In this document: positions 1-64,000 of the stretch, piece by piece
How the letters are laid out: every line of letters starts with the position of its first letter
Position numbering within the stretch: position 1 is the first letter of the stretch
Origin: an uncultured PS1 clade bacterium
Lineage (GTDB): Bacteria > Pseudomonadota > Alphaproteobacteria > MED-G09
Length of the DNA stretch: 64,000 bases
Assembly (NCBI GenBank): GCA_902537725.1
Contig: CACBCD010000001.1
Span: 79,158 to 143,157, forward strand
Direction of reading: 5' to 3'
Program-made: the position numbers and the translations under genes
Notes under the pieces: generated by a model
The model's database searches: none
Told to the model about the DNA's origin: nothing
What the model saw: the letters and a program-made list of their open reading frames with translations, nothing else

Positions 1-1
1 T

Positions 2-244
2 AGAATTTTTAATCCTATTAGTCAGGGTATTAAGTTTGATCCCGAGGGGGAATATACCAAGAAATTTTTACCTGAACTAAAGGATTTACCAATTAAATAT
101 CTTTACAGCCCATGGGAGGCGCCAGAAGATGTTTTAGAGCAAGCTAATGTAAAGCTTGGTGAAAATTACCCTAACCCAATTGTTGATTTAAAAGAGTCTC
201 GGGAGAAAGCATTAAATGCTTTCGATCAAATTAGAATTAAATAA
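2..244 (+). CDS. Deoxyribodipyrimidine photolyase/cryptochrome family, C-terminal fragment (5' end outside window)
   Basis: Own translation of frame 2 gives RIFNPISQGIKFDPEGEYTKKFLPELKDLPIKYLYSPWEAPEDVLEQANVKLGENYPNPIVDLKESREKALNAFDQIRIK*. This is the typical C-terminal FAD-binding-domain signature of photolyases. Stop TAA at 242-244. Not in the ORF track because it is truncated. Confidence 0.75.
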   Translation, partial: RIFNPISQGIKFDPEGEYTKKFLPELKDLPIKYLYSPWEAPEDVLEQANVKLGENYPNPIVDLKESREKALNAFDQIRIK

Positions 245-2012
245 TATACATATCAGCAATGGTACCATTCTGCGACCCTGATGAATTTAAAATATCACTA
301 ATACCGAATACCATAGAAAATTCAGTATAAGTTAGATCTATTCCAGCAGTACCATCAACCTTATTTCCTCCGAGATTATAAGAAAACTTATTAGCACCAC
401 TTATGGTTATTTCTCGTCCATCTTCAAGTGTTAGACGTGCAGCATTTTTTGTAAAAAGTGATTTATCGATATAAGTATTGCTTGGAATTTGAATAATATT
501 TGTACCTTCTGTATCGGTAATGGAGACTTTTCCATTTTTAGGTAAAAGCTGAGAAACGAAATAAGTATCGTCACCTTTTAATCCACGATATGTTTTTGCT
601 TGCCCATCAAGAATAATAATATTATCACCGGAATTAAAATTTAAGGTTCCTGATAATGTTGTTTCACTGTGAGCTTGCAGAATATTTTTTGTTAAGTCAG
701 GTGTCTCTGATAAAGAGTATTTACTGACTAAAACATCTCCGTCTTTAAAAGATATTTTCTCTACATCTTTTAAAGTATCAGTAAAATCTCCATTGCCAAC
801 AGTTACGACTCCCTCTGTGTATGAATATGAGTCTTTGGTACTACCTGAATAGGATATAGTATCAAAATTATCTGTTCCTTGAATTGTTCTGCCATTGGGT
901 ATTAAAAATACTCTTGTCTCATCGAGTTTAGGGTATGACAATAGTGTAATTTCATCGGTAAAATCTGGTTGATAGGTGGCATCATTAAATTCTATTGCAG
1001 AATAACCTACTAAAGCAAAGTCCCCGCTAGCACCGACATCCCCACCTAAGTCATTAGTTAAGCTTATTATTTTAAGGAAATTTGACTGATCTTGCTTTTG
1101 TAAAATATCATCATAATAATTTTCTATTCTATAATCATCTCTGTTTCCATTAATTTTAAAAATTTCATTATTTGTTTTGGCAACAGAGACGAGTTGACCC
1201 ATAACACTATCGCCTTGACGATTTAAAGGATCCAATTGAAAGATAGGAGGTGTTTCACCATTTTTTCCCCAAATTAATTCTAAAGCTTCCCAATCAAATT
1301 CAGCAAAATGAACAAGTAGACTTCCGTCCTCAAGTTGATGATTAATTCCCATATTACTTATGGTTGTTTCGCCTGCGCCCGAAATTTGAGTAACCGCATA
1401 ATCTCCATCAGTTAGTGTCGATGGGTGTTCTAGACCCAAGAGATGTCCAAATTCATGGGCAAAGGTTCTTTCCCAGTTACCTCTTGATGAATCATCCATT
1501 TCAACTGGAGTAGCAGGTCCTGGCACACTGTAATCTTGCATTGAACCAGCATAGGCATTCATTCTGAATTGAACATCAAGTTCATAAAAATTCTTTGTTA
1601 ATTGACTAAAAGCTTCTCTATTATCAGAACCTATTGGCCCACTAATACTTCCTCCTTTGCCATAGGAATCTTCAATAATCATATGAAAGTCTGCCTCATC
1701 AATGGATTGAACTTCTGAAATTTTTACACCTAAGCGGTCATTTAATGCATTAACAACTCTTGTTATAGCCTCAACTTGCCAATCAAAAGGAGAAATGGCT
1801 GTTACCCCTTTAAATACCTCTCCTTCTTTTGCTAGGTAATATTTTAATTCTCCAGGCTCTCTTGTTGTAGTCCTATTCCAAAGAGCAAGATCGCCAAATA
1901 AAATATGAGGATATTCAAGCACAACCTGACCAAGTTCATTTGTTGCTTCTGGGGCTGGTAAAAGCTGGTTATGATAAAAATCTCTTCCAGTCGTTTTACA
2001 AATTAAACACAT
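237..2012 (-). CDS. Secreted zinc metalloprotease (metzincin/serralysin-like) with C-terminal shared surface module
   Basis: 591 aa. HExxHxxGxxH zinc motif FAHEFGHLLGLEHPS. No N-terminal signal peptide. The C-terminal ~159 aa are near-identical to the C-terminus of the neighbouring gene. Confidence 0.8.
   Translation of the reverse strand: MCLICKTTGRDFYHNQLLPAPEATNELGQVVLEYPHILFGDLALWNRTTTREPGELKYYLAKEGEVFKGVTAISPFDWQVEAITRVVNALNDRLGVKISEVQSIDEADFHMIIEDSYGKGGSISGPIGSDNREAFSQLTKNFYELDVQFRMNAYAGSMQDYSVPGPATPVEMDDSSRGNWERTFAHEFGHLLGLEHPSTLTDGDYAVTQISGAGETTISNMGINHQLEDGSLLVHFAEFDWEALELIWGKNGETPPIFQLDPLNRQGDSVMGQLVSVAKTNNEIFKINGNRDDYRIENYYDDILQKQDQSNFLKIISLTNDLGGDVGASGDFALVGYSAIEFNDATYQPDFTDEITLLSYPKLDETRVFLIPNGRTIQGTDNFDTISYSGSTKDSYSYTEGVVTVGNGDFTDTLKDVEKISFKDGDVLVSKYSLSETPDLTKNILQAHSETTLSGTLNFNSGDNIIILDGQAKTYRGLKGDDTYFVSQLLPKNGKVSITDTEGTNIIQIPSNTYIDKSLFTKNAARLTLEDGREITISGANKFSYNLGGNKVDGTAGIDLTYTEFSMVFGISDILNSSGSQNGTIADMYII
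240..716 (-). repeat. Copy 1 of duplicated ~480-nt segment encoding the shared C-terminal module
   Basis: Nucleotide and protein similarity to 2040-2516, same orientation (GDNIIILDGQ.KTYRGL.G.DTYFVSQLLPK.GKVSITDTEG...ARLTLEDGREITISGA.KFSYN.GGN...DMYII). Confidence 0.85.
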
Positions 2013-2036
2013 AATAATCTCACTTTTAATATTTCA

Positions 2037-4919
2037 TTATATTATATACATATCCGAAATTTCACCATTTTGTGCACCAGATGAGTTAAGAATATCATAG
2101 ACACCAAATACCTCTGCAAATTCGGTAAAGGTTAAATCTGTTCCTTTAGCGCCTTTGGTTATATTACCACCAACATTATATGAAAACTTGTCTGCTCCGC
2201 TAATAGTAATCTCACGTCCATCCTCAAGTGTTAAACGTGCTGCGTTTTTGGTAAATAAAGATTTATCGACATAAGTATTGGATGGAAGCTGAATAGTATT
2301 CGATCCTTCCGTGTCGGTAATGGAAACTTTTCCACTTTTTGGTAAAAGTTGTGAAACAAAATAAGTATCATTACCCTCCAAGCCTCGATAAGTTTTTCCT
2401 TGGCCATCAAGAATGATAATATTATCACCTTTATTAAAATTTAGAGTTCCAGGGAGAACATCTTCGGTATGTGCTGAAAGTATGTTTTCCGAAGTATCAA
2501 CCGTTTCTGAGAGTTGATATTTTAATGAAGTTTTCGATAGTATTTTATCCGAAAACTGCATCTTTTCGATGTCAGTAAGAGTGTCGGATCCTTCTTCGGT
2601 AAAACCTTCAGAAGGAGAGGAGTGAACTACACTAATCGTGCCATTATCATTAGAAGTTAACGTATAGGTTGATGATGCATCTTTATAAATAGCTATATCA
2701 ACACCAGCCCCACCATCAATAATATCGTTACCAGCTCCACCTTCAAAAGTATCCTTACCAGCATAACCAAAAGCTGTTTCATCGCCCTCACGTAAAACAA
2801 TAATATCATCGCCTGAATATCCATGGACTTTTGTGAATGGTGCAAAGGTTTTTAGTCCTGCCTCCTCTCCTTCAGCTAGATAATGCTCAAGACCTGTTGC
2901 ATAAGTTCCGGCATCAACTGCCTCTTTGGCAAAGGAATTCTCATTTAAATAATATTGCTCATTAAAACCTGGGGCACCCTTTTCAGCAGTATCTTTTGAA
3001 TAATTAGGGCCAGTACCGATTTTTTTAGTTAGTTCATAAATATGGAATGATATTTCAGATTCCGTACCGACACCATTTTCTGATTTTGACCATTTGGAAT
3101 TAAATGTTACAAACTCAATCAAGCCATCTTGATCAAAGTCAAAATATGCATAGGGTTTTCCATTGGTTTCATTTCTAGCAATATCAATAACTTCAAAACT
3201 ACCAGTTCCATCATTTAAATAAATTGTTGGGGTATCATTTAATGCTCTTGTACCAGCAATATCCATATGATTGTCATTATTTAAATCAATTAATTGCCAG
3301 GGTTCAGACCACTGAAGTCTCGACAAATATGCATCAATGTAAGCGTCTTCTGCTATTTTTTCAGTATTATCCTTAAAATTTCCTGATCCATCATTAATCA
3401 AGATCTGTATATAATGACCTCCATAGTAAGGTTCGTATCTAGACCATTGAATAGCTAAATCAATATCACCATCATTATCAAAATCTGATGGCATTGTTTT
3501 CATATGAAGTTGATTATCGGAACCATATATTGAATTGGGTAGATCTATAAAAGATTCTTTACTAAAATTACCATTATTATTTAAATATATTTTACTTGAA
3601 CCTTCGCCATGTCCAAATCCAGCAATCAAGTCATCAAAGCCGTCATTATCAATATCAATTAGTCCTGAGTCTAAGAGTAAATTGAACTTATTTGCATCAG
3701 AAGTTGGTACAGTACGAAGATAAGTATAAAACTCATTTTTCACTATTTCAAAATTTCCATCACTTTGTTGTATCAAAGCATATGGAGAAGACGACATTTC
3801 TCCAACGAAGATATCATCTAAACCATCTCCATTTATGTCGCCTACAGCCATCGAGTGAGCATCAACAGCATAAGGCTGATCGTTTGTTCCAATTGGAAGT
3901 TTTGGAATAATATCTGTTTGTTTTATTTCCGAGCTTATAGTTGTTATAATTGCAAGTTCTGAATATGGAACTTTTCTATCTGGATCACTTCTTTTTGACT
4001 CTTCTTCAGTATCATGATTGGCCGAAACAATCGATAGTGTTTCCGAGTTAACCAATTTAATTGTATCAGCTCTCCTACTCGAAGTAATATTTGGCATACT
4101 TGCATTTATTTCTTCATTATAAACTAATTTCCCTGACTCTGTTGTTAAGGCTATAAATGGCGTACTACCATCAATGCCTGAAGCATAACCTTTTGATAAA
4201 GGTAAAATAACATCTTTAATTCCATCTTCATTGAGGTCAAGAAGAGATCCTCCTTGGGCAAACCAGCTTACTAATTTTGCTTCAGTGGTTACACCTGCAT
4301 AAGTATATTCAGGCGCAATTGTACTATCGTAGAATTTATATGCCGTATATAATAAATCAGCCTTTATTGGGCTCGAAAAGTATTTTGATTCAATAATTTT
4401 AGAGTCATCCATAAATTCTATGGTTGCTACATTTTTAATAATATCTAATGTATCTTTTCCTTTTACATGAAATGAGTCGTCAATGTATGTTATTTCATAG
4501 TCGGTTGAGGGACCTCTTCCAGGAGCATATGATACTCTGTCTGAACCACCACCTCCATCAATTGTATTATTTCCACCATTTGCAAAAAATTTTTCATAAT
4601 TAGCTGTCCCGTAAAATGTATCACCAAACCTACTTCCATGAATTGTGGTTACATCAGAAATAGTATCTCTTGTTCCAAAACCATCCTCAGACCAGCCTTC
4701 TTCTAAATTTATTGTAACTGCTTGCTCAGCATCCCATAAAGCGTAATCAAAATTTGAACCTGAAATTGTATCTTCGCCTGGACTGCTTACGACCGTTTGA
4801 CCTGACCTTACTTTTGTAATGACATCATTACCCTTTCCTGGATAAATTCTGTCAATATCGGTATTTAACTGTGACGCATCAATTATATCGTCCTCATCTG
4901 TACCGTTGTAATTCACCAT
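2037..4919 (-). CDS. Large secreted FG-GAP/VCBS-repeat (beta-propeller) protein with RTX-like Ca-binding repeats and C-terminal shared module
   Basis: 960 aa. Repeated Ca-binding FG-GAP-type loops: DINGDGLDDIFVGE, DIDNDGFDDLIAGFG, DFDNDGDIDLAIQW, DLNNDNHMDIAGT, DFDQDGLIEFVTF. GGxGxD nonapeptide-like GGAGNDIIDGGAGVDIAIY. No signal peptide. Confidence 0.75.
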   Translation of the reverse strand: MVNYNGTDEDDIIDASQLNTDIDRIYPGKGNDVITKVRSGQTVVSSPGEDTISGSNFDYALWDAEQAVTINLEEGWSEDGFGTRDTISDVTTIHGSRFGDTFYGTANYEKFFANGGNNTIDGGGGSDRVSYAPGRGPSTDYEITYIDDSFHVKGKDTLDIIKNVATIEFMDDSKIIESKYFSSPIKADLLYTAYKFYDSTIAPEYTYAGVTTEAKLVSWFAQGGSLLDLNEDGIKDVILPLSKGYASGIDGSTPFIALTTESGKLVYNEEINASMPNITSSRRADTIKLVNSETLSIVSANHDTEEESKRSDPDRKVPYSELAIITTISSEIKQTDIIPKLPIGTNDQPYAVDAHSMAVGDINGDGLDDIFVGEMSSSPYALIQQSDGNFEIVKNEFYTYLRTVPTSDANKFNLLLDSGLIDIDNDGFDDLIAGFGHGEGSSKIYLNNNGNFSKESFIDLPNSIYGSDNQLHMKTMPSDFDNDGDIDLAIQWSRYEPYYGGHYIQILINDGSGNFKDNTEKIAEDAYIDAYLSRLQWSEPWQLIDLNNDNHMDIAGTRALNDTPTIYLNDGTGSFEVIDIARNETNGKPYAYFDFDQDGLIEFVTFNSKWSKSENGVGTESEISFHIYELTKKIGTGPNYSKDTAEKGAPGFNEQYYLNENSFAKEAVDAGTYATGLEHYLAEGEEAGLKTFAPFTKVHGYSGDDIIVLREGDETAFGYAGKDTFEGGAGNDIIDGGAGVDIAIYKDASSTYTLTSNDNGTISVVHSSPSEGFTEEGSDTLTDIEKMQFSDKILSKTSLKYQLSETVDTSENILSAHTEDVLPGTLNFNKGDNIIILDGQGKTYRGLEGNDTYFVSQLLPKSGKVSITDTEGSNTIQLPSNTYVDKSLFTKNAARLTLEDGREITISGADKFSYNVGGNITKGAKGTDLTFTEFAEVFGVYDILNSSGAQNGEISDMYII
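2040..2516 (-). repeat. Copy 2 of duplicated ~480-nt segment encoding the shared C-terminal module
   Basis: See 240-716. By manual count about 34 mismatches in ~159 aligned residues. Confidence 0.85.
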
Positions 4920-4923
4920 CTAG

Positions 4924-5811
4924 TTAAACAGGTTTGTCACCAATAACTGTTACGCGTTCAACTCGTCTAACCGCAGGCCAATAATCACCAGTTGCATAAT
5001 GTTGACAAGCCCTGTTATCCCAAAAGGCTATAGAATTTTCTTCCCATTTAAAGCGGCATTGATATTCAGGAATATTGGCTTGATTGTATAGAAAATTAAG
5101 CATTAGCCTTGAGTCTTCATCTGAAAAACCTTCAATATGAGTAGTAAATGCTACATTAACATAAATAGATTTTTTTCCTGTATCAGGATGAGTTCTTATT
5201 ACAGGATGCGTCGGTTTTGGAAATTTCTTATTAAACTCTTCTATTTCTTCTGGAGACTTTCCTTGCTTAATAAGTCTGTTTCTAAAGAGAGCAAAATCAT
5301 GGACGGCATAAGCACCTTTTAATTTTTCTTTAATTTCATCAGGTAGATTCTCGTAAGCAACTTCCATATTTGCAAATAAGGTATCACCTCCAACAGGAGG
5401 GCTTTCGACCATTCTTAAGATAGATCCTAAAGATGGCTCCATACGCCAGGTGACATCAGAATGCCATGCATTTTCTTTTGGTTTGTTATCTTCATCATGT
5501 GTTATTCGAAGTACTTCAGGATAATCATCTTGGTTAGTACCAAGTGGAGCAAACGGATGAATTTCTAATTCCCCAAAATATTTACCAAATCTTAAATGTT
5601 CTGCGGTTGTAAGATCTTGGTTACGAAAAAATATAACTTTATAAGTTAAAAGTGCATCATATATATGGTCCTTTTCTTCTTGGGATAAGTCCTTTTTAAG
5701 GTCAATATTTAGAAGTTCCGCACCAATGGTTGTCGATAGTCGTTTAATAGAAAAAGGATGTTTTTGTGATTCAAATTCTTCGGGTGTAAAATTCTTCAGG
5801 TGTTTTAACAT
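4924..5811 (-). CDS. tauD: TauD/TfdA-family Fe(II)/2-oxoglutarate dioxygenase (taurine/sulfonate dioxygenase-like)
   Basis: 295 aa. WHSDVTW...GGDTLFANM...HPVIRTHPDTGKKSIYVN...WDNRACQHYA pattern typical of TauD. Confidence 0.75.
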   Translation of the reverse strand: MLKHLKNFTPEEFESQKHPFSIKRLSTTIGAELLNIDLKKDLSQEEKDHIYDALLTYKVIFFRNQDLTTAEHLRFGKYFGELEIHPFAPLGTNQDDYPEVLRITHDEDNKPKENAWHSDVTWRMEPSLGSILRMVESPPVGGDTLFANMEVAYENLPDEIKEKLKGAYAVHDFALFRNRLIKQGKSPEEIEEFNKKFPKPTHPVIRTHPDTGKKSIYVNVAFTTHIEGFSDEDSRLMLNFLYNQANIPEYQCRFKWEENSIAFWDNRACQHYATGDYWPAVRRVERVTVIGDKPV

Positions 5812-5829
5812 CGTACATCCTTATTATTT

Positions 5830-6498
5830 TTAATTTGGAAAGAAAATTTTTTCATCCCCTTTCTCCCATTTATCATATTTTATCATTATGCTTTTAAATA
5901 ATTTAGATTCAAGAAATTTCATGAGCCAATTTTGGATATTTGGTTTTGCTAAGGAGTCAAACCAGTTCATATCAGTTATTCGAAATTGACGAATAAATGG
6001 AAGAATTGAAATATCTAGTGCTGAAATTTTATCATCATAAAGGAATTGAGAGTAACCTAACTTCTCTTCCAGTTCGTTAATAAAAATTAAACACTTTTCT
6101 CTATGGGCAAGAGGGTTTTCATTATCATATCTTTTTGAATATTTATACCTATCAAGATGATGTTTAAATTCATTATCATTTGTATGAATTAACTTTGAAG
6201 ACTTTTCTGATTTATTTGATCTAAGCCAGTTATCAGGGTCATTTAGCTTAAGGGCCCAGTCTATGACATCAAGGCTTTCATCGATAACTTGTCCTGAACT
6301 CAACGAAAGAACTGGTACTGTGCCTTTTGGAGATAATTCAATCATTGATTGCGGTTTATCTCTTAATATAACTTCACGAAATTCAACTTGTTGACCACTT
6401 ATAGCTATAGCCATTCTAGCACGCATTGCGTATGGACATCTTCTAAAAGAATAGAGAATATGATTATTTTGTTTGTTTTCCACCAAGATGTTTTTCAC
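5830..6498 (-). CDS. Glutathione S-transferase / glutaredoxin-2-like family protein
   Basis: 222 aa. N-terminal thioredoxin-like motif FRRCPYAMRARMAI...KGTVPVL. GTG start. Overlaps the 3' end of the upstream trhO by 35 nt. Confidence 0.6.
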   Translation of the reverse strand: MKNILVENKQNNHILYSFRRCPYAMRARMAIAISGQQVEFREVILRDKPQSMIELSPKGTVPVLSLSSGQVIDESLDVIDWALKLNDPDNWLRSNKSEKSSKLIHTNDNEFKHHLDRYKYSKRYDNENPLAHREKCLIFINELEEKLGYSQFLYDDKISALDISILPFIRQFRITDMNWFDSLAKPNIQNWLMKFLESKLFKSIMIKYDKWEKGDEKIFFPN

Positions 6499-7399
6499 CT
6501 CTTTCTTTAGCTAAAAGTATTTGCTTCTGGCGTGAGCCGAAACGCTCTTTTTTTTCTTTTGTTGTTTTATCATAACAATAAATACAACTTATGCCTTCTA
6601 TATATTTTTCATTCTGCATTTCTTCTTCGGTAATTGGCATCCTACAAGCAAAACACATCTTATAAGATCCAACCTCTAATTCATCTGTAAGACAAACCCT
6701 TTGGTCAAAAACAAAACATTCGCCATTCCAAAGGCTATTTTCTCTGTCAATTGTTTCTAAATATTTAAGAATACCTCCTTGAAGGTGATAAACATCCTCA
6801 AAACCTTCTTCTTTCATTAAAGAAGAAGCTTTTTCGCATCGAATTCCTCCAGTACAAAACATGGCAATTTTCTTATTGGCATTTTCTTTAGAGCTTTTAA
6901 ATTTCTTTACCCAATCAGGAAATTCTCTAAAAGACGATGTCTCAGGATCTAGAGCATTTTGAAAAGATCCAATCTTTGTTTCATACTTATTACGAGCATC
7001 GATAACAACTACATTTGGGTCTGATATTAAATCATTCCAATCGTCTGGCTTTACATATGTTCCGACTTTTTTATTAGGATTAATTTCAGGAAGACCAATA
7101 GTTACAATTTCTTTTTTCAGCCTGACTTTCATTCTGTGAAAAGGTTGTTTATCAGTTGAGGAATATTTAATTTCTATATTAGTAAATCTTTTATCACTTT
7201 TAAAAAGTGAAATGGTTTGATTTATTTCATTAGTTTTTCCAGATATTGTGCCATTTATTCCCTCATTAGCAATAAGGATGGTTCCCATTATATTATTTTT
7301 TTTACAAATTTCATAAAGATTGCTTTGCAAAGAAAGAAGATCATCTATTTCCACAAATTTATATAACGCTGCTACTAATATTTCGTTTTTATCTGTCAT
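6464..7399 (-). CDS. trhO: Rhodanese-domain tRNA uridine(34) hydroxylase (TrhO/YceA, UPF0176)
   Basis: 311 aa. Rhodanese active-site loop MFCTGGIRCEKAS. C-terminal Cys-rich region CFACRMP...CIYC. Confidence 0.8.
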   Translation of the reverse strand: MTDKNEILVAALYKFVEIDDLLSLQSNLYEICKKNNIMGTILIANEGINGTISGKTNEINQTISLFKSDKRFTNIEIKYSSTDKQPFHRMKVRLKKEIVTIGLPEINPNKKVGTYVKPDDWNDLISDPNVVVIDARNKYETKIGSFQNALDPETSSFREFPDWVKKFKSSKENANKKIAMFCTGGIRCEKASSLMKEEGFEDVYHLQGGILKYLETIDRENSLWNGECFVFDQRVCLTDELEVGSYKMCFACRMPITEEEMQNEKYIEGISCIYCYDKTTKEKKERFGSRQKQILLAKERGEKHLGGKQTK

Positions 7400-7540
7400 T
7401 TAAGTCTTTTAAAACATTTTTTGTTATTTTCTTAGGAAAAATCAATTTATTAATTTTATCTATTAGATTCAAATATTTAATTTTTTTATTGTCTTAAAGT
7501 AGTTTTTTAGTATATGAAAGAAAGTAATGGAGTAAACAAT

Positions 7541-7837
7541 ATGCCTACAGGTACAGTTAAATGGTTTAATGGTCGTAAAGGTTATGGCTTTATTGAACCG
7601 GATGATGGTGAAAACGATGTTTTTGTTCACATTACTGCCGTTAAGGACTCAGGTTTAAATGTTCTGAACGAAGGAGATAAAGTGAGCTTTGAACTCGTTG
7701 AAAACAGAGGAAGAATGGCGGCTGAAAAACTAGCTAAAGCAGATAGTGATGAAGCGCCTGCAGAAGAGGCAGAAGCCGAAGCAGAAGAAGCAGAAGCTGA
7801 GGCTGAAGAAGCAGAATCGTCAGAAGAATCTGAGTAA
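7541..7837 (+). CDS. Cold-shock domain protein with repetitive acidic C-terminal tail
   Basis: [30 protein letters not shown] cold-shock domain with RNP1/RNP2-like motifs. GGAG Shine-Dalgarno at 7529-7532 favours ATG 7541 over the track start 7514. Tail [25 protein letters not shown]. Confidence 0.85.
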
Positions 7838-7996
7838 TTTCTCAAAATTATAATTTCTTTTTAAGTAAGTCCTAAATTACTAAAGAATGTTTTTCATTGC
7901 TTTTTAATTGTTAGATTTAAGTAAACGGATAACAGTTATAAGCACGATAGGACTTTGTTTTTTTCAAATTATTAATATTAAAAAGGAGTAATAATT

Positions 7997-8221
7997 ATGC
8001 CAACAGGAACAGTTAAATGGTTTAACGCTAACAAAGGTTTTGGTTTTATCGAACCTGATGAAGGCGACGCTGACGTATTTGTTCACGTTACTGCAGTTCA
8101 AGAGTCTGGTTTAGGAAGTCTTGATGAAGGTGATAGAGTAAATTTCGAATTAGTCGAAAATAGAGGCAAAATGGCTGCTGGAAATTTAAGTCAGGGTGAG
8201 CCAAAAGCCGAATCTGAATAA
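7997..8221 (+). CDS. cspA: Cold-shock protein CspA family
   Basis: 74 aa. [36 protein letters not shown] Shine-Dalgarno at 7983-7988. Confidence 0.9.
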
Positions 8222-8241
8222 TTATATTTAGAAATTATTAA

Positions 8242-8289
8242 GCCTGTGACATATAATGCATTGAGTATTGTGGTTACGGGCTTTTTTTT
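8242..8289 (+). terminator. Candidate rho-independent terminator after csp
   Basis: gcctgtgac (8242-8250) pairs with gttacgggc (8273-8281) with two G-U pairs, followed by T8 (8282-8289). The loop is long (~22 nt), so this is only moderate. Confidence 0.45.
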
Positions 8290-8364
8290 GATTTAAATTA
8301 TATCTCTGTTTTATTATAAAGAGTTATAATGATACTAGGGTGATTTATTATTGAAAAATTTATA

Positions 8365-8441
8365 GGTCCCTTAGCTCAGCTGGATAGAGCACTGGTCTTC
8401 GAAACCAGGTGTCAGAGGTTCGAATCCTCTAGGGACCGCCA
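8365..8441 (+). tRNA. tRNA-Arg (anticodon UCG), CCA encoded
   Basis: Manual cloverleaf: acceptor ggtccct/agggacc, D stem gctc/gagc, anticodon stem ctggt/accag with loop cttcgaa, T stem agagg/cctct with ttcgaat loop, discriminator g, cca. 77 nt. Confidence 0.92.
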
Positions 8442-8457
8442 AATTTGAGGTTATGAA

Positions 8458-9843
8458 ATGAAACAATTACCGCTTCCAGATATTAATCACTCCTTATTAG
8501 AGATGGTTGGTAATACACCTTTGCTAGAAATTAAAAATATTGATGTTGGTTTATGTAGATTATTTGTAAAAATGGAATCTCAAAATCCAGGTGGATCTAT
8601 TAAAGATCGTGTTGCAATGTCAATAATTGAACAGGCTGAGCGTGACGGTTTATTGAAAGATGGTGGCACTATAGTAGAGGCCACAGCAGGAAATACAGGG
8701 CTAGGTTTAGCGTTAATTGGTGTTCTTAAGGGTTATAGGGTAATTTTGGTTATTCCAGACAAGATGAGCCAAGAAAAAATTCTTCATCTTAAAGCATTGG
8801 GGACTGAAATAATTTTTACTCGATCAGATGTGTCGATTGAACATCCTGAGTATTACCATAATATTGCTGAGAGAATTGTTAAAGAAACACCAGGTGCTTT
8901 TTATGCTAATCAATTTGGTAATCCGGCAAATGTCTTAGCTCATGAAAAAACAACTGGGCCAGAGATTTGGGAACAAATGAATCACGATCTTGATGCTTTC
9001 GTAGCTGGGGTTGGCTCTGGTGGCACTCTTACAGGTGTTGGTAAATTTTTAAAAAGTGTGTCTCCGAAAACTAAGATTGTTGCTGCTGATCCTGAAGGGT
9101 CTATCATTTATGACGCAGTAAAGAAGGGGTCTTTTGAATATAAAGGTGGATCTTGGCTTGTTGAGGGTATTGGAGAAGATTTTATTCCAGATATTCTAGA
9201 TCTATCGTATGTTGACGATGCTGTAACTATTAATGATAGTGTAGCCTTTGAAACACTGGATATTTTGTTGAAAAAAGAAGGTATTTTAGCCGGATCTTCA
9301 GCAGGAACATTGGTGGCTGGAGCCATAGAATGGTGCAAAACTCAAACAGAGCCAAAAAGAGTTGTTACATTGATATGCGATACAGGTAATAAATATCTTT
9401 CAAAGGCCTTTGATGACGCTTGGTTGAGTAATAATGGTCTTGATAATCGTAATTTAAAAAATGACTTAAGCGACCTTATTGTAATGCGCGCCGACCAAGG
9501 ACAAGTAGTGAGTGTCAAGAAAGATGATACAGTTGCTATTGCCTATAATAGAATGCGAAATTCAAATATTTCTCAACTTCCAGTTATAGATGATGGGAAT
9601 GTTATTGGTGTAATTGAGGAAAGTGATATTTTAAAAAATTGCCTAAATAATGAGGAAGGTTTTTCAGATCTAATATCAAGTGTGATGTCTAAAACAATCA
9701 ATCCATTAGACTCAAAAGCCTCAATTGATGATTTATCTAAAATTTTAGAAAACGAAAATTTTGCTATGATTATGGAAAATAATACTTTTATTGGATTGTT
9801 AACTAAAGTTGATTTATTAGCATACTTAAAGAAAAATATATAA
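8458..9843 (+). CDS. Cystathionine beta-synthase (PLP fold type II plus C-terminal CBS-domain pair)
   Basis: 461 aa. PLP-lysine motif QNPGGSIKDRVA, GSGGTLTG loop. C-terminal ~120 aa has the look of a CBS pair. Confidence 0.8.
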   Translation: MKQLPLPDINHSLLEMVGNTPLLEIKNIDVGLCRLFVKMESQNPGGSIKDRVAMSIIEQAERDGLLKDGGTIVEATAGNTGLGLALIGVLKGYRVILVIPDKMSQEKILHLKALGTEIIFTRSDVSIEHPEYYHNIAERIVKETPGAFYANQFGNPANVLAHEKTTGPEIWEQMNHDLDAFVAGVGSGGTLTGVGKFLKSVSPKTKIVAADPEGSIIYDAVKKGSFEYKGGSWLVEGIGEDFIPDILDLSYVDDAVTINDSVAFETLDILLKKEGILAGSSAGTLVAGAIEWCKTQTEPKRVVTLICDTGNKYLSKAFDDAWLSNNGLDNRNLKNDLSDLIVMRADQGQVVSVKKDDTVAIAYNRMRNSNISQLPVIDDGNVIGVIEESDILKNCLNNEEGFSDLISSVMSKTINPLDSKASIDDLSKILENENFAMIMENNTFIGLLTKVDLLAYLKKNI

Positions 9844-9852
9844 GAGGTATTT

Positions 9853-11013
9853 ATGGCTAAAGATAAAACAGGATTTGATACTAGAGCTATTCATGCTGGT
9901 CAGAAAAGTGACCCTGTTACTGGTGCTGTTATGACACCAATATATGCATCATCAACATATGAGCAAGAAAGCCCTGGAGTGCACAAAGGTTATGAGTATT
10001 CTAGAACATCTAACCCAACTCGGAAGGCTCTTGAGGATTGTATTGCTGATCTTGAGGGTGGTGATTCAGGTTTTGCATTCGCTTCAGGTATGGCTGCAAC
10101 ATCAACTATTTTGGAATTACTAGATGCTGGCGATCATGTTATAGCTTCTGATGATCTTTATGGTGGTACATACAGATTAATGGAAGATGTTAGAAAAAGA
10201 ACGTCATCTCTGGATTTTAGTTTTGTAGATTTTTCAAGTACTGAAAATATTTTAAAAGAAATAAAATCAAATACAAAAATGTTATGGTTAGAAACTCCAT
10301 CCAATCCGTTATTAAAAATTACTGATCTTGAGGAAATTTCATCTGTTATTACTGATAAAAATATTATTAAAGTCTGTGATAATACCTTTTCATCACCCTG
10401 GATACAAAGACCACTAGATTTTAATTTTGATATTGTAATGCACTCAGCAACAAAGTATATCGGCGGACATTCTGATGTTGTTGGTGGTCTAGCTATTACA
10501 TCAAAAAATAGAACTGACTTATCAGATGAGCTTGCTTATTTAATTAATGCCAGTGGCGGTATTGCAGGACCTTTTGATAGCTTTCTTCTTTTAAGAAGTC
10601 TTAAAACCTTATCAGTAAGGATGCAAAGGCATTCAGAAAATGCTCAAGCAGTTGCAGAATTTTTAGAGAGTCACTCCTCAGTTTCAAAAACTATTTATCC
10701 TGGCCTTGTAAGCCATCCCCAGCATGACATTGCTAAGAAACAGATGAATATGTTTGGTGGTATGGTTACTTTTATTGTTAAAGGTGGTTTATCATCAGCA
10801 AAGAAGCTGCTAGAAAATTTAGAGGTTTTTACTCTTGCAGAAAGCTTAGGTGGTGCTGAGAGTTTAGCTGAACATCCTGCAATTATGACTCACGCCTCTA
10901 TTCCAAAGGTAACACGAGAGTCCCTAGGAATTGATGATGGACTAATTCGTTTATCTGTAGGCCTTGAGTCAATACAAGATCTTATTAGTGATCTAGATAA
11001 TGCATTAAAATAA
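9853..11013 (+). CDS. Cystathionine gamma-lyase / gamma-synthase family PLP enzyme
   Basis: 386 aa. HSATKYIGGHSDVVGG PLP-lysine motif of the Cys/Met-metabolism family. 9 nt downstream of the CBS gene. Confidence 0.8.
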   Translation: MAKDKTGFDTRAIHAGQKSDPVTGAVMTPIYASSTYEQESPGVHKGYEYSRTSNPTRKALEDCIADLEGGDSGFAFASGMAATSTILELLDAGDHVIASDDLYGGTYRLMEDVRKRTSSLDFSFVDFSSTENILKEIKSNTKMLWLETPSNPLLKITDLEEISSVITDKNIIKVCDNTFSSPWIQRPLDFNFDIVMHSATKYIGGHSDVVGGLAITSKNRTDLSDELAYLINASGGIAGPFDSFLLLRSLKTLSVRMQRHSENAQAVAEFLESHSSVSKTIYPGLVSHPQHDIAKKQMNMFGGMVTFIVKGGLSSAKKLLENLEVFTLAESLGGAESLAEHPAIMTHASIPKVTRESLGIDDGLIRLSVGLESIQDLISDLDNALK

Positions 11014-11016
11014 AAT

Positions 11017-12237
11017 TTATTTAATTCCTACCTTAAAAGCATTAAATTTATATATCCAACTTGATTGAATTATTATTAAAGGCATAATTTTATTTAGAAT
11101 ATATAAACCTGAATGGATAATAAATTTTAGTATTGGATTTTTAATATGAAATATTTTTAAATTTCTTAATGAACTCTTTTGAAGTTTTTTAATTCTTTTT
11201 TCCCTAAATTTTTGAAAATATAAAAGATTATTTTTAGAATAATTATGTTCTGAAATAAGTCTTGATAGAATTATTGCATCTTCCATAGCGCTGTTACCTC
11301 CCTGACCATATGAAGGTGACATAGGGTGGGCTGCATCACCAATTATTACAGCTCTTCTAGATACCCAATTTTTAATAAATTTAATATCAAATAGTCCCCA
11401 TTTATTTGGTTTATCGATATTTTTTATGATTTCCTCAACTGTACTGTTAACGTTTCCAAAATCTTTTTTTAAATCTTCTTTGTTTCCAAATTGATGCCAA
11501 GATTGACCAAACCATGCATCTTTTCTAACAGTTCCAATAAAATTGAGAAGATTATTTTTTCTTATAGGATAATGAACAAAATGTTTTTCATTACCCATCC
11601 ATATAGTAGGTGGAAGTGATTTAACTTTTTCTGATAGATCTTCCATTTTAATGACACCTCTCCAAGCAATAATATTTGAAAATTTACTTATTGCAGTTGG
11701 ATTTAAAACTTCTGCTACTTTTGAATTGATGCCATCGCATCCTATAATTAATGACCCTTCAATTTTTTCATTATTATTAAATTTTATATTCACATGATCC
11801 TTTTTTTCTTCGAATTCCTTAAGCTCATATCCAAAAAAAATAATTTCTGGATTAATTTTATTTATTTCATCAAATAAAATATTAATTACATCCTTTCTTT
11901 GAGCCTGAAAAAAGGGATATTTGAATTTTTTTTCACAGCTGTTGTTTAAGTTTTGTTTGGCTAGTAACAAACCATTATTGAAATTCCTCAGTTCTATATT
12001 CTTTGGTTTACAGGCTAAAGAGTTGATTTTTTCTTCTAGCCCTAAATTATATAAAATTGAGCTTCCATTCGGGCTAATGTTTATCCCCGCACCTCTTTGT
12101 TCAATTTCTTTTTCTTTTTCAAAAATTTGAACATTAATATTTTTTTTTAAAAGAGCTAAGCCTAGGGTTAATCCACTAATACCAGCACCAATTATTATAA
12201 TTGGTTTATTTTTCATAAGGTTTCCTGATTTCAACAA
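11017..12237 (-). CDS. FAD-dependent aromatic-ring monooxygenase (salicylate hydroxylase/UbiH-like)
   Basis: 406 aa. Dinucleotide-binding IIIGAGISGLTLGLAL and GDAAHPMSPSYGQGGNSAMEDA motif. Confidence 0.7.
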   Translation of the reverse strand: MLKSGNLMKNKPIIIIGAGISGLTLGLALLKKNINVQIFEKEKEIEQRGAGINISPNGSSILYNLGLEEKINSLACKPKNIELRNFNNGLLLAKQNLNNSCEKKFKYPFFQAQRKDVINILFDEINKINPEIIFFGYELKEFEEKKDHVNIKFNNNEKIEGSLIIGCDGINSKVAEVLNPTAISKFSNIIAWRGVIKMEDLSEKVKSLPPTIWMGNEKHFVHYPIRKNNLLNFIGTVRKDAWFGQSWHQFGNKEDLKKDFGNVNSTVEEIIKNIDKPNKWGLFDIKFIKNWVSRRAVIIGDAAHPMSPSYGQGGNSAMEDAIILSRLISEHNYSKNNLLYFQKFREKRIKKLQKSSLRNLKIFHIKNPILKFIIHSGLYILNKIMPLIIIQSSWIYKFNAFKVGIK

Positions 12238-12299
12238 ATAATCAGATTGTCATTTTTTATGGGATTGTCAATAAGCCTTGTTCATATGATTATTAAGCC

Positions 12300-14240
12300 A
12301 TGAATAAGATTTTATGGAATCCAGATAAAGAAATCATGCATTCTTCATCAATGATGAAGTTAGGTAAAACTTTTGGCTTCGTGAAAGACGATGAAAATCT
12401 TGATTATGCTTCGCTTCATAATTGGAGTGTGAATAATCTTGATACCTTTTGGAGAGAGGTTTGGGAAGGTAATAATATCATTGGTAATTTTGGTGAAGAG
12501 GTATTTTCTTCAAACGAGGATATAAGAAAAGCTTCTTTTTTTCCTGATGCAGAACTAAATTTTGCTGAAAATCTTCTTGTTGGTGATGAGAATCGTCAAG
12601 CAATTAACTTTCATGGCGAAGGAAGAGAAAGTTTTAGTTTAACTTTAAAACAACTTAGAGAAAACGTTGCTTCATTAGCTAAATGGATGAAAGAAGTAGG
12701 CGTGGAAAAAGGTGATTGTATAGCAACATTACTTCCAAATTGCCCAGAAACAATCATTACTATGCTAGCCGCCTCATCATTAGGAGCTGTTTTCACTTCT
12801 TGCTCACCTGATTTTGGTATTGAAGGAATTCTCGATCGATTTGGCCAAAGTAAGCCAAAAATTTTAATTTCATGTGATGGCTATGGCTATGGAGGGAAAA
12901 TTTTTGAAATTAAGAAAAAAACGATTGAGGTTAAAAAGTCTATTTCATCAATTAATCAGTTGGTTTTTGTTAATCATCTCTCAAAAAATAAAGAGGAAGA
13001 TAGTTTATCTTGGAATAATATTTTAGAAAAAAATAAAACAAAAAAAATTAATTTTGAGCGAATTCCGTTTAATTCGCCCTTATATATTTTATATTCAAGC
13101 GGAACAACTGGAAAACCAAAGTGTATTGTTCATTCTGTTGGAGGGGTACTTCTTCAGCATATCAAAGAACATACATATCACTGTGATTTTAGAAAAGATG
13201 ATAGAATAATGTATTTCACCACTTGCGGTTGGATGATGTGGAATTGGATGGTTTCAGCACTAGCCAAAGAAGTTACTCTAGTAATATATGATGGTTCACC
13301 AGTTGAACCAGATATGAATATATTATTTAAAATTGCTGATACAGAAAAACTTACTTTTTTAGGTGTGTCGGCAAAATATATCGATAGCCTAGCAAAGGCT
13401 AATGTCGAACCAAAAAAATATTTTAACTTATCAAGTTTAAGAGTAATTGCTTCAACCGGTTCACCGCTTGGGCCGCTTGGATATGATTGGGTTTACTCAA
13501 ATGTAAAAGATAATGTTCAATTATCATCTATGTCGGGCGGAACGGACTTGGTCGCTTGTTTTGTAGGAGGCAATCCTTGTCTGCCTGTCTTTAGGGGGGA
13601 AATTCAATGCGCTATATTAGGTATGGATACACAATCATGGAAGAGTCAGAATAATGATATTATAAACGAGGCTGGAGAATTGGTTTGTGTAAAGCCTTTT
13701 CCATCAATGCCAATAGAATTTTTAAATGATAAGTATGATGAAAAATATAAAAAAGCTTATTTTACAAAGTATTCAAATGTTTGGCATCATGGTGATTTTG
13801 TTATTAAAACAAATAGAAAAACTTTTATCGTTGAAGGAAGATCTGATGCAACTTTAAATCCTGGTGGAATTAGAATTGGTACCGCTGAAATATACCGTCA
13901 TGTAGAAAATCATGAAAAGGTAAAAGAAGCACTCGCTGTCGGTCAGGATTGGGAGGGGGATCAAAGAATAATTCTATATTTAATTTTGAAAGAAGGAGTC
14001 CTACTTGATATTGAGTTAAATATTGAAATTAAATCACTAATAAGACAGAAAGCCAGTCCAAGACATGTACCGTCAAAAATTTTTCAAGTAGAAGATTTTC
14101 CTAGAACAAGATCGGGTAAAATTTCTGAGCTTGCTGTTAAAGATATAATTCACGGTAAAGAAATTAAAAATACTGAGGCGTTAATCAACCCTGAGATATT
14201 GAAAAATTTTAGAGATTTTAAGGATTTATTTGAAAAGTAA
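12300..14240 (+). CDS. Acetoacetyl-CoA synthetase (acetoacetate-CoA ligase)
   Basis: 646 aa. AMP-binding motif YSSGTTGKPKCIVHS. Length and N-terminal region are typical of the acetoacetyl-CoA synthetase subfamily. Confidence 0.75.
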   Translation: MNKILWNPDKEIMHSSSMMKLGKTFGFVKDDENLDYASLHNWSVNNLDTFWREVWEGNNIIGNFGEEVFSSNEDIRKASFFPDAELNFAENLLVGDENRQAINFHGEGRESFSLTLKQLRENVASLAKWMKEVGVEKGDCIATLLPNCPETIITMLAASSLGAVFTSCSPDFGIEGILDRFGQSKPKILISCDGYGYGGKIFEIKKKTIEVKKSISSINQLVFVNHLSKNKEEDSLSWNNILEKNKTKKINFERIPFNSPLYILYSSGTTGKPKCIVHSVGGVLLQHIKEHTYHCDFRKDDRIMYFTTCGWMMWNWMVSALAKEVTLVIYDGSPVEPDMNILFKIADTEKLTFLGVSAKYIDSLAKANVEPKKYFNLSSLRVIASTGSPLGPLGYDWVYSNVKDNVQLSSMSGGTDLVACFVGGNPCLPVFRGEIQCAILGMDTQSWKSQNNDIINEAGELVCVKPFPSMPIEFLNDKYDEKYKKAYFTKYSNVWHHGDFVIKTNRKTFIVEGRSDATLNPGGIRIGTAEIYRHVENHEKVKEALAVGQDWEGDQRIILYLILKEGVLLDIELNIEIKSLIRQKASPRHVPSKIFQVEDFPRTRSGKISELAVKDIIHGKEIKNTEALINPEILKNFRDFKDLFEK

Positions 14241-14244
14241 TTTT

Positions 14245-15774
14245 CTATTCGGCATTTAGCTCATTATAATTTGGACGAGACATCATAAAATAATATTCCG
14301 TTCCATAGCCAGGGTAGTTATTAATTATTTTTCCTTCTTCCGTCTTATACCAGCTACCACAATTAGATGCCCAAACTGTTTCGCCGAGTTTCTTTTGTAG
14401 TTTATTATTATACGACACCATGGCTGTATTTTTTACATCTAAGTAATTTAGTTTATTATTTTTTAAGTATCTTAGGCATTTCATTATGAACATTATCTGT
14501 GACTCAATCATATAAATTATTGAAACATGTCCAGTATTTGTATTTGGACCATAACAAATATAAAAGTTAGGGAAGTTTGGTACCATCACTCCTCTGTATG
14601 CTTCGGCTCCATTTGACCACACATCATCAAGTTTTATTTCATTTAATCCTATAATTTTAACTGGAGATATAAAAATATTAGCTTCAAAACCTGTGCCAAA
14701 TATAATTGCATCTACCTCATGATGATTTCCATCTCTAGTTATTATTTGATTACCTTCAATTTTATCTATTAATGATGTCTCAAGGTACACGTTATCTCTA
14801 CAAATTGCAGGATAGTAGTCATTAGTTGGTATTATTCTTTTACAACCAATTGGGTAATCAGGTATTAGTTTTTTCTTCAATTTTTCATCACTAATTTGCT
14901 CGTCAATCAACATAAAAGCCCCAGCTTTATATACATCTTCGAATTTAAATAACTTAAATCTAGTAAGGATAGCTGAAACAACCTTTTCAAAAATTTTTAC
15001 TGCCTTGTTATGTTTATAGTAAAAAGCTAAATAGTTTCTTTCTTGAGTTAAATAAAAATAAAATCTGTATATTCTTGCTAAAAGAGGAATATTTCTTAAA
15101 CAAAATTTTTCGAATGAACCATATGGCCTATCAGGCTTAGGAACTATCCAATTATTACTTCTTTGGAAAATAGTTAATTGTTCAACTTTTCCTGCTATTT
15201 TAGGGATAAAGCCAATTGCGCTTGGTCCATTTCCAATAACGGCTACTTTTTTCCCCTCTAAATTATAATTATGATCCCATTGTGCACTGTGAAAGTTGTG
15301 CCCATTAAAATCTTTTAAACCATTTATTTCAGGATATTTGGGTTTATTAAGTTGTCCAAGGCCACTTACCAATGATCGAGATCTGAAAACTTCACCATTA
15401 AATAAATACGTCTCCCAGCATTTATCCTTTTGATTATATTTTGACTCTTTTACTTCACTATTAAACTTTATATGTGGCCTTATTTTAAATTTATCAGTTA
15501 CATTTTCTAGATACTCAAGTATTTCATATTGTTCAGGAAAAGTTTTAGACCAATTAGGATTCATTGAAAATGAATAGGAGTAAAAATGCGATGGAACATC
15601 ACAACACAATCCTGGGTATGTGTTATTTCTCCATGTTCCTCCAACACCGTCATTTTTTTCAAGGATTAAAAATGTTTGATCTTTCTTTTTGAGGAGACTA
15701 TGTGCCATTCCTATTCCTGATACACCTGCCCCAAGAATAATAATATCATATATAGTATTGCTATTACTTCCCAT
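14245..15774 (-). CDS. Baeyer-Villiger flavin monooxygenase (type I BVMO)
   Basis: 509 aa. FAD site ILGAGVSGIG, BVMO fingerprint FxGxxxHxxxW as FNGHNFHSAQWD, NADPH site VIGNGPSA. Confidence 0.8.
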   Translation of the reverse strand: MGSNSNTIYDIIILGAGVSGIGMAHSLLKKKDQTFLILEKNDGVGGTWRNNTYPGLCCDVPSHFYSYSFSMNPNWSKTFPEQYEILEYLENVTDKFKIRPHIKFNSEVKESKYNQKDKCWETYLFNGEVFRSRSLVSGLGQLNKPKYPEINGLKDFNGHNFHSAQWDHNYNLEGKKVAVIGNGPSAIGFIPKIAGKVEQLTIFQRSNNWIVPKPDRPYGSFEKFCLRNIPLLARIYRFYFYLTQERNYLAFYYKHNKAVKIFEKVVSAILTRFKLFKFEDVYKAGAFMLIDEQISDEKLKKKLIPDYPIGCKRIIPTNDYYPAICRDNVYLETSLIDKIEGNQIITRDGNHHEVDAIIFGTGFEANIFISPVKIIGLNEIKLDDVWSNGAEAYRGVMVPNFPNFYICYGPNTNTGHVSIIYMIESQIMFIMKCLRYLKNNKLNYLDVKNTAMVSYNNKLQKKLGETVWASNCGSWYKTEEGKIINNYPGYGTEYYFMMSRPNYNELNAE

Positions 15775-15797
15775 ATTAGCGAGATTATATTTAAGGT

Positions 15798-17018
15798 ATG
15801 GATTTGCAAGCTAAATCTTATATTATGAGTTATCAAACTAAGGAAATTCTTTTGAGTAAATACTATAATATTGATGATTTAAGACTTCTTGCAAAAAGGA
15901 GAGTTCCACAAGCAGTTTTTGATTATGCTGATGGGGCTGCAGAAGATGAATTAACTAAAAAGAATAATAGAAATGCCTATAGAAAATGGAAGCTTATACC
16001 CGATGCATTAATTGATGTAGCAGATATTGATACAAAAACAGAGGTTTTAGGAACAAAAATGCCCTATCCTTTTGCATTAGGGCCGACAGCAATTTCTTAC
16101 CTTTTTCATCATTCAGGTGAACCAGCTGTAGCAAGAGCTGCATCAAAAAGAAATTTTCCTTCTACACTATCATCTATAGCAAGCACAAATATTGAAGATT
16201 ATGCGGACGCATCAGATGGTTCAGTTTGGTATCAAATGTATGTTTGGAAGAATAGAGAAATTAGTTATGATTTTATCAAGAGGTGTAAGAAAAAAAAATA
16301 TAAGGCAATTATGTTAACCGTAGACGTGCCTGTTGGTGGAAAACGAGAAAGAGACCTTAGAAGTGGTATGACAGTTCCGCCCCGCCTAACTTTAGCTTCT
16401 ATTATTGATGCTGCTTTTCATCCAACATGGTGGTGGAATTTTATTTTCGGGCCAAAAATAAAATTTGCAAATGTTAAAGAGCGTTTTACTGGTAAGAAAA
16501 CAAACCTTAGTAATATTATGACATATATGAATCAACAATTTGATCCTTCAGTTACATGGGAAGAAGCAAAAGAAATTGCTTCAATGTGGGGAGGCCCATT
16601 CGCTATTAAAGGTATTATGAATTCTGCTGATGCAGAGAGAGCTATAGAAATTGGTGCATCAGCCATTGTAATTTCTAATCATGGTGGACGGCAACTTGAT
16701 AGCGCTGCAGCACCCATAGATGTTTTACCTGGAATTGCCAAGACTGTTAACAAAAGGGTTGAAATATTAATCGATGGAGGAATTAGAAGAGGTTCTGATA
16801 TTATCAAAGCCATTGCTCTTGGTGCGGATGCCTGTTTAATTGGAAGACCTTGGGTATATGGTTTAGCTGCTAAAGGTGAAGAGGGAGTTGGTATTGCAAT
16901 AGATGTTTTGGCCTCTGAGGTTAGAAGAAATCTTCAACTTTTAGGGTGTCAAAGCATTAAGGATCTTAAAAGGAAACATATAGCTTTGGATCGGGAGTTG
17001 TTAGATGAAATTGAGTAA
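15798..17018 (+). CDS. FMN-dependent alpha-hydroxy-acid dehydrogenase/oxidase (LldD/glycolate oxidase family)
   Basis: 406 aa. VISNHGGRQLD motif and overall TIM-barrel family pattern. Confidence 0.8.
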   Translation: MDLQAKSYIMSYQTKEILLSKYYNIDDLRLLAKRRVPQAVFDYADGAAEDELTKKNNRNAYRKWKLIPDALIDVADIDTKTEVLGTKMPYPFALGPTAISYLFHHSGEPAVARAASKRNFPSTLSSIASTNIEDYADASDGSVWYQMYVWKNREISYDFIKRCKKKKYKAIMLTVDVPVGGKRERDLRSGMTVPPRLTLASIIDAAFHPTWWWNFIFGPKIKFANVKERFTGKKTNLSNIMTYMNQQFDPSVTWEEAKEIASMWGGPFAIKGIMNSADAERAIEIGASAIVISNHGGRQLDSAAAPIDVLPGIAKTVNKRVEILIDGGIRRGSDIIKAIALGADACLIGRPWVYGLAAKGEEGVGIAIDVLASEVRRNLQLLGCQSIKDLKRKHIALDRELLDEIE

Positions 17019-17021
17019 TTA

Positions 17022-18317
17022 ATGTATCAAGAAAAAATAAAAAATTATAAACAAAGTAATAAGAGTGAGTTTGACTTAGGCTTTAATAGTGAACGATTAG
17101 CTTATATTCCTGAATATTTTTCTTCATATTTGGATAAGTCAAAACTTCCAAATTTTACTCTTTTGGTTTCAAGAAATAACCAAATTGCACATTTGTCCTC
17201 TCAAGGACTTGCGAGTGTAGAGGATAAAACCCAATTAAGCTATGATTCAATTTATAGAATTTTCTCAATGACGAAGCCAATTACATCTACAGCTATAATG
17301 ATGCTATATGAAAGAGGATTATTAAGATTAGAGCATGAAGTATCTAGATATCTTCCAGAATTTAAAAATATTAAAGTTTGGGATGGAGGCGATATTGAAA
17401 ATTATAGTGTTCGGGACCCTAGCCAACCAATTTTAATTAGAGACTTATTAACACATACTTCAGGTATGACTTATGGATTTATGTTAGGTCATCCCGTTAT
17501 TAAACTTTATAATACAAGTGGTCTGGCATCTGCAAAAAATCCTAAAACAAAAGAAGAAATGGGACTTGATGAGTTTTCAAATGTTGCATCCTCGTTACCC
17601 CTTACATTTGATCCTGGGTCAAAATGGAATTATTCAATTTCTATAGACATTCTTGGTAGAATTATTGAAGTTGTTTCCGGGCTTAAGCTTGATGATTTTC
17701 TTCACGATAATATCTTTAAGCCTTTAAACATGATTGATACAGATTTTTATGTGCCAGAAGACAAGCATGATCGTTTTGTGGATTGTTATCAGGAATTAGT
17801 TTCAAAAAGCGGAAATAAACTTAAACGCTGCCACAAGGGTGGTGAAGATATTTTTTCGAAAAAAAGAAATTTCTTATCAGGCGGAGGTGGTTTGTGTTCA
17901 ACTCTTGCTGATTATGCAAATTTTTGTCAAATGATACTTAATGAAGGTTATTTTGATGGAAAACAATTATTAAGCCCAATAACAGTTAGGTTTATGAGAG
18001 AAAACCATCTGCCAAATAATCAAACAATGAATGAAATGGGTGATGATAATTTTTCTGAGGTAAGATATGACGGAGCTGGATTTGGTCTCGGATTTTCCAG
18101 TTTAATTGATCCAGTAAAGTCTATGTCACCATTATCACTTGGTTCAATTTCTTGGGGTGGAATGGCAAGTACCTTTTTTTGGATAGATCCTCAAGAAAAT
18201 CTTTTCGCAATTTTATTGACCCAGCTAATCCCCTCTGGTCGATATCCAATAAGACCACAAGCACAAACGTTAGTTTATTCTGCGTTAAGCAAACTTAATA
18301 AAAATACTAGACTTTAA
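17022..18317 (+). CDS. Serine hydrolase, beta-lactamase (class C)/EstB-like esterase family
   Basis: 431 aa. SxxK motif SMTKPITS. 3 nt after the preceding gene. Confidence 0.7.
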   Translation: MYQEKIKNYKQSNKSEFDLGFNSERLAYIPEYFSSYLDKSKLPNFTLLVSRNNQIAHLSSQGLASVEDKTQLSYDSIYRIFSMTKPITSTAIMMLYERGLLRLEHEVSRYLPEFKNIKVWDGGDIENYSVRDPSQPILIRDLLTHTSGMTYGFMLGHPVIKLYNTSGLASAKNPKTKEEMGLDEFSNVASSLPLTFDPGSKWNYSISIDILGRIIEVVSGLKLDDFLHDNIFKPLNMIDTDFYVPEDKHDRFVDCYQELVSKSGNKLKRCHKGGEDIFSKKRNFLSGGGGLCSTLADYANFCQMILNEGYFDGKQLLSPITVRFMRENHLPNNQTMNEMGDDNFSEVRYDGAGFGLGFSSLIDPVKSMSPLSLGSISWGGMASTFFWIDPQENLFAILLTQLIPSGRYPIRPQAQTLVYSALSKLNKNTRL

Positions 18318-18354
18318 ATAATAATAATTATAAGTTTATGACAATTCAGAAATG

Positions 18355-18476
18355 AATGCGTGGTGATTTGAGCCAGTCGGCTTGCGTCCACGTGAAAAAA
18401 AATCGCTAAAAATGACTGGGGGATACCCGGGTAAATCCGGGTTTTTTTATCTCTCAGTAAAAAAAGGAGATAAAAA
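18355..18476 (+). promoter_or_regulatory. Candidate SAM-II/SAM-V-class riboswitch leader of metY (aptamer, terminator and SD-sequestering helix)
   Basis: gcgtgg (18358-63) pairs with ccacgt (18388-93), enclosing GAUUU and a small agcc/ggct hairpin. It is followed by an A-run and UCGCUAAAAA (18403-12), which can pair back to GCG (18384-86) in an H-type pseudoknot layout. A GC-rich terminator and an anti-SD helix follow. Confidence 0.5.
18425..18448 (+). terminator. Intrinsic terminator/attenuator inside the metY leader
   Basis: acccgg (18425-30) pairs with ccgggt (18437-42), 6-nt loop, T7 run 18442-18448, located 29 nt before the metY start. Confidence 0.65.
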
Positions 18477-19769
18477 ATGACTATAGATAGTAAAAATCCT
18501 GAAACGCTAGCCCTTCATGCAGGATGGCGTTCTGATCCAACAACTAATTCAGTTGCAGTTCCGATCCATCAAACTACTAGTTATCAGTTTGACTCTACTG
18601 AGCATGCCGCTAACCTTTTCGCATTATCAGAATTAGGAAATATATATTCTCGAATTATGAATCCTACATGTGATGTGCTTGAACAAAGAATAGCTGCATT
18701 AGAGGGTGGTGCTGCTGCATTAGCTGTTGCTTCAGGACAAACTGCAACAGCTTATGCTTTACAAAATATTGCTAGGGCTGGTGACAATATTGTTTCTTCA
18801 ACAGACCTATATGGTGGAACATGGAACCAATTAAATAATACATTTAAAGATATGGGTATTGAAGTACGTTTTGTTGACCCAAAAGATCCGAATGCATTCG
18901 CTGAAGCTACAGATGATAAAACAAGAGCTTATTTTGCAGAAACTTTACCTAATCCTAAGTTAGAGGTTTTTCCTATTAAAGAGGTTTCAGATATCGGAAG
19001 AAAACTTGGAATTCCTCTAATTGTCGATAATACAGCTGCACCAATTTTATGTAAGCCATTTGAGCTTGGAGCAGCAGTTGTTGTTTACTCATCAACTAAA
19101 TATATTGGTGGTCATGGTACTTCAATTGGCGGTCTAATTGTTGATGGAGGAAACTTTGATTGGGCAGGTGCCGGTGATAGACAGCCTGCTTTAAATACTC
19201 CTGATCCATCCTATCATGGTGCAATATTTACCGTTGCAGCAGAACCACTGGGACCAATTGCTTATATCTTGAAAGCTAGAACAACTATTCTTAGAGATTT
19301 AGGTGGTGCTATGAGTCCTATGAATGCTTTTCAATTCCTTCAAGGCTTAGAGACGCTTCCTTTAAGAATTAGAGAACACTCAAGAAATGGTCAAGGCGTA
19401 GCTGAATTCTTGGATAATCATGATAAAGTAAGTAAAGTTATTTATCCAAGCCTTCAATCTGGTGAATCCAAAGCCAGAGCTGATGCTGCTCTGAAAGGCG
19501 GATATAGTGGACTTGTTGGATTTGAATTAGCTGGTGGCGCGGAAGCTGGTAAGAAGTTCATTGATGGACTAGAGTTGCATTATCATGTGGCCAATATCGG
19601 CGATGCCAGAAGTTTGGCAATACATCCATCAAGTACAACTCATAGTCAGCTAACTGAGGATGAACAAATTGCTTCTGGGGTAACACCTGGTTATGTTCGT
19701 CTATCAGTCGGTATAGAACATATTGATGATATTATAGCTGACTTATCAAAAGCTTTAGACAACGTTTAA
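18477..19769 (+). CDS. metY: O-acetylhomoserine (thiol)-lyase / sulfhydrylase
   Basis: 430 aa. SSTKYIGGHGTSIGG PLP motif. Length and N-terminus are typical of MetY/MetZ. Confidence 0.85.
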   Translation: MTIDSKNPETLALHAGWRSDPTTNSVAVPIHQTTSYQFDSTEHAANLFALSELGNIYSRIMNPTCDVLEQRIAALEGGAAALAVASGQTATAYALQNIARAGDNIVSSTDLYGGTWNQLNNTFKDMGIEVRFVDPKDPNAFAEATDDKTRAYFAETLPNPKLEVFPIKEVSDIGRKLGIPLIVDNTAAPILCKPFELGAAVVVYSSTKYIGGHGTSIGGLIVDGGNFDWAGAGDRQPALNTPDPSYHGAIFTVAAEPLGPIAYILKARTTILRDLGGAMSPMNAFQFLQGLETLPLRIREHSRNGQGVAEFLDNHDKVSKVIYPSLQSGESKARADAALKGGYSGLVGFELAGGAEAGKKFIDGLELHYHVANIGDARSLAIHPSSTTHSQLTEDEQIASGVTPGYVRLSVGIEHIDDIIADLSKALDNV

Positions 19770-19792
19770 TAAAAATAATTTTTTATATTTTA

Positions 19793-19824
19793 AGCCATCT
19801 AGTTCCAGCTAGGTGGCTTTTTTT
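19793..19824 (+). terminator. Rho-independent terminator after metY
   Basis: 10-bp stem agccatctag/ctaggtggct (one G-U), 6-nt loop, T7 tail. Confidence 0.75.
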
Positions 19825-19854
19825 ATTTTTCATGTTAAATTTTACTAAGAAAAA

Positions 19855-20649
19855 ATGAAAAAAATAATTGATAAAGAAATACTATCCAATGGCGTCATTA
19901 TTTTAACAATGAATAATCCAGAAGTTAATAATAATATTACTTGGAAGGCTGCAGAGGATTTATATTTAGAGATAAAAAGCTCCAGAGAAAATGGTAGTAA
20001 TATTTTTATTTTAGCATCAGGTTTAAATGATCATTGGTTTGAACATGCATGGTTAGAAGATATTTTAGCAATTTATGAGGGTAGAGAAACTACTGCACCT
20101 GGAGTTTCCTGGTTTCGTTTAATGAAAGAAATTACTCATCCTGATATAATCTCTATAGCATGTATAAATGGCAGAGCATCAGGTGGTGGGGCAGAAATAG
20201 GGTGGGCTTGTGACTTTAGAATAGCAGAAGAAGGTGTTAAGTTTTGCCAACCTGAGATTGATTTGAATTTAACTACAGGACTTGGTGGAACAAGTAGAGT
20301 TGCAAGATTAATCGGACCAACAAAAACAGCAGAATTAGTTTTTTTAGGAAATGAATTTTCTGCAGAACAAATGTATGAGTTAAAAGGAATTAATAAGCTT
20401 ACAAAAAAGGGTGGCTCTTTGGAATGTTCTAAAGATTTAGCAAATGAACTAACTAAAAAGCCAAAAGAAGCTCTCGTATTGTTAAAAAAAATTTTAAATG
20501 ATAGTCTCGAGCTTCCTTTAACAGAAGCTTTAAGGAGTGAACAAGATTTGTTTCAATCAATTGTAAATTCTGATGGGGCAACAAAAAAAATGAGAGAAAT
20601 TCAAGATAAATATTTTGATGGTGCTAAGCCTAGAGATATTATTTTCTAA
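19855..20649 (+). CDS. Enoyl-CoA hydratase/isomerase (crotonase) family protein
   Basis: 264 aa. Crotonase-type oxyanion region ASGGGAEIGWACDFRIA. Confidence 0.7.
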   Translation: MKKIIDKEILSNGVIILTMNNPEVNNNITWKAAEDLYLEIKSSRENGSNIFILASGLNDHWFEHAWLEDILAIYEGRETTAPGVSWFRLMKEITHPDIISIACINGRASGGGAEIGWACDFRIAEEGVKFCQPEIDLNLTTGLGGTSRVARLIGPTKTAELVFLGNEFSAEQMYELKGINKLTKKGGSLECSKDLANELTKKPKEALVLLKKILNDSLELPLTEALRSEQDLFQSIVNSDGATKKMREIQDKYFDGAKPRDIIF

Positions 20650-20660
20650 AAGGTGATGAT

Positions 20661-21662
20661 ATGAGAAGAAAAGTATGGAAATTAAATGCTCGACCAAATG
20701 GGATTAATTTTGAAGAAGCTTTAGAATTAGTTGATGAAGAAATAAGTGATCCAGTTAATGGACAAATACAAATAAAGCTAAAAATTATTTCTATGGATGC
20801 AGGTACCAGAATGTGGATGAGTGATCGTCAAGATTCATATCAGCCACCTATTGAGTTAGGCTCCTCGATGGTTGGTGTTTGTTTAGCTGAAGTTATTAAA
20901 TCCGCAAATTCTGATTTTAAAGAAGGTGATTTAGTTAGAGGTTTCGGTGAGTGGGCCGATTTTGCTAATGTTGATTCAGACTCCTTTCTTGTATTGGAAA
21001 AAGGCCTTGATTGCGATGAAGCATACCTTTCTGCCTTAGGTTTAAATGGATGGACTGCTTATGTTGGTGTTATGGAAGTAGGAAAACCAAAACCAGGAGA
21101 GAACTTTCTGGTTTCTGCAGCAGCAGGGGCTACCGGTTCTTTAGCTGGTCAAATCGCAAAAAAAGCAGGATGTAGAGTTATTGGTTTAGCTGGTAGTGAT
21201 GAAAAGTGTGAATGGCTAACTAAAGATTTAGGTTTTGATATCGCTATCAATTATAAAACAGAAAATCTAGACGAAGCATTGAAGAAACATTGTCCCGATG
21301 GTGTTGATATATATTTTGATAATGTTGCTGGTGATATTCTTGATGTAGTTATGCAAAATTTAGCTTTGAATGCACGTATACCCTTATGCGGTCTTTTAGC
21401 CCAGTATAATAAAGAGGGAGCCAGATTACCTGGTCCTGATAATTTTGATCAATTATTGATGAAAAGAGCAACTATTACAGGTTTTTTCTGCCCAGATTTC
21501 TTAGAGGATGGTCCTAGAATTGAGTCAATGTTGTCTGAATGGTATAAAGAAGGGTCATTAAAGTTTAAGGCAGATATTACTGAAGGTTTGGAAAATATTT
21601 TGATTTCATACAAAAAGATTTTTACCGGTGAAAATATTGGTAAAACTTTAGTTAAATTATAA
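20661..21662 (+). CDS. NADP-dependent medium-chain oxidoreductase (enone/alkenal reductase, YncB/CurA-like)
   Basis: 333 aa. AAAGATGSLAGQIAK cofactor site. Paralog of 26310-27341. Confidence 0.7.
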   Translation: MRRKVWKLNARPNGINFEEALELVDEEISDPVNGQIQIKLKIISMDAGTRMWMSDRQDSYQPPIELGSSMVGVCLAEVIKSANSDFKEGDLVRGFGEWADFANVDSDSFLVLEKGLDCDEAYLSALGLNGWTAYVGVMEVGKPKPGENFLVSAAAGATGSLAGQIAKKAGCRVIGLAGSDEKCEWLTKDLGFDIAINYKTENLDEALKKHCPDGVDIYFDNVAGDILDVVMQNLALNARIPLCGLLAQYNKEGARLPGPDNFDQLLMKRATITGFFCPDFLEDGPRIESMLSEWYKEGSLKFKADITEGLENILISYKKIFTGENIGKTLVKL

Positions 21663-21666
21663 AAAT

Positions 21667-22986
21667 ATGAATAAAAAAAAACCAAAAAATTATTTATTTG
21701 AAAACTCGGTATTAAATTTTGAATCTTTAACAAATGATTTTACCCAAGAGTTGTATAACGAATTTGATTATAAATCCAAAGAACTTAATCTTAGGTCTAA
21801 AATTCATGATCTTTTAGATGGTAAGATTGTTAATGAAACTGAAAATCAAGCAGCTTGGCACCCTAAATATAAAAAAAGAGAGCCAAATATAAATAATCCT
21901 TTAACTAAATTAATAGAGAAAGTCTGTAAAAATAAAAAACCAAAGAAAATAAATATAATAATTATTGGTATTGGAGGGTCGTATGAGGGACCAAAATTAT
22001 TGACAGAGAGTTTAAATTCTTTTGAGATTAACAAAAAATTTAATTTTCAATTTTTAACTGGATCTGACTTAACTGAATTTATCCATAAAACTTACTTATT
22101 AGATCCTAGTGATACAATTTTTATAGTTTCATCAAAGTCATTTAAAACAGATGAGACTATCAATATGCTGATGAAAGCGATGGACTGGTCATCAATCAAT
22201 GACAATTTCATCGCAATAACAGCTAATCCTGATGAAGCAAAAAATTATGGTATTAACAAAAATAACATAATTACCTTTGATAAGGAAATAGGTGGAAGGT
22301 ATTCAATATGGTCACCTATTGCTGAATTACCTATAATTGAAAAAAATCAGTATAAAAGCTTCTTAGAAGGTGGAAAGACAGCTGAAACTGCTCTTCTTGA
22401 AGATGATCAATATTTTAGCTTTATTAAAAGGCTATCCTTTTCAGATTTATGGAATAATAACCTAAAGAATAAAAATACTAGGGTTATACTCTCATACATT
22501 TGGTTATTTAGATCTTTGTCGGACTATTTTCAGCAGCTAGAAATGGAGTCATTAGGTAAACCCGTTAATATTAAGTCCGGTTATAAGAATACTGGACAAA
22601 TTATTTTCGGTGGTTATGGACCTATGGCTCAGCATTCATACTTTCAATTACTTCACCAGGGTTCACAAAAAATATGTGCTGATATTATTGCAAGTAAATC
22701 AGATAACAATGATTTAGCTTATGCCCAGGCTGTTACACAATCCAATCTTCTTTCTAAGGGTGCAAGAGATCTAAAAGAAAATGAAAAGATTAATGGGAAC
22801 ATATTTGTAAATCTTTTTTTATTGAACAAAGTTGATGCATTTACTTTAGGTTATTTGATAACGATGTGGGAGCATAGGACTTTTATTTCCTCAGTTATGC
22901 TAAGTATAAACCCCTTTGATCAATTTGGTGTAAGTGCTGGTAAAATTTATACCAAACGATACCTTGAGCATAAAATTGAGTCTTAG
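21667..22986 (+). CDS. pgi: Glucose-6-phosphate isomerase (short form)
   Basis: 439 aa. GIGGSYEGPK, SKSFKTDET, GGRYSIWS, ESLGK, QHSYFQLLHQG signatures. Confidence 0.85.
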   Translation: MNKKKPKNYLFENSVLNFESLTNDFTQELYNEFDYKSKELNLRSKIHDLLDGKIVNETENQAAWHPKYKKREPNINNPLTKLIEKVCKNKKPKKINIIIIGIGGSYEGPKLLTESLNSFEINKKFNFQFLTGSDLTEFIHKTYLLDPSDTIFIVSSKSFKTDETINMLMKAMDWSSINDNFIAITANPDEAKNYGINKNNIITFDKEIGGRYSIWSPIAELPIIEKNQYKSFLEGGKTAETALLEDDQYFSFIKRLSFSDLWNNNLKNKNTRVILSYIWLFRSLSDYFQQLEMESLGKPVNIKSGYKNTGQIIFGGYGPMAQHSYFQLLHQGSQKICADIIASKSDNNDLAYAQAVTQSNLLSKGARDLKENEKINGNIFVNLFLLNKVDAFTLGYLITMWEHRTFISSVMLSINPFDQFGVSAGKIYTKRYLEHKIES

Positions 22987-22997
22987 TTTTAAATATT

Positions 22998-23972
22998 TTA
23001 TGTCCCAAATGCTTCCTTGAATGTTTTTGACCAACTACCAGTTGTTGCTGCTCTTGAATATTCTGTAGCTCTTCCTTCAAAAAAGTTTGTATGCTCTACA
23101 GCATTTAGCATCTCATCCATCCATGGTAGTGGATTTTTTTCAATCTTAAATAGTTCTGGTAAACCAAGCTGTGTTAATCTTCTATCAGCAATATATCTAA
23201 TATAATTTTTAACTTCACTTGCCTCCATACCCTCTACGCCACCTAATTCAAATGCTAAATCAATAAAAGCATCTTCATGCTCAATCACTGTTGCACAGGC
23301 TTTTACAATTTCTTCTTGTACCTCTTTATTCCAAACTGATGGATTCTCTTCGACGAATGTTCTGAATAATCTTATAGCTGACTCAGTGTGAAGTGTTTCA
23401 TCTCTAACTGACCAAGTTACTATCTGACCCATACCTTTCATCCTGTTTTGTCTGGGAAAATTCATTAAAACAGCGAATGATGCAAAGAGTTGAACTCCTT
23501 CCGTGAAAGCCCCAAAAACTGCGAGTGTTTTCGCAATATCTTCGTTTGTTTCTACACCCCACATTCTCATATAATCAAATTTATTTTTCATAGCTTCATA
23601 TTCAAGAAAAGCACTGTATTCGACTTCTGCCATACCTATGGTGTCTAAAAGATGGCTGTAAGCAGCAATATGAATTGTTTCTGTATTTGAAAATGCACCA
23701 AGCATCATTTGAACTTCTGTTGGTTTAAATACTTTTGAGTAATGCTTCATATAGCAATTATTTACCTCAACATCAGCTTGAACAAAAAATCTAAATATTT
23801 GTGTTAATAAATTTTTTTCAGGTGCAGTAAGATTTTTTTCCCAATCTTTAACATCCTCAGCAAGAGGAACTTCTTCAGGAAGCCAGTGAATTCTTTGTTG
23901 CTTTAGCCATGCTTCATAAGCCCAAGGGTATTTAAACGGTTTGTATACTAATCTTTCTTCAAGAAGGGACAT
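22998..23972 (-). CDS. nrdB: Class I ribonucleotide reductase beta subunit (tyrosyl-radical type)
   Basis: 324 aa. ETIHIAAYSHLL (E-x2-H-x3-Y), FTEGVQLFASF, RDETLH metal-ligand blocks. Confidence 0.88.
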   Translation of the reverse strand: MSLLEERLVYKPFKYPWAYEAWLKQQRIHWLPEEVPLAEDVKDWEKNLTAPEKNLLTQIFRFFVQADVEVNNCYMKHYSKVFKPTEVQMMLGAFSNTETIHIAAYSHLLDTIGMAEVEYSAFLEYEAMKNKFDYMRMWGVETNEDIAKTLAVFGAFTEGVQLFASFAVLMNFPRQNRMKGMGQIVTWSVRDETLHTESAIRLFRTFVEENPSVWNKEVQEEIVKACATVIEHEDAFIDLAFELGGVEGMEASEVKNYIRYIADRRLTQLGLPELFKIEKNPLPWMDEMLNAVEHTNFFEGRATEYSRAATTGSWSKTFKEAFGT

Positions 23973-23996
23973 AATTTTCTCTCTATTCTATTTTAT

Positions 23997-26003
23997 TTAT
24001 TGACACGCAAGACATTCGTCATAATCATTTGGATTTGACTCAGCTGCAACCTCATCAAGAGTTTTAACATCAATTTTGGTTGGTTGGTTAGAAGAATTTT
24101 CAGCTCTCTGTAAAGAGAGTGAACGACAATAATACAGGCTTTTAACACCTTTTTTCCATGCTGAATAATGAACTTCATGCAAGTATGCTTTATCACTATC
24201 TGCGGGTAAGAAGACATTTAGCGACTGAGCTTGATCAATCATTTCAGATCTATCACCAGCGAGGTCTATTAACCATCTTTGGTCGATTTCAAATGCAGTT
24301 TTATAGACATCTTTTTCATGCTCAGATAAGAAATCAAGGTGTTGAACTGATCCACCATTTGATAAAATAGAAAGCCATACTTCATCTTTATCTTGATTTT
24401 TTTCTTGGAGAAGAATTTTTAGGTGTCGATTTCTCACTGTAAATGTTCCTGACAGTGTTTTATGAGCATAAACATTTGCAGCAATTGGTTCAATACCTGG
24501 GCTTGATCCACCGCAAATAATTGATATTGAAGCTGTTGGAGCTACTGCTGTTTTGTTTGAAAAGCGCTCCATTATTCCGTATTCCTTTGCATCAGGGCAG
24601 GGACCTTTTTCCTTAGCAAGGTCTATTGATGCCTGATCAGCACCTACTTTTATATGATTAAATATTTTTTTATTCCAAGATTTTGCTACTGCACTTTCCC
24701 AGGGAACGTTATTTTCTTGAAAGAAAGAATGAAGCCCCATCACACCCAAACCAACTGATCTTTCACGAGTTGCTGCATAGGCAGCACTCTTCATGGTTTC
24801 CGGTGCATTATCAATAAAGTCTTGAAGAACGTTATCTAAAAAACGCATAATATCAGGTATAAAATTTTTCTCATTTTCCCATTCAAAAAATTTCTCAATA
24901 TTTACTGAAGACAAACAACATACAGCCGTTCGGTTCTCTCCATGGTGATCTATACCTGTTGGCAAGGTAATTTCACTACAAAGATTTGAGGTTTTAATTT
25001 CTAATCCTGCAAGCTTTTGTTGCTCTGGTCTAAGGTTATTAACTGTATCTTTATAAACTAAATATGGCTCACCTGTTTCGATTCTAGCTGTTAACATTCT
25101 AATCCATAAAGAACGTGCAGAAACAGTCTTTTGCACGGATTGATCATGTGGACTTCTTAAATCCCAGTCTGCATCTTCTTCGACAGCCCTCATAAATGCA
25201 TCGGTAAGCTGTATGCCATGGTGAAGATTTAGGGCCTTTCTATTTGGGTCACCACCTGTAGGTCTTCTTATTTCAATAAACTCTTCAATTTCAGGGTGAT
25301 CAATGGGTAGATAAACTGCAGCTGATCCTCGCCTTAATGAACCTTGACTAATAGCTAGAGTTAAAGAGTCCATAACTCTTATAAAAGGAACTATTCCACT
25401 AGTTTTTCCAACTCCACCAATAGGCTCACCGATTGATCTTAGGTTACCCCAATACGAACCAATTCCACCACCTTTTGATGCAAGCCATACATTTTCTGTC
25501 CACAGATCTACAATTCCGCCTAAGCTATCACTTGCCTCATTTAGGAAGCACGATATTGGAAGTCCTCTTCCAGTGCCGCCGTTTGAAAGAACAGGTGTTG
25601 AAGGCATAAACCATAGCCGTGATATATAATCATAAAGGCGCTGTGAGTGCTCTTGGTTGTCACCATAATATGAGGCAACACGTGCAAATAGATCTTGAAA
25701 AGACTCGCCGGGCATTAAATATCTGTCTTCAAGTGTTTCTCTACCAAAATCTGTTAAAAGTGAGTCTCTAGATGGATCAATTTTAACTCTAAAACCTTTG
25801 CCTTTATGTTGAACTGCTCTGTCATTAATTTTAAAATCAATGCGTGGCTGCTCTGATAACTCAGCGGGTGGTTTTTCACCAATTTTTGACTGTGCATATG
25901 AATAAATTTCTTCCATCTCCTCTTTAGTATAACCAGAAATCACAGGAGTAGGAGTCTTCTTTTTTTTATTTTGTTCAATTTTTTCTGGTCTATTCATTAG
26001 CAT
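23997..26003 (-). CDS. nrdA: Class I ribonucleotide reductase alpha subunit (no obvious ATP-cone)
   Basis: 668 aa. Active-site SNLCSEITLP, C-terminal redox tail YDECLACQ. Directly upstream of nrdB. Confidence 0.88.
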   Translation of the reverse strand: MLMNRPEKIEQNKKKKTPTPVISGYTKEEMEEIYSYAQSKIGEKPPAELSEQPRIDFKINDRAVQHKGKGFRVKIDPSRDSLLTDFGRETLEDRYLMPGESFQDLFARVASYYGDNQEHSQRLYDYISRLWFMPSTPVLSNGGTGRGLPISCFLNEASDSLGGIVDLWTENVWLASKGGGIGSYWGNLRSIGEPIGGVGKTSGIVPFIRVMDSLTLAISQGSLRRGSAAVYLPIDHPEIEEFIEIRRPTGGDPNRKALNLHHGIQLTDAFMRAVEEDADWDLRSPHDQSVQKTVSARSLWIRMLTARIETGEPYLVYKDTVNNLRPEQQKLAGLEIKTSNLCSEITLPTGIDHHGENRTAVCCLSSVNIEKFFEWENEKNFIPDIMRFLDNVLQDFIDNAPETMKSAAYAATRERSVGLGVMGLHSFFQENNVPWESAVAKSWNKKIFNHIKVGADQASIDLAKEKGPCPDAKEYGIMERFSNKTAVAPTASISIICGGSSPGIEPIAANVYAHKTLSGTFTVRNRHLKILLQEKNQDKDEVWLSILSNGGSVQHLDFLSEHEKDVYKTAFEIDQRWLIDLAGDRSEMIDQAQSLNVFLPADSDKAYLHEVHYSAWKKGVKSLYYCRSLSLQRAENSSNQPTKIDVKTLDEVAAESNPNDYDECLACQ

Positions 26004-26309
26004 CTTTTATCCCTTCATTTTTTTGAGAGAGTCAGACTCTCTCTACAACAAATGTTGCATTATTGCTTGTAACGGCAATTTAAATAATATTTAGGGCGTT
26101 ATATACGTTAGTTTTTGGCTTCCTATTTTTTAAGTAAATTTTACTACAAATAGAGTATATAACGTTACCTAACACAAAATATAGTATCCTGTTCGTTCTG
26201 TAGGTCAATAAGGAAAAAACAAAAAAGTTATTTTTTTTTGTTTTTTTTGACATTTTAAGAAAAAAATAACAAAAGTTGAAGCTATTAATTACTTGTTTGG
26301 GGGTCAGTT

Positions 26310-27341
26310 TTGTCAAATTCAAATCATACATTTAAATCATGGCGTCTAAATAAAAGACCTGTAGGTGAAATCAAGAATAGTGATCTAAGTCTTGTTGAAG
26401 AAGATATTCCACATATTAATGACAACGAGGTTCTTGCCAGAACAATATATTTTTCACTGGATCCTACAAATAGGATTTGGATGTCAGATGTTGATCAATA
26501 CATGGAACCGGTCGAGATCGGTGATATTATGAGAGCTGGTGGATCTATTGCTATTGTAGAAGAATCAAAAGCAAAGGATGTTTCTGTTGGTGATATTATC
26601 CAGGGTGGGATGCATGGAGGTTGGCAGGAATATTTTATTGTACCTGGAAATGATGTCATAAAATTACCAACAGAAACTGGGTTACCACTTACGGCTTTTA
26701 TTTCTGTTCTGGGTTTTACAGGGCCTACAGCATACTTTGGTTTACTTGATATAGGACAGCCTAAGAAAGGAGAGACTGTAGTTGTTTCAGCAGCTGCTGG
26801 AGCTGTTGGCTCGATAGTTTGTCAAATCGCAAAAATAAAAGAATGTAATGTTGTTGCTATTGCAGGGTCCGATGAGAAATGCGACTGGCTTAAAAATGAA
26901 TTGGGCGTTGATAGTGTAATTAATTATAAAAAGGAAAATATTTTTGATGCATTAAAAGCAGCATGTCCAAATGGTATTGATATTTATTTTGACAATGTTG
27001 GGGGTGATACACTTGATGCAGCATTAACGTTAATGAATAAATTTGGAAGGATACCTGTTTGTGGATTAATCTCAATGTACAATGATTGGTCATCCACTGG
27101 TCCAAAAATGTATAGAAATATATTAATGAAAACTCTAACCGTTACTGGTTTTTTAGTCTCAGACTTTGCTAATCAGTTTGAGGAATGTCTTCAAACACTT
27201 GGTCAATGGATTGCTGAAGGTAAAATTAAGTATAAGGTTGATGTTGTTGAGGGCATTGAAAATGCCCCCGATGCAGTTAACAAATTATTCACAGGTGAAA
27301 ATAAGGGCAAGCTTGTTATTCAAACTTCAAGAGAACCTTAA
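26310..27341 (+). CDS. NADP-dependent medium-chain oxidoreductase (enone/alkenal reductase family), paralog 2
   Basis: 343 aa. TTG start preceded by [20 protein letters not shown]. Alignable along its length with 20661-21662. Confidence 0.7.
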
Positions 27342-28528
27342 TTAAAGACTTCGAACAGACCAGCTGCACCCATTCCGCCACCAATACACATTGTGACAAC
27401 AACATTTTTTGCTTTTCTTCTTTTACCTTCAAGAAGAATATGTCCAACTAATCGAGCACCAGTCATTCCAAAAGGATGTCCAATTGCTATTGAACCTCCG
27501 TTAACATTTAATTTTTCATTATCAATACCTAGCTTATCACGGCAATAAAGAGTCTGACTTGCAAAAGCTTCGTTAAGCTCCCATAAATCAATATCGTCTA
27601 TCGTTAAATTATTTCTTTCTAAAAGCCTAGGGATCGCAAATACTGGGCCAATACCCATTTCATCAGGCTCACAGCCAGCAACAGCAAAACCCCTGAATGC
27701 ACCAAGAGGTTCAAGCCCTTTTTGTTCAGCTAATTTTGAATCCATTACAACTACTGAAGCTGCGCCATCGGATAATTGAGAAGCATTTCCAGCAGTAATA
27801 AAATGCTCATCGCCACGAACTGGCTTTAGTTGTGAGAGGCCTTCCAAAGTAGTTGTGGGTCTATTACACTCATCTTTATCAACTGTATAATCGACAATGC
27901 TCTCTTCACCACTTTCTTTATCAACAATCTTCATTTTTGTTTCCATAGCTACTATTTCATCTATATATAATCCTGCATCTTGAGCTGCGGCTGTTCGCTG
28001 TTGACTTTGTAGGGAATACTCATCCTGAGCCTCACGTGAGATATTGTATCTCTTTGCCACTATATCTGCAGTTTCAATCATAGGCATCCACAATGCTGGA
28101 TAACTCTCCATTAATTTCTCTTCTGTAATATTGTTAAAATTAATACCTTGCATTGGAACTAAAGAAATTGACTCTACACCTGCACCAACGACTGCCTGTG
28201 CCCCTTCATTTATAACTCTTCCAGCTGCCATCGCTATAGTTTGAAGCCCTGATGAACAAAATCTATTAACCGTTACACCGGATGTTGTAACTGGACAGCC
28301 TGCCCAAATAGCAGCAAGTCTTCCAACGTTTTGTCCTGTTGCTCCTTCTGGTGTACCACAGCCCATAATCACATCTTCAATTTCATTTGGATCTAATTTT
28401 GCTCTTTCAATAGAGTGTTTAACGGCATGCCCAGCCATAGCGGCTCCATGTGTTATGTTAAAACCACCTCGCCCAGATTTTGCGAGTCCTGTTCTTGCTG
28501 TTGAAACTATCACTGCTTCTCTTGTCAT
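27338..28528 (-). CDS. Acetyl-CoA C-acyltransferase (thiolase)
   Basis: 396 aa. Active-site Cys [15 protein letters not shown]-terminal [13 protein letters not shown]. Confidence 0.88.
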
Positions 28529-28671
28529 TATTAGCTCCTTGTGAGTTGTGTAAGATAAGAATTCATTGTTATTAATTAGGCTATAAAGTTATTTATAGTA
28601 TTTTAATTTTTAATATATTTTCCTTTTTTAATTTTAGAAATTAAATTATGTCATAAGTATAAGGAGTTTTT

Positions 28672-28941
28672 TTGTCAAATCATCATACAAGACATAATTA
28701 TTATCAAACTATTTTAGATAATAAACACGCAATAGCAACTAGTGAATTTGGAGTTAAGCCAAAATTATTAACTATTAATATAGATTTAGGTGACTTAGAC
28801 GATAATTTTGAAATAAATGAGTCACATATAAAATCGTCTATTGAAAAAAAGAGTAAAGATACACTTTTTATAAAAACCTATATTATAAAGGATGATGAAA
28901 TAATTGCTTCATCCTCAAGCGTTTGGACCAATAATCTTTAG
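28672..28941 (+). CDS. Hypothetical 89-aa protein, translationally abutted to the S8 peptidase gene
   Basis: TTG start with AAGGAG 5 nt upstream. Stop TAG 28939-41 directly abuts ATG 28942. No signal peptide or TM segment seen. Confidence 0.5.
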   Translation: MSNHHTRHNYYQTILDNKHAIATSEFGVKPKLLTINIDLGDLDDNFEINESHIKSSIEKKSKDTLFIKTYIIKDDEIIASSSSVWTNNL

Positions 28942-31434
28942 ATGTTTTTTAATTCAATGCATAAATCTATATCTCTAATAGTATTAGTAATATTGTTAAA
29001 TGGATGTGGAGGCGGAGGAGGAGGCTCTTCAAGTCAATTAACACCAATACCAGCTCAAGAAAATAATTCATCTGAAACACTTGACCCAAATACGAATATA
29101 TTTATTCCAAAGGAAACTTTTGAAACACCTGAATATAGAAATCAATGGGGTTTAGATTTTATAAATGCCTCAGATGCATATTCTTACGGTGCCTCAGGCA
29201 AGGGTGTAGTGGTCGGTGTGGTTGACGAAGCTCTAGATTGGGGTCATCATGAGTTTCTTAAAGAAAATATTCTTCATCCTGACAGTATTTTAATGTATAG
29301 CGGAAATAGAGAACCTACTCCTTTAGAGAAATTTCATGGTACCGCTACAAGCTCAATAATCGCGGGTAGAAAAGATAATGAACCCGTCGATAGAAATATG
29401 CATGGTGTTGCTTATGATGCTCAAATTTTATTTATTGCAATTGAATTAGGCTCTCCACCCTCGGATGGTGAATATGAACCAATAGATATACCGGCTTTTA
29501 GCTGGGAGCGATTTGATGAACAGGAATCTAAGTTCTATGAAGAACTGTCTTCTAAATCAGATGTTATTAACAATAGCTTTGGATTTACTGGACAGATAAC
29601 TGATTATTCAAGAGAAACTCTTCAAAATACGTTTCCAAAATTAATAAATACTTTTGCAAGTCAACAGGAGACTATTTTTGTTTGGTCAGCTGGTAATTAT
29701 AATGGAATAACAGATACTGAAGGTGAGCAAGTAAATGCTGCAAATCCAGGAATTTTGGCTGGCTTAGGTTATTATTTTCCAGAACTAGCTAAGAATAATG
29801 TTGCAGTTGTTGCTGTTGATCAAGAAGGTGAAATTGCTGATTTTTCAAACCGATGTGGTGTTGCCGCTGATTTTTGTATCGCCGCACCCGGTGTAAAGGT
29901 GCCTCTTGCAATTCCTAATAATTTATTTAATTCACTTTCAGAGAATGAAAAAAGTAATTTTAATGATAATGTTTTAGACTATCTAGAAAATTATCCTACT
30001 GAAGCATACTTACTTGGATCGGGAACATCCTTTTCTGCACCTCACGTAACTGGATCAATAGCTGTGTTAAAAGAACTCTTTAGAGATAATTTATCCAGTG
30101 TTCAAATTTTAGAACGCTTATTTATAACTGCTAATAAAACTGGGAAATACGCTGATAAAGAAATTTATGGACAAGGTTTGCTAGACTTAAAAAAAGCGTC
30201 ATCGCCAGTTGGTTCAACTCTTTTCTATACTAGGTCAAGTATATATTCAAAGGCGTTACCATCTACAAGTTCAAATATATTTCTAACAAAATCTTTTGGT
30301 GATGGTCTAAAAAATAGCTTAGGAAAAACAAAATTATCCATATTTGATGCACTGGGCGCTCCCTTTTCTGTGCCAGTTAGTTCTTTTATAAGAAGTAATA
30401 TTTCATCCTCAAAAACTATGGAGAGATTATTTAATTTTAAAGAAAAGAAATATGGTTATTTTTCCTCTCAAGGTTTTGAATTTTATTCATCATGGAAGAG
30501 ATTTCTAAACTCAACCGGCGCAGAGGTGAATAAAATTGATTTTGCAGAGATAAATTTTCGAAGAAAAGATACCCTGTTATCACTAGCTTTTGGAAAAAAT
30601 CCTTCATCAAATTTTCTAGATACATCTGAAGAATTACTAATTTACCAGAGTTTTTATGATAAAGAAGCTTTTCTAACTCCATGGTTAAATCTAGTCGAAG
30701 AGGGTTATAGTCTTGGTTTTTCAAATAGGTTAAATGAATTATATTTTGATTTAAATATTTTTTCTGGTTTTAAGAGAAGTGAAGATTGGTTTTTAAAACC
30801 AAGTTATTATTTTCAAAAAACTAAAAATGAAAGTAAAGGTCTCAATTTAACGCTCAGGAATAATATTTTATCAAAGTTTATGATTGGTTACACTCTTGGA
30901 TTTTTAGAAACAAATAATGGTCTATTTGATAATCGTTTTAATGGCGCTTTTAGTATAATTGAAGATACAAAGAGTATTTTTTCATCGATTTCTTTTAAGT
31001 CATCATTAGCAAAAGAATTAAGTTTTATAGGAAGTATAAACTATTCAAACTCCTCTAATATAAACTCAGATAAAATCATTAAAAATATTTCAGGCTTAGA
31101 GGAATTTAGTTTTGATTTTGCTTTAATTAAAAAATCGCTTTTTTATAAAAATGATTTTCTATCATTTCGTATCAAACAAGATCCTAGAATTGAGAAAGCA
31201 AGAGTATCTTTAAACATACCAAAAGGAAGAAATCCTAATGGAGTTGTTGAATTTAAATCAGTAACTTTACCTATAATCCCATCTGGAAGAGAAATAAACT
31301 TTGAAACATCATGGTCGTTTCATAGGGATAACAGAAAATCATTTATTAATTTGAGTTTTATAGATGATAAAGACCATATTAAGTCAAAAGATATTGAAAT
31401 AAATTTAATATTTGCACATCAGCGATTTTTTTAA
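28942..31434 (+). CDS. Subtilisin-family (S8) serine peptidase lipoprotein with C-terminal outer-membrane beta-barrel (autotransporter-like, NalP/SphB1 style)
   Basis: 830 aa. Lipobox LLNGC followed by a Gly-run. Catalytic D (VVGVVDEALD), H (HGTATSSIIAG), S (GTSFSAPHVTGSIA). C-terminal ~380 aa has alternating-hydrophobic strands and ends in IFAHQRFF (terminal aromatic). Confidence 0.75.
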   Translation: MFFNSMHKSISLIVLVILLNGCGGGGGGSSSQLTPIPAQENNSSETLDPNTNIFIPKETFETPEYRNQWGLDFINASDAYSYGASGKGVVVGVVDEALDWGHHEFLKENILHPDSILMYSGNREPTPLEKFHGTATSSIIAGRKDNEPVDRNMHGVAYDAQILFIAIELGSPPSDGEYEPIDIPAFSWERFDEQESKFYEELSSKSDVINNSFGFTGQITDYSRETLQNTFPKLINTFASQQETIFVWSAGNYNGITDTEGEQVNAANPGILAGLGYYFPELAKNNVAVVAVDQEGEIADFSNRCGVAADFCIAAPGVKVPLAIPNNLFNSLSENEKSNFNDNVLDYLENYPTEAYLLGSGTSFSAPHVTGSIAVLKELFRDNLSSVQILERLFITANKTGKYADKEIYGQGLLDLKKASSPVGSTLFYTRSSIYSKALPSTSSNIFLTKSFGDGLKNSLGKTKLSIFDALGAPFSVPVSSFIRSNISSSKTMERLFNFKEKKYGYFSSQGFEFYSSWKRFLNSTGAEVNKIDFAEINFRRKDTLLSLAFGKNPSSNFLDTSEELLIYQSFYDKEAFLTPWLNLVEEGYSLGFSNRLNELYFDLNIFSGFKRSEDWFLKPSYYFQKTKNESKGLNLTLRNNILSKFMIGYTLGFLETNNGLFDNRFNGAFSIIEDTKSIFSSISFKSSLAKELSFIGSINYSNSSNINSDKIIKNISGLEEFSFDFALIKKSLFYKNDFLSFRIKQDPRIEKARVSLNIPKGRNPNGVVEFKSVTLPIIPSGREINFETSWSFHRDNRKSFINLSFIDDKDHIKSKDIEINLIFAHQRFF

Positions 31435-32310
31435 TCAAAGTAATCCCAAATCTTTTTTAATAGGATATAGGTCTTCAAACTCAGGATCTTTCTTCTCAAT
31501 TTGAGCGCTCAATGCTTCTTTCATATCTACTTGAGGATTATACATACCGGTTTGCCACATGGCTATTTGGTTAAGTCCCTCTTCAATAGTTCTACCACGG
31601 GTATAATTAATAGCCTCCTTTGAACCCCAAACTGCAAGAGGAGATTTTTTTGCAATCTCTTTTGCTATCGCCATTACTTCTTTCATCATATCTTCATAGT
31701 TAGAGAAAACATTATTTACTAAACCACATTCATTGGCTTCCTTTGAGAACATTCTTCTACCAGTAAATGCAAGTTCTTTTACTAAACCCATTGGCAATAA
31801 ATAAGGTAGTCTTGGAAAAGTTCCAACATCAGCTGTCATGCCTATATTAATTTCTTGAATGCAGAAAAATGCATCCTCGGTGCAATATCTCATATCACAG
31901 GCTGATGCAAAGTCTACTGCTCCACCAATACAACCACCCTGTATAGCCATCAAAACAGGAATTCTTGAGTTATCTATACAATTAAAGGTTTCTTGAAGTT
32001 TCAGCAGACCTTTATAAAAACTACCTTTTTTTCTCCCTGGGTCTGTTTGTGGGTTTTCCTTGTTTCGGGCATTCTCTGCATTACTAAAAACAGATAAATC
32101 CATACCAGCACTAAAATGTTTACCTGTAGATGATATAACAATTACTCTTGCTAAAGCATCGTAATCAATTTCATTAATAATTCTTGGTAAATCTGACCAA
32201 AATGATACTGGTAAGCTATTCATTTTTTCTGGTCTATTAAGTATTATGTGTGCAATTTTATCTTGAATATCTATTTTAAAACATTCAAATTTTTCATCTG
32301 TAAGTGACAT
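31435..32310 (-). CDS. Enoyl-CoA hydratase/isomerase family (dienoyl-CoA isomerase-like)
   Basis: 291 aa. FSAGMDL, GGCIGGAVDFASACDMR crotonase motifs. Confidence 0.75.
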   Translation of the reverse strand: MSLTDEKFECFKIDIQDKIAHIILNRPEKMNSLPVSFWSDLPRIINEIDYDALARVIVISSTGKHFSAGMDLSVFSNAENARNKENPQTDPGRKKGSFYKGLLKLQETFNCIDNSRIPVLMAIQGGCIGGAVDFASACDMRYCTEDAFFCIQEINIGMTADVGTFPRLPYLLPMGLVKELAFTGRRMFSKEANECGLVNNVFSNYEDMMKEVMAIAKEIAKKSPLAVWGSKEAINYTRGRTIEEGLNQIAMWQTGMYNPQVDMKEALSAQIEKKDPEFEDLYPIKKDLGLL

Positions 32311-32397
32311 TTTAAATTCCTTTATCTAAAAATTATAAAATACTATCTTGATAGTTAATTTCTAGCATGTTTTTGTATATTTTTTTAGGAGAAAATT

Positions 32398-33252
32398 ATG
32401 GCAATTGATTATGATAAAATTATGTCAATGAAAACCAATGATGTTGAGTACTCATATACTGACAATGATACAATGCTTTATGCTCTTGGCATTGGTTTTG
32501 GAAGAGATCCTCTAAATAGAAAAGAATTAGATTTTGTTTATGAAAAAAATCTAAAAACCATACCTTCAATGGCAACGGTAATAGCTTGGGGTGCAGGACA
32601 TATGCGAGATAGTGGAATCAATTATCTTATGGTCGTGCATGGCGAACAAAGATTAAAAATACATCAACCACTTCCAGTTTCAGCAAATATTTTGGTAGAC
32701 TCTAGAGTAACTGATGTAATTGACAAAGGTGAAGAAAAGGGAGCTTTATTAATTACCGAGGTAAATATTAAGGATAAAGAAACAGGAAGTCTTTTATGTA
32801 CATTAGGCGGAACAACTTTTGCTAGAGGTGATGGTGGTTTTGGTGGACCAAAAGAGGGTGGACCTAAACCGCATGCTATTCCGGATAGAGATCCAGATAT
32901 TATTAGCGATTTAAATACATCGCCTGATCAAGCCCTTTTGTATAGATTGTCAGGTGATAGGAATCCACTTCACTCAGATCCAGATGTGGCAGAGGCTGCA
33001 GGTTTTCCTAAACCAATACTTCATGGATTGTGCTCTTACGGAACAGCATGTAAATCAATTATTCAAGATGTTTGTGATTATGATAGTTCAATGATTGAAC
33101 AACTTGATGTTAGATTCTCGTCACCCGTATTTCCGGGTGAAAAAATTTCAACCGAAATTTGGGTTGATGATAAGGAAATTTCATTTAGATCTTGGGTTAA
33201 AGAAAGAAATGTTATGGTAATAAATAACGGAAAGTGTGTTCTAAAAGGTTAA
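32398..33252 (+). CDS. MaoC-like double hot-dog (R)-specific enoyl-CoA hydratase 2
   Basis: 284 aa. Hydratase-2 motif YRLSGDRNPLHSDPDVA. Confidence 0.8.
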   Translation: MAIDYDKIMSMKTNDVEYSYTDNDTMLYALGIGFGRDPLNRKELDFVYEKNLKTIPSMATVIAWGAGHMRDSGINYLMVVHGEQRLKIHQPLPVSANILVDSRVTDVIDKGEEKGALLITEVNIKDKETGSLLCTLGGTTFARGDGGFGGPKEGGPKPHAIPDRDPDIISDLNTSPDQALLYRLSGDRNPLHSDPDVAEAAGFPKPILHGLCSYGTACKSIIQDVCDYDSSMIEQLDVRFSSPVFPGEKISTEIWVDDKEISFRSWVKERNVMVINNGKCVLKG

Positions 33253-33542
33253 AATTTTTTGAACCTTTCTGACAAGCCTAACGCAATCATACAAATTAAG
33301 ATTAGTACTATCAGGCCATTTAATGCATCAATAAAGTTAACATCTTTTGATGAATTATTATTTTTGTTTGTATTATTAATTAAAATTTCTTTATTTGTTT
33401 GAGGTATATCTATCTCAATAATTTTTTCTGAAATTTTTACCTCATCCCTAGCTTTTTGATTATTTTTTTCGACTAAATTTAGAGAGTTACTCTCTATAAC
33501 TTTATTATTTTTATTATTTATAGAGTTATTTTCTTCATCCAT
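33249..33542 (-). CDS. Hypothetical Asn/Lys-rich protein with single C-terminal TM helix
   Basis: 97 aa. AGGAG Shine-Dalgarno ~8 nt upstream of the ATG. C-terminal LIVLILICMIALGL hydrophobic segment. Confidence 0.5.
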   Translation of the reverse strand: MDEENNSINNKNNKVIESNSLNLVEKNNQKARDEVKISEKIIEIDIPQTNKEILINNTNKNNNSSKDVNFIDALNGLIVLILICMIALGLSERFKKF

Positions 33543-33614
33543 AATATTCTCCTAAGGTAACCTTAGCTCAATAATTTTAGATTTAGAAATAAATTCGAAA
33601 AACTTTAATATTAC

Positions 33615-34529
33615 TCAAACTCTATTTTTGATTTTTTTTATTTCTTTTTGAACTATTTCTGGATATTCCATTGGTAAAAAATGAGAAGAATTTTCTATTA
33701 TTTTAAATGTTCCACTTGGATCTTGTTTTTTTAATAATTTAATACCTGGCTCTTGTGTAGTCGAACCTATTTCACCTTGTAAAAGGGTAATTGGACAATT
33801 TATTTTTTTTATTGCCTCCATGGCATTATGTTTCCAAGATGAAAAAGTTGCTGCTTCCCATTCAGGATGACAAGTAAGAATATGATAATTACCTTCTGTT
33901 TTAGTTCCACCATCTATGTAGTCATCTAAAAAACCATCTACCCAAGTAGTAAAAGCGCCTCTTCCCTTATATGACCTTTTAATCATTTCTTTGTTAGGAA
34001 ATTCTCTTCTTCGTTTTAAAGTGCTATCAGCTCTTGATAAAGCTTCTTTAATAAATGGTAAGAATTTAAAGATAGGAAATTTTCTTCCTAACTTTATTAA
34101 GTTTAAATTTTTCTTTGGAATTAAAACTGGTTCAATCAAAACTAATCCTGATACAAGTTCTGGTCTAGATGCAGCCACTTGCATAATTGTTGCACCACCC
34201 ATGGAGTGTCCACCTAAAATTATTGGTTTACCTTTTCTCTCAACAAAATTTTCTACTGAACGTATTAAATCATCTCTGTATACTACCCAATCATACATCT
34301 TTTTTGGCATAGCTTTAGTTTCTGTAAAACCGTGCCCTCTGGCATCAATTGCTCTTATGTGAAACTCATTTGAGAGGGGTTCTAATAATTTTCTATATGT
34401 TAGAGAATTAAAACCAGTAGCATGCGAAAATTGAAAACCCGGCAATCCTTTATCATCATTCCATTCAATATATGAAACATTTCCATCACCAAAATTGTGA
34501 AATTTTTTTGTAAACTGTTCTTTTTTCAT
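33615..34529 (-). CDS. Alpha/beta hydrolase
   Basis: 304 aa. Nucleophile elbow GGHSMGG. Its start abuts the stop of the upstream dehalogenase gene (34530). Confidence 0.75.
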   Translation of the reverse strand: MKKEQFTKKFHNFGDGNVSYIEWNDDKGLPGFQFSHATGFNSLTYRKLLEPLSNEFHIRAIDARGHGFTETKAMPKKMYDWVVYRDDLIRSVENFVERKGKPIILGGHSMGGATIMQVAASRPELVSGLVLIEPVLIPKKNLNLIKLGRKFPIFKFLPFIKEALSRADSTLKRRREFPNKEMIKRSYKGRGAFTTWVDGFLDDYIDGGTKTEGNYHILTCHPEWEAATFSSWKHNAMEAIKKINCPITLLQGEIGSTTQEPGIKLLKKQDPSGTFKIIENSSHFLPMEYPEIVQKEIKKIKNRV

Positions 34530-35408
34530 TTAGAGATTTCTGTACCAATTCGATATAGCCTCACCAATTTCCTTTGGTGAGTCTTCCTGAATAAAATGGT
34601 TTCCTTTAACAGTCAATTCTTGTTGATTATTCCAGTTTCTACAAAATTCTCTTTGTTTTCCTGTTAAAATAGATCCAGGATCAGCATTTATAAATAATTT
34701 AGGTATTTCATTTATAGACATCCAGGATGAATAATCTTCTACAATTTTACATACATCCTCTGGTTCATTGTTTATTGGGATTTGTCTTGGCCAATCTAAT
34801 GTAGGCCTTCTATCGATTTCCGCTATAAACGGTCTCCGATAAATACTCATTTCACTTTCTGTTAAATTTCGGATAATTGCATTTGGAAGAATCCCTTCAA
34901 TAAATAAATTCTTCTTCAAAATTAAATCTTCACCTGCATCTGATCTAAATCCTTGGAAAATTGATTTTGCATCTTCGGGCCAATCATCCCAAGTAATATT
35001 TTTTACAATGGCCTCCATATAGCATATTCCTTTAATATCTTGTTGGTGCTCATAAGCCCAATTAAAACCTAGAGCTGAACCCCAATCGTGAATTACAAAA
35101 GTAGTATTTTTATTTATTTCTAATTCCTCCAAACAGGCATCAAAATATTTTTTTTGAACATGGTAGGAATAAGTATTATTACCCTCATCATTAAGTTTAT
35201 CACTATCTCCCATACCAATTAAATCAATTGCTATGCATCTTCCTTGGTTCTCCAAGTATGGAATAATATTTCTCCAAAGATATGAGGATGTGGGATTTCC
35301 ATGTTGAAAAATAATTGGATCACCTTCACCCCTTTCAATATATGACATATTTTTTCCAAGAACTTTGATTTTCTTTTTTTCAAGCTCTTGATCAGATATT
35401 TCTATCAT
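34530..35408 (-). CDS. Haloalkane dehalogenase (HLD-II, DhaA/LinB-like)
   Basis: HGNPTSSYLWRNIIP and nucleophile VIHDWGSALGF, C-terminal GNHFIQED. I prefer ATG 35408 (MIEISDQEL, AAGGA SD 6 nt upstream, 1 nt after the upstream stop) over the track start 35477. Confidence 0.85.
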   Translation of the reverse strand: MIEISDQELEKKKIKVLGKNMSYIERGEGDPIIFQHGNPTSSYLWRNIIPYLENQGRCIAIDLIGMGDSDKLNDEGNNTYSYHVQKKYFDACLEELEINKNTTFVIHDWGSALGFNWAYEHQQDIKGICYMEAIVKNITWDDWPEDAKSIFQGFRSDAGEDLILKKNLFIEGILPNAIIRNLTESEMSIYRRPFIAEIDRRPTLDWPRQIPINNEPEDVCKIVEDYSSWMSINEIPKLFINADPGSILTGKQREFCRNWNNQQELTVKGNHFIQEDSPKEIGEAISNWYRNL

Positions 35409-35409
35409 T

Positions 35410-36195
35410 TTATTTTCCTTTGAATTCAGGTTTTCTTTTTGAGGTAAAGGCCTCAATTCCTTCCGGACCATCCACACTTTTTAATTGTTCTGAAAATATC
35501 TGGGATTCCAATTCCATTTGCGTTTCTAAACCATTAGAAAAACTTTGTCTTAGCATTTCCTTAACACCGCCGAACGCTTTAGTAGGTCCTTTTGCAATCT
35601 TCATGGCAAGTTTATTTGTTTCAGTAATTACATCTTCATCATTCACAACTCTATTTATTAATCCCCAGTCAAGCGCTTCTTTGGATGATAAAACCCTATT
35701 AGTTAACATTAATTCCATTGTTCTTTTTTTTCCAATAGATCTTGGAAGGTGGAATGTTGAACTTCCGTCAGGAGTAAGACCTGCTGCGGTATAAGCAGAT
35801 GAAAATTTAACATTTTCTCCTGCAATTGCCATATCGCAGGCCGAGACAAGAGAAAGACCAGCGCCTGCAGCTGTTCCAGTAATAGCTCCAATCATTGGTA
35901 CATCTAAATGATCAATTTTTGATAATGCAACATGAAGTATGCCTATCATTTCAGAAATTGCTGCTCGAAGATTTTTTTGCTCGGTCATGAACTTTAAGTC
36001 ACCGCCAGCACAAAATATAGGGCCTTCACCTTGAAGAATGAGTACCCTTATTTTTTCCCCAGACTCACATCTTATGGCTACATCTAAAAGTTCTTTAACA
36101 AGAGGTATGGTAATAGCATTGGCTGAATTCGGTCTATTGAGAGTTATTGTTCCAATGTTATCTTGAACATCAAATTTTAAGTTTTCATATTTCAT
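35410..36195 (-). CDS. Enoyl-CoA hydratase/isomerase family protein
   Basis: 261 aa. FCAGGDL, GTAAGAGLSLVSACDMAIA crotonase motifs. Confidence 0.75.
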   Translation of the reverse strand: MKYENLKFDVQDNIGTITLNRPNSANAITIPLVKELLDVAIRCESGEKIRVLILQGEGPIFCAGGDLKFMTEQKNLRAAISEMIGILHVALSKIDHLDVPMIGAITGTAAGAGLSLVSACDMAIAGENVKFSSAYTAAGLTPDGSSTFHLPRSIGKKRTMELMLTNRVLSSKEALDWGLINRVVNDEDVITETNKLAMKIAKGPTKAFGGVKEMLRQSFSNGLETQMELESQIFSEQLKSVDGPEGIEAFTSKRKPEFKGK

Positions 36196-36265
36196 AATTC
36201 TTCCTTAAATAAGACTAATTTTATAAATCAATTTATAGAGGTCAATTAATTAATTTACTAATGTA

Positions 36266-37567
36266 TTAACGAGCTTCGGCTTCCAGAGGCAGAAATAGTT
36301 TTGATGCTCTATAAAAACATAAAGCGGCAATTGGGTATAAAATTATACCTAAACTTAATAGCGAGAATCTTATTCCAGTTTGATCATAACCGTTTACTTC
36401 ATTGAATATATAATCATTAAAGAATCCTAAAGCAAAAGGTCCAAGAGCAAATCCCACGACATTAGCGCTGATATAATAAATAGCTGCTGTCCTTCCTCTT
36501 AGGTTAATTGGGGAGGCATTCTGAAATGCTGCTCCATATAAACCTGGACCGCAAGACATAAATAAAATCATTCCAGCTAGACCAACTTGTGAGTAGAGGG
36601 AAGAAGCAGATAGAGTGAAAAGTAAAAGTGAAATCCATATTAAAATTACAAAAATACCTGCAATTCTAAGGTGAGCATTAATAATACCTTTTTCAATCAT
36701 TTTACTTGCTATAATACCGGCACCAATACTTCCCCCAATACCAAGAAAAATATTAAATAGACCAAAATTTTGACCAGCTATTGTTTTAGGTATGTCATGA
36801 ACTCTCACCAACATTTCTATTCCCCAGGCTAATACTGAATAACCTACTAGACCAGTTATAGTTACCCCAACAAACATTAAGATAAAGAATTTCCAAGCTT
36901 TTTTAAAAAAAGGCATAAATTCAGCCTCTTCCTTTTTTTCTAAAGTAATTTCAGGGAATGGTAAAAATTTTAAAAGTAACGCAAAAATCAACCCAGGAAC
37001 TGCAAATAAAAAGAAGGTGATTCTCCAGTCAGAAAATTCAGATAAAAAACCCAAATATGGTTTAATTTTATCCATATTAGTTATTACTGCAGCTCCACCC
37101 CACCCAGCAAGTGCAGATCCTAAAAAAGGTCCAGCACCCCAAATACCAAGAGCTAAAGGAAGCTTTTCTCTTGTAAAATATGCTGATAGTACAACTAGGG
37201 CAATTGGTCCTAATGCCGCCTCTCCAACACCAACACCAATTCTAAAAATAATTAAATCCCAAAATTGTTGTGCAATACCACAAAGACCTGTTAAGACGCT
37301 CCACATTATTATTGCAAAAATAAGTACATTTTTTCGATACGGTGTATCGGCTAGTCTCCCAAATATCAGTGTAGATATTCCAAAAAATATTGCAAAAACT
37401 GTACCAAATAGGAAACCTATTTGAGCATCCGTTAAAAGCAGTTCAGCTTTTAATTCCGGTATCATAATTGATGGAAGCTGCCTGTCGGCAAATGAGTAAG
37501 TATTAATTGCAGTAAGTAAAAAAGCTGCAGTCCAAGCAAGTTTTGATGATAATTTAACTAATGACAT
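36266..37567 (-). CDS. MFS transporter
   Basis: 433 aa, about 12 hydrophobic segments. GRLADTPYRKN loop resembles the MFS motif A. Confidence 0.75.
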   Translation of the reverse strand: MSLVKLSSKLAWTAAFLLTAINTYSFADRQLPSIMIPELKAELLLTDAQIGFLFGTVFAIFFGISTLIFGRLADTPYRKNVLIFAIIMWSVLTGLCGIAQQFWDLIIFRIGVGVGEAALGPIALVVLSAYFTREKLPLALGIWGAGPFLGSALAGWGGAAVITNMDKIKPYLGFLSEFSDWRITFFLFAVPGLIFALLLKFLPFPEITLEKKEEAEFMPFFKKAWKFFILMFVGVTITGLVGYSVLAWGIEMLVRVHDIPKTIAGQNFGLFNIFLGIGGSIGAGIIASKMIEKGIINAHLRIAGIFVILIWISLLLFTLSASSLYSQVGLAGMILFMSCGPGLYGAAFQNASPINLRGRTAAIYYISANVVGFALGPFALGFFNDYIFNEVNGYDQTGIRFSLLSLGIILYPIAALCFYRASKLFLPLEAEAR

Positions 37568-37579
37568 TTCTAATGATTT

Positions 37580-38161
37580 TTAATGCTTATAGATTGAATT
37601 TTTTGGCTTGATAAGAACTCTATGAACCATCGGTTCAAAATCCTCAAGGGACATTGATTCATAGTTTGGATCAAAAGCGCATTGATCATAAAGATGACAG
37701 AACTGAGCTGTATATTCATAGTGATCATGACCTTTAAATTGATCACGCATATTTTTATTTAGTCCTAGGTGATCAAAAAAGTAGTAACCTTGAAAAATTC
37801 CATGATGATTTAGCATCCAATGATTTTGTTCAGATACAAAGGGTTTTAAAATAGCAGCACCTATCTCAGCATGATTATGCGATCCAAGCATATCTCCAAT
37901 ATCATGCATTAATGCACATACAACATATTCATCATCTCGATTATCTTTATAAGCACGGGTAGCAGTCTGTAAACTATGCTCAAGTCTATCCACTGAAAAG
38001 CCACCATGGTCATCTTTTAGCAATCTTAGATGATCAAGTATTCTATAGGAAAGGTTCCGATTGAAATCTCTTGCATACCCAGAGATTATATCCCAGTCTT
38101 CTTTTGTTGATGAGGCCATATCTTTATAGGTGGCTCTATCTTTTTTAATTTCTTCACTCAT
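37580..38161 (-). CDS. HD-domain protein, PhnZ/MIOX-like (possible diiron oxygenase rather than phosphohydrolase)
   Basis: 193 aa. RLEHSLQTA ... ALMHDIGD ... HNHAEIG ... NHHGIFQGYYF ... YDQCAFDP gives an H / HD / H / H / D ligand order. The specific oxygenase assignment is inference. Confidence 0.6.
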   Translation of the reverse strand: MSEEIKKDRATYKDMASSTKEDWDIISGYARDFNRNLSYRILDHLRLLKDDHGGFSVDRLEHSLQTATRAYKDNRDDEYVVCALMHDIGDMLGSHNHAEIGAAILKPFVSEQNHWMLNHHGIFQGYYFFDHLGLNKNMRDQFKGHDHYEYTAQFCHLYDQCAFDPNYESMSLEDFEPMVHRVLIKPKNSIYKH

Positions 38162-38265
38162 ATTTTTCCCCTAATAAAATAATCTTAAATTATTTTTTTA
38201 TTTATTCAAATACTAATAAATAATTAAATGTTTTTTATTCCTTTTTTTTATAGTAGTTATTTTAA

Positions 38266-40083
38266 ATGATAAAAATAATAACAAAATTTTATATTATTTT
38301 TTTATTGATTACACTTTCAGCCTGTGAAACATCACAATCAATAAATCTAGATACAAGTAAAAATAAAGTTTCAATTGAAACACTAAGAATAACCAACAAT
38401 GCTGAAATTATAGGTACAGTAGACTCTTTAGGCGTATATAAGTGGCTTGGAATTCCCTATGCTGAAAAACCTATTAATAATTTTAGGTGGAGAGCAACTC
38501 GAGAGCTAAAAAATTATGATAAAAAATATGAAGCTGTATCTTTCGCTGAGCCATGTGTTCAATTTCAGTCTTCTCTAACAAATAATGGACTTGTTAAGCC
38601 GGGGGCAGTTGTAGGTTCAGAGGATTGTTTATATTTGAATATTTATTCTCCAGCATTTTCTAAAAATTCTATATTAAATGATAATATTAAATTACCTGTA
38701 ATGGTATGGATACATGGTGGAGGTAATACAACCGGAATGCCTTCTGAGTATAATCCTGAAGTATTTGTTAGATCAGAAGAAATAATTTTTGTTAGTATTG
38801 CTTACAGATTAGGAATTTTTGGTTGGTTATCTCATCCTGAATTAAGGGAACAAGAAGGTGAGGACTCTTCCTCTAATTTTGGTCTTTTAGACCAAATTAT
38901 GGCTCTCAAATGGATTAAAGAAAATATACAATTTTTTGGAGGCGATCCAAATAACATAACAATTTTTGGTGAAAGCGCTGGGGGTCAAAATGTTATAGCC
39001 CTCTATTCATCTCCCTTATCGAGAGGTTTGTTTGATAAAGCAATTTCTCAGTCAGGAGGAACTACTGTCACATCTACTAATGATGCTGAGAAAATTAATC
39101 GCAATGCTACTGATTATATTAGTAATTATAAGAATAGGCATGTAACTACAGAAGAGTGGGTAAATGTTTTATTTAAAAAAGATTTTATCTCTTCTAAATT
39201 TGGTGAAAAAGATAATTTGTCAGATTTAAAATCTCTCGACTCATTATCTCTTATGAGTGGAATTGATAAAGGAGAGTTTTGGAGCACGCAAAAGGATTTG
39301 GCAAGAATAATTGCTGACGATATCGTAATTCCCAAGGAAGGAATTTTAGAAACATTAGGTAATGCAAATAAACATGCAAACGTTCCAATTATCCTAGGTA
39401 TTAATAAGGATGAAAATAAATTATTTAATTTTTTTAATAAAGATCTAGTTAGAAACTTTTTTAATAGATTTTTTATAGTAAATGATCCTTTTTACTATGA
39501 TCTTTTGTCCGATTATCAAAGTCTTGCCTGGCGTTCAAATGGGTTGGATACGCCAGCTGATATGATAGAAAAAAGTGGCCAAGAAAATATATATACCTAT
39601 AGATTTGATTGGGATGAAGAACCAAAAATCCTGGGAATGGATTTTTCTTTATTATTAGGGGCGGCCCACGCATTTGAAATACCGTTTATAATGGGAGATT
39701 TTGATTTAGGTAATCAAACTTCCTTAATTTACGATAAAAATAAAATTCAAGAACGTGATATTCTCTCTTATAGTATGATGCAGTATTGGTCAGAATTCGC
39801 AAAAACTGGAGATCCAAATAAAGGTAGTAAGAAAAATTTAGAACGTTGGAATAAATGGAAATCATATGATGGTAACTCTCAAATTATGGTCTTAGATACT
39901 ATTTCCTCAGGAGGTGTTAGAATGACCGAGAGCTATGTTCCTATTGAAGCTCTTGTTGAGGTTTTTAATAATGATCCAAGATCTGAAAAAATAAAAGATA
40001 AATGTGCTTTTTTGGAGATTGCTTTTTCGTGGGTTGACAATTGGAAAGAAAAGAACAATTCGTGTATGGATTATGAAGGTTAA
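38266..40083 (+). CDS. Type-B carboxylesterase lipoprotein
   Basis: 605 aa. Lipobox LTLSAC, nucleophile FGESAGG, WIHGGG oxyanion region. Confidence 0.8.
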   Translation: MIKIITKFYIIFLLITLSACETSQSINLDTSKNKVSIETLRITNNAEIIGTVDSLGVYKWLGIPYAEKPINNFRWRATRELKNYDKKYEAVSFAEPCVQFQSSLTNNGLVKPGAVVGSEDCLYLNIYSPAFSKNSILNDNIKLPVMVWIHGGGNTTGMPSEYNPEVFVRSEEIIFVSIAYRLGIFGWLSHPELREQEGEDSSSNFGLLDQIMALKWIKENIQFFGGDPNNITIFGESAGGQNVIALYSSPLSRGLFDKAISQSGGTTVTSTNDAEKINRNATDYISNYKNRHVTTEEWVNVLFKKDFISSKFGEKDNLSDLKSLDSLSLMSGIDKGEFWSTQKDLARIIADDIVIPKEGILETLGNANKHANVPIILGINKDENKLFNFFNKDLVRNFFNRFFIVNDPFYYDLLSDYQSLAWRSNGLDTPADMIEKSGQENIYTYRFDWDEEPKILGMDFSLLLGAAHAFEIPFIMGDFDLGNQTSLIYDKNKIQERDILSYSMMQYWSEFAKTGDPNKGSKKNLERWNKWKSYDGNSQIMVLDTISSGGVRMTESYVPIEALVEVFNNDPRSEKIKDKCAFLEIAFSWVDNWKEKNNSCMDYEG

Positions 40084-41071
40084 TAAAAAATATAATTGTC
40101 TGTTTATCGGAAATGCAATAGTTGATGTTGTATCGGAAGTGTCATTTGATTTTTTGGAAAAACAAAAAATTGACGTTGGTTCATGGAGACCAGTTTCAAT
40201 AAATGAAATTAACGAATTACAAGAAAAAATGAGTAATATTATAATCGCATCTGGCGGATCAGCTGCTAATTCTGCTGTTGGCTTTTCACTACTGGGTGGA
40301 AGAAGTGCTTTTATAGGTAGAGTCAAAAGTGATGATTTTGGATCACTTTATATAAATGATCTTAAAGAAGCAAATGTAGATTTTATATCTAATTCAGTTG
40401 ATACAGGTAATGAAACAGGGAGATGCCTTGTATATGTATCACCTGATGCGCAACGATCAATGAGAACATATTTAGGCGCGGCATCAAATTTATCTCCAGA
40501 AAATTTAGATATTAATGCATTTGAGAACTCAGAAATTGTTTATATGGAAGGCTATCTTTGGGACGAGCCTGTTGCAAAAGAAGCTTATAAAAAAGCATTT
40601 GATTTGTCCAAAAAATTAGAAATTAAATCTGCACTAAGTTTATCTGATAAATTTTGTGTAGAAAAATGGAGAGATGAATTTAGAAATCTATCTGAAAATA
40701 CAGATATCGTTTTCGGTAATGAGGAAGAAATAATGTCTTTGTATGATACAAATATTTTGTCAAATGCAATTGCCGCGGCATCAAATGAATTGAACTTATG
40801 TATAATTACTCGAGGTGAGAAAGGATCAATAATTATTTCATCTGATGGAGTTGAGGAAATTCCATCATATACTTGCGAAAATGTAATTGATACAACTGGT
40901 GCTGGAGATTTATTTGCTGCAGGGTTTCTATATGGCATAAGTATAGATTTAAGGTTGTATGAATGCGCAAAGCTTGGCTCCTTCTGCGCATCAAATGTAA
41001 TAAATCTTTTTGGGCCAAGGCCAAATAAAAATTTATTAGAATTAGTAAAAAATGAAGGTTTGTTGATATAA
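40073..41071 (+). CDS. PfkB-family carbohydrate/adenosine kinase
   Basis: DTTGAGDLFAAGFLYG signature. I prefer ATG 40073 (MKVNKKYNCLFIGNAIVD) over the GTG at 40004. Overlaps the esterase stop by 11 nt. Confidence 0.75.
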   Translation: MKVNKKYNCLFIGNAIVDVVSEVSFDFLEKQKIDVGSWRPVSINEINELQEKMSNIIIASGGSAANSAVGFSLLGGRSAFIGRVKSDDFGSLYINDLKEANVDFISNSVDTGNETGRCLVYVSPDAQRSMRTYLGAASNLSPENLDINAFENSEIVYMEGYLWDEPVAKEAYKKAFDLSKKLEIKSALSLSDKFCVEKWRDEFRNLSENTDIVFGNEEEIMSLYDTNILSNAIAAASNELNLCIITRGEKGSIIISSDGVEEIPSYTCENVIDTTGAGDLFAAGFLYGISIDLRLYECAKLGSFCASNVINLFGPRPNKNLLELVKNEGLLI

Positions 41072-41096
41072 CTTTTTTTGTTAGTATGGAATTATT

Positions 41097-41723
41097 ATGA
41101 ATTTAAGATCACTTTTAATTGATGAAGATAAGGCTCTACCCGGAAGAGATGAAAGTATTAAAATTTCCTCCAATCATTTTGTAAATGATAATAGAATATT
41201 AGAGCCCTTTCCAGATGGTGTTCGTTTCGCAGATTTTGGTTTAGGTTGCTTTTGGGGAGCCGAAAGAATTTTTTGGTCTAAACAGGGGGTTTATTCAACG
41301 GCTGTAGGTTATATGGGTGGTTATACCAAGAACCCAACTTACGAAGAAGTTTGTTCTGGATTAACTGGTCATACCGAAGTTGTAAGAGTTTTCTTTAACC
41401 CCTCGGAGCTCTCTTATAAGTCTTTATTACAATCCTTCTGGGAGTCTCATAATCCTACTCAAGGTATGAGGCAAGGTAATGATATGGGAACGCAATATCG
41501 TTCAGCTATATATACCCATGACAATCTTCAAGAAGATTTAGCCTTAGAGAGTAAAGAAATATATCAAAAGACTCTTTTGGAAAATTCATACGGGATGATA
41601 ACGACTGAAATTAGAAATGAGAATAATTTTTATTATGCTGAAGAGTATCATCAGCAATACCTTGCAAAAAACCCTAATGGCTACTGTGGAATAGGTGGAT
41701 TAGGTATATCTTGCAAAATTTAA
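41097..41723 (+). CDS. msrA: Peptide methionine (S)-sulfoxide reductase
   Basis: 208 aa. GLGCFWGAE active-site motif. Confidence 0.9.
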
Positions 41724-42100
41724 TCTTTGTGGTGGTGAGATTTTAGATCTTTTTCAATATCTTCATGATCACCGATTACAACATGATGTTTACTTTTAAT
41801 AACTACTTTTTCTAATAATGGTATTAAAAGAAGCGGAAGAAGTCCTCCAATAACAATTCCTAATGCAGCAGGACGCATGCTGGAGTCTATTAAGGCAGCT
41901 ATAAGATCAGCTAAAACATGAGCAATTCCAGCACCTATGATACCTGCAATGTATCCATTTGAGAGAATTTTAAGTAATCTATTTATACTGAAACCAGTAT
42001 AGTAACCAATTAACATGATACTTACATGAATAATTCCGAAAACAAATCCTCTGGATAATTGACTATCAACTCCAAATAGATCAATAATTAAATCATCCAT
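41720..42100 (-). CDS. Small polytopic membrane protein with His-rich C-terminal tail
   Basis: 126 aa, 3-4 hydrophobic segments, tail [25 protein letters not shown]. 23 nt downstream of the TonB-dependent receptor gene. Confidence 0.55.
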
Positions 42101-42123
42101 ATTTTATTATCCTATTTAAGATC

Positions 42124-44163
42124 TTAAAATTGTTGTTCTAAAGATAGATAAAACTCTCTCTCATTGCCAACAAAATATCTATAACTTCCAAAGGCATAAT
42201 CAGCTCTTGTAGCATAACGTTCATCTGATAAATTTCTTACAGTTAATCCTATTGATGTATTGCTTGTAAGATCCCCTTTTAATCTTAAATTAAAAATATC
42301 ATGTCCCTCGTAAGTATGAGCATTACTTTCATTAATTGGATAGTCTCCAACTCTAATCCATTCTAATTCAAATTTTCCACCGCTTGAGGTAAGATAGGCA
42401 AATCTAGTATTCGCAAGTTCTTTAGGTGCTGAGTCAATTGTATTGCCTTTTACAATTTTGTTTGGACTGTGATTGAAGTCATATTCATGGTCAGCAAAAC
42501 TTAATGAGCCAGAAATTTCAAAATTATCTCCAAAGGCTTTATAATAATTAAATTCTATTCCGTTATGTTTTGTAACTCCATTTTCCACATTAAAACCTTG
42601 GGAGTCTCTAAAGAAATAGTTTTCTTTTTGCATTGCGTAACCAACTATTTCATATTCTAATCCAATATTAGATACACCTCTAAAGCCTATTTCAAAACTT
42701 TCTAATTCTTCAGAATCAGCTCCCCCAGGAACTTGTTTACTTTGAATTCGATACAGGTCGGTAACTTGTGGCGCTCTATTGCCAATTGATAAGTTTGCAA
42801 ATAAAAAATTATTTTCTCTAAGCATATAAGAAAGTGAAGTTTTTACTGAAATATCAGTAAAATCGTCACTCCTATTTGGGCTAACTTGAATTCTTCCTTT
42901 TGTGCCACTTGGGATATTTGTTTTGTAATCATATTCTACATTTTCTGCTCTAACACCAGCGGTAAAAATAGTTTTTTCATTAAGGAACCACTCAGTATTA
43001 AAATATAAAGATAGTATTCTACTATCGATTGAAAAATCATAATGTGGCCCTTGTGGATAGGCCAATCTTGGACCAAAGGATACATCTTTAGACTCTTGAA
43101 ACTCTGACAATTTACCCTCTGTAAATTCTATATCGCTTCCAATAAACCATGTTAAATTTTGTACTTTTTTAGTATAAAGGCTTTGAACTCCAATACTCTT
43201 ATGAGAGTTAGTCTCTAGAGGTTTTCCAGGTAAAAAGTGCATTTTAAAATCCATTTCATTATAGCGAATATATGGATTAATTGTTAATTTTGAGTTTGAG
43301 TAGTTTTTGATAATTTTAAGCGACGATCTTATGCTGTATGTATCCCTAAATGCTTCAGGATCAGGATTAATTTTGCTTAAATTTTTATCGTTATATATTT
43401 TATATCCTTTTACATATCCCTTTGTTTCTTGATTAAGATTTGTACCCATTATTGTAAAGATATAGTCATTTATTCCTTTAGAGTTATCCCAACGGAATAG
43501 AAATTTTTGTTGGCCATAATGCGGTTGATCATTTGATTTTTCGTGACTGTATCCGTTATCTTCTCTCCATAGGAAATTTAAAACAACACCACCATTTTCT
43601 GTAGGTCCAGAAAAGCCAGTATCGATAATAAATTCCTGATCTGAAAATTGTGTTTTCAGAGATCCTTGTCTTTCCTTACTTGGGGTAGGGGTTATTACAT
43701 TAACTAAGCCATGTACAGCATTGGAGCCATACAAAGTAGAGCCTGGTCCTCTAACAACTTCAGCTCTATCTCCAATTTCAATAATTGACTCCATTAATCC
43801 ATTTACATTTCCAAAACCTGGGGATCTAAGGGGGATACCATCCTCTAAATATAAAAAACTTCCAGCACCTGCTCCTCCAGATAATACTGGTGATCTAATA
43901 GAGGTAAGATGTTCTTGACCACTTCCCTGACTTATATATACAGCAGGGAGTCTGTTTAAAATTTCGCTAGGATTAATTGCGCTTATAAATTTTATTTCAT
44001 CAGTGCTAATTGAGGAAATATTACCTCCAACTTTTAAAATTTGTTCATTTTCTTTTGACGATGTTACAATAATTTCATCAACTAACTTTGCATTAGCAAA
44101 GAAATTAAATTGTATTAATGGTACGAAAAATAAAATTAAGAAAAATTTAATTGTCTTAGTCAT
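42124..44163 (-). CDS. TonB-dependent outer-membrane receptor
   Basis: 679 aa. Signal peptide, plug-domain motifs (VVRGPGSTLYGSNAVHGLVNVIT), C-terminal YLSLEQQF. Confidence 0.85.
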   Translation of the reverse strand: MTKTIKFFLILFFVPLIQFNFFANAKLVDEIIVTSSKENEQILKVGGNISSISTDEIKFISAINPSEILNRLPAVYISQGSGQEHLTSIRSPVLSGGAGAGSFLYLEDGIPLRSPGFGNVNGLMESIIEIGDRAEVVRGPGSTLYGSNAVHGLVNVITPTPSKERQGSLKTQFSDQEFIIDTGFSGPTENGGVVLNFLWREDNGYSHEKSNDQPHYGQQKFLFRWDNSKGINDYIFTIMGTNLNQETKGYVKGYKIYNDKNLSKINPDPEAFRDTYSIRSSLKIIKNYSNSKLTINPYIRYNEMDFKMHFLPGKPLETNSHKSIGVQSLYTKKVQNLTWFIGSDIEFTEGKLSEFQESKDVSFGPRLAYPQGPHYDFSIDSRILSLYFNTEWFLNEKTIFTAGVRAENVEYDYKTNIPSGTKGRIQVSPNRSDDFTDISVKTSLSYMLRENNFLFANLSIGNRAPQVTDLYRIQSKQVPGGADSEELESFEIGFRGVSNIGLEYEIVGYAMQKENYFFRDSQGFNVENGVTKHNGIEFNYYKAFGDNFEISGSLSFADHEYDFNHSPNKIVKGNTIDSAPKELANTRFAYLTSSGGKFELEWIRVGDYPINESNAHTYEGHDIFNLRLKGDLTSNTSIGLTVRNLSDERYATRADYAFGSYRYFVGNEREFYLSLEQQF

Positions 44164-44209
44164 CTTCTCTCTTTCTATATAAAATATATTATTGTTATTA
44201 GATTATTGA

Positions 44210-45160
44210 TTAGTTTTTTATTACTTTTATTAAATCATGAAAATGGACAAACCCTAATGGTTTTTTTTCATTATTTGTAATAAATAACCCTTGAACACCC
44301 TGTTTATTAATTAACTCTAATGCTTCTGAAACTAAAAGTTCTTTTGGAATACTTATAGGATTTTTTGTCATAATTTCTTCAACATTTTTATTAAGCATTT
44401 CAGGACCCATATGCCTTCTCAAATCTCCATCGGTTATTATCCCAATAAGTTTTTCTTCTAATATTATGCCTATGCAACCGAAACCTTTTTCAGATATCTT
44501 TATTATAGCTTCAGACATTTTAGATCCCTTATTAAGCACAGGGATTTCATCATCAATGTGCATAATATCACTTACTTTTGCTAGAATCGCTCCCAAACTT
44601 CCACCAGGGTGAAGTGAACGGAAATTATCTTTATCAAAGTCTCTTATGTTTAAAAGAGAAATTGCAAGTGCATCTCCAACTATTAACTGCATTGTTGTTG
44701 ATGTTGTTGGGGCAAGACCATTTGGACAAGCCTCTTTTGCGTTTGGTAGATTAAGAGCTATATCCGATGATTTTGCCAAATGACTATTTTTATTTGAAGA
44801 TAATCCTATTAGCTTATTTTTATTTTCATGAGCAAATCTAACAATATCGCCTAACTCAGTTGTTTCTCCTGACCATGAAATAGCTAAAATGACATCATTT
44901 TTTTCTATCATACCCATATCACCATGGCTGGCTTCAGTTGGATGAATGAAAAAGGATGGGGTTCCTGTCGATGATAGTGTTGCAGATATTTTTCTTCCAA
45001 CATGACCTGACTTTCCAACACCAGAAACTACAACCTTACCATTTGAATCAAAAATCGTTTTAACCGCATCTTCAAAATTTGAGTCGAAGAATTTTTTTAG
45101 CAAATTGATCCCATCAATTTCATCATTAAGTACTTGAAGCGCTGTTTCAATAATTTTCAT
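44210..45160 (-). CDS. kpsF: Arabinose-5-phosphate isomerase (SIS plus CBS pair)
   Basis: 316 aa. GVGKSGHVGRKI SIS motif and C-terminal CBS pair. Confidence 0.85.
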   Translation of the reverse strand: MKIIETALQVLNDEIDGINLLKKFFDSNFEDAVKTIFDSNGKVVVSGVGKSGHVGRKISATLSSTGTPSFFIHPTEASHGDMGMIEKNDVILAISWSGETTELGDIVRFAHENKNKLIGLSSNKNSHLAKSSDIALNLPNAKEACPNGLAPTTSTTMQLIVGDALAISLLNIRDFDKDNFRSLHPGGSLGAILAKVSDIMHIDDEIPVLNKGSKMSEAIIKISEKGFGCIGIILEEKLIGIITDGDLRRHMGPEMLNKNVEEIMTKNPISIPKELLVSEALELINKQGVQGLFITNNEKKPLGFVHFHDLIKVIKN

Positions 45161-46479
45161 TCTACTTCCTTATGAGAATTTATAGTCTCTCTTCCAATGG
45201 AGTGATATTCAATATTTAACTTTTTAAAACTATCAAGAGAAAAAAGATTTCTAAAATCTATTATAATTGGTTGAGTCATAATATCGCTTATTTTTTTTAA
45301 ATCCATACTTATAATCTCGCTCCATTCTGTGAGTATAACTAAACAGTCAGATTTTTTTGCAACAGAATATATGTCAGACTCCCAATTAGCTTCTTCAAAT
45401 TCTTTAATACCATCTCTACTCGCTTGAGGATCATAGATTGAAACATTAAATCCTTTATTAATTAAATCTGGTATAATTGATAAGCTTGGTGCCTCTCTTA
45501 TATCATCTGTATTAGCTTTATATGTAACACCTAAGACACCAATATTTTTTCTATTTTTTGCTACTTCAATTATCCTCTTTGACAAGTTTTCTTTTCTCTT
45601 TTCATTTCCATCAATTACAGCTTTAAGTAGATTTTGAGGGGCATTATAGCTTTTACCAGACTCTACTAAAGCTCTAGCATCTTTAGGAAAACAGGATCCT
45701 CCAAAACCTGGACCAGCATTTAAAAAATCAGGACCTATTCTTTTATCTAAACCAATTCCAAGTGAAATATCTTCAACATTTGCTCCAACCTTTTCACATA
45801 GATCTGCTATTTCATTTATAAAAATAATCCTCATCGCTAGCATTGAATTACTCGCATATTTAATCAGTTCAGAAGATCTTCTTGTAGTGAAAATTACCGG
45901 GAAATTATTTTTTATTTGTTTTTTATATATTGAATTTAAAGTCGATATTGAATTTTTTTCCTTTGTGCCAATAATAATTCTATCAGGGTTTTCAAAATCA
46001 AAAATAGCAGACCCCTCCCTTAAAAATTCTGGATTTGAGACTACATCAAAATTAATAGATGGATTACTCAAATTAATTATCTCTTCAATTTTATCGCATG
46101 TGCCTACTGGTACAGTTGATTTCAAAATAACTATGGTATTATTTTTTATATTCTTTGCTATTTCTTCAGCACAAGAATAAACTTGAGATAAATCAGCACT
46201 ATCATTCTCTTTATTAGTTGGTGTTCCTACAGCTATAAAAATAACATCAGTATTTTTAACTGTTTCACTAATATTACTTGAAAATGTAAGCGAACTACTT
46301 GCTACTTTTTCTTTAATTAAGCCCTCTAAACCAGGTTCATAAATTGGTATTATTCCATTTCTTAATTTATTAATTTTTTTTTCATCTATATCTAGACAGG
46401 TTACATGTTGATCTACATTTGCTAAACATGCTCCCGTAACAAGCCCTACATAACCAGATCCAATAATGCTTAATTTCAT
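45157..46479 (-). CDS. ugd: UDP-glucose 6-dehydrogenase
   Basis: MKLSIIGSGYVG Rossmann start, catalytic GGSCFPKD. I prefer ATG 46479 over the TTG at 46491. ATGA-type 4-nt overlap with kpsF. Confidence 0.85.
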   Translation of the reverse strand: MKLSIIGSGYVGLVTGACLANVDQHVTCLDIDEKKINKLRNGIIPIYEPGLEGLIKEKVASSSLTFSSNISETVKNTDVIFIAVGTPTNKENDSADLSQVYSCAEEIAKNIKNNTIVILKSTVPVGTCDKIEEIINLSNPSINFDVVSNPEFLREGSAIFDFENPDRIIIGTKEKNSISTLNSIYKKQIKNNFPVIFTTRRSSELIKYASNSMLAMRIIFINEIADLCEKVGANVEDISLGIGLDKRIGPDFLNAGPGFGGSCFPKDARALVESGKSYNAPQNLLKAVIDGNEKRKENLSKRIIEVAKNRKNIGVLGVTYKANTDDIREAPSLSIIPDLINKGFNVSIYDPQASRDGIKEFEEANWESDIYSVAKKSDCLVILTEWSEIISMDLKKISDIMTQPIIIDFRNLFSLDSFKKLNIEYHSIGRETINSHKEVE

Positions 46480-46541
46480 TTTCTTACCCAATTATTTGAT
46501 ATTGAAGAAAAGTAAATAATTATGACACCAAAATTTCATAA

Positions 46542-48617
46542 TTAATTAAAAATATTTATTTTCTCTTCAACAACTTTTTCTAAATAAGGGGATGGAGTAA
46601 AGTCACTTCCATGCTCTTTCTCCATTTCTTGTAGCCAAGATAATATTTTATCATATCCAATTAAATTACCATAAAACATTGGTCCTCCTTCATAGATTGG
46701 CCAGCCATATCCATTTATCCAAATTATATCTATATCACTTGCTCTAATTGCCATTCCTTCATCTAGAATTTTAAATCCTTCATTCACCATAGGATAAAGA
46801 CATCTTTGAAGGATTTCTTCTTTTTGTATTTCTCTTCTTTTAATTTGTTTACTATCGGCAAACTCCTGGATAATGTTCTCTACATCATTATCTGGTAGTT
46901 TATTTCTATTATCGTCATATATGTAAAAACCTTTTCCGGATTTTTGTCCAAATCTCTCATTTTCACATAGTATGTCTCTAATAGTTTCTCCTCTTGAGGT
47001 TTCTTTATCCCAGCCTATGTCTAGTCCTGCTAAGTCAGACATTGCAAAGGGCCCCATTGGAAAACCAAAATCAAATAAAGCATCATCAATTTCCCAGGGT
47101 AATGCACCTTCTAAAATAAGTTTATTAGCCTCTCTTTGCCTTTGAGCTAAAATTCTATTTCCAACAAAACCTGGGCAAACGCCAACAAGAGCTGCTGTCT
47201 TTCCAATATTTTTTGCTAAAGCCATAGATGTTGCGATGATTTGTTTAGATGTCTTTTCACCTCTTACAATCTCTAAAAGTTTCATAACGTTTGCAGGACT
47301 AAAGAAGTGAAGTCCAATAACATTTTCAGGTCTTTTAGTTGTTTCGGCAATTTCGTTTATATTAAGTGCTGATGTATTGGTTGCAAGGATTGCATTGTTT
47401 TTGGCAATTAAATCTAGTTTTGAAAAAATTTCTTTCTTTAAATCCATATTCTCAAAAACAGCCTCAATAATTAAATCCGTATCTGATAGAGAGTCAATAG
47501 ATATATTGCCACTAATACATTGCATCCTTTTTTCAACTTCCTCAAGAGTGATACGACCTTTCGAAGCAGTATTCTCATAATTTTTTCTTATTATACCTAT
47601 TCCTTTATCAAGTCTTTCTTGGTTTTGTTCAACAAGAGTTACAGGTATACCAACATTTGCAAAATTCATTGCAATACCTCCACCCATGGTTCCAGCACCA
47701 ATTATACCTACTTTTTTAATATCCAATAATTCAGTATCTTTTGGAATATCAGGAATTTTTGCAACTTGTCTTTGGGCAAAGAAAAAATATCTTTGCGCTG
47801 CTGATTGATTACCACTAATAAGTTTAATAAATAGATCTCTTTCAACCTTAATACCTTCATCAAAGGATTTATTTACTGCCGCTTCAATACATTGAATATT
47901 ATATTCTGGCGCCAGGAAACCTCTTGTTTTTCTCTCAATTGACTTTCTAAAATTTTTAAAAAGCTCATCATTACCTTTGGCAGCTTCTACCTTTTCATTT
48001 ATATCTCTTACTTTTTTTAAAGGTCTATTTTCAGAGATAATTTCTTTTGCAAAAGATACTGAGTGATTTAAGAGTTCGCTATCGTCAGCTAATTTATCAA
48101 TAAGGCCACATTTTAGACATTGCTCGGCAGGTAAATGTATTCCTGAAGTAACCATTTTTAGAGCTTGCTCTACTCCAACTAATCTAGGAAGTCTCTGCGT
48201 ACCACCTGCACCAGGTAATAAACCTAGATTTACCTCAGGTAGGCCACATTTTGCAGATTTTACAGCTATTCTATAATGACAAGTTAAGGCAACTTCTAGC
48301 CCACCACCTAATGCTGTTCCGTGTATAGCTGCAATTATTGGTTTTGGTGAATTTTCCATTATATCTTGAACTTCAAATAATGATGGACCTTTTGGCTCTT
48401 TACCAAACTCAGATATATCAGCTCCAGCTATAAAAGTTCTTCCTTCACAGATAATTACTATTGCCTCAATATTGTTGTTTTCTATTGCGATTTTCATACC
48501 ACTATCCAGGCCTTCTCTGACATTTGCGGATAAAGCATTTACAGGAGGAGAGTTTAAGGTAATAACTCCAACATTCTCAATTACCTCTAATTTTGTTACA
48601 TCATTGATAGCAGTCAT
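46542..48617 (-). CDS. fadB: Fatty-acid oxidation multifunctional enzyme (enoyl-CoA hydratase plus 3-hydroxyacyl-CoA dehydrogenase)
   Basis: N-terminal crotonase domain, IIGAGTMGGGIA NAD site. I prefer ATG 48617 (AAGGA SD) over the GTG at 48632. Confidence 0.85.
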   Translation of the reverse strand: MTAINDVTKLEVIENVGVITLNSPPVNALSANVREGLDSGMKIAIENNNIEAIVIICEGRTFIAGADISEFGKEPKGPSLFEVQDIMENSPKPIIAAIHGTALGGGLEVALTCHYRIAVKSAKCGLPEVNLGLLPGAGGTQRLPRLVGVEQALKMVTSGIHLPAEQCLKCGLIDKLADDSELLNHSVSFAKEIISENRPLKKVRDINEKVEAAKGNDELFKNFRKSIERKTRGFLAPEYNIQCIEAAVNKSFDEGIKVERDLFIKLISGNQSAAQRYFFFAQRQVAKIPDIPKDTELLDIKKVGIIGAGTMGGGIAMNFANVGIPVTLVEQNQERLDKGIGIIRKNYENTASKGRITLEEVEKRMQCISGNISIDSLSDTDLIIEAVFENMDLKKEIFSKLDLIAKNNAILATNTSALNINEIAETTKRPENVIGLHFFSPANVMKLLEIVRGEKTSKQIIATSMALAKNIGKTAALVGVCPGFVGNRILAQRQREANKLILEGALPWEIDDALFDFGFPMGPFAMSDLAGLDIGWDKETSRGETIRDILCENERFGQKSGKGFYIYDDNRNKLPDNDVENIIQEFADSKQIKRREIQKEEILQRCLYPMVNEGFKILDEGMAIRASDIDIIWINGYGWPIYEGGPMFYGNLIGYDKILSWLQEMEKEHGSDFTPSPYLEKVVEEKINIFN

Positions 48618-48692
48618 ATTTTTTCCTTTCACGTTAGGTAAATAAGTATATTCTACCTTAAATTTAAACGAAACTTAATTAAGGAGATTTTA

Positions 48693-49643
48693 TTGTCTAA
48701 TAATAAAACATCATCCAATGGTTCAGCAAAAGACTTAATAGAGAATATTCAGTCTAATTTTGAAAAACAAGGGTATATTTGTAACACTCATATTGCTACA
48801 GCAATATTTTTAAGCCAATCTCTAGTTAAACCTATTTTGGTAGAGGGCCCTCCTGGAGTCGGTAAAACAGAATTAGCAAAGGCAACAGCTGAGTGGATGA
48901 AAAAGCCTCTCATAAGACTTCAATGTTATGAAGGGCTTGATGAGGCAAAAGCGCTCTATGAGTGGAAGTATGGTAAACAATTACTTTATACTCAAGTTCT
49001 AAAAGACAAGTTGAATCAAATTGTTTCAAAATCTGATAGCCTTGAGTCTTCCATTGATAATTTGAATAATTTTGATGACATATTTTTTTCTGAAAAATTT
49101 TTAGAGCCGAGGCCTTTGCTAAAAGCTATAGAAAGTGAGAACGGTTCAGTTTTATTGATTGATGAAATTGACAAGTCCGATGATGAATTTGAAGCGTTTC
49201 TTCTTGAAATTTTATCAGATTATCAGGTTTCAATTCCAGAAATTGGTACAATAAAAGGAAATGTAAAACCAATTGTATTTTTAACATCAAATAATACAAG
49301 AGAAATAGGTGATGCTTTAAAAAGACGTTGTTTGCATTTATATATTCCTTTTCCTGATCCTTTCTTAGAAGAAAAAATCATTAGCTCGAGAGTTCCTGAA
49401 ATTGATAAAAATTTAAAAGTTCAGTTAGTTAACTTTGTTCAGGGGTTAAGAAATTTAGACTTAAAAAAGCTTCCTTCTGTTTCAGAGACTATCGATTGGG
49501 CAAGATCACTTGTTTTATTAAATGTAAAAAGTCTTGAACCAAATTTAGTAAGAGAAACTCTAAATATTTTATTAAAATTTCAAACAGATATCGATGTTTC
49601 TGATCCTGAAATAGATAATCTTATTGAGCAGTCAAAAAAGTAG
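48693..49643 (+). CDS. MoxR/CoxD-like AAA+ ATPase
   Basis: 316 aa. TTG start with AAGGAG SD. Walker A GPPGVGKTELAK, Walker B LLIDEIDK. Confidence 0.8.
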   Translation: MSNNKTSSNGSAKDLIENIQSNFEKQGYICNTHIATAIFLSQSLVKPILVEGPPGVGKTELAKATAEWMKKPLIRLQCYEGLDEAKALYEWKYGKQLLYTQVLKDKLNQIVSKSDSLESSIDNLNNFDDIFFSEKFLEPRPLLKAIESENGSVLLIDEIDKSDDEFEAFLLEILSDYQVSIPEIGTIKGNVKPIVFLTSNNTREIGDALKRRCLHLYIPFPDPFLEEKIISSRVPEIDKNLKVQLVNFVQGLRNLDLKKLPSVSETIDWARSLVLLNVKSLEPNLVRETLNILLKFQTDIDVSDPEIDNLIEQSKK

Positions 49644-50996
49644 ATGGTCGATTTTCTAAGAGATTTTATACATATTCTTAGATCATCTGATTTAAGAGTA
49701 TCAACATCTGAAAGTATAGACGCGATGAATGTTGTTTCAAAGATTGGTTTCAATAATAAGTCTTTGTTGAGAGATTCCTTATCTTTTTCATTGGCAAAAA
49801 CCCTAAGAGAAAAAGAAATATTTAATGAGTGTTTTGATAATTTTTTCAAAGAAAATTATATGAACTTAAAACACAATGAATTACCTCAAGAAAAATTTGA
49901 GGAGGATATTGAGCTCGAAGAACTAAATAATTTAGAAAAAAAACAAAAAAATCTAGAAGAATTATATAAAAACTCTGATAAAACATCATTAATGACAGCA
50001 ATGGCCTTAGCGTCAAGAGATGCAAATCTTCAAGATATTAAACTTTTCACTCAGGTAGGAATGTTTACTCGTAAAATATTTGATGAGATGGGCCTTGAGA
50101 CATTAAACAATGATATTTTTCAAGCTTCAAGACAAGGGAATACTGAAAGAGAGAGTGAGTTAAAAAATATAAGAGAGAGCCTTCGTCTAGAAATTAGAGA
50201 CTATGTTGAAAATCAAGTAAAACTCAGAACAACAAATGCAGGTAAACAATTAAGAGAAGATGCATTATCTCAAATGCGATTAACGCAAGCAGATAAATCT
50301 GATTATCAAATTATGTCAGGTATTATTAAAAAAATGGCTAGGCGACTAATATCTGTCCATTCAAGAAGAAAAAGAAAATCACAAAGGGGTATGCTTGATA
50401 TTCGTTCAACTATAAGAGCAAATCAGGAGTATGATGGGATTTTATTTGAAACAATTTGGAAAAAAACAAAAGTTGATAGACCAAAAATTGTCGCTCTTTG
50501 CGATGTTTCTGGTTCTGTAGCAAATGTTTCAAGGTTTTTTTTAATGTTTCTTCATAGTCTCACAGAGATACTTCCAAATGTAAGGACATTTGCATTTTCT
50601 AATAAAGCAGGCGAGGTTACAGATCTTTTTGAAAATAAAGATATAGAAGTTGCGGCAGCAGAAACCTTATTATTAAATGGAGGAGGGTCCACAGATTATG
50701 GACAGGCTTTTGTTGATCTTGAGGGATTGTTAGAAAATAATATTGACAGGAAGACAACAGTAATAATTTTAGGAGATGCTCGATCTAATTATGGTGATCC
50801 AAGGTGCGATGTACTAAAGACAATTCAAGAAAAGTCTAAAAGAATTTTATTTTTGAATCCTGAACCAAAGTCTGTTTGGGGTACCGGTGATTCTGAAATG
50901 TTAAGATTTGTTCCTTATTGTTCAAAATCAAAAGTATGTAGTTCTTTATTTGACCTCGAGAGAATTGTGGATGATATGCTTAGATCCAGTATTTAA
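49644..50996 (+). CDS. VWA-domain protein (CoxE-like partner of MoxR ATPase)
   Basis: 450 aa. Start abuts the MoxR stop. MIDAS-like ALCDVSGSV ... GGGSTDYG ... ILGDARSN. Confidence 0.75.
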
Positions 50997-52414
50997 ATTG
51001 GAAGATTTCTTTTGCCAGTTAAGAAATGGTCTACTGAACTTGCACATTGCCTACCTTCTCTGATAGCCCAAACTACTAAAGATTGTCCTCTTCGCATATC
51101 GCCTGCAGTGAAAATTTTGTTTGCCGATGTTTTATAATCCTCTGTATTCGCTTTAACATTTCCTCTCTCATCAAGTTCTGTTTTTGAGTTCTCAATCATC
51201 CCCTCATGGATTGGATGAACAAAGCCCATTGCTAATAAAATTAGATCCGCCTTTAAACTGAATTCAGTTTTTGGAATTGGTTTCATTTTTTCATCGACTT
51301 TAATACAGTTAATGCCAGTAACTTTTCCACTTTCACCCGAGAGACTCTGAGTCATAACAGAAAAATCTCTTAACGCTCCTTCCGATTGACTAGAGGAGGT
51401 TCTTAGTTTTAGAGGCCAATTTGGCCATGTTATTGATTTATCCTCCTGTTCTGGAGGAATAGGCATAATTTCAAGTTGTGTAACAGATTCGGCACCTTGT
51501 CTAATTGAAGTTCCTATACAATCTGAACCTGTATCACCACCACCAATTACAATTACATTTTTATTTGTGGCTAGTATTTCTTTTGTTTTTGCAGGAACAC
51601 CCTCATTGGATACTCTTTTATTTTGTTGAGGTAAAAATTCCATTGCAAAATGAATACCATCTAAGTCTCTTCCTTCCACTGGCAAATCTCTTGGATGCTC
51701 AGATCCACCAGATAAGACAATTGCATCAAAATTATTTTCTAAATCTTCGATAGTTATATCAATACCAACATTAATCCCATACTTAAAGATTATTCCTTCC
51801 TCTTCTAATTGGTTAATACGTCTATCAATAATATGTTTTTCCATTTTAAAGTCTGGAATGCCATATCTTAACAAACCTCCAGCTTTATTATTTTTTTCAT
51901 AAACTGTAACTTCGTGACCAACTCTTGCAAGTTGCTGCGCACAAGCAAGACCAGCAGGACCGGCACCAATCACTGAAACTTTTTTCCCAGTTTGGTTTTT
52001 AGCGATTTTAGGTTTAATCCAGCCTTCATCAAAACCCTTATCAATAATAGCACATTCAATTGTTTTTATTGAAACAGGTTCTTCATATAAATTTAGAGTA
52101 CATGCTGCTTCGCATGGAGCAGGACAAATTCTTCCAGTAAATTCAGGAAAGTTATTTGTTGAATGTAAATTCTCTAGTGCATTTTTCCAATCATCCGAAT
52201 AAACCAAATCATTCCAATCAGGAATTTGATTGTTCACAGGGCATCCATTATGACAGTAGGGCACGCCGCAATCCATACATCTTGCAGCTTGCTTTATTGT
52301 TTCTTCCTTTGTTAATGGAATAACAAATTCTTTATAATTTGATATCCTTTCAGATACAGGTTTGTACCCTCTATCTACTTTTTCTATATCCATAAATCCT
52401 GTTGGTTTACCCAT
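50993..52414 (-). CDS. gltD: Glutamate synthase (NADPH) small subunit
   Basis: 473 aa. Cys clusters CMDCGVPYC / [21 protein letters not shown]. Confidence 0.9.
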
Positions 52415-52417
52415 TGT

Positions 52418-55400
52418 CTATCCTTTTACTGAGTCTTTTGAGGTTTCTTTGCTAGAATACATATCCATAAGTACTCTTTTGTATTCTGTTGGCATTACTT
52501 TAATAAATTTTGGAAGATAGTTTTCAAAATTATCTAAAATTCTTTTTGCTTTTTGACTATTCGTATAACGGTGATGATTTTCAATCAGATTTTTCAATCT
52601 TTCCTTATCATGAATTAAGAGATTATCAGTGAATACTTTTTCATCGGAATTGCTAATTTTCTCTAATTCAATCATTTCTGAATTATAGAGATCTTTGAAA
52701 TTATTGTCTTCATCAAGAACATAAGCTATACCACCGGACATACCTGCACCAAAATTTCTACCAACTTTTCCTAGGACAACTATAATTCCTCCCGTCATAT
52801 ACTCACAGCAATGATCTCCCGCGCCTTCAACAACAGCCGTCGCTCCTGAATTTCTTACAGCAAATCTCTCTCCCGCAATTCCATTAAAGTAGCACTCCCC
52901 AGTAATACCTCCATAAAGAACAGTGTTTCCAACAATAATATTTTCTTCAGGTGTTATGTTAGAATTTTTCGGTGGATATATTGCTATACGTCCTCCAGAA
53001 ATTCCTTTACCAACATAGTCATTGGCTTCACCCTCAAGATCAAGAGATATACCTTTTGCAAGAAAAACTCCAAAGCTTTGTCCAGCTGTACCTTTTAACT
53101 TAATATTAATTGTATCTTCCGCTAAACCTTTATGACCATGAACTTTAGCAATTTCTCCAGAGAGCATTGCTCCTGTTGACCGATCAGTATTTTTTATTTC
53201 TGATGAAATTTGAACTGGCTTTAATTCATTAATAGCTTTTGAAGATTCTTTGATTAATTTCCTATCTAAAATTTCATAAATATCATGGTTTTGTTCTTCA
53301 CTCCTATATATTGTATCACCATCCCAAGGGTCTGGTTTATAGAATAATTTCTCAAAATCCATACCTTGAGTCTTCCAATGTTTTACAGCTTCGTCAGTAT
53401 CTAAGAATTGTGTTTGACCAATCATTTCATCAAAAGTCTTGAAACCCATTTTACTCATATATGATCTTGCCTCTTCAGCAACAAAGAAGAAGAAATTGAT
53501 TACATGTTCTGGTTGCCCATTAAAAAGTTTTCTAAGTTCTGGATCTTGAGTTGCTATTCCGACTGGACAAGTATTTAAATGACATTTTCTCATCATTATA
53601 CATCCTGATGCAATTAATGGAGCTGTAGAGAAACCAAATTCATCTGCGCCTAACAGAGCCGCTACAACAACATCGCGACCGGTTTTTAATCCTCCGTCTG
53701 CCTGTACTGTTATTCTTGATCGAAGACCATTTATAACGAGTGTTTGATGAGTTTCAGCCAGCCCAAGCTCCCAAGGACTTCCTGCGTGCTTAATTGATGT
53801 AAGAGGGCTTGCTCCAGTTCCACCTTCAAATCCTGAAATAGTAACATGATCAGCCTTAGCTTTTGAAACTCCTGCAGCAACTGTACCTACACCAACTTCA
53901 GATACTAATTTAACAGATATATCGGCAGATGGATTAGTATTTTTGAGATCATAAATTAGTTGAGCTAAATCTTCGATAGAATAAATATCATGGTGAGGAG
54001 GAGGAGAAATTAGACCAACTCCTGGTGTTGAAAATCTGACACTTGCAATAGTTTGATCAACTTTGTGTCCTGGAAGTTGTCCTCCTTCTCCAGGTTTAGC
54101 ACCTTGTGCCATTTTAATTTGTATCATATCAGAGTTTGCTAGATATTCAGCTGTAACTCCGAATCTGCCAGATGCAACCTGCTTAATTGATGAACGCATA
54201 GAGTCACCATTTTCCATAGTAAGGAAACGGTCTGCTTCTTCGCCGCCTTCTCCAGTATTAGATCGACCACCTATTCTATTCATTGCAATGGCAAGGTTAG
54301 TATGGGCTTCTCTACTAATTGATCCAAAAGACATAGCCCCTGTTGCAAAACGTTTAACAATTTCTTTTGCTTCTTCAACCTCTTCAATTGCAATTGGTTT
54401 TTTTGAAAAATCCTCAGCTTTTTTAATTTTAAAAAGGCCTCTTAATGTCATTAATTTTTCATTCTGTATATTTAGAGAGTCTGCATATTTTTTGTAGGTA
54501 TCAGAACTATTCGAACGAACAGCATGCTGAAGATCTCTAACAGTATCGCTCTCCCAAGAATGTTTTTCACCTCTTAATCGAACAGCATACTCTCCACCAA
54601 CGTCAAGTAAGTTTTCAAGTCCAGAGACTTTAGAGAAAGCATCATTATGTCTTGAAATTGTTTCTTTCTCTATCTCCTCAATACCAAGCCCTTCAACTAA
54701 GCTTGAGGTACCTGTAAAAAATTCATCAATAAATTCAGTTGAAAGACCAATAGCATCGAATATTTGGGCACCACAATAAGACTGGTATGTACATATTCCC
54801 ATTTTAGACATAACTTTTTTAATCCCTTTTCCAAGAGCTTTAATAAAGTTTTCAATAGCTTTCTTTTGGTCAGAATTTACTGCGAGATTTTCAACAACCT
54901 TCATTGCTAACCAAGGATGAATTGCATCAGCACCATAACCTGCCAAACAGCAGAAGTGATGAACTTCTCTGGCTTCACCGGTTTCAATTATTAGACCAGC
55001 AGAAGTTCTTAAACCTTTCTCTATTAAATATTGGTGAACTTTAGATGTAGCTAAAAGGGATGGAATAGGTACTTTTTTCTCAGTTATAAATTTATCAGAC
55101 AAAATAATAATTGTTTTTCCATTATTAATTGCCTTTTCAGCTTTTTCACAAATAGCTTTTAAAACATTCTCTATTTTTTCATCTTCTGCATTAAAAGTAA
55201 TATCAATAACTTCTGACGAGATAAAAGAGTTATTATTATTTGATAAATTCTTAATTTTATTGGCGTTGTTTTCATCTAAAATCGGGGTATTAATTTTTAT
55301 AAACTTTGAGACTTCTTTTTGATCTAAACTTAATACATTTGGTCTAGGTCCTATATAATTGTTTAAGGCCATAACCATCTCTTCTCTAATAGGATCAATA

Positions 55401-57043
55401 GGAGGATTTGTTACTTGAGCGAATTTCTGTTTGAAATAAGTGAACATTGGTTTTGACTTCAACGAGAGAGGTGCGATAGGTGTATCTGTTCCCATAGAAC
55501 CGGTTGCTTCCATACCGCTAGCAATCATTGGATTAATAAGAAATTTTTCATCTTCCTGAGTATACCCAAAAGCTTTTTGGAGTTCTTTTAAAGAGTAATC
55601 ACTTTCAAAATTCTCATCTGAATTTGGAATATCATCAATATTTAATTGATTTAATTTTAAAAGTTTTTCCCATGGCCTTTTATTAGCAACATTGTTTTTA
55701 ATTTCTTGGTCATTAATCATAGCTCCTTTTTCGAGATCAATGAGAAGCATTTTTCCTGGTTCTAATCTCCATTTAGACTTAACTTTAGTCTCATCAACAG
55801 GAATTAAACCCATTTCAGAAGCAAAAATAACTTTATCATCTTCAGTTATCAAATACCTTGCTGGCCTGAGACCGTTTCTATCAAGCAATGCACCAATTTG
55901 TTTGCCATCGGTAAAAGCAATATTAGCTGGGCCATCCCAAGGCTCCATAATCGGTGCATGATACTCATAAAAACTTTTTAGATTTTTATCCATTATATCA
56001 TTATTTTGCCAAGCTTCCGGTATCATAATTAGCATTGCCTCAGAAATAGAGTATCCTCCGCGAACAAGAAGCTCTAATGCATTGTCAAATGATGCACTAT
56101 CAGATTGACCTTCCTCAATTACTGGCCAAATTTTATTAAGATCATTTTCTGAAAAAGAGGGCGATGCCAAATTCTTATGACGAGCATTCATCCAATTTAT
56201 ATTACCTCTAACAGTATTTATTTCTCCATTATGACATAACATTCTAAATGGTTGAGCTAAGCTCCATGTTGGAAAAGTATTGGTTGAGAATCTTTGATGA
56301 ATTAAAGCAAAGGAAGACTCAATATCGCTATCTGTTAAGTCCTCGTAAAAACCTAATTTTTCACCAAGACCACCAACTTGATCTGCTAAAACCATTCCTT
56401 TATATAAAATCGTTCTCGATGAAAATGATGGAATATAAAAGCCTTCATGAATTTGATCTGAAATTTCTAAAACTTCCTTTTCTATACAACGCCTTAAGAT
56501 AAACAGTTTTTTTTCAAAATCATCTTGAGACATTTCGCTTTCAGGTTTCTCTAAAAACAATTGATAAACAACTGGGGTTGAAGGTAAGACGGACCAACCA
56601 AGTTCTTTTGTATAGGTTGGGCATAACCTCCAACCCAAAATATTAATTTGCTCTTTTAAACAAACTTTTTCTATTAATGATTTAATTTTCTTTTCATCGT
56701 CGGTATTATTTGGAATGAATATTACACCAACTCCATAATCACCTGGTTTTGGAATTGAAAAACTCTCCGCAACTTTTTTTTCTAGGAATTTGTGAGGAAT
56801 TTGAATTAATAATCCCGATCCGTCACCAGCTTTTGGATCTGCACCAACCGCACCTCTATGTTCAAGATTGCAAAGCATAGCCAGACCTTTTTCAACAATG
56901 TCAAATGAAGGTCTATTTTTTATATCTAGAACAAGACCTACACCACAAGCATCGTGCTCATTTACCGGATTATATAGTCCTTGAGCTTTTGGTAATCCAG
57001 CTATTTTAAATTTTGTTTTTTTCGACATAAAGTCATCTGTCAT
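52418..57043 (-). CDS. gltB: Glutamate synthase large subunit
   Basis: 1541 aa. Ntn amidotransferase HDACGVG, FMN and 3Fe-4S regions, C-terminal GXGXG beta-helix. Confidence 0.92.
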   Translation of the reverse strand: MTDDFMSKKTKFKIAGLPKAQGLYNPVNEHDACGVGLVLDIKNRPSFDIVEKGLAMLCNLEHRGAVGADPKAGDGSGLLIQIPHKFLEKKVAESFSIPKPGDYGVGVIFIPNNTDDEKKIKSLIEKVCLKEQINILGWRLCPTYTKELGWSVLPSTPVVYQLFLEKPESEMSQDDFEKKLFILRRCIEKEVLEISDQIHEGFYIPSFSSRTILYKGMVLADQVGGLGEKLGFYEDLTDSDIESSFALIHQRFSTNTFPTWSLAQPFRMLCHNGEINTVRGNINWMNARHKNLASPSFSENDLNKIWPVIEEGQSDSASFDNALELLVRGGYSISEAMLIMIPEAWQNNDIMDKNLKSFYEYHAPIMEPWDGPANIAFTDGKQIGALLDRNGLRPARYLITEDDKVIFASEMGLIPVDETKVKSKWRLEPGKMLLIDLEKGAMINDQEIKNNVANKRPWEKLLKLNQLNIDDIPNSDENFESDYSLKELQKAFGYTQEDEKFLINPMIASGMEATGSMGTDTPIAPLSLKSKPMFTYFKQKFAQVTNPPIDPIREEMVMALNNYIGPRPNVLSLDQKEVSKFIKINTPILDENNANKIKNLSNNNNSFISSEVIDITFNAEDEKIENVLKAICEKAEKAINNGKTIIILSDKFITEKKVPIPSLLATSKVHQYLIEKGLRTSAGLIIETGEAREVHHFCCLAGYGADAIHPWLAMKVVENLAVNSDQKKAIENFIKALGKGIKKVMSKMGICTYQSYCGAQIFDAIGLSTEFIDEFFTGTSSLVEGLGIEEIEKETISRHNDAFSKVSGLENLLDVGGEYAVRLRGEKHSWESDTVRDLQHAVRSNSSDTYKKYADSLNIQNEKLMTLRGLFKIKKAEDFSKKPIAIEEVEEAKEIVKRFATGAMSFGSISREAHTNLAIAMNRIGGRSNTGEGGEEADRFLTMENGDSMRSSIKQVASGRFGVTAEYLANSDMIQIKMAQGAKPGEGGQLPGHKVDQTIASVRFSTPGVGLISPPPHHDIYSIEDLAQLIYDLKNTNPSADISVKLVSEVGVGTVAAGVSKAKADHVTISGFEGGTGASPLTSIKHAGSPWELGLAETHQTLVINGLRSRITVQADGGLKTGRDVVVAALLGADEFGFSTAPLIASGCIMMRKCHLNTCPVGIATQDPELRKLFNGQPEHVINFFFFVAEEARSYMSKMGFKTFDEMIGQTQFLDTDEAVKHWKTQGMDFEKLFYKPDPWDGDTIYRSEEQNHDIYEILDRKLIKESSKAINELKPVQISSEIKNTDRSTGAMLSGEIAKVHGHKGLAEDTINIKLKGTAGQSFGVFLAKGISLDLEGEANDYVGKGISGGRIAIYPPKNSNITPEENIIVGNTVLYGGITGECYFNGIAGERFAVRNSGATAVVEGAGDHCCEYMTGGIIVVLGKVGRNFGAGMSGGIAYVLDEDNNFKDLYNSEMIELEKISNSDEKVFTDNLLIHDKERLKNLIENHHRYTNSQKAKRILDNFENYLPKFIKVMPTEYKRVLMDMYSSKETSKDSVKG

Positions 57044-57166
57044 TGACTGCTCTTCTAAAATAAAAAATGTTAATTATTATTATTTTGATAAAGAAATTAA
57101 ATTTCTAAGTTGTACGTATATAAAGAAAAAATTCAAAGATTGCAACCTAGTGTTGTATAAATACAA

Positions 57167-57185
57167 CAATTGATAATCATTCTCA
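57167..57185. promoter_or_regulatory. Fur-box-like site upstream of gltB
   Basis: tgataatcattctc (57171-84) matches TGATAATCATTATC of the classical Fur consensus at 13 of 14 positions. The background is AT-rich, so a chance match is possible. Confidence 0.3.
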
Positions 57186-57232
57186 AGATAACTTATTGAA
57201 ATAATTAGATCAAATTATTTTTAGCAATTTCT

Positions 57233-57391
57233 TTATGGCCTGAGTCCAAATTTGGTTTTGCCTTTTTTTCGAAGTTTAGATGTTAAATTTACAAACTCTG
57301 ATAAGTATTTTCTAGTATCTCTAGGATCGATTATTTCTTCTGCAATAAATGCTTCAGCTGTGCGAAAAGGTGATCTGACTTTTTCCAGTTC
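57233..57391 (-). pseudogene. Orphan 3' remnant of an acyl-CoA carboxylase carboxyltransferase (beta-subunit) gene
   Basis: Own translation: ELEKVRSPFRTAEAFIAEEIIDPRDTRKYLSEFVNLTSKLRKKGKTKFGLRP*. It resembles the conserved C-terminus (..P..AAE.G.ID.IIDPRDTR..) of PccB/MccB-type proteins. No in-frame ATG start codon. The frame is closed by a stop at ~57437, inside the POT transporter gene. Confidence 0.6.
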
Positions 57392-57395
57392 ATAA

Positions 57396-58856
57396 TTAAC
57401 TCTTTTTGAAAACCCAATTTTGTATAGGTTTAGAAATCAAAATTAATAACAAACCAAAGCAAGATCCTATTATTGCAATTTGATTAAATAGGCCTGGCAT
57501 AGAAGACAAACCATCATTAGTAGCTTGTCCAGAAATTAGACCTGCTAAAATTGCACCAAGGGAAGATGCCAAAAACCAAACCCCCATCATCTGACCAATG
57601 AATCTTTTTGGCGATAATGATGAAATTGCCGCAAGACCAATAGGGCTTAGGATAAGCTCTCCAATTGTATGAAAAAGATAAGTTAACAATAACCATTTTG
57701 CTCCAGCAAGCCCTTCACTAAGAGCTACTTGGGCTCCTATGGATATAATAACAAAACCGATAGCCATAAAAATTAAACCTAATCCAAATTTAAAAGGCAA
57801 ACTTGGATCGAGCATCTTTTTACCTAAAAAAATCCAAAGGTAAGACATGAATGGGGCTAAAATTACTACAAATAAAGGATTTAAAATCTGTAACCAGCTA
57901 GCAGGATATTCCCAGCCAAATATAATTCTATCAGTGTATTCTTTTGCAAAAATATTAAAAGAACTTCCTCCTTGATCAAACCCTGACCAGAATAATGCTG
58001 CCCCAATAAAAAGGACAAAGATCATTAAAACTTTCTTTTTCTCATCCTCATTTAACCGGCCAAGAAAATAAATATATAAAAAATAAATGAGACTAATTGA
58101 TGCAATTATTAAAGTTAAAATATTTGCTAATGGTATAGGATTTATTGACCATAAGCCTGTTAATCCAGAGAAAATAAAGATCAAAGTTAATAATGAAATT
58201 GTTAGAGTAATTTTTCTATAAGTATTTCTTTTTTCTTGACTGATTATATTGCTTGGCTTTAGTCCAATATCGCCAAGTGACTTTAAATTAAATTTATATT
58301 GCAAAACTCCAAGTAACATTCCAATGCCAGCTGCACCAAATCCATAATGCCACCCAATGTTTTCTCCAAGATATCCGCATATAAAGAAGCCTAAAATACT
58401 ACCAATATTTATCGACATATAAAAAATAGTAAAACCTGACTCTTTCATTGAGGGATTATTTTCATATAAACCACCAACAATTGCCGATATATTTGGTTTT
58501 AATAAACCAGTGCCTAATACAACAAGGATTAAACCAAGATAGAAGAAATTCATATTTGGTACGGCTAGTGATAGATGACCAAACATAATTACAATTCCAC
58601 CAAAAAGAATTGTTTTTTGCTGACCAAAAAGATTATCAGCTATCCATCCGCCTGGTAAAGCCATTAAATAAACTGCAGCAGCGTAAATACCGTAAATAGC
58701 ACTTGCAGAAGCATTGCTAAAATCAAGTCCGCCATTTGTAATTGAAGCAGTCATGAAAAGAACAAGAATCCCTCTCATTCCGTAGTATGACATTCTCTCC
58801 CACATTTCTGTGAAAAACAATGTTCTCAAACCTAAAGGGTGCTTATTTTCACTCAT
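57396..58856 (-). CDS. Proton-dependent oligopeptide transporter (POT/PTR2, DtpT-like)
   Basis: 486 aa. PTR2 signature FFTEMWERMSYYGMRGIL. Multiple TM segments. Confidence 0.85.
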   Translation of the reverse strand: MSENKHPLGLRTLFFTEMWERMSYYGMRGILVLFMTASITNGGLDFSNASASAIYGIYAAAVYLMALPGGWIADNLFGQQKTILFGGIVIMFGHLSLAVPNMNFFYLGLILVVLGTGLLKPNISAIVGGLYENNPSMKESGFTIFYMSINIGSILGFFICGYLGENIGWHYGFGAAGIGMLLGVLQYKFNLKSLGDIGLKPSNIISQEKRNTYRKITLTISLLTLIFIFSGLTGLWSINPIPLANILTLIIASISLIYFLYIYFLGRLNEDEKKKVLMIFVLFIGAALFWSGFDQGGSSFNIFAKEYTDRIIFGWEYPASWLQILNPLFVVILAPFMSYLWIFLGKKMLDPSLPFKFGLGLIFMAIGFVIISIGAQVALSEGLAGAKWLLLTYLFHTIGELILSPIGLAAISSLSPKRFIGQMMGVWFLASSLGAILAGLISGQATNDGLSSMPGLFNQIAIIGSCFGLLLILISKPIQNWVFKKS

Positions 58857-59056
58857 CCTTTATCAACCCTTTTAATTAGTTTCGAAATAATAATTAATAT
58901 TAAAATTAAAGAATTTGTAATGGAATAATAAATATTCTTTTATTTAATTGTTAATTACACTAATAATCTACTAGAATCAAACTTATCGCATATCTTCTAG
59001 GGAAATTATTTAAGGGGAATTTATATGGCTATAGTTATAAATGATCTATTTGAACT

Positions 59057-59860
59057 ATGACTGATCAGAAAATTAATATTTCATTAAAAGAAACTGTAAA
59101 ATCTTTTTTTAAAAACGATGATGATTCTTACATTGATAATGCAAATCAGGCATTAAGATTTTTAGCCAAATACAGAAGTGCTCTTCTAGCGAATACTTTT
59201 AAAGAGGAATATGGAACAAAAATTTTAAGCGGACCTTTTAAAGGGATGGAATTTTTGGATGAGGTATCTGAGGGATGTTATCTTCCAAAATTACTAGGAA
59301 TTTATGAATCTGAAATTCATAATTATATTTCATTAATGGTAGAAAAAAAGCCTGATATTTTTATAAATATAGGATCTGCTGAGGGCTATTATTCTGTTGG
59401 CCTTAAAAGACTTCTCCCTGATACAGAGGTATTTGCTTTTGATTTAAATCCTGATGCTCAAAAAAAATGTAAAATCTTATCAGAAAAAAATTCTGTTAAT
59501 GTCTCAATTGAGGGAGAGTTTGATGTAGATTTTATAAAACAGTTCGATGGTAAAAGTATTTTTCTTATGTGTGACATTGAGGGTTTTGAGTCAGAATTAT
59601 TCAACGAAAATAATATTGGATTGTTAAAAGATTGTGATGTTTGTATGGAGCTTCACATGTATAATGGCATGCATAATATTGAAGTTATGCCAAAACTATT
59701 TGAGCAATATCATGATGTAGATATTATTTATCAAAGTGGTAAAAATTTCTCTGTTCCAGAGATTATTTATAAAATTTCACATTTGGATATTCTTCTTTCT
59801 GCATGGGAGTGGAGATCTTATCCAACCCCTTGGTTATTAGCGCATAAAAAATCCTATTAG
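59057..59860 (+). CDS. FkbM-like SAM-dependent methyltransferase (putative)
   Basis: 267 aa. INIGSAEGYYSVG ... VFAFDLNP ... CDIEGFESELF resembles FkbM-family motifs. Confidence 0.5.
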   Translation: MTDQKINISLKETVKSFFKNDDDSYIDNANQALRFLAKYRSALLANTFKEEYGTKILSGPFKGMEFLDEVSEGCYLPKLLGIYESEIHNYISLMVEKKPDIFINIGSAEGYYSVGLKRLLPDTEVFAFDLNPDAQKKCKILSEKNSVNVSIEGEFDVDFIKQFDGKSIFLMCDIEGFESELFNENNIGLLKDCDVCMELHMYNGMHNIEVMPKLFEQYHDVDIIYQSGKNFSVPEIIYKISHLDILLSAWEWRSYPTPWLLAHKKSY

Positions 59861-60038
59861 TCATAAATGAAGAGTCTATATTATTTACATTATGTATAGC
59901 GTTTATATAATGCCTTAGATTAAGTATTAATTTTTTTATCCTATTTAAAATTTATCAAGAAAAATAAAAAAATGATTCTTTTTAATTTAAAGTTTGAGAT
60001 TTTAAAAAAATCCCTATAAAAAGATAAAATAAAATTTA

Positions 60039-60068
60039 TTGTATCTTTTTTAGTTTGAATATTATAAT
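60039..60068 (+). promoter_or_regulatory. Candidate sigma70-type promoter for the repeat lipoprotein gene
   Basis: TTGTAT (60039-44), 18-nt spacer, TATAAT (60063-68). AT-rich context lowers specificity. Confidence 0.25.
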
Positions 60069-60142
60069 GACAGTAGTAATTTAGACTAAGAAATTGTCAC
60101 ATTCTGCTTTTTTAAAAAAGCATTAATATGGGAGTATTTATA

Positions 60143-62008
60143 ATGAGCGGACAAAATTTACTATCACCCAAAAATGTAAAAGATGAAAATCTTACTTTAG
60201 AAGATAAAAATCTAATCAAAATTTCTCGTAGTAAATTAGGATACTTCAGTGCAATTACACTTCCAATGATCCTTGCCGCTTGTGGAGGTGGAGGAGGTGG
60301 AAATTATGATGAACCTGTCAGTCCTACTCCAGACTCAGATTCCAGTGGTGCAGTACAAGGTGGTTCAGTAACTGCTGGAATTAGTGCTAATGCTGGTCGT
60401 TATACTGCAACTGCTGATGCAGACACTTATTTATATGATGTTACTTTTGCAGCAAGTGGGTCGGTTACTTCTGCTCAAGATGGTAATGTTATAATATCTG
60501 ATTTTGATGCAAGCAATGATGTGCTTGTTCTTAGAGGAACTGGTGCTCCCTCATCATTTACTTCTGGTGGATCATCAAATGTTGATGTCGCATCTGATAT
60601 TAATGGTGATACCATTGTTACTCTTGGCAGTGATAATGATGCAACCGGTACTATTACTTTAAAAGGTGTTTCTGATTCATCAACTGTTGTTATCAATACC
60701 GCTGATGAAGCTGCTGATGCCGGTTCGCCAGTTATAGATTTATCAAGCGGAAGCGTTGCAAGTTCATCTGCGGGTGAAATTTTTGAATTTTCTGTAAAGT
60801 TTTTAAATGGCGTTCCTGTTGCAATTGATGGAAATACTTCTATTACAAATTTTGACGCTGTAATTGATAGAATTGTAATTAAAACAGAAACTTTACCAGC
60901 CGGATATTCAAAAGAAGATCTTTTGTCAACATTAGGTGTTGATGTAACTACCGGGATTAATTCAACAAGAATTGATTTTGGAGTTAACGCAGATGGTAAT
61001 AGTGGTTCTATTGATATTGAGGGAGTTGCTGATGCAGACTTATCTTCAATAGATCTTACTTTTTCAATTTCATCTCCAGCAATTTCTGGTAGTCGTGTAG
61101 ACATTGACACTTCAAGTGTAACCGCGAGTGCAGATGCTGAAACTTTTGTCTACGATGCAACGTCAAGTGGATCAGATGTAGTGGGTGCTGATGGTAATGT
61201 TACAATTTCTGGTTTTGATTTATCTACAGATAAAATAATTATTCTTGGTTCTGGTATAGCCAATGGTTATGACTTAAGTAGATTTGAAGCAAATGCGTCG
61301 CATGATTATTCTATTGATGAGATTAATAACAAAACAGTTATTTATTTCGCTCCTGACGCAGATGGTAGTAGTTCAACTTTAACCCTGGATGGCGTTGTTG
61401 ATAAAGATAAAACTCTAAATATAGTTTTTGGTTCATCAATTGGAGATGAAGCTGCTCCAGCTCCAGCAGCTGAAGAAACTCCTGCTGAAGAAACAACAAC
61501 CACTACAACCGAGGAAACTACAACCGAAGAAACTACAACCGAGGAAACTACAACCGAGGAAACTACAACCGAGGAAACTACTACAGAAGAAACCACAACT
61601 GAAGAAACTCCAGCTGCATCATATACTGTTGTTAATATTTCAGCCTCAGAAGATACAACAGTTACCGCAACTTCTGCAGCAGAAGAATTTAGGTATGAAG
61701 TTTCTAGTTCAGGTGTATCAGAAGAAGGTGCATATACTGTAACTATCGATGGATTTGATGCTGCAACTGATAAATTAACACTTGTTATCGTTAATGGAAC
61801 ATCAAATTTAACGACTCAAGAGTTTGATCAGTTAACTAATGTTGAAGTAACCTCAGATGGTATTTCAGGAACACAAATATTATTTGCACCTGATAGTAAT
61901 GCACAAAGTGGTAAGCTAGTTTTACCAAATATTGAAGAGTCATTTGATACTGATTGGACTGCAACTACATATACAGTAGAAATTATCACTGACACGAATT
62001 TAACATAA
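60143..62008 (+). CDS. Surface lipoprotein with four ~110-130-aa internal repeats and an (EETTT)n linker
   Basis: Lipobox MILAAC followed by a Gly-run. Repeat cores DGNVIISDFDASNDVLVLRG, DGNTSITNFDAVIDRIVIK, DGNVTISGFDLSTDKIIILG, YTVTIDGFDAATDKLTLV. GGGAG SD favours ATG 60143 over 60128. Confidence 0.75.
   Translation: MSGQNLLSPKNVKDENLTLEDKNLIKISRSKLGYFSAITLPMILAACGGGGGGNYDEPVSPTPDSDSSGAVQGGSVTAGISANAGRYTATADADTYLYDVTFAASGSVTSAQDGNVIISDFDASNDVLVLRGTGAPSSFTSGGSSNVDVASDINGDTIVTLGSDNDATGTITLKGVSDSSTVVINTADEAADAGSPVIDLSSGSVASSSAGEIFEFSVKFLNGVPVAIDGNTSITNFDAVIDRIVIKTETLPAGYSKEDLLSTLGVDVTTGINSTRIDFGVNADGNSGSIDIEGVADADLSSIDLTFSISSPAISGSRVDIDTSSVTASADAETFVYDATSSGSDVVGADGNVTISGFDLSTDKIIILGSGIANGYDLSRFEANASHDYSIDEINNKTVIYFAPDADGSSSTLTLDGVVDKDKTLNIVFGSSIGDEAAPAPAAEETPAEETTTTTTEETTTEETTTEETTTEETTTEETTTEETTTEETPAASYTVVNISASEDTTVTATSAAEEFRYEVSSSGVSEEGAYTVTIDGFDAATDKLTLVIVNGTSNLTTQEFDQLTNVEVTSDGISGTQILFAPDSNAQSGKLVLPNIEESFDTDWTATTYTVEIITDTNLT
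61472..61615 (+). repeat. In-frame 15-nt tandem repeat array (gaRgaaactacaacc) encoding EETPA-(EETTT)n-EETPA
   Basis: Four units that are identical apart from a single A/G difference in unit 2 at 61511-61570, flanked by degenerate units. Confidence 0.9.
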
Positions 62009-62090
62009 GGAATTTTGAAATAATTTAATGAGGTTAATTTTTTTTTATCAATCGCCTTATTTAAGACATAATTAAAATTTAAAAAAAAGA

Positions 62091-62120
62091 TTGATAAAGT
62101 TTGTTACATTTGGTTACAAT
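62091..62120 (+). promoter_or_regulatory. Candidate sigma70-type promoter for the giant surface-protein gene
   Basis: TTGATA (62091-96), 18-nt spacer, TACAAT (62115-20). Would give a ~110-nt leader. Confidence 0.25.
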
Positions 62121-62238
62121 ATAAATTATTTTATATTGACGTTTTTGACGAAATGTAGGATTTTGTGATTCGTTAGCAGTTTTTTGCTATCGAAATTTTT
62201 GAATACAACGACTTGTTGTTATTTTAGGGAGAAAATAA

Positions 62239-64000
62239 ATGGCGACTATTAATCACAGTTCTGGTGCGGACATCATCGTACCTTCAGCTAATGGAACCAC
62301 GTACAGAGGTCTAGGTGGAGATGATACATATATATTATCAAATTCAATCGAAGCTAATGCAGCAATTACAATTGTTGATACAAGTGGTGCGAATAAAATT
62401 CAGTTAGTAAACGGTTTATCTGTTTCTTCAACTAAATTTGCAGCAGATGCTGTGCAATTAACATTAAGCAACGGTGCTGTTGTAACGATTAATGGTGCAA
62501 GTAATTTTACTTTTGATTTAGGTGGTAATGCAACTGCAGGAACAACTGGTTCAGTAAGCTCATTTGCAGCCTTTGCTGCTGGAGCTGGTGTTGCTTCACT
62601 TCCAACTTCTGGATCTGTAGCTGGTGCTTCTGATGTAACAGTTCAAGGCACGGCGTGGTCAAGTGGTGGTGGCGCTTCTTACTCTGTAACAAAATCTGCT
62701 ACTAGTGTAACAGAAGGTGATGCCGCCGTATTTACAATTACATCTAGTGTCGCTGTGACTACTGACACTTCTTTCTCCTGGACTGTAATTGGTGATGATA
62801 ATGGTGGTACTGTTGATAAAGCTGGAACAACTGATGTTGATCTTTTATCTGGTACAGCAACAATAGCCGCTGGCTCAACTTCAACAACCTTCTCTGTAAC
62901 CCCAACAACTGACTCAACCGTTGAGGGTATTGAAGGTATGAAAATTAGTGTTTTTGACTCTAATTCAAATTCAATTTCTAGCGATATAATTCTTATTAAT
63001 AATGATGGTTCATCAGCTACTACAGCTGCATTTACCCTTACAACCGGTGTTGATACATTTACAGGCAGAAGTGGTAATGACTCATTTGATGGAACTACAG
63101 CTGACAGTCTAAATGATTATGACGTTCTTGATGGTGGTGCTGGTGTTGACACATTAACTGTAAAAAGTGCGTCAGCAGCAGGTGGATTAACATTAATTCC
63201 TCAATTATCAAATATGGAAATTATCCAAGCTACTAATAGCATCACAGATGATACTATTGCTGATGATGATACATTAACCATCGCTCTTGCTGGTATTTCT
63301 GGTATTACCGCATTAGCTAATATAGCTGGTGGTGATGGTGTTACTTTTAATGACTTAGCAAACCCAGTTGATTTAACAGTTAAATCAGCTCCCAATAAAA
63401 CTACAGTCAATTATGCTGAGACAGCTCTAACAGGTGCTGCAGACTCAATGACGTTGACACTCTCTGGAACAAACTCAACTACTGTAGCTATTACAGATGA
63501 CAGTACTGCAACAACAAGTGCTCTTGAGAGTTTAACTATCAATAGTATTTCTGTTGCAAATACTCTTGCGGATCTTCAAATTGATGGTGTTTTAACTCCA
63601 ACATTAACTGTAACCGGTGGTTCAGCTTTAACAATTACTGCTGCCCTAGATTCTAATGTTGAAACAGTTGACGCATCTGCAAATACTGGTGGTCTAACAT
63701 TATCTACTGCTCCTGGTGCTACCAATGTTACAATTACAGGTAGTGCTGCTGCGGATACATTAACTGCTGTGGCTACTGGTATTAATACACTTTCAATGGG
63801 TGGTGGTAATGATACCGCTGACTTTGATGGAACATGGGCTGGTACTGATACATATGATGGTGGTGACGGTACAGATACTTTACGATTAGACGGTAACTAC
63901 ACAAACGCTGGTCTTTCATCAACCGTTTTTGGTGGCCTTAGTAATGTTGAAGTTGTTGCGATCGATACTGCGCATTCATTAACGCTTGAATCAAATATTT
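62239..64000 (+). CDS. Giant repetitive RsaA-like surface (S-layer/RTX-type) protein, N-terminal part (3' end outside window)
   Basis: AGGGAG SD 7 nt before ATG 62239. My translation shows no stop through 64000. MATINHSSGADIIV..., no signal peptide. N-terminal shared module. Calx-beta-like segment (YSVTKSATSVTEGDAAVFTITSS...STVEGIEGMKISVFD). Then Thr/Ala/Gly-rich TLTTGVDTFTGRSGNDSFDG / LDGGAGVDTLTV / GGGNDTADF repeats. Absent from the ORF track because it has no stop. Confidence 0.8.
   Translation, partial: MATINHSSGADIIVPSANGTTYRGLGGDDTYILSNSIEANAAITIVDTSGANKIQLVNGLSVSSTKFAADAVQLTLSNGAVVTINGASNFTFDLGGNATAGTTGSVSSFAAFAAGAGVASLPTSGSVAGASDVTVQGTAWSSGGGASYSVTKSATSVTEGDAAVFTITSSVAVTTDTSFSWTVIGDDNGGTVDKAGTTDVDLLSGTATIAAGSTSTTFSVTPTTDSTVEGIEGMKISVFDSNSNSISSDIILINNDGSSATTAAFTLTTGVDTFTGRSGNDSFDGTTADSLNDYDVLDGGAGVDTLTVKSASAAGGLTLIPQLSNMEIIQATNSITDDTIADDDTLTIALAGISGITALANIAGGDGVTFNDLANPVDLTVKSAPNKTTVNYAETALTGAADSMTLTLSGTNSTTVAITDDSTATTSALESLTINSISVANTLADLQIDGVLTPTLTVTGGSALTITAALDSNVETVDASANTGGLTLSTAPGATNVTITGSAAADTLTAVATGINTLSMGGGNDTADFDGTWAGTDTYDGGDGTDTLRLDGNYTNAGLSSTVFGGLSNVEVVAIDTAHSLTLESNI

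Follow-up and report, generated by a model that had tools for sequence, protein, structure and literature searches.

A previously unannotated terminal module shared by a large RTX protein, a metzincin and an FG-GAP protein of a PS1 clade bacterium is a candidate surface-docking domain

Three proteins encoded in a 64-kb stretch of DNA from an uncultured bacterium of the PS1 clade (the window, by which we mean the whole stretch analysed here) share a terminal module of ~135 residues, which stands at the N-terminus of a large RTX surface protein and at the C-termini of a metzincin-type protease and an FG-GAP propeller protein. Judged by sequence searches, the module is a previously unannotated domain, absent from Pfam, NCBIfam and the sequence families of the PDB, and it is confidently predicted to adopt a beta-roll-like fold. 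The most likely reading of its distribution is that this shared end-module marks one set of exported proteins that are held at the cell surface; the module itself may be a surface-docking domain for cargo of type I secretion systems (T1SS), a possibility that we put forward tentatively. The PS1 and OCS116 clades of marine alphaproteobacteria are widespread and have hardly been cultured; their genomes measure ~1.45 Mb, and the expenditure of at least 6-8 genes and a 6-kb gene on one unannotated domain argues that the module set would serve an important surface function.

The three copies lie at 62239..62646 on the forward strand (aa 1-136 of the large protein, from Met1; HMM E 2.3e-57, also modelled with AF2), at 240..647 on the reverse strand (aa 456-591 of the metzincin, ending ...ADMYII-COOH) and at 2040..2447, likewise on the reverse strand (aa 825-960 of the FG-GAP protein, ending ...SDMYII-COOH), all three being supported by BLASTP and HMM. 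When aa 1-150 of the large protein were compared with the other two by BLASTP, the metzincin matched at 50 of 128 positions (39%) with one gap (E 2e-27) and the FG-GAP protein at 47 of 119 (39%) with none (E 3e-27). The likeness between the N-terminal and C-terminal copies, which the preliminary description of this DNA had quoted for aa ~20-100, is thus true homology that spans aa 3-130, and the FG-GAP protein does carry the same module as a third cargo, as that description had proposed. Further statistical support for this homology came from an HMM trained on 25 members of the family, by which the window has three copies and no more (E 2e-57, 1e-60 and 1e-62).

The module contains two RTX-like turns (TYRGLxGxDxY and DTxGxNxIQ), and no existing family covers the module: in Pfam-A 2025 and NCBIfam 20.0 the 587-residue fragment of the large protein, module included, had no family match at E<=1, and neither Peptidase_M10_C nor HemolysinCabind of Pfam matched the module itself. 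Across 50 module proteins the same libraries revealed no common family besides the partner domains, and a PDB sequence search with the module profile returned only noise. A profile search nevertheless recovered a family of 857 protein clusters at E<=1e-3, of which 688 remained at E<=1e-10. No link to phages emerged, either from BFVD (Foldseek) or from a scan of viral contigs.

The AF2 model of the lone module (pLDDT 89.7) is all-beta with one short helix. Its best Foldseek matches were weak, every one above E 1e-3, and were the C-terminal beta-rolls of T1SS lipases, CyaA block V and serralysins (2z8x, 2qua, 1o0q). Known retention-module structures from adhesin N-termini were absent from the top 50 listed fold matches, known carbohydrate-binding module (CBM) folds showed no similarity in the PDB search, and RsaA was matched in neither the PDB sequence nor the fold searches. 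The D-x-Y-I-I that ends the C-terminal copies corresponds in this model to a structural beta-strand; because the same strand occurs in N-terminal and Sec-type copies (as SDVTV and NFVVS), the motif is not proof of a T1SS signal.

Within PS1 and OCS116 the placement of the module is strict. Their single-cell genomes hold at least 6-8 copies each (up to 8 were counted, as a lower bound), each of which begins precisely at Met1 or else closes the protein; in the latter case the copy invariably runs to the final residue and ends in D[LM]YI[IV]. Proteins with the module at Met1 include the 2,062-aa RTX protein, beta-lactamase-fold hydrolases, serralysins with a C-terminal domain of their own and small proteins, while those with the module at the C-terminus include metzincins, serralysins, FG-GAP propellers, a trypsin and a cyclophilin; cupredoxin-like proteins also belong to the set, which comprises several metzincins and many non-proteases, all of them without Sec signals. 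In true serralysin homologues the module lies at the C-terminal end, downstream of Peptidase_M10_C, which matches in its first half only (in one case, in its first three-quarters). The C-terminal domains of the proteins with an N-terminal module are unrelated to it (hhalign probability <1%), and on the same probability the N-terminal module was judged not to derive from such domains (the serralysin '...DLMII' and large-protein '...DFLMV' types) encoded by these genomes.

Among the 143 best representatives of the family, 49 carry tandem internal pairs and 15 combine an internal with a C-terminal copy; clear Sec signal peptides were seen in at least 6-7. Tandem pairs occur outside PS1/OCS116 in Sec-signal proteins, which we take to be largely betaproteobacterial. 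The module is thus independent of the secretion route and repeatable, and its tandem occurrence in Sec-signal proteins argues that it is a free-standing extracellular domain rather than merely a secretion tag. Polymer-binding anchor modules, SLH among them, are typically repeated in tandem, which secretion signals are not (PMC4232325).

The two C-terminal copies of the window are 82% identical in protein and 76% in DNA, and 48 of the 111 codons for identical residues differ, which reflects protein-level selection and not recent gene conversion. N-type and C-type modules form distinct subfamilies (42% identity between them, 50-63% within each), and the identity of N- to C-type copies is 0.44 within a genome versus 0.42 between genomes. 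With synonymous sites differing and within-genome identity equal to that between genomes, gene conversion or concerted evolution was ruled out, and without homogenisation inside genomes nothing points to the copies having adapted jointly to a ligand specific to the strain.

The large leaderless protein begins at 62239 on the forward strand with an ATG that follows an in-frame TAA (62236-62238) and an AGGGAG (62226-62231); translation, start context and orthologues support this start, and the reading frame remains open over 587 codons to the end of the window (62239..64000), so that its RTX repeats and C-terminus were read in orthologues at the related loci L004 and L005 only. These full-length orthologues (10001-16189 in both) have modules 98% identical to that of the window and the same gene order, and encode 2,062 aa with HemolysinCabind matches in 12 stretches (6e-66), ending ...AADFLMV*. 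Long-read ENA genomes either break off or carry frameshifts at these genes. The protein called giant in the preliminary description is therefore large rather than giant, at 203 kDa; the RTX repeats and T1SS-type C-terminus expected of it were both found in these orthologues, and it is acidic (pI 4.05) and free of Cys. Behind the N-terminal module AF2 places a disordered linker (aa 124-144), then a Calx-beta-like beta-sandwich domain (aa 148-254; 62680..63000, forward strand), which Foldseek aligned to Calx-beta/CBD1 domains with a TMt of 0.57-0.69; PF03160 was found in homologues, the window fragment itself having no Pfam match. A Thr/Ala/Gly/Asp-rich, beta-helical body starts at aa 264 (aa 264-587; 63028..64000, forward strand; AF2 pLDDT mostly >90). 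For the model of aa 1-587, the best PDB fold match was RsaA (6p5t; E 1.8e-4, Foldseek probability 1.0, 479 columns, 18% identity, with a TM of only 0.27 and an rmsd of 15). The proposed resemblance of the body to RsaA may thus exist at the level of fold, and did not show in sequence: the 587-aa fragment had no match in a PDB sequence search, the 2,062-aa orthologue matched RTX repeats only and not RsaA, and phmmer gave no match between RsaA and the large protein. The sequence 'FAAG' occurs in the large protein alone and is not conserved in the module family, and no conserved di-alanine site (LapG-type) follows the module across the family.

That none of the three window proteins has a Sec signal, as noted previously, agrees with their hydropathy, since none has a hydrophobic N-terminus (maximum 12-residue Kyte-Doolittle value <1.0, versus 1.97 in a neighbouring lipoprotein). 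Members of the module set end, nearly all, in an acidic residue followed by hydrophobic ones, as do T1SS substrates of the protease/lipase type; such an acidic-then-hydrophobic C-terminus was found in 58 of 92 module proteins versus 9 of 443 background ORFs, the window proteins having DMYII (metzincin and FG-GAP protein) and the large-protein orthologues DFLMV. This C-terminal T1SS motif has been described (PMC2642768). The FG-GAP protein has Gly/Asp nonapeptide repeats, as does the large protein at full length, and the metzincin has none, the module itself having its two RTX-like turns only. A search for nearby ABC, MFP and TolC genes, in contrast, gave a negative result, none being present in the 64-kb window or within 10 kb of 76 related loci, and a regex search of the 3,325 ORFs of those loci for ABC ATPases with both motifs likewise returned none. 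Nothing relevant was found in the literature on S-layers or T1SS of PS1, OCS116 or Parvibaculales.

Upstream of the large-protein gene lies a lipoprotein-like gene (60128..62008, forward strand; lipobox ILAAC, most hydrophobic at aa 41-52) whose product has a ~130-aa domain in four copies, an order of the two genes that is the same in five related loci (L001-L005). The last of these copies also forms the C-terminus of 295-aa proteins with an N-terminal module (60% identity, E 3e-47, to L022:9974-10858). Since one passenger domain follows either a lipoprotein signal or an N-terminal module, the module stands where a lipid anchor stands. Downstream of the full-length gene are a methyltransferase, two GT4 genes and RmlC, and at other large-protein loci TPR-sulfotransferases, TPR-2OG oxygenases and APS kinase adjoin. 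In Pfam scans, 30 other ORFs of the window were all housekeeping or transport genes.

The metzincin is a 591-aa leaderless protein (237..2012, reverse strand) with the motif HEFGHLLGLEH at aa 186-196 (1425-1457); its Pfam matches to Peptidase_M10 and Reprolysin are sub-threshold (Peptidase_M10, 18.4 vs 24 bits), and it has no RTX motifs. The neighbouring FG-GAP protein (2037..4919, reverse strand; 960 aa, leaderless) was correctly assigned as a propeller (FG-GAP_3, PF13517, 1.5e-22; FG-GAP 1.2e-9), and has RTX repeats besides (HemolysinCabind 1.2e-6 at aa 711-742, 2694-2789). Both are probably ordinary cargo of the module set and not dedicated partners of the large protein.

From this architecture we infer that the module anchors. 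Under the docking reading, module proteins would leave the cell through a T1SS, and the module would fold outside the cell with Ca2+ and would tether its protein to the cell surface by attaching to a polymer there or to further module proteins, whereby a free-living oligotroph would keep its exoenzymes and a large RTX coat protein attached. Since C-terminal copies have no residues beyond them, the T1SS signal must in their case lie within the module as well. The 2,062-aa protein would be the main structural member of the set, and it may form a coat or S-layer because of its RsaA-like body and the adjacent genes for glycan and protein modification. A fuller version, which we regard as doubtful, makes the module a Ca2+-dependent self-surface docking domain that would bind a surface glycan from either end of the protein, as the diderm/T1SS counterpart of SLH or CWB2, and would organise a coat of a 203-kDa RsaA-like RTX glycoprotein and a dozen tethered exoenzymes on the streamlined PS1/OCS116 bacterioplankton, the C-terminal copy being also the type I secretion signal. 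SLH-type anchors of Gram-positive bacteria, which bind cell-wall glycan (PMC4232325), resemble it in being one modular, often repeated domain that a structural surface protein shares with many surface enzymes and that can stand at either terminus, but they differ in fold and envelope, PS1 being a diderm with T1SS-looking export, single copies at absolute termini and putative binding.

It is unlikely that the module serves chiefly in secretion and folding, as a lineage-specific replacement of the serralysin-type post-RTX C-terminal cap and signal, in which the C-terminal copy would serve transporter recognition and Ca2+-driven folding, and the N-terminal copy would be a last-emerging stopper or retention plug as in LapA/MpIBP-type adhesins. 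The C-terminal domain of serralysins and family I.3 lipases (Peptidase_M10_C; TliA LARD) is indeed comparable in position, in its acidic-plus-hydrophobic end and in the weak fold matches, which include CyaA block V; the C-type copies end invariably at the last residue, and in serralysin homologues they follow a truncated Peptidase_M10_C match. That domain is unlike the module in that the latter also occurs N-terminally, internally, in tandem and in many proteins with Sec signal peptides. LapA/MpIBP-type retention modules emerge last from the T1SS, and the N-type copies, which start exactly at Met1, resemble them as a folded N-terminal domain of a very large leaderless RTX protein. Against this, the PDB searches gave no detectable structural or sequence match between the two (solved retention-module structures being missing from the top 50 listed fold matches), the di-alanine site is not conserved, the C-terminal domains of N-type proteins are unrelated, and the PS1 module is found on many small enzymes and at C-termini; at least 8 N-terminally plugged proteins per genome would, moreover, block the T1SS channel. 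We find it equally unlikely that the module acts outside the cell as a domain for ligand binding or adhesion in general (for polysaccharide, particles or other cells), targeting enzymes to substrates and not to the cell's own surface. The many catalytic and adhesin-type partners and the tandem pairs are reminiscent of carbohydrate-binding modules, and its presence in unrelated lineages with different export routes and the absence of within-genome co-evolution fit such a role, but substrate-binding modules are not usually confined, as this one is in PS1/OCS116, to Met1 or the last residue, one passenger domain has been exchanged between lipid anchor and module, and the PDB search revealed no likeness to CBM folds.

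The preliminary description had proposed an S-layer with a Sap-like editing protease, rightly noting that the C-terminal half of Caulobacter Sap resembles the N-terminus of RsaA (reviewed in PMC3034196). The parallel with Caulobacter crescentus is real in architecture: RsaA too is an acidic RTX surface protein without Cys that leaves the cell by a T1SS, its N-terminal region reappears as the C-terminus of a metalloprotease, and glycan genes adjoin its structural gene, as at the PS1 large-protein locus. In PS1, however, the large protein is twice as long and without sequence similarity to RsaA, and no rsaD/rsaE-like genes, or any T1SS genes, are adjacent. The module is not a homologue of the RsaA anchor, being all-beta by AF2 prediction, whereas the LPS-binding N-terminal domain of RsaA (aa 1-250) is alpha-helical (PMC6978808). 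The metzincin, whose C-terminus matches the large-protein N-terminus over 128 aa, is Sap-like in architecture only, since it lacks RTX repeats, has no match to the SapA equivalog model (NCBIfam NF051884, cut-off 1200 bits) and lies 57 kb from the large protein amid housekeeping genes; unlike in Sap, the module is common to many proteins, several metzincins among them, and not to one protease. That distance, and the many other module proteins besides this protease, leave a Sap-like editing system without support, and it is very improbable that the large protein is an S-layer protein with the metzincin as its dedicated editing protease, docked via the shared module; S-layer and editing roles are both putative.

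If the docking reading is true, an HMM of the module would allow the surface proteins and exoenzymes of PS1/OCS116 to be predicted, and the module would explain how exoenzymes do not diffuse away from a free-living oligotroph. The large protein would then be a candidate S-layer or phage-receptor protein, the arrangement of RsaA and Sap (surface-protein N-terminus equal to enzyme C-terminus) would have a second, unrelated case, and the module would offer a natural tag for T1SS surface display. On the conservative reading, too, its 857 clusters make up a new domain family of considerable size, one that merits its own Pfam entry.

A further comparison concerns Campylobacter fetus, in which several T1SS surface proteins per genome (SapA/SapB) have a conserved N-terminal region from residue 1 that is matched to LPS type. 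The PS1 set is like this family (background in PMC4232325) in that several putative surface proteins per genome share an end region from residue 1, and unlike it in that the PS1 partners are mostly enzymes. As the module copies of one PS1 genome are only ~45-55% identical, they are not recombination cassettes.

The protein that begins at 62239 on the forward strand opens with an ATG directly preceded by an in-frame TAA, has an AGGGAG Shine-Dalgarno sequence 7 nt upstream, and is still open where the window ends, after 587 codons. In BLASTP the opening ~130 residues align nearly gaplessly with the last ~130 of both the 591-aa metzincin at 237-2012 (minus strand; 39% identity, E 2e-27) and the 960-aa protein at 2037-4919 (minus strand; 39% identity, E 3e-27), and a profile made from 25 family members finds exactly three copies of the module in the 64-kb window, at E 1e-57 to 1e-62. 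The homology of the three copies, judged by these alignments, is firm, and bears out the preliminary description, which had the same module at the start of a surface protein and at the ends of a metzincin and an FG-GAP propeller. Both partners were named correctly, the former having an HExxHxxGxxH zinc site with only sub-threshold Pfam matches, the latter FG-GAP repeats and an RTX block in Pfam. All three proteins also lack a hydrophobic N-terminal segment, in keeping with the claim that none has a Sec signal. The two C-terminal copies share 82% protein identity against 76% DNA identity, and synonymous differences in 48 of the 111 codons for identical residues rule out recent conversion and argue that selection has kept their resemblance. 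An 830-aa subtilase (S8; 28942-31434, plus strand) and a TonB-dependent receptor (42124-44163, minus strand) in the window are without the module.

No existing family covers the module: no Pfam-A or NCBIfam model matched it at E<=1, and no sequence relative was found in the PDB. What is new here is this unannotated domain family, the style of architecture being already known. AlphaFold confidently gives it an all-beta fold that includes a single short helix (pLDDT 89.7, pTM 0.84), for which no Foldseek match was better than E 0.02. At the head of these weak matches stood the C-terminal beta-rolls of lipases exported by type I secretion systems (T1SS; 2z8x, 2qua), Mcf toxin, CyaA RTX block V and serralysins. 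Serralysin and lipase beta-rolls are the nearest structural neighbours, by marginal matches only. Two RTX-like turns made up of invariant residues, TYRGLxGxDxY and DTxGxNxIQ, suggest that the module binds Ca2+.

An exhaustive profile search gave 857 clusters at E<=1e-3, 688 of them at E<=1e-10. In PS1/OCS116 genomes at least 102 copies lie on 76 loci; because only the best 80 matches were kept, the up to 8 copies per single-cell genome are a lower bound. A scan of species-representative genomes puts the window's own locus in uncultured PS1-clade, 'Rhodobiaceae' and OCS116 marine alphaproteobacteria. The copies fall into clearly separated classes. Terminal placement in the family, as read from the sequences, is strict. 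N-type copies begin at Met1 ('MATLNFNSG...') and precede the large RTX protein, ~500-aa beta-lactamase-fold proteins, ~630-aa proteins with a second module copy, ~431-aa proteins with cupredoxin-like motifs, ~885-aa proteins with a serralysin C-terminal domain, and ~290-aa proteins. C-type copies run to the last residue, ending ...D[LM]YI[IV], and follow metzincins, true serralysins, FG-GAP propellers, and Calx-beta, trypsin, cyclophilin, RCC1 and BNR domains, with genes frequently in tandem arrays. In a third class, an 'MCxxC...' leader is followed by the module and then by a serralysin with its own C-terminus. N and C subfamilies share 42% identity, against 50-63% within a subfamily, and in PS1/OCS116 the N and C copies do not co-evolve within a genome. 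The ~431-aa set (L054:9989-11281 and relatives at loci L055, L058, L062-L064 and L067) has two 'YYC.FHG.M' motifs, like type-1 copper sites, with neither a Pfam match nor a Sec or Tat signal. The motif MC[LV][IM]C..TG[RT][DK].[FY]H opens several metzincin- and serralysin-type module proteins, including residues 1-14 of the window metzincin (1971-2012, minus strand), L013:9830-13531, L060:4291-5892 and family proteins P0131 and P0134; in some the module comes directly after it, at about residue 57, and the motif may serve for latency, as a cysteine switch or by binding Zn.

The module proteins show T1SS-type features. A terminal [DE] followed by 2-4 hydrophobic or Gly residues, the protease/lipase-type T1SS terminus (PMC2642768), ends 63% of them and 2% of neighbouring ORFs. 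In serralysin homologues the module lies downstream of the Peptidase_M10_C match, at the C-terminal end; that match breaks off about halfway through the Pfam domain in three cases and about three-quarters through it in one. ABC transporter, membrane-fusion and TolC-type genes, which the preliminary description had proposed to look for nearby, were absent from the window and from within 10 kb of all 76 related loci. The domain itself is independent of secretion route. Outside PS1/OCS116, where one representative is annotated Rhodoferax and most are unnamed metagenome proteins, two modules in tandem close to the C-terminus are the commonest layout, and classical Sec signal peptides stand at the head of at least 6-7 of the proteins, all of which argues for an autonomous, repeatable extracellular unit not reliant on T1SS. 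A separate genome locus there belongs to Candidatus Accumulibacter aalborgensis (L028:9062-20272), in which 280-aa and 3,430-aa proteins, both module-first at Met1, stand in tandem, mirroring the PS1 layout in a betaproteobacterium.

Directly upstream of the large gene, at 60128-62008 (plus strand), lies a lipoprotein-like protein with a lipobox (ILAAC; hydrophobic peak at aa 41-52), four ~130-aa domain copies after it (motif F.Y...G..I.GFD...DKL.L) and, around aa 468-500, a linker of (ETTT)n repeats. The last copy matches the C-terminal domain of the ~290-aa N-type proteins (L022:9974-10858) at 60% identity (E 3e-47), fully to the C-terminus, and one passenger domain is thus joined to a lipid anchor in some proteins and to the module in others, a suggestive swap.

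Related loci L004 and L005, whose modules are 98% identical to the window's and whose gene order is the same (gltB, POT transporter, a 267-aa gene, a ~626-aa gene, then the large gene), give the protein at full length. At 2,062 aa it is large and therefore not the giant it had been called (203 kDa, pI 4.05, zero cysteine; Thr 16%, Gly 13%, Ala 12%, Asp 11%). It carries RTX repeats and a T1SS-type C-terminus, with 12 Pfam RTX stretches (6e-66) at about aa 1030-1680 and the terminus ...AADFLMV. The likeness to the Caulobacter S-layer protein RsaA holds only partly in predicted fold and fails in sequence. With phmmer against the PDB, the 587-aa fragment gave zero matches and the full-length orthologue only RTX blocks of CyaA, serralysins and lipases, with no RsaA; remoter sequence relatives are Synechococcus and Nitrosomonas proteins annotated only 'Calx-beta domain-containing' or 'beta strand repeat-containing'. 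For aa 1-587, AlphaFold (alignment of 42 sequences, mean pLDDT 85) predicts the module followed by a disordered linker (aa 124-144), then a Calx-beta-type sandwich (aa 148-254) and a beta-helical body. The top fold match of this model among 350,000 PDB chains is RsaA (6p5t; E 1.8e-4, 479 columns, 18% identity, low TM-score of 0.27), so that the predicted fold of the body looks partly RsaA-like. The precedent of RsaA and its metalloprotease Sap is genuine (PMC3034196). The RsaA N-terminal anchor, however, is alpha-helical (PMC6978808) whereas the module is predicted to be all-beta, which excludes homology between them; the same logic is carried out here by an unrelated domain.

We tentatively favour, short of an even chance, a module that acts as a Ca2+-dependent surface-holding domain: T1SS would export the module proteins, the module would keep them at the cell surface, its C-terminal version would double as a secretion signal, and the large RTX protein would be the main structural member and possibly a coat former. 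SLH-type anchoring modules (PMC4232325) are the closest functional analogue of the role we infer. The lack of T1SS genes in the window and near the 76 loci, the independent evolution of N and C copies within genomes and the marginal structural matches weigh against this reading. A secretion or folding cap, with N-terminal copies as a 'stopper', is unlikely: the swap with a lipid anchor, the tandem repeats, the relatives that bear Sec signals and the module's presence at either terminus all speak for docking and against a role in secretion alone. About equally improbable is a general module for adhesion or ligand binding. A dedicated pair of S-layer and Sap-like editing protease, as originally proposed, is very doubtful: 57 kb separate the metzincin from the large gene, the SapA model does not match it, and it is one among many module proteins. 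Taken together, the findings give a solid lead, open to testing, on the surface biology of a marine clade that is abundant yet little known, and not a categorically new system.

Downstream of the large gene, PS1 genomes carry a methyltransferase, two GT4 glycosyltransferases and RmlC. In OCS116 the neighbours of the orthologue (1,617-1,735 aa) are fusions of TPR with sulfotransferase (x3) or with 2OG-Fe(II) oxygenase (x3-4), and an APS kinase. The loci behind this comparison are L010:14883-20409 and 6670-7608, L011:15065-19894, L012:6990-11863 and L005:16272-20409. These surroundings are a glycan or protein-modification neighbourhood, and the TPR-enzyme architecture suggests that the large protein itself is modified. 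Window GC is ~33%, and related long-read assemblies span 1.45-1.47 Mb. Three of these from ENA (L001, L002, L077) are linearised or end at module-bearing genes, which are frameshifted and called as 150-250 aa fragments, so that a first protein search found only short proteins. Module genes closely like PS1/OCS116 copies also occur in MAGs labelled Chloroflexota, Marinoscillum, SAR202, Marinimicrobia, Flavobacteriales and OM43 (L006, L009, L035, L039, L040 and L062), probably through binning contamination; in the two large-protein contigs, L006 and L009, the module is 80-85% identical to the window's.
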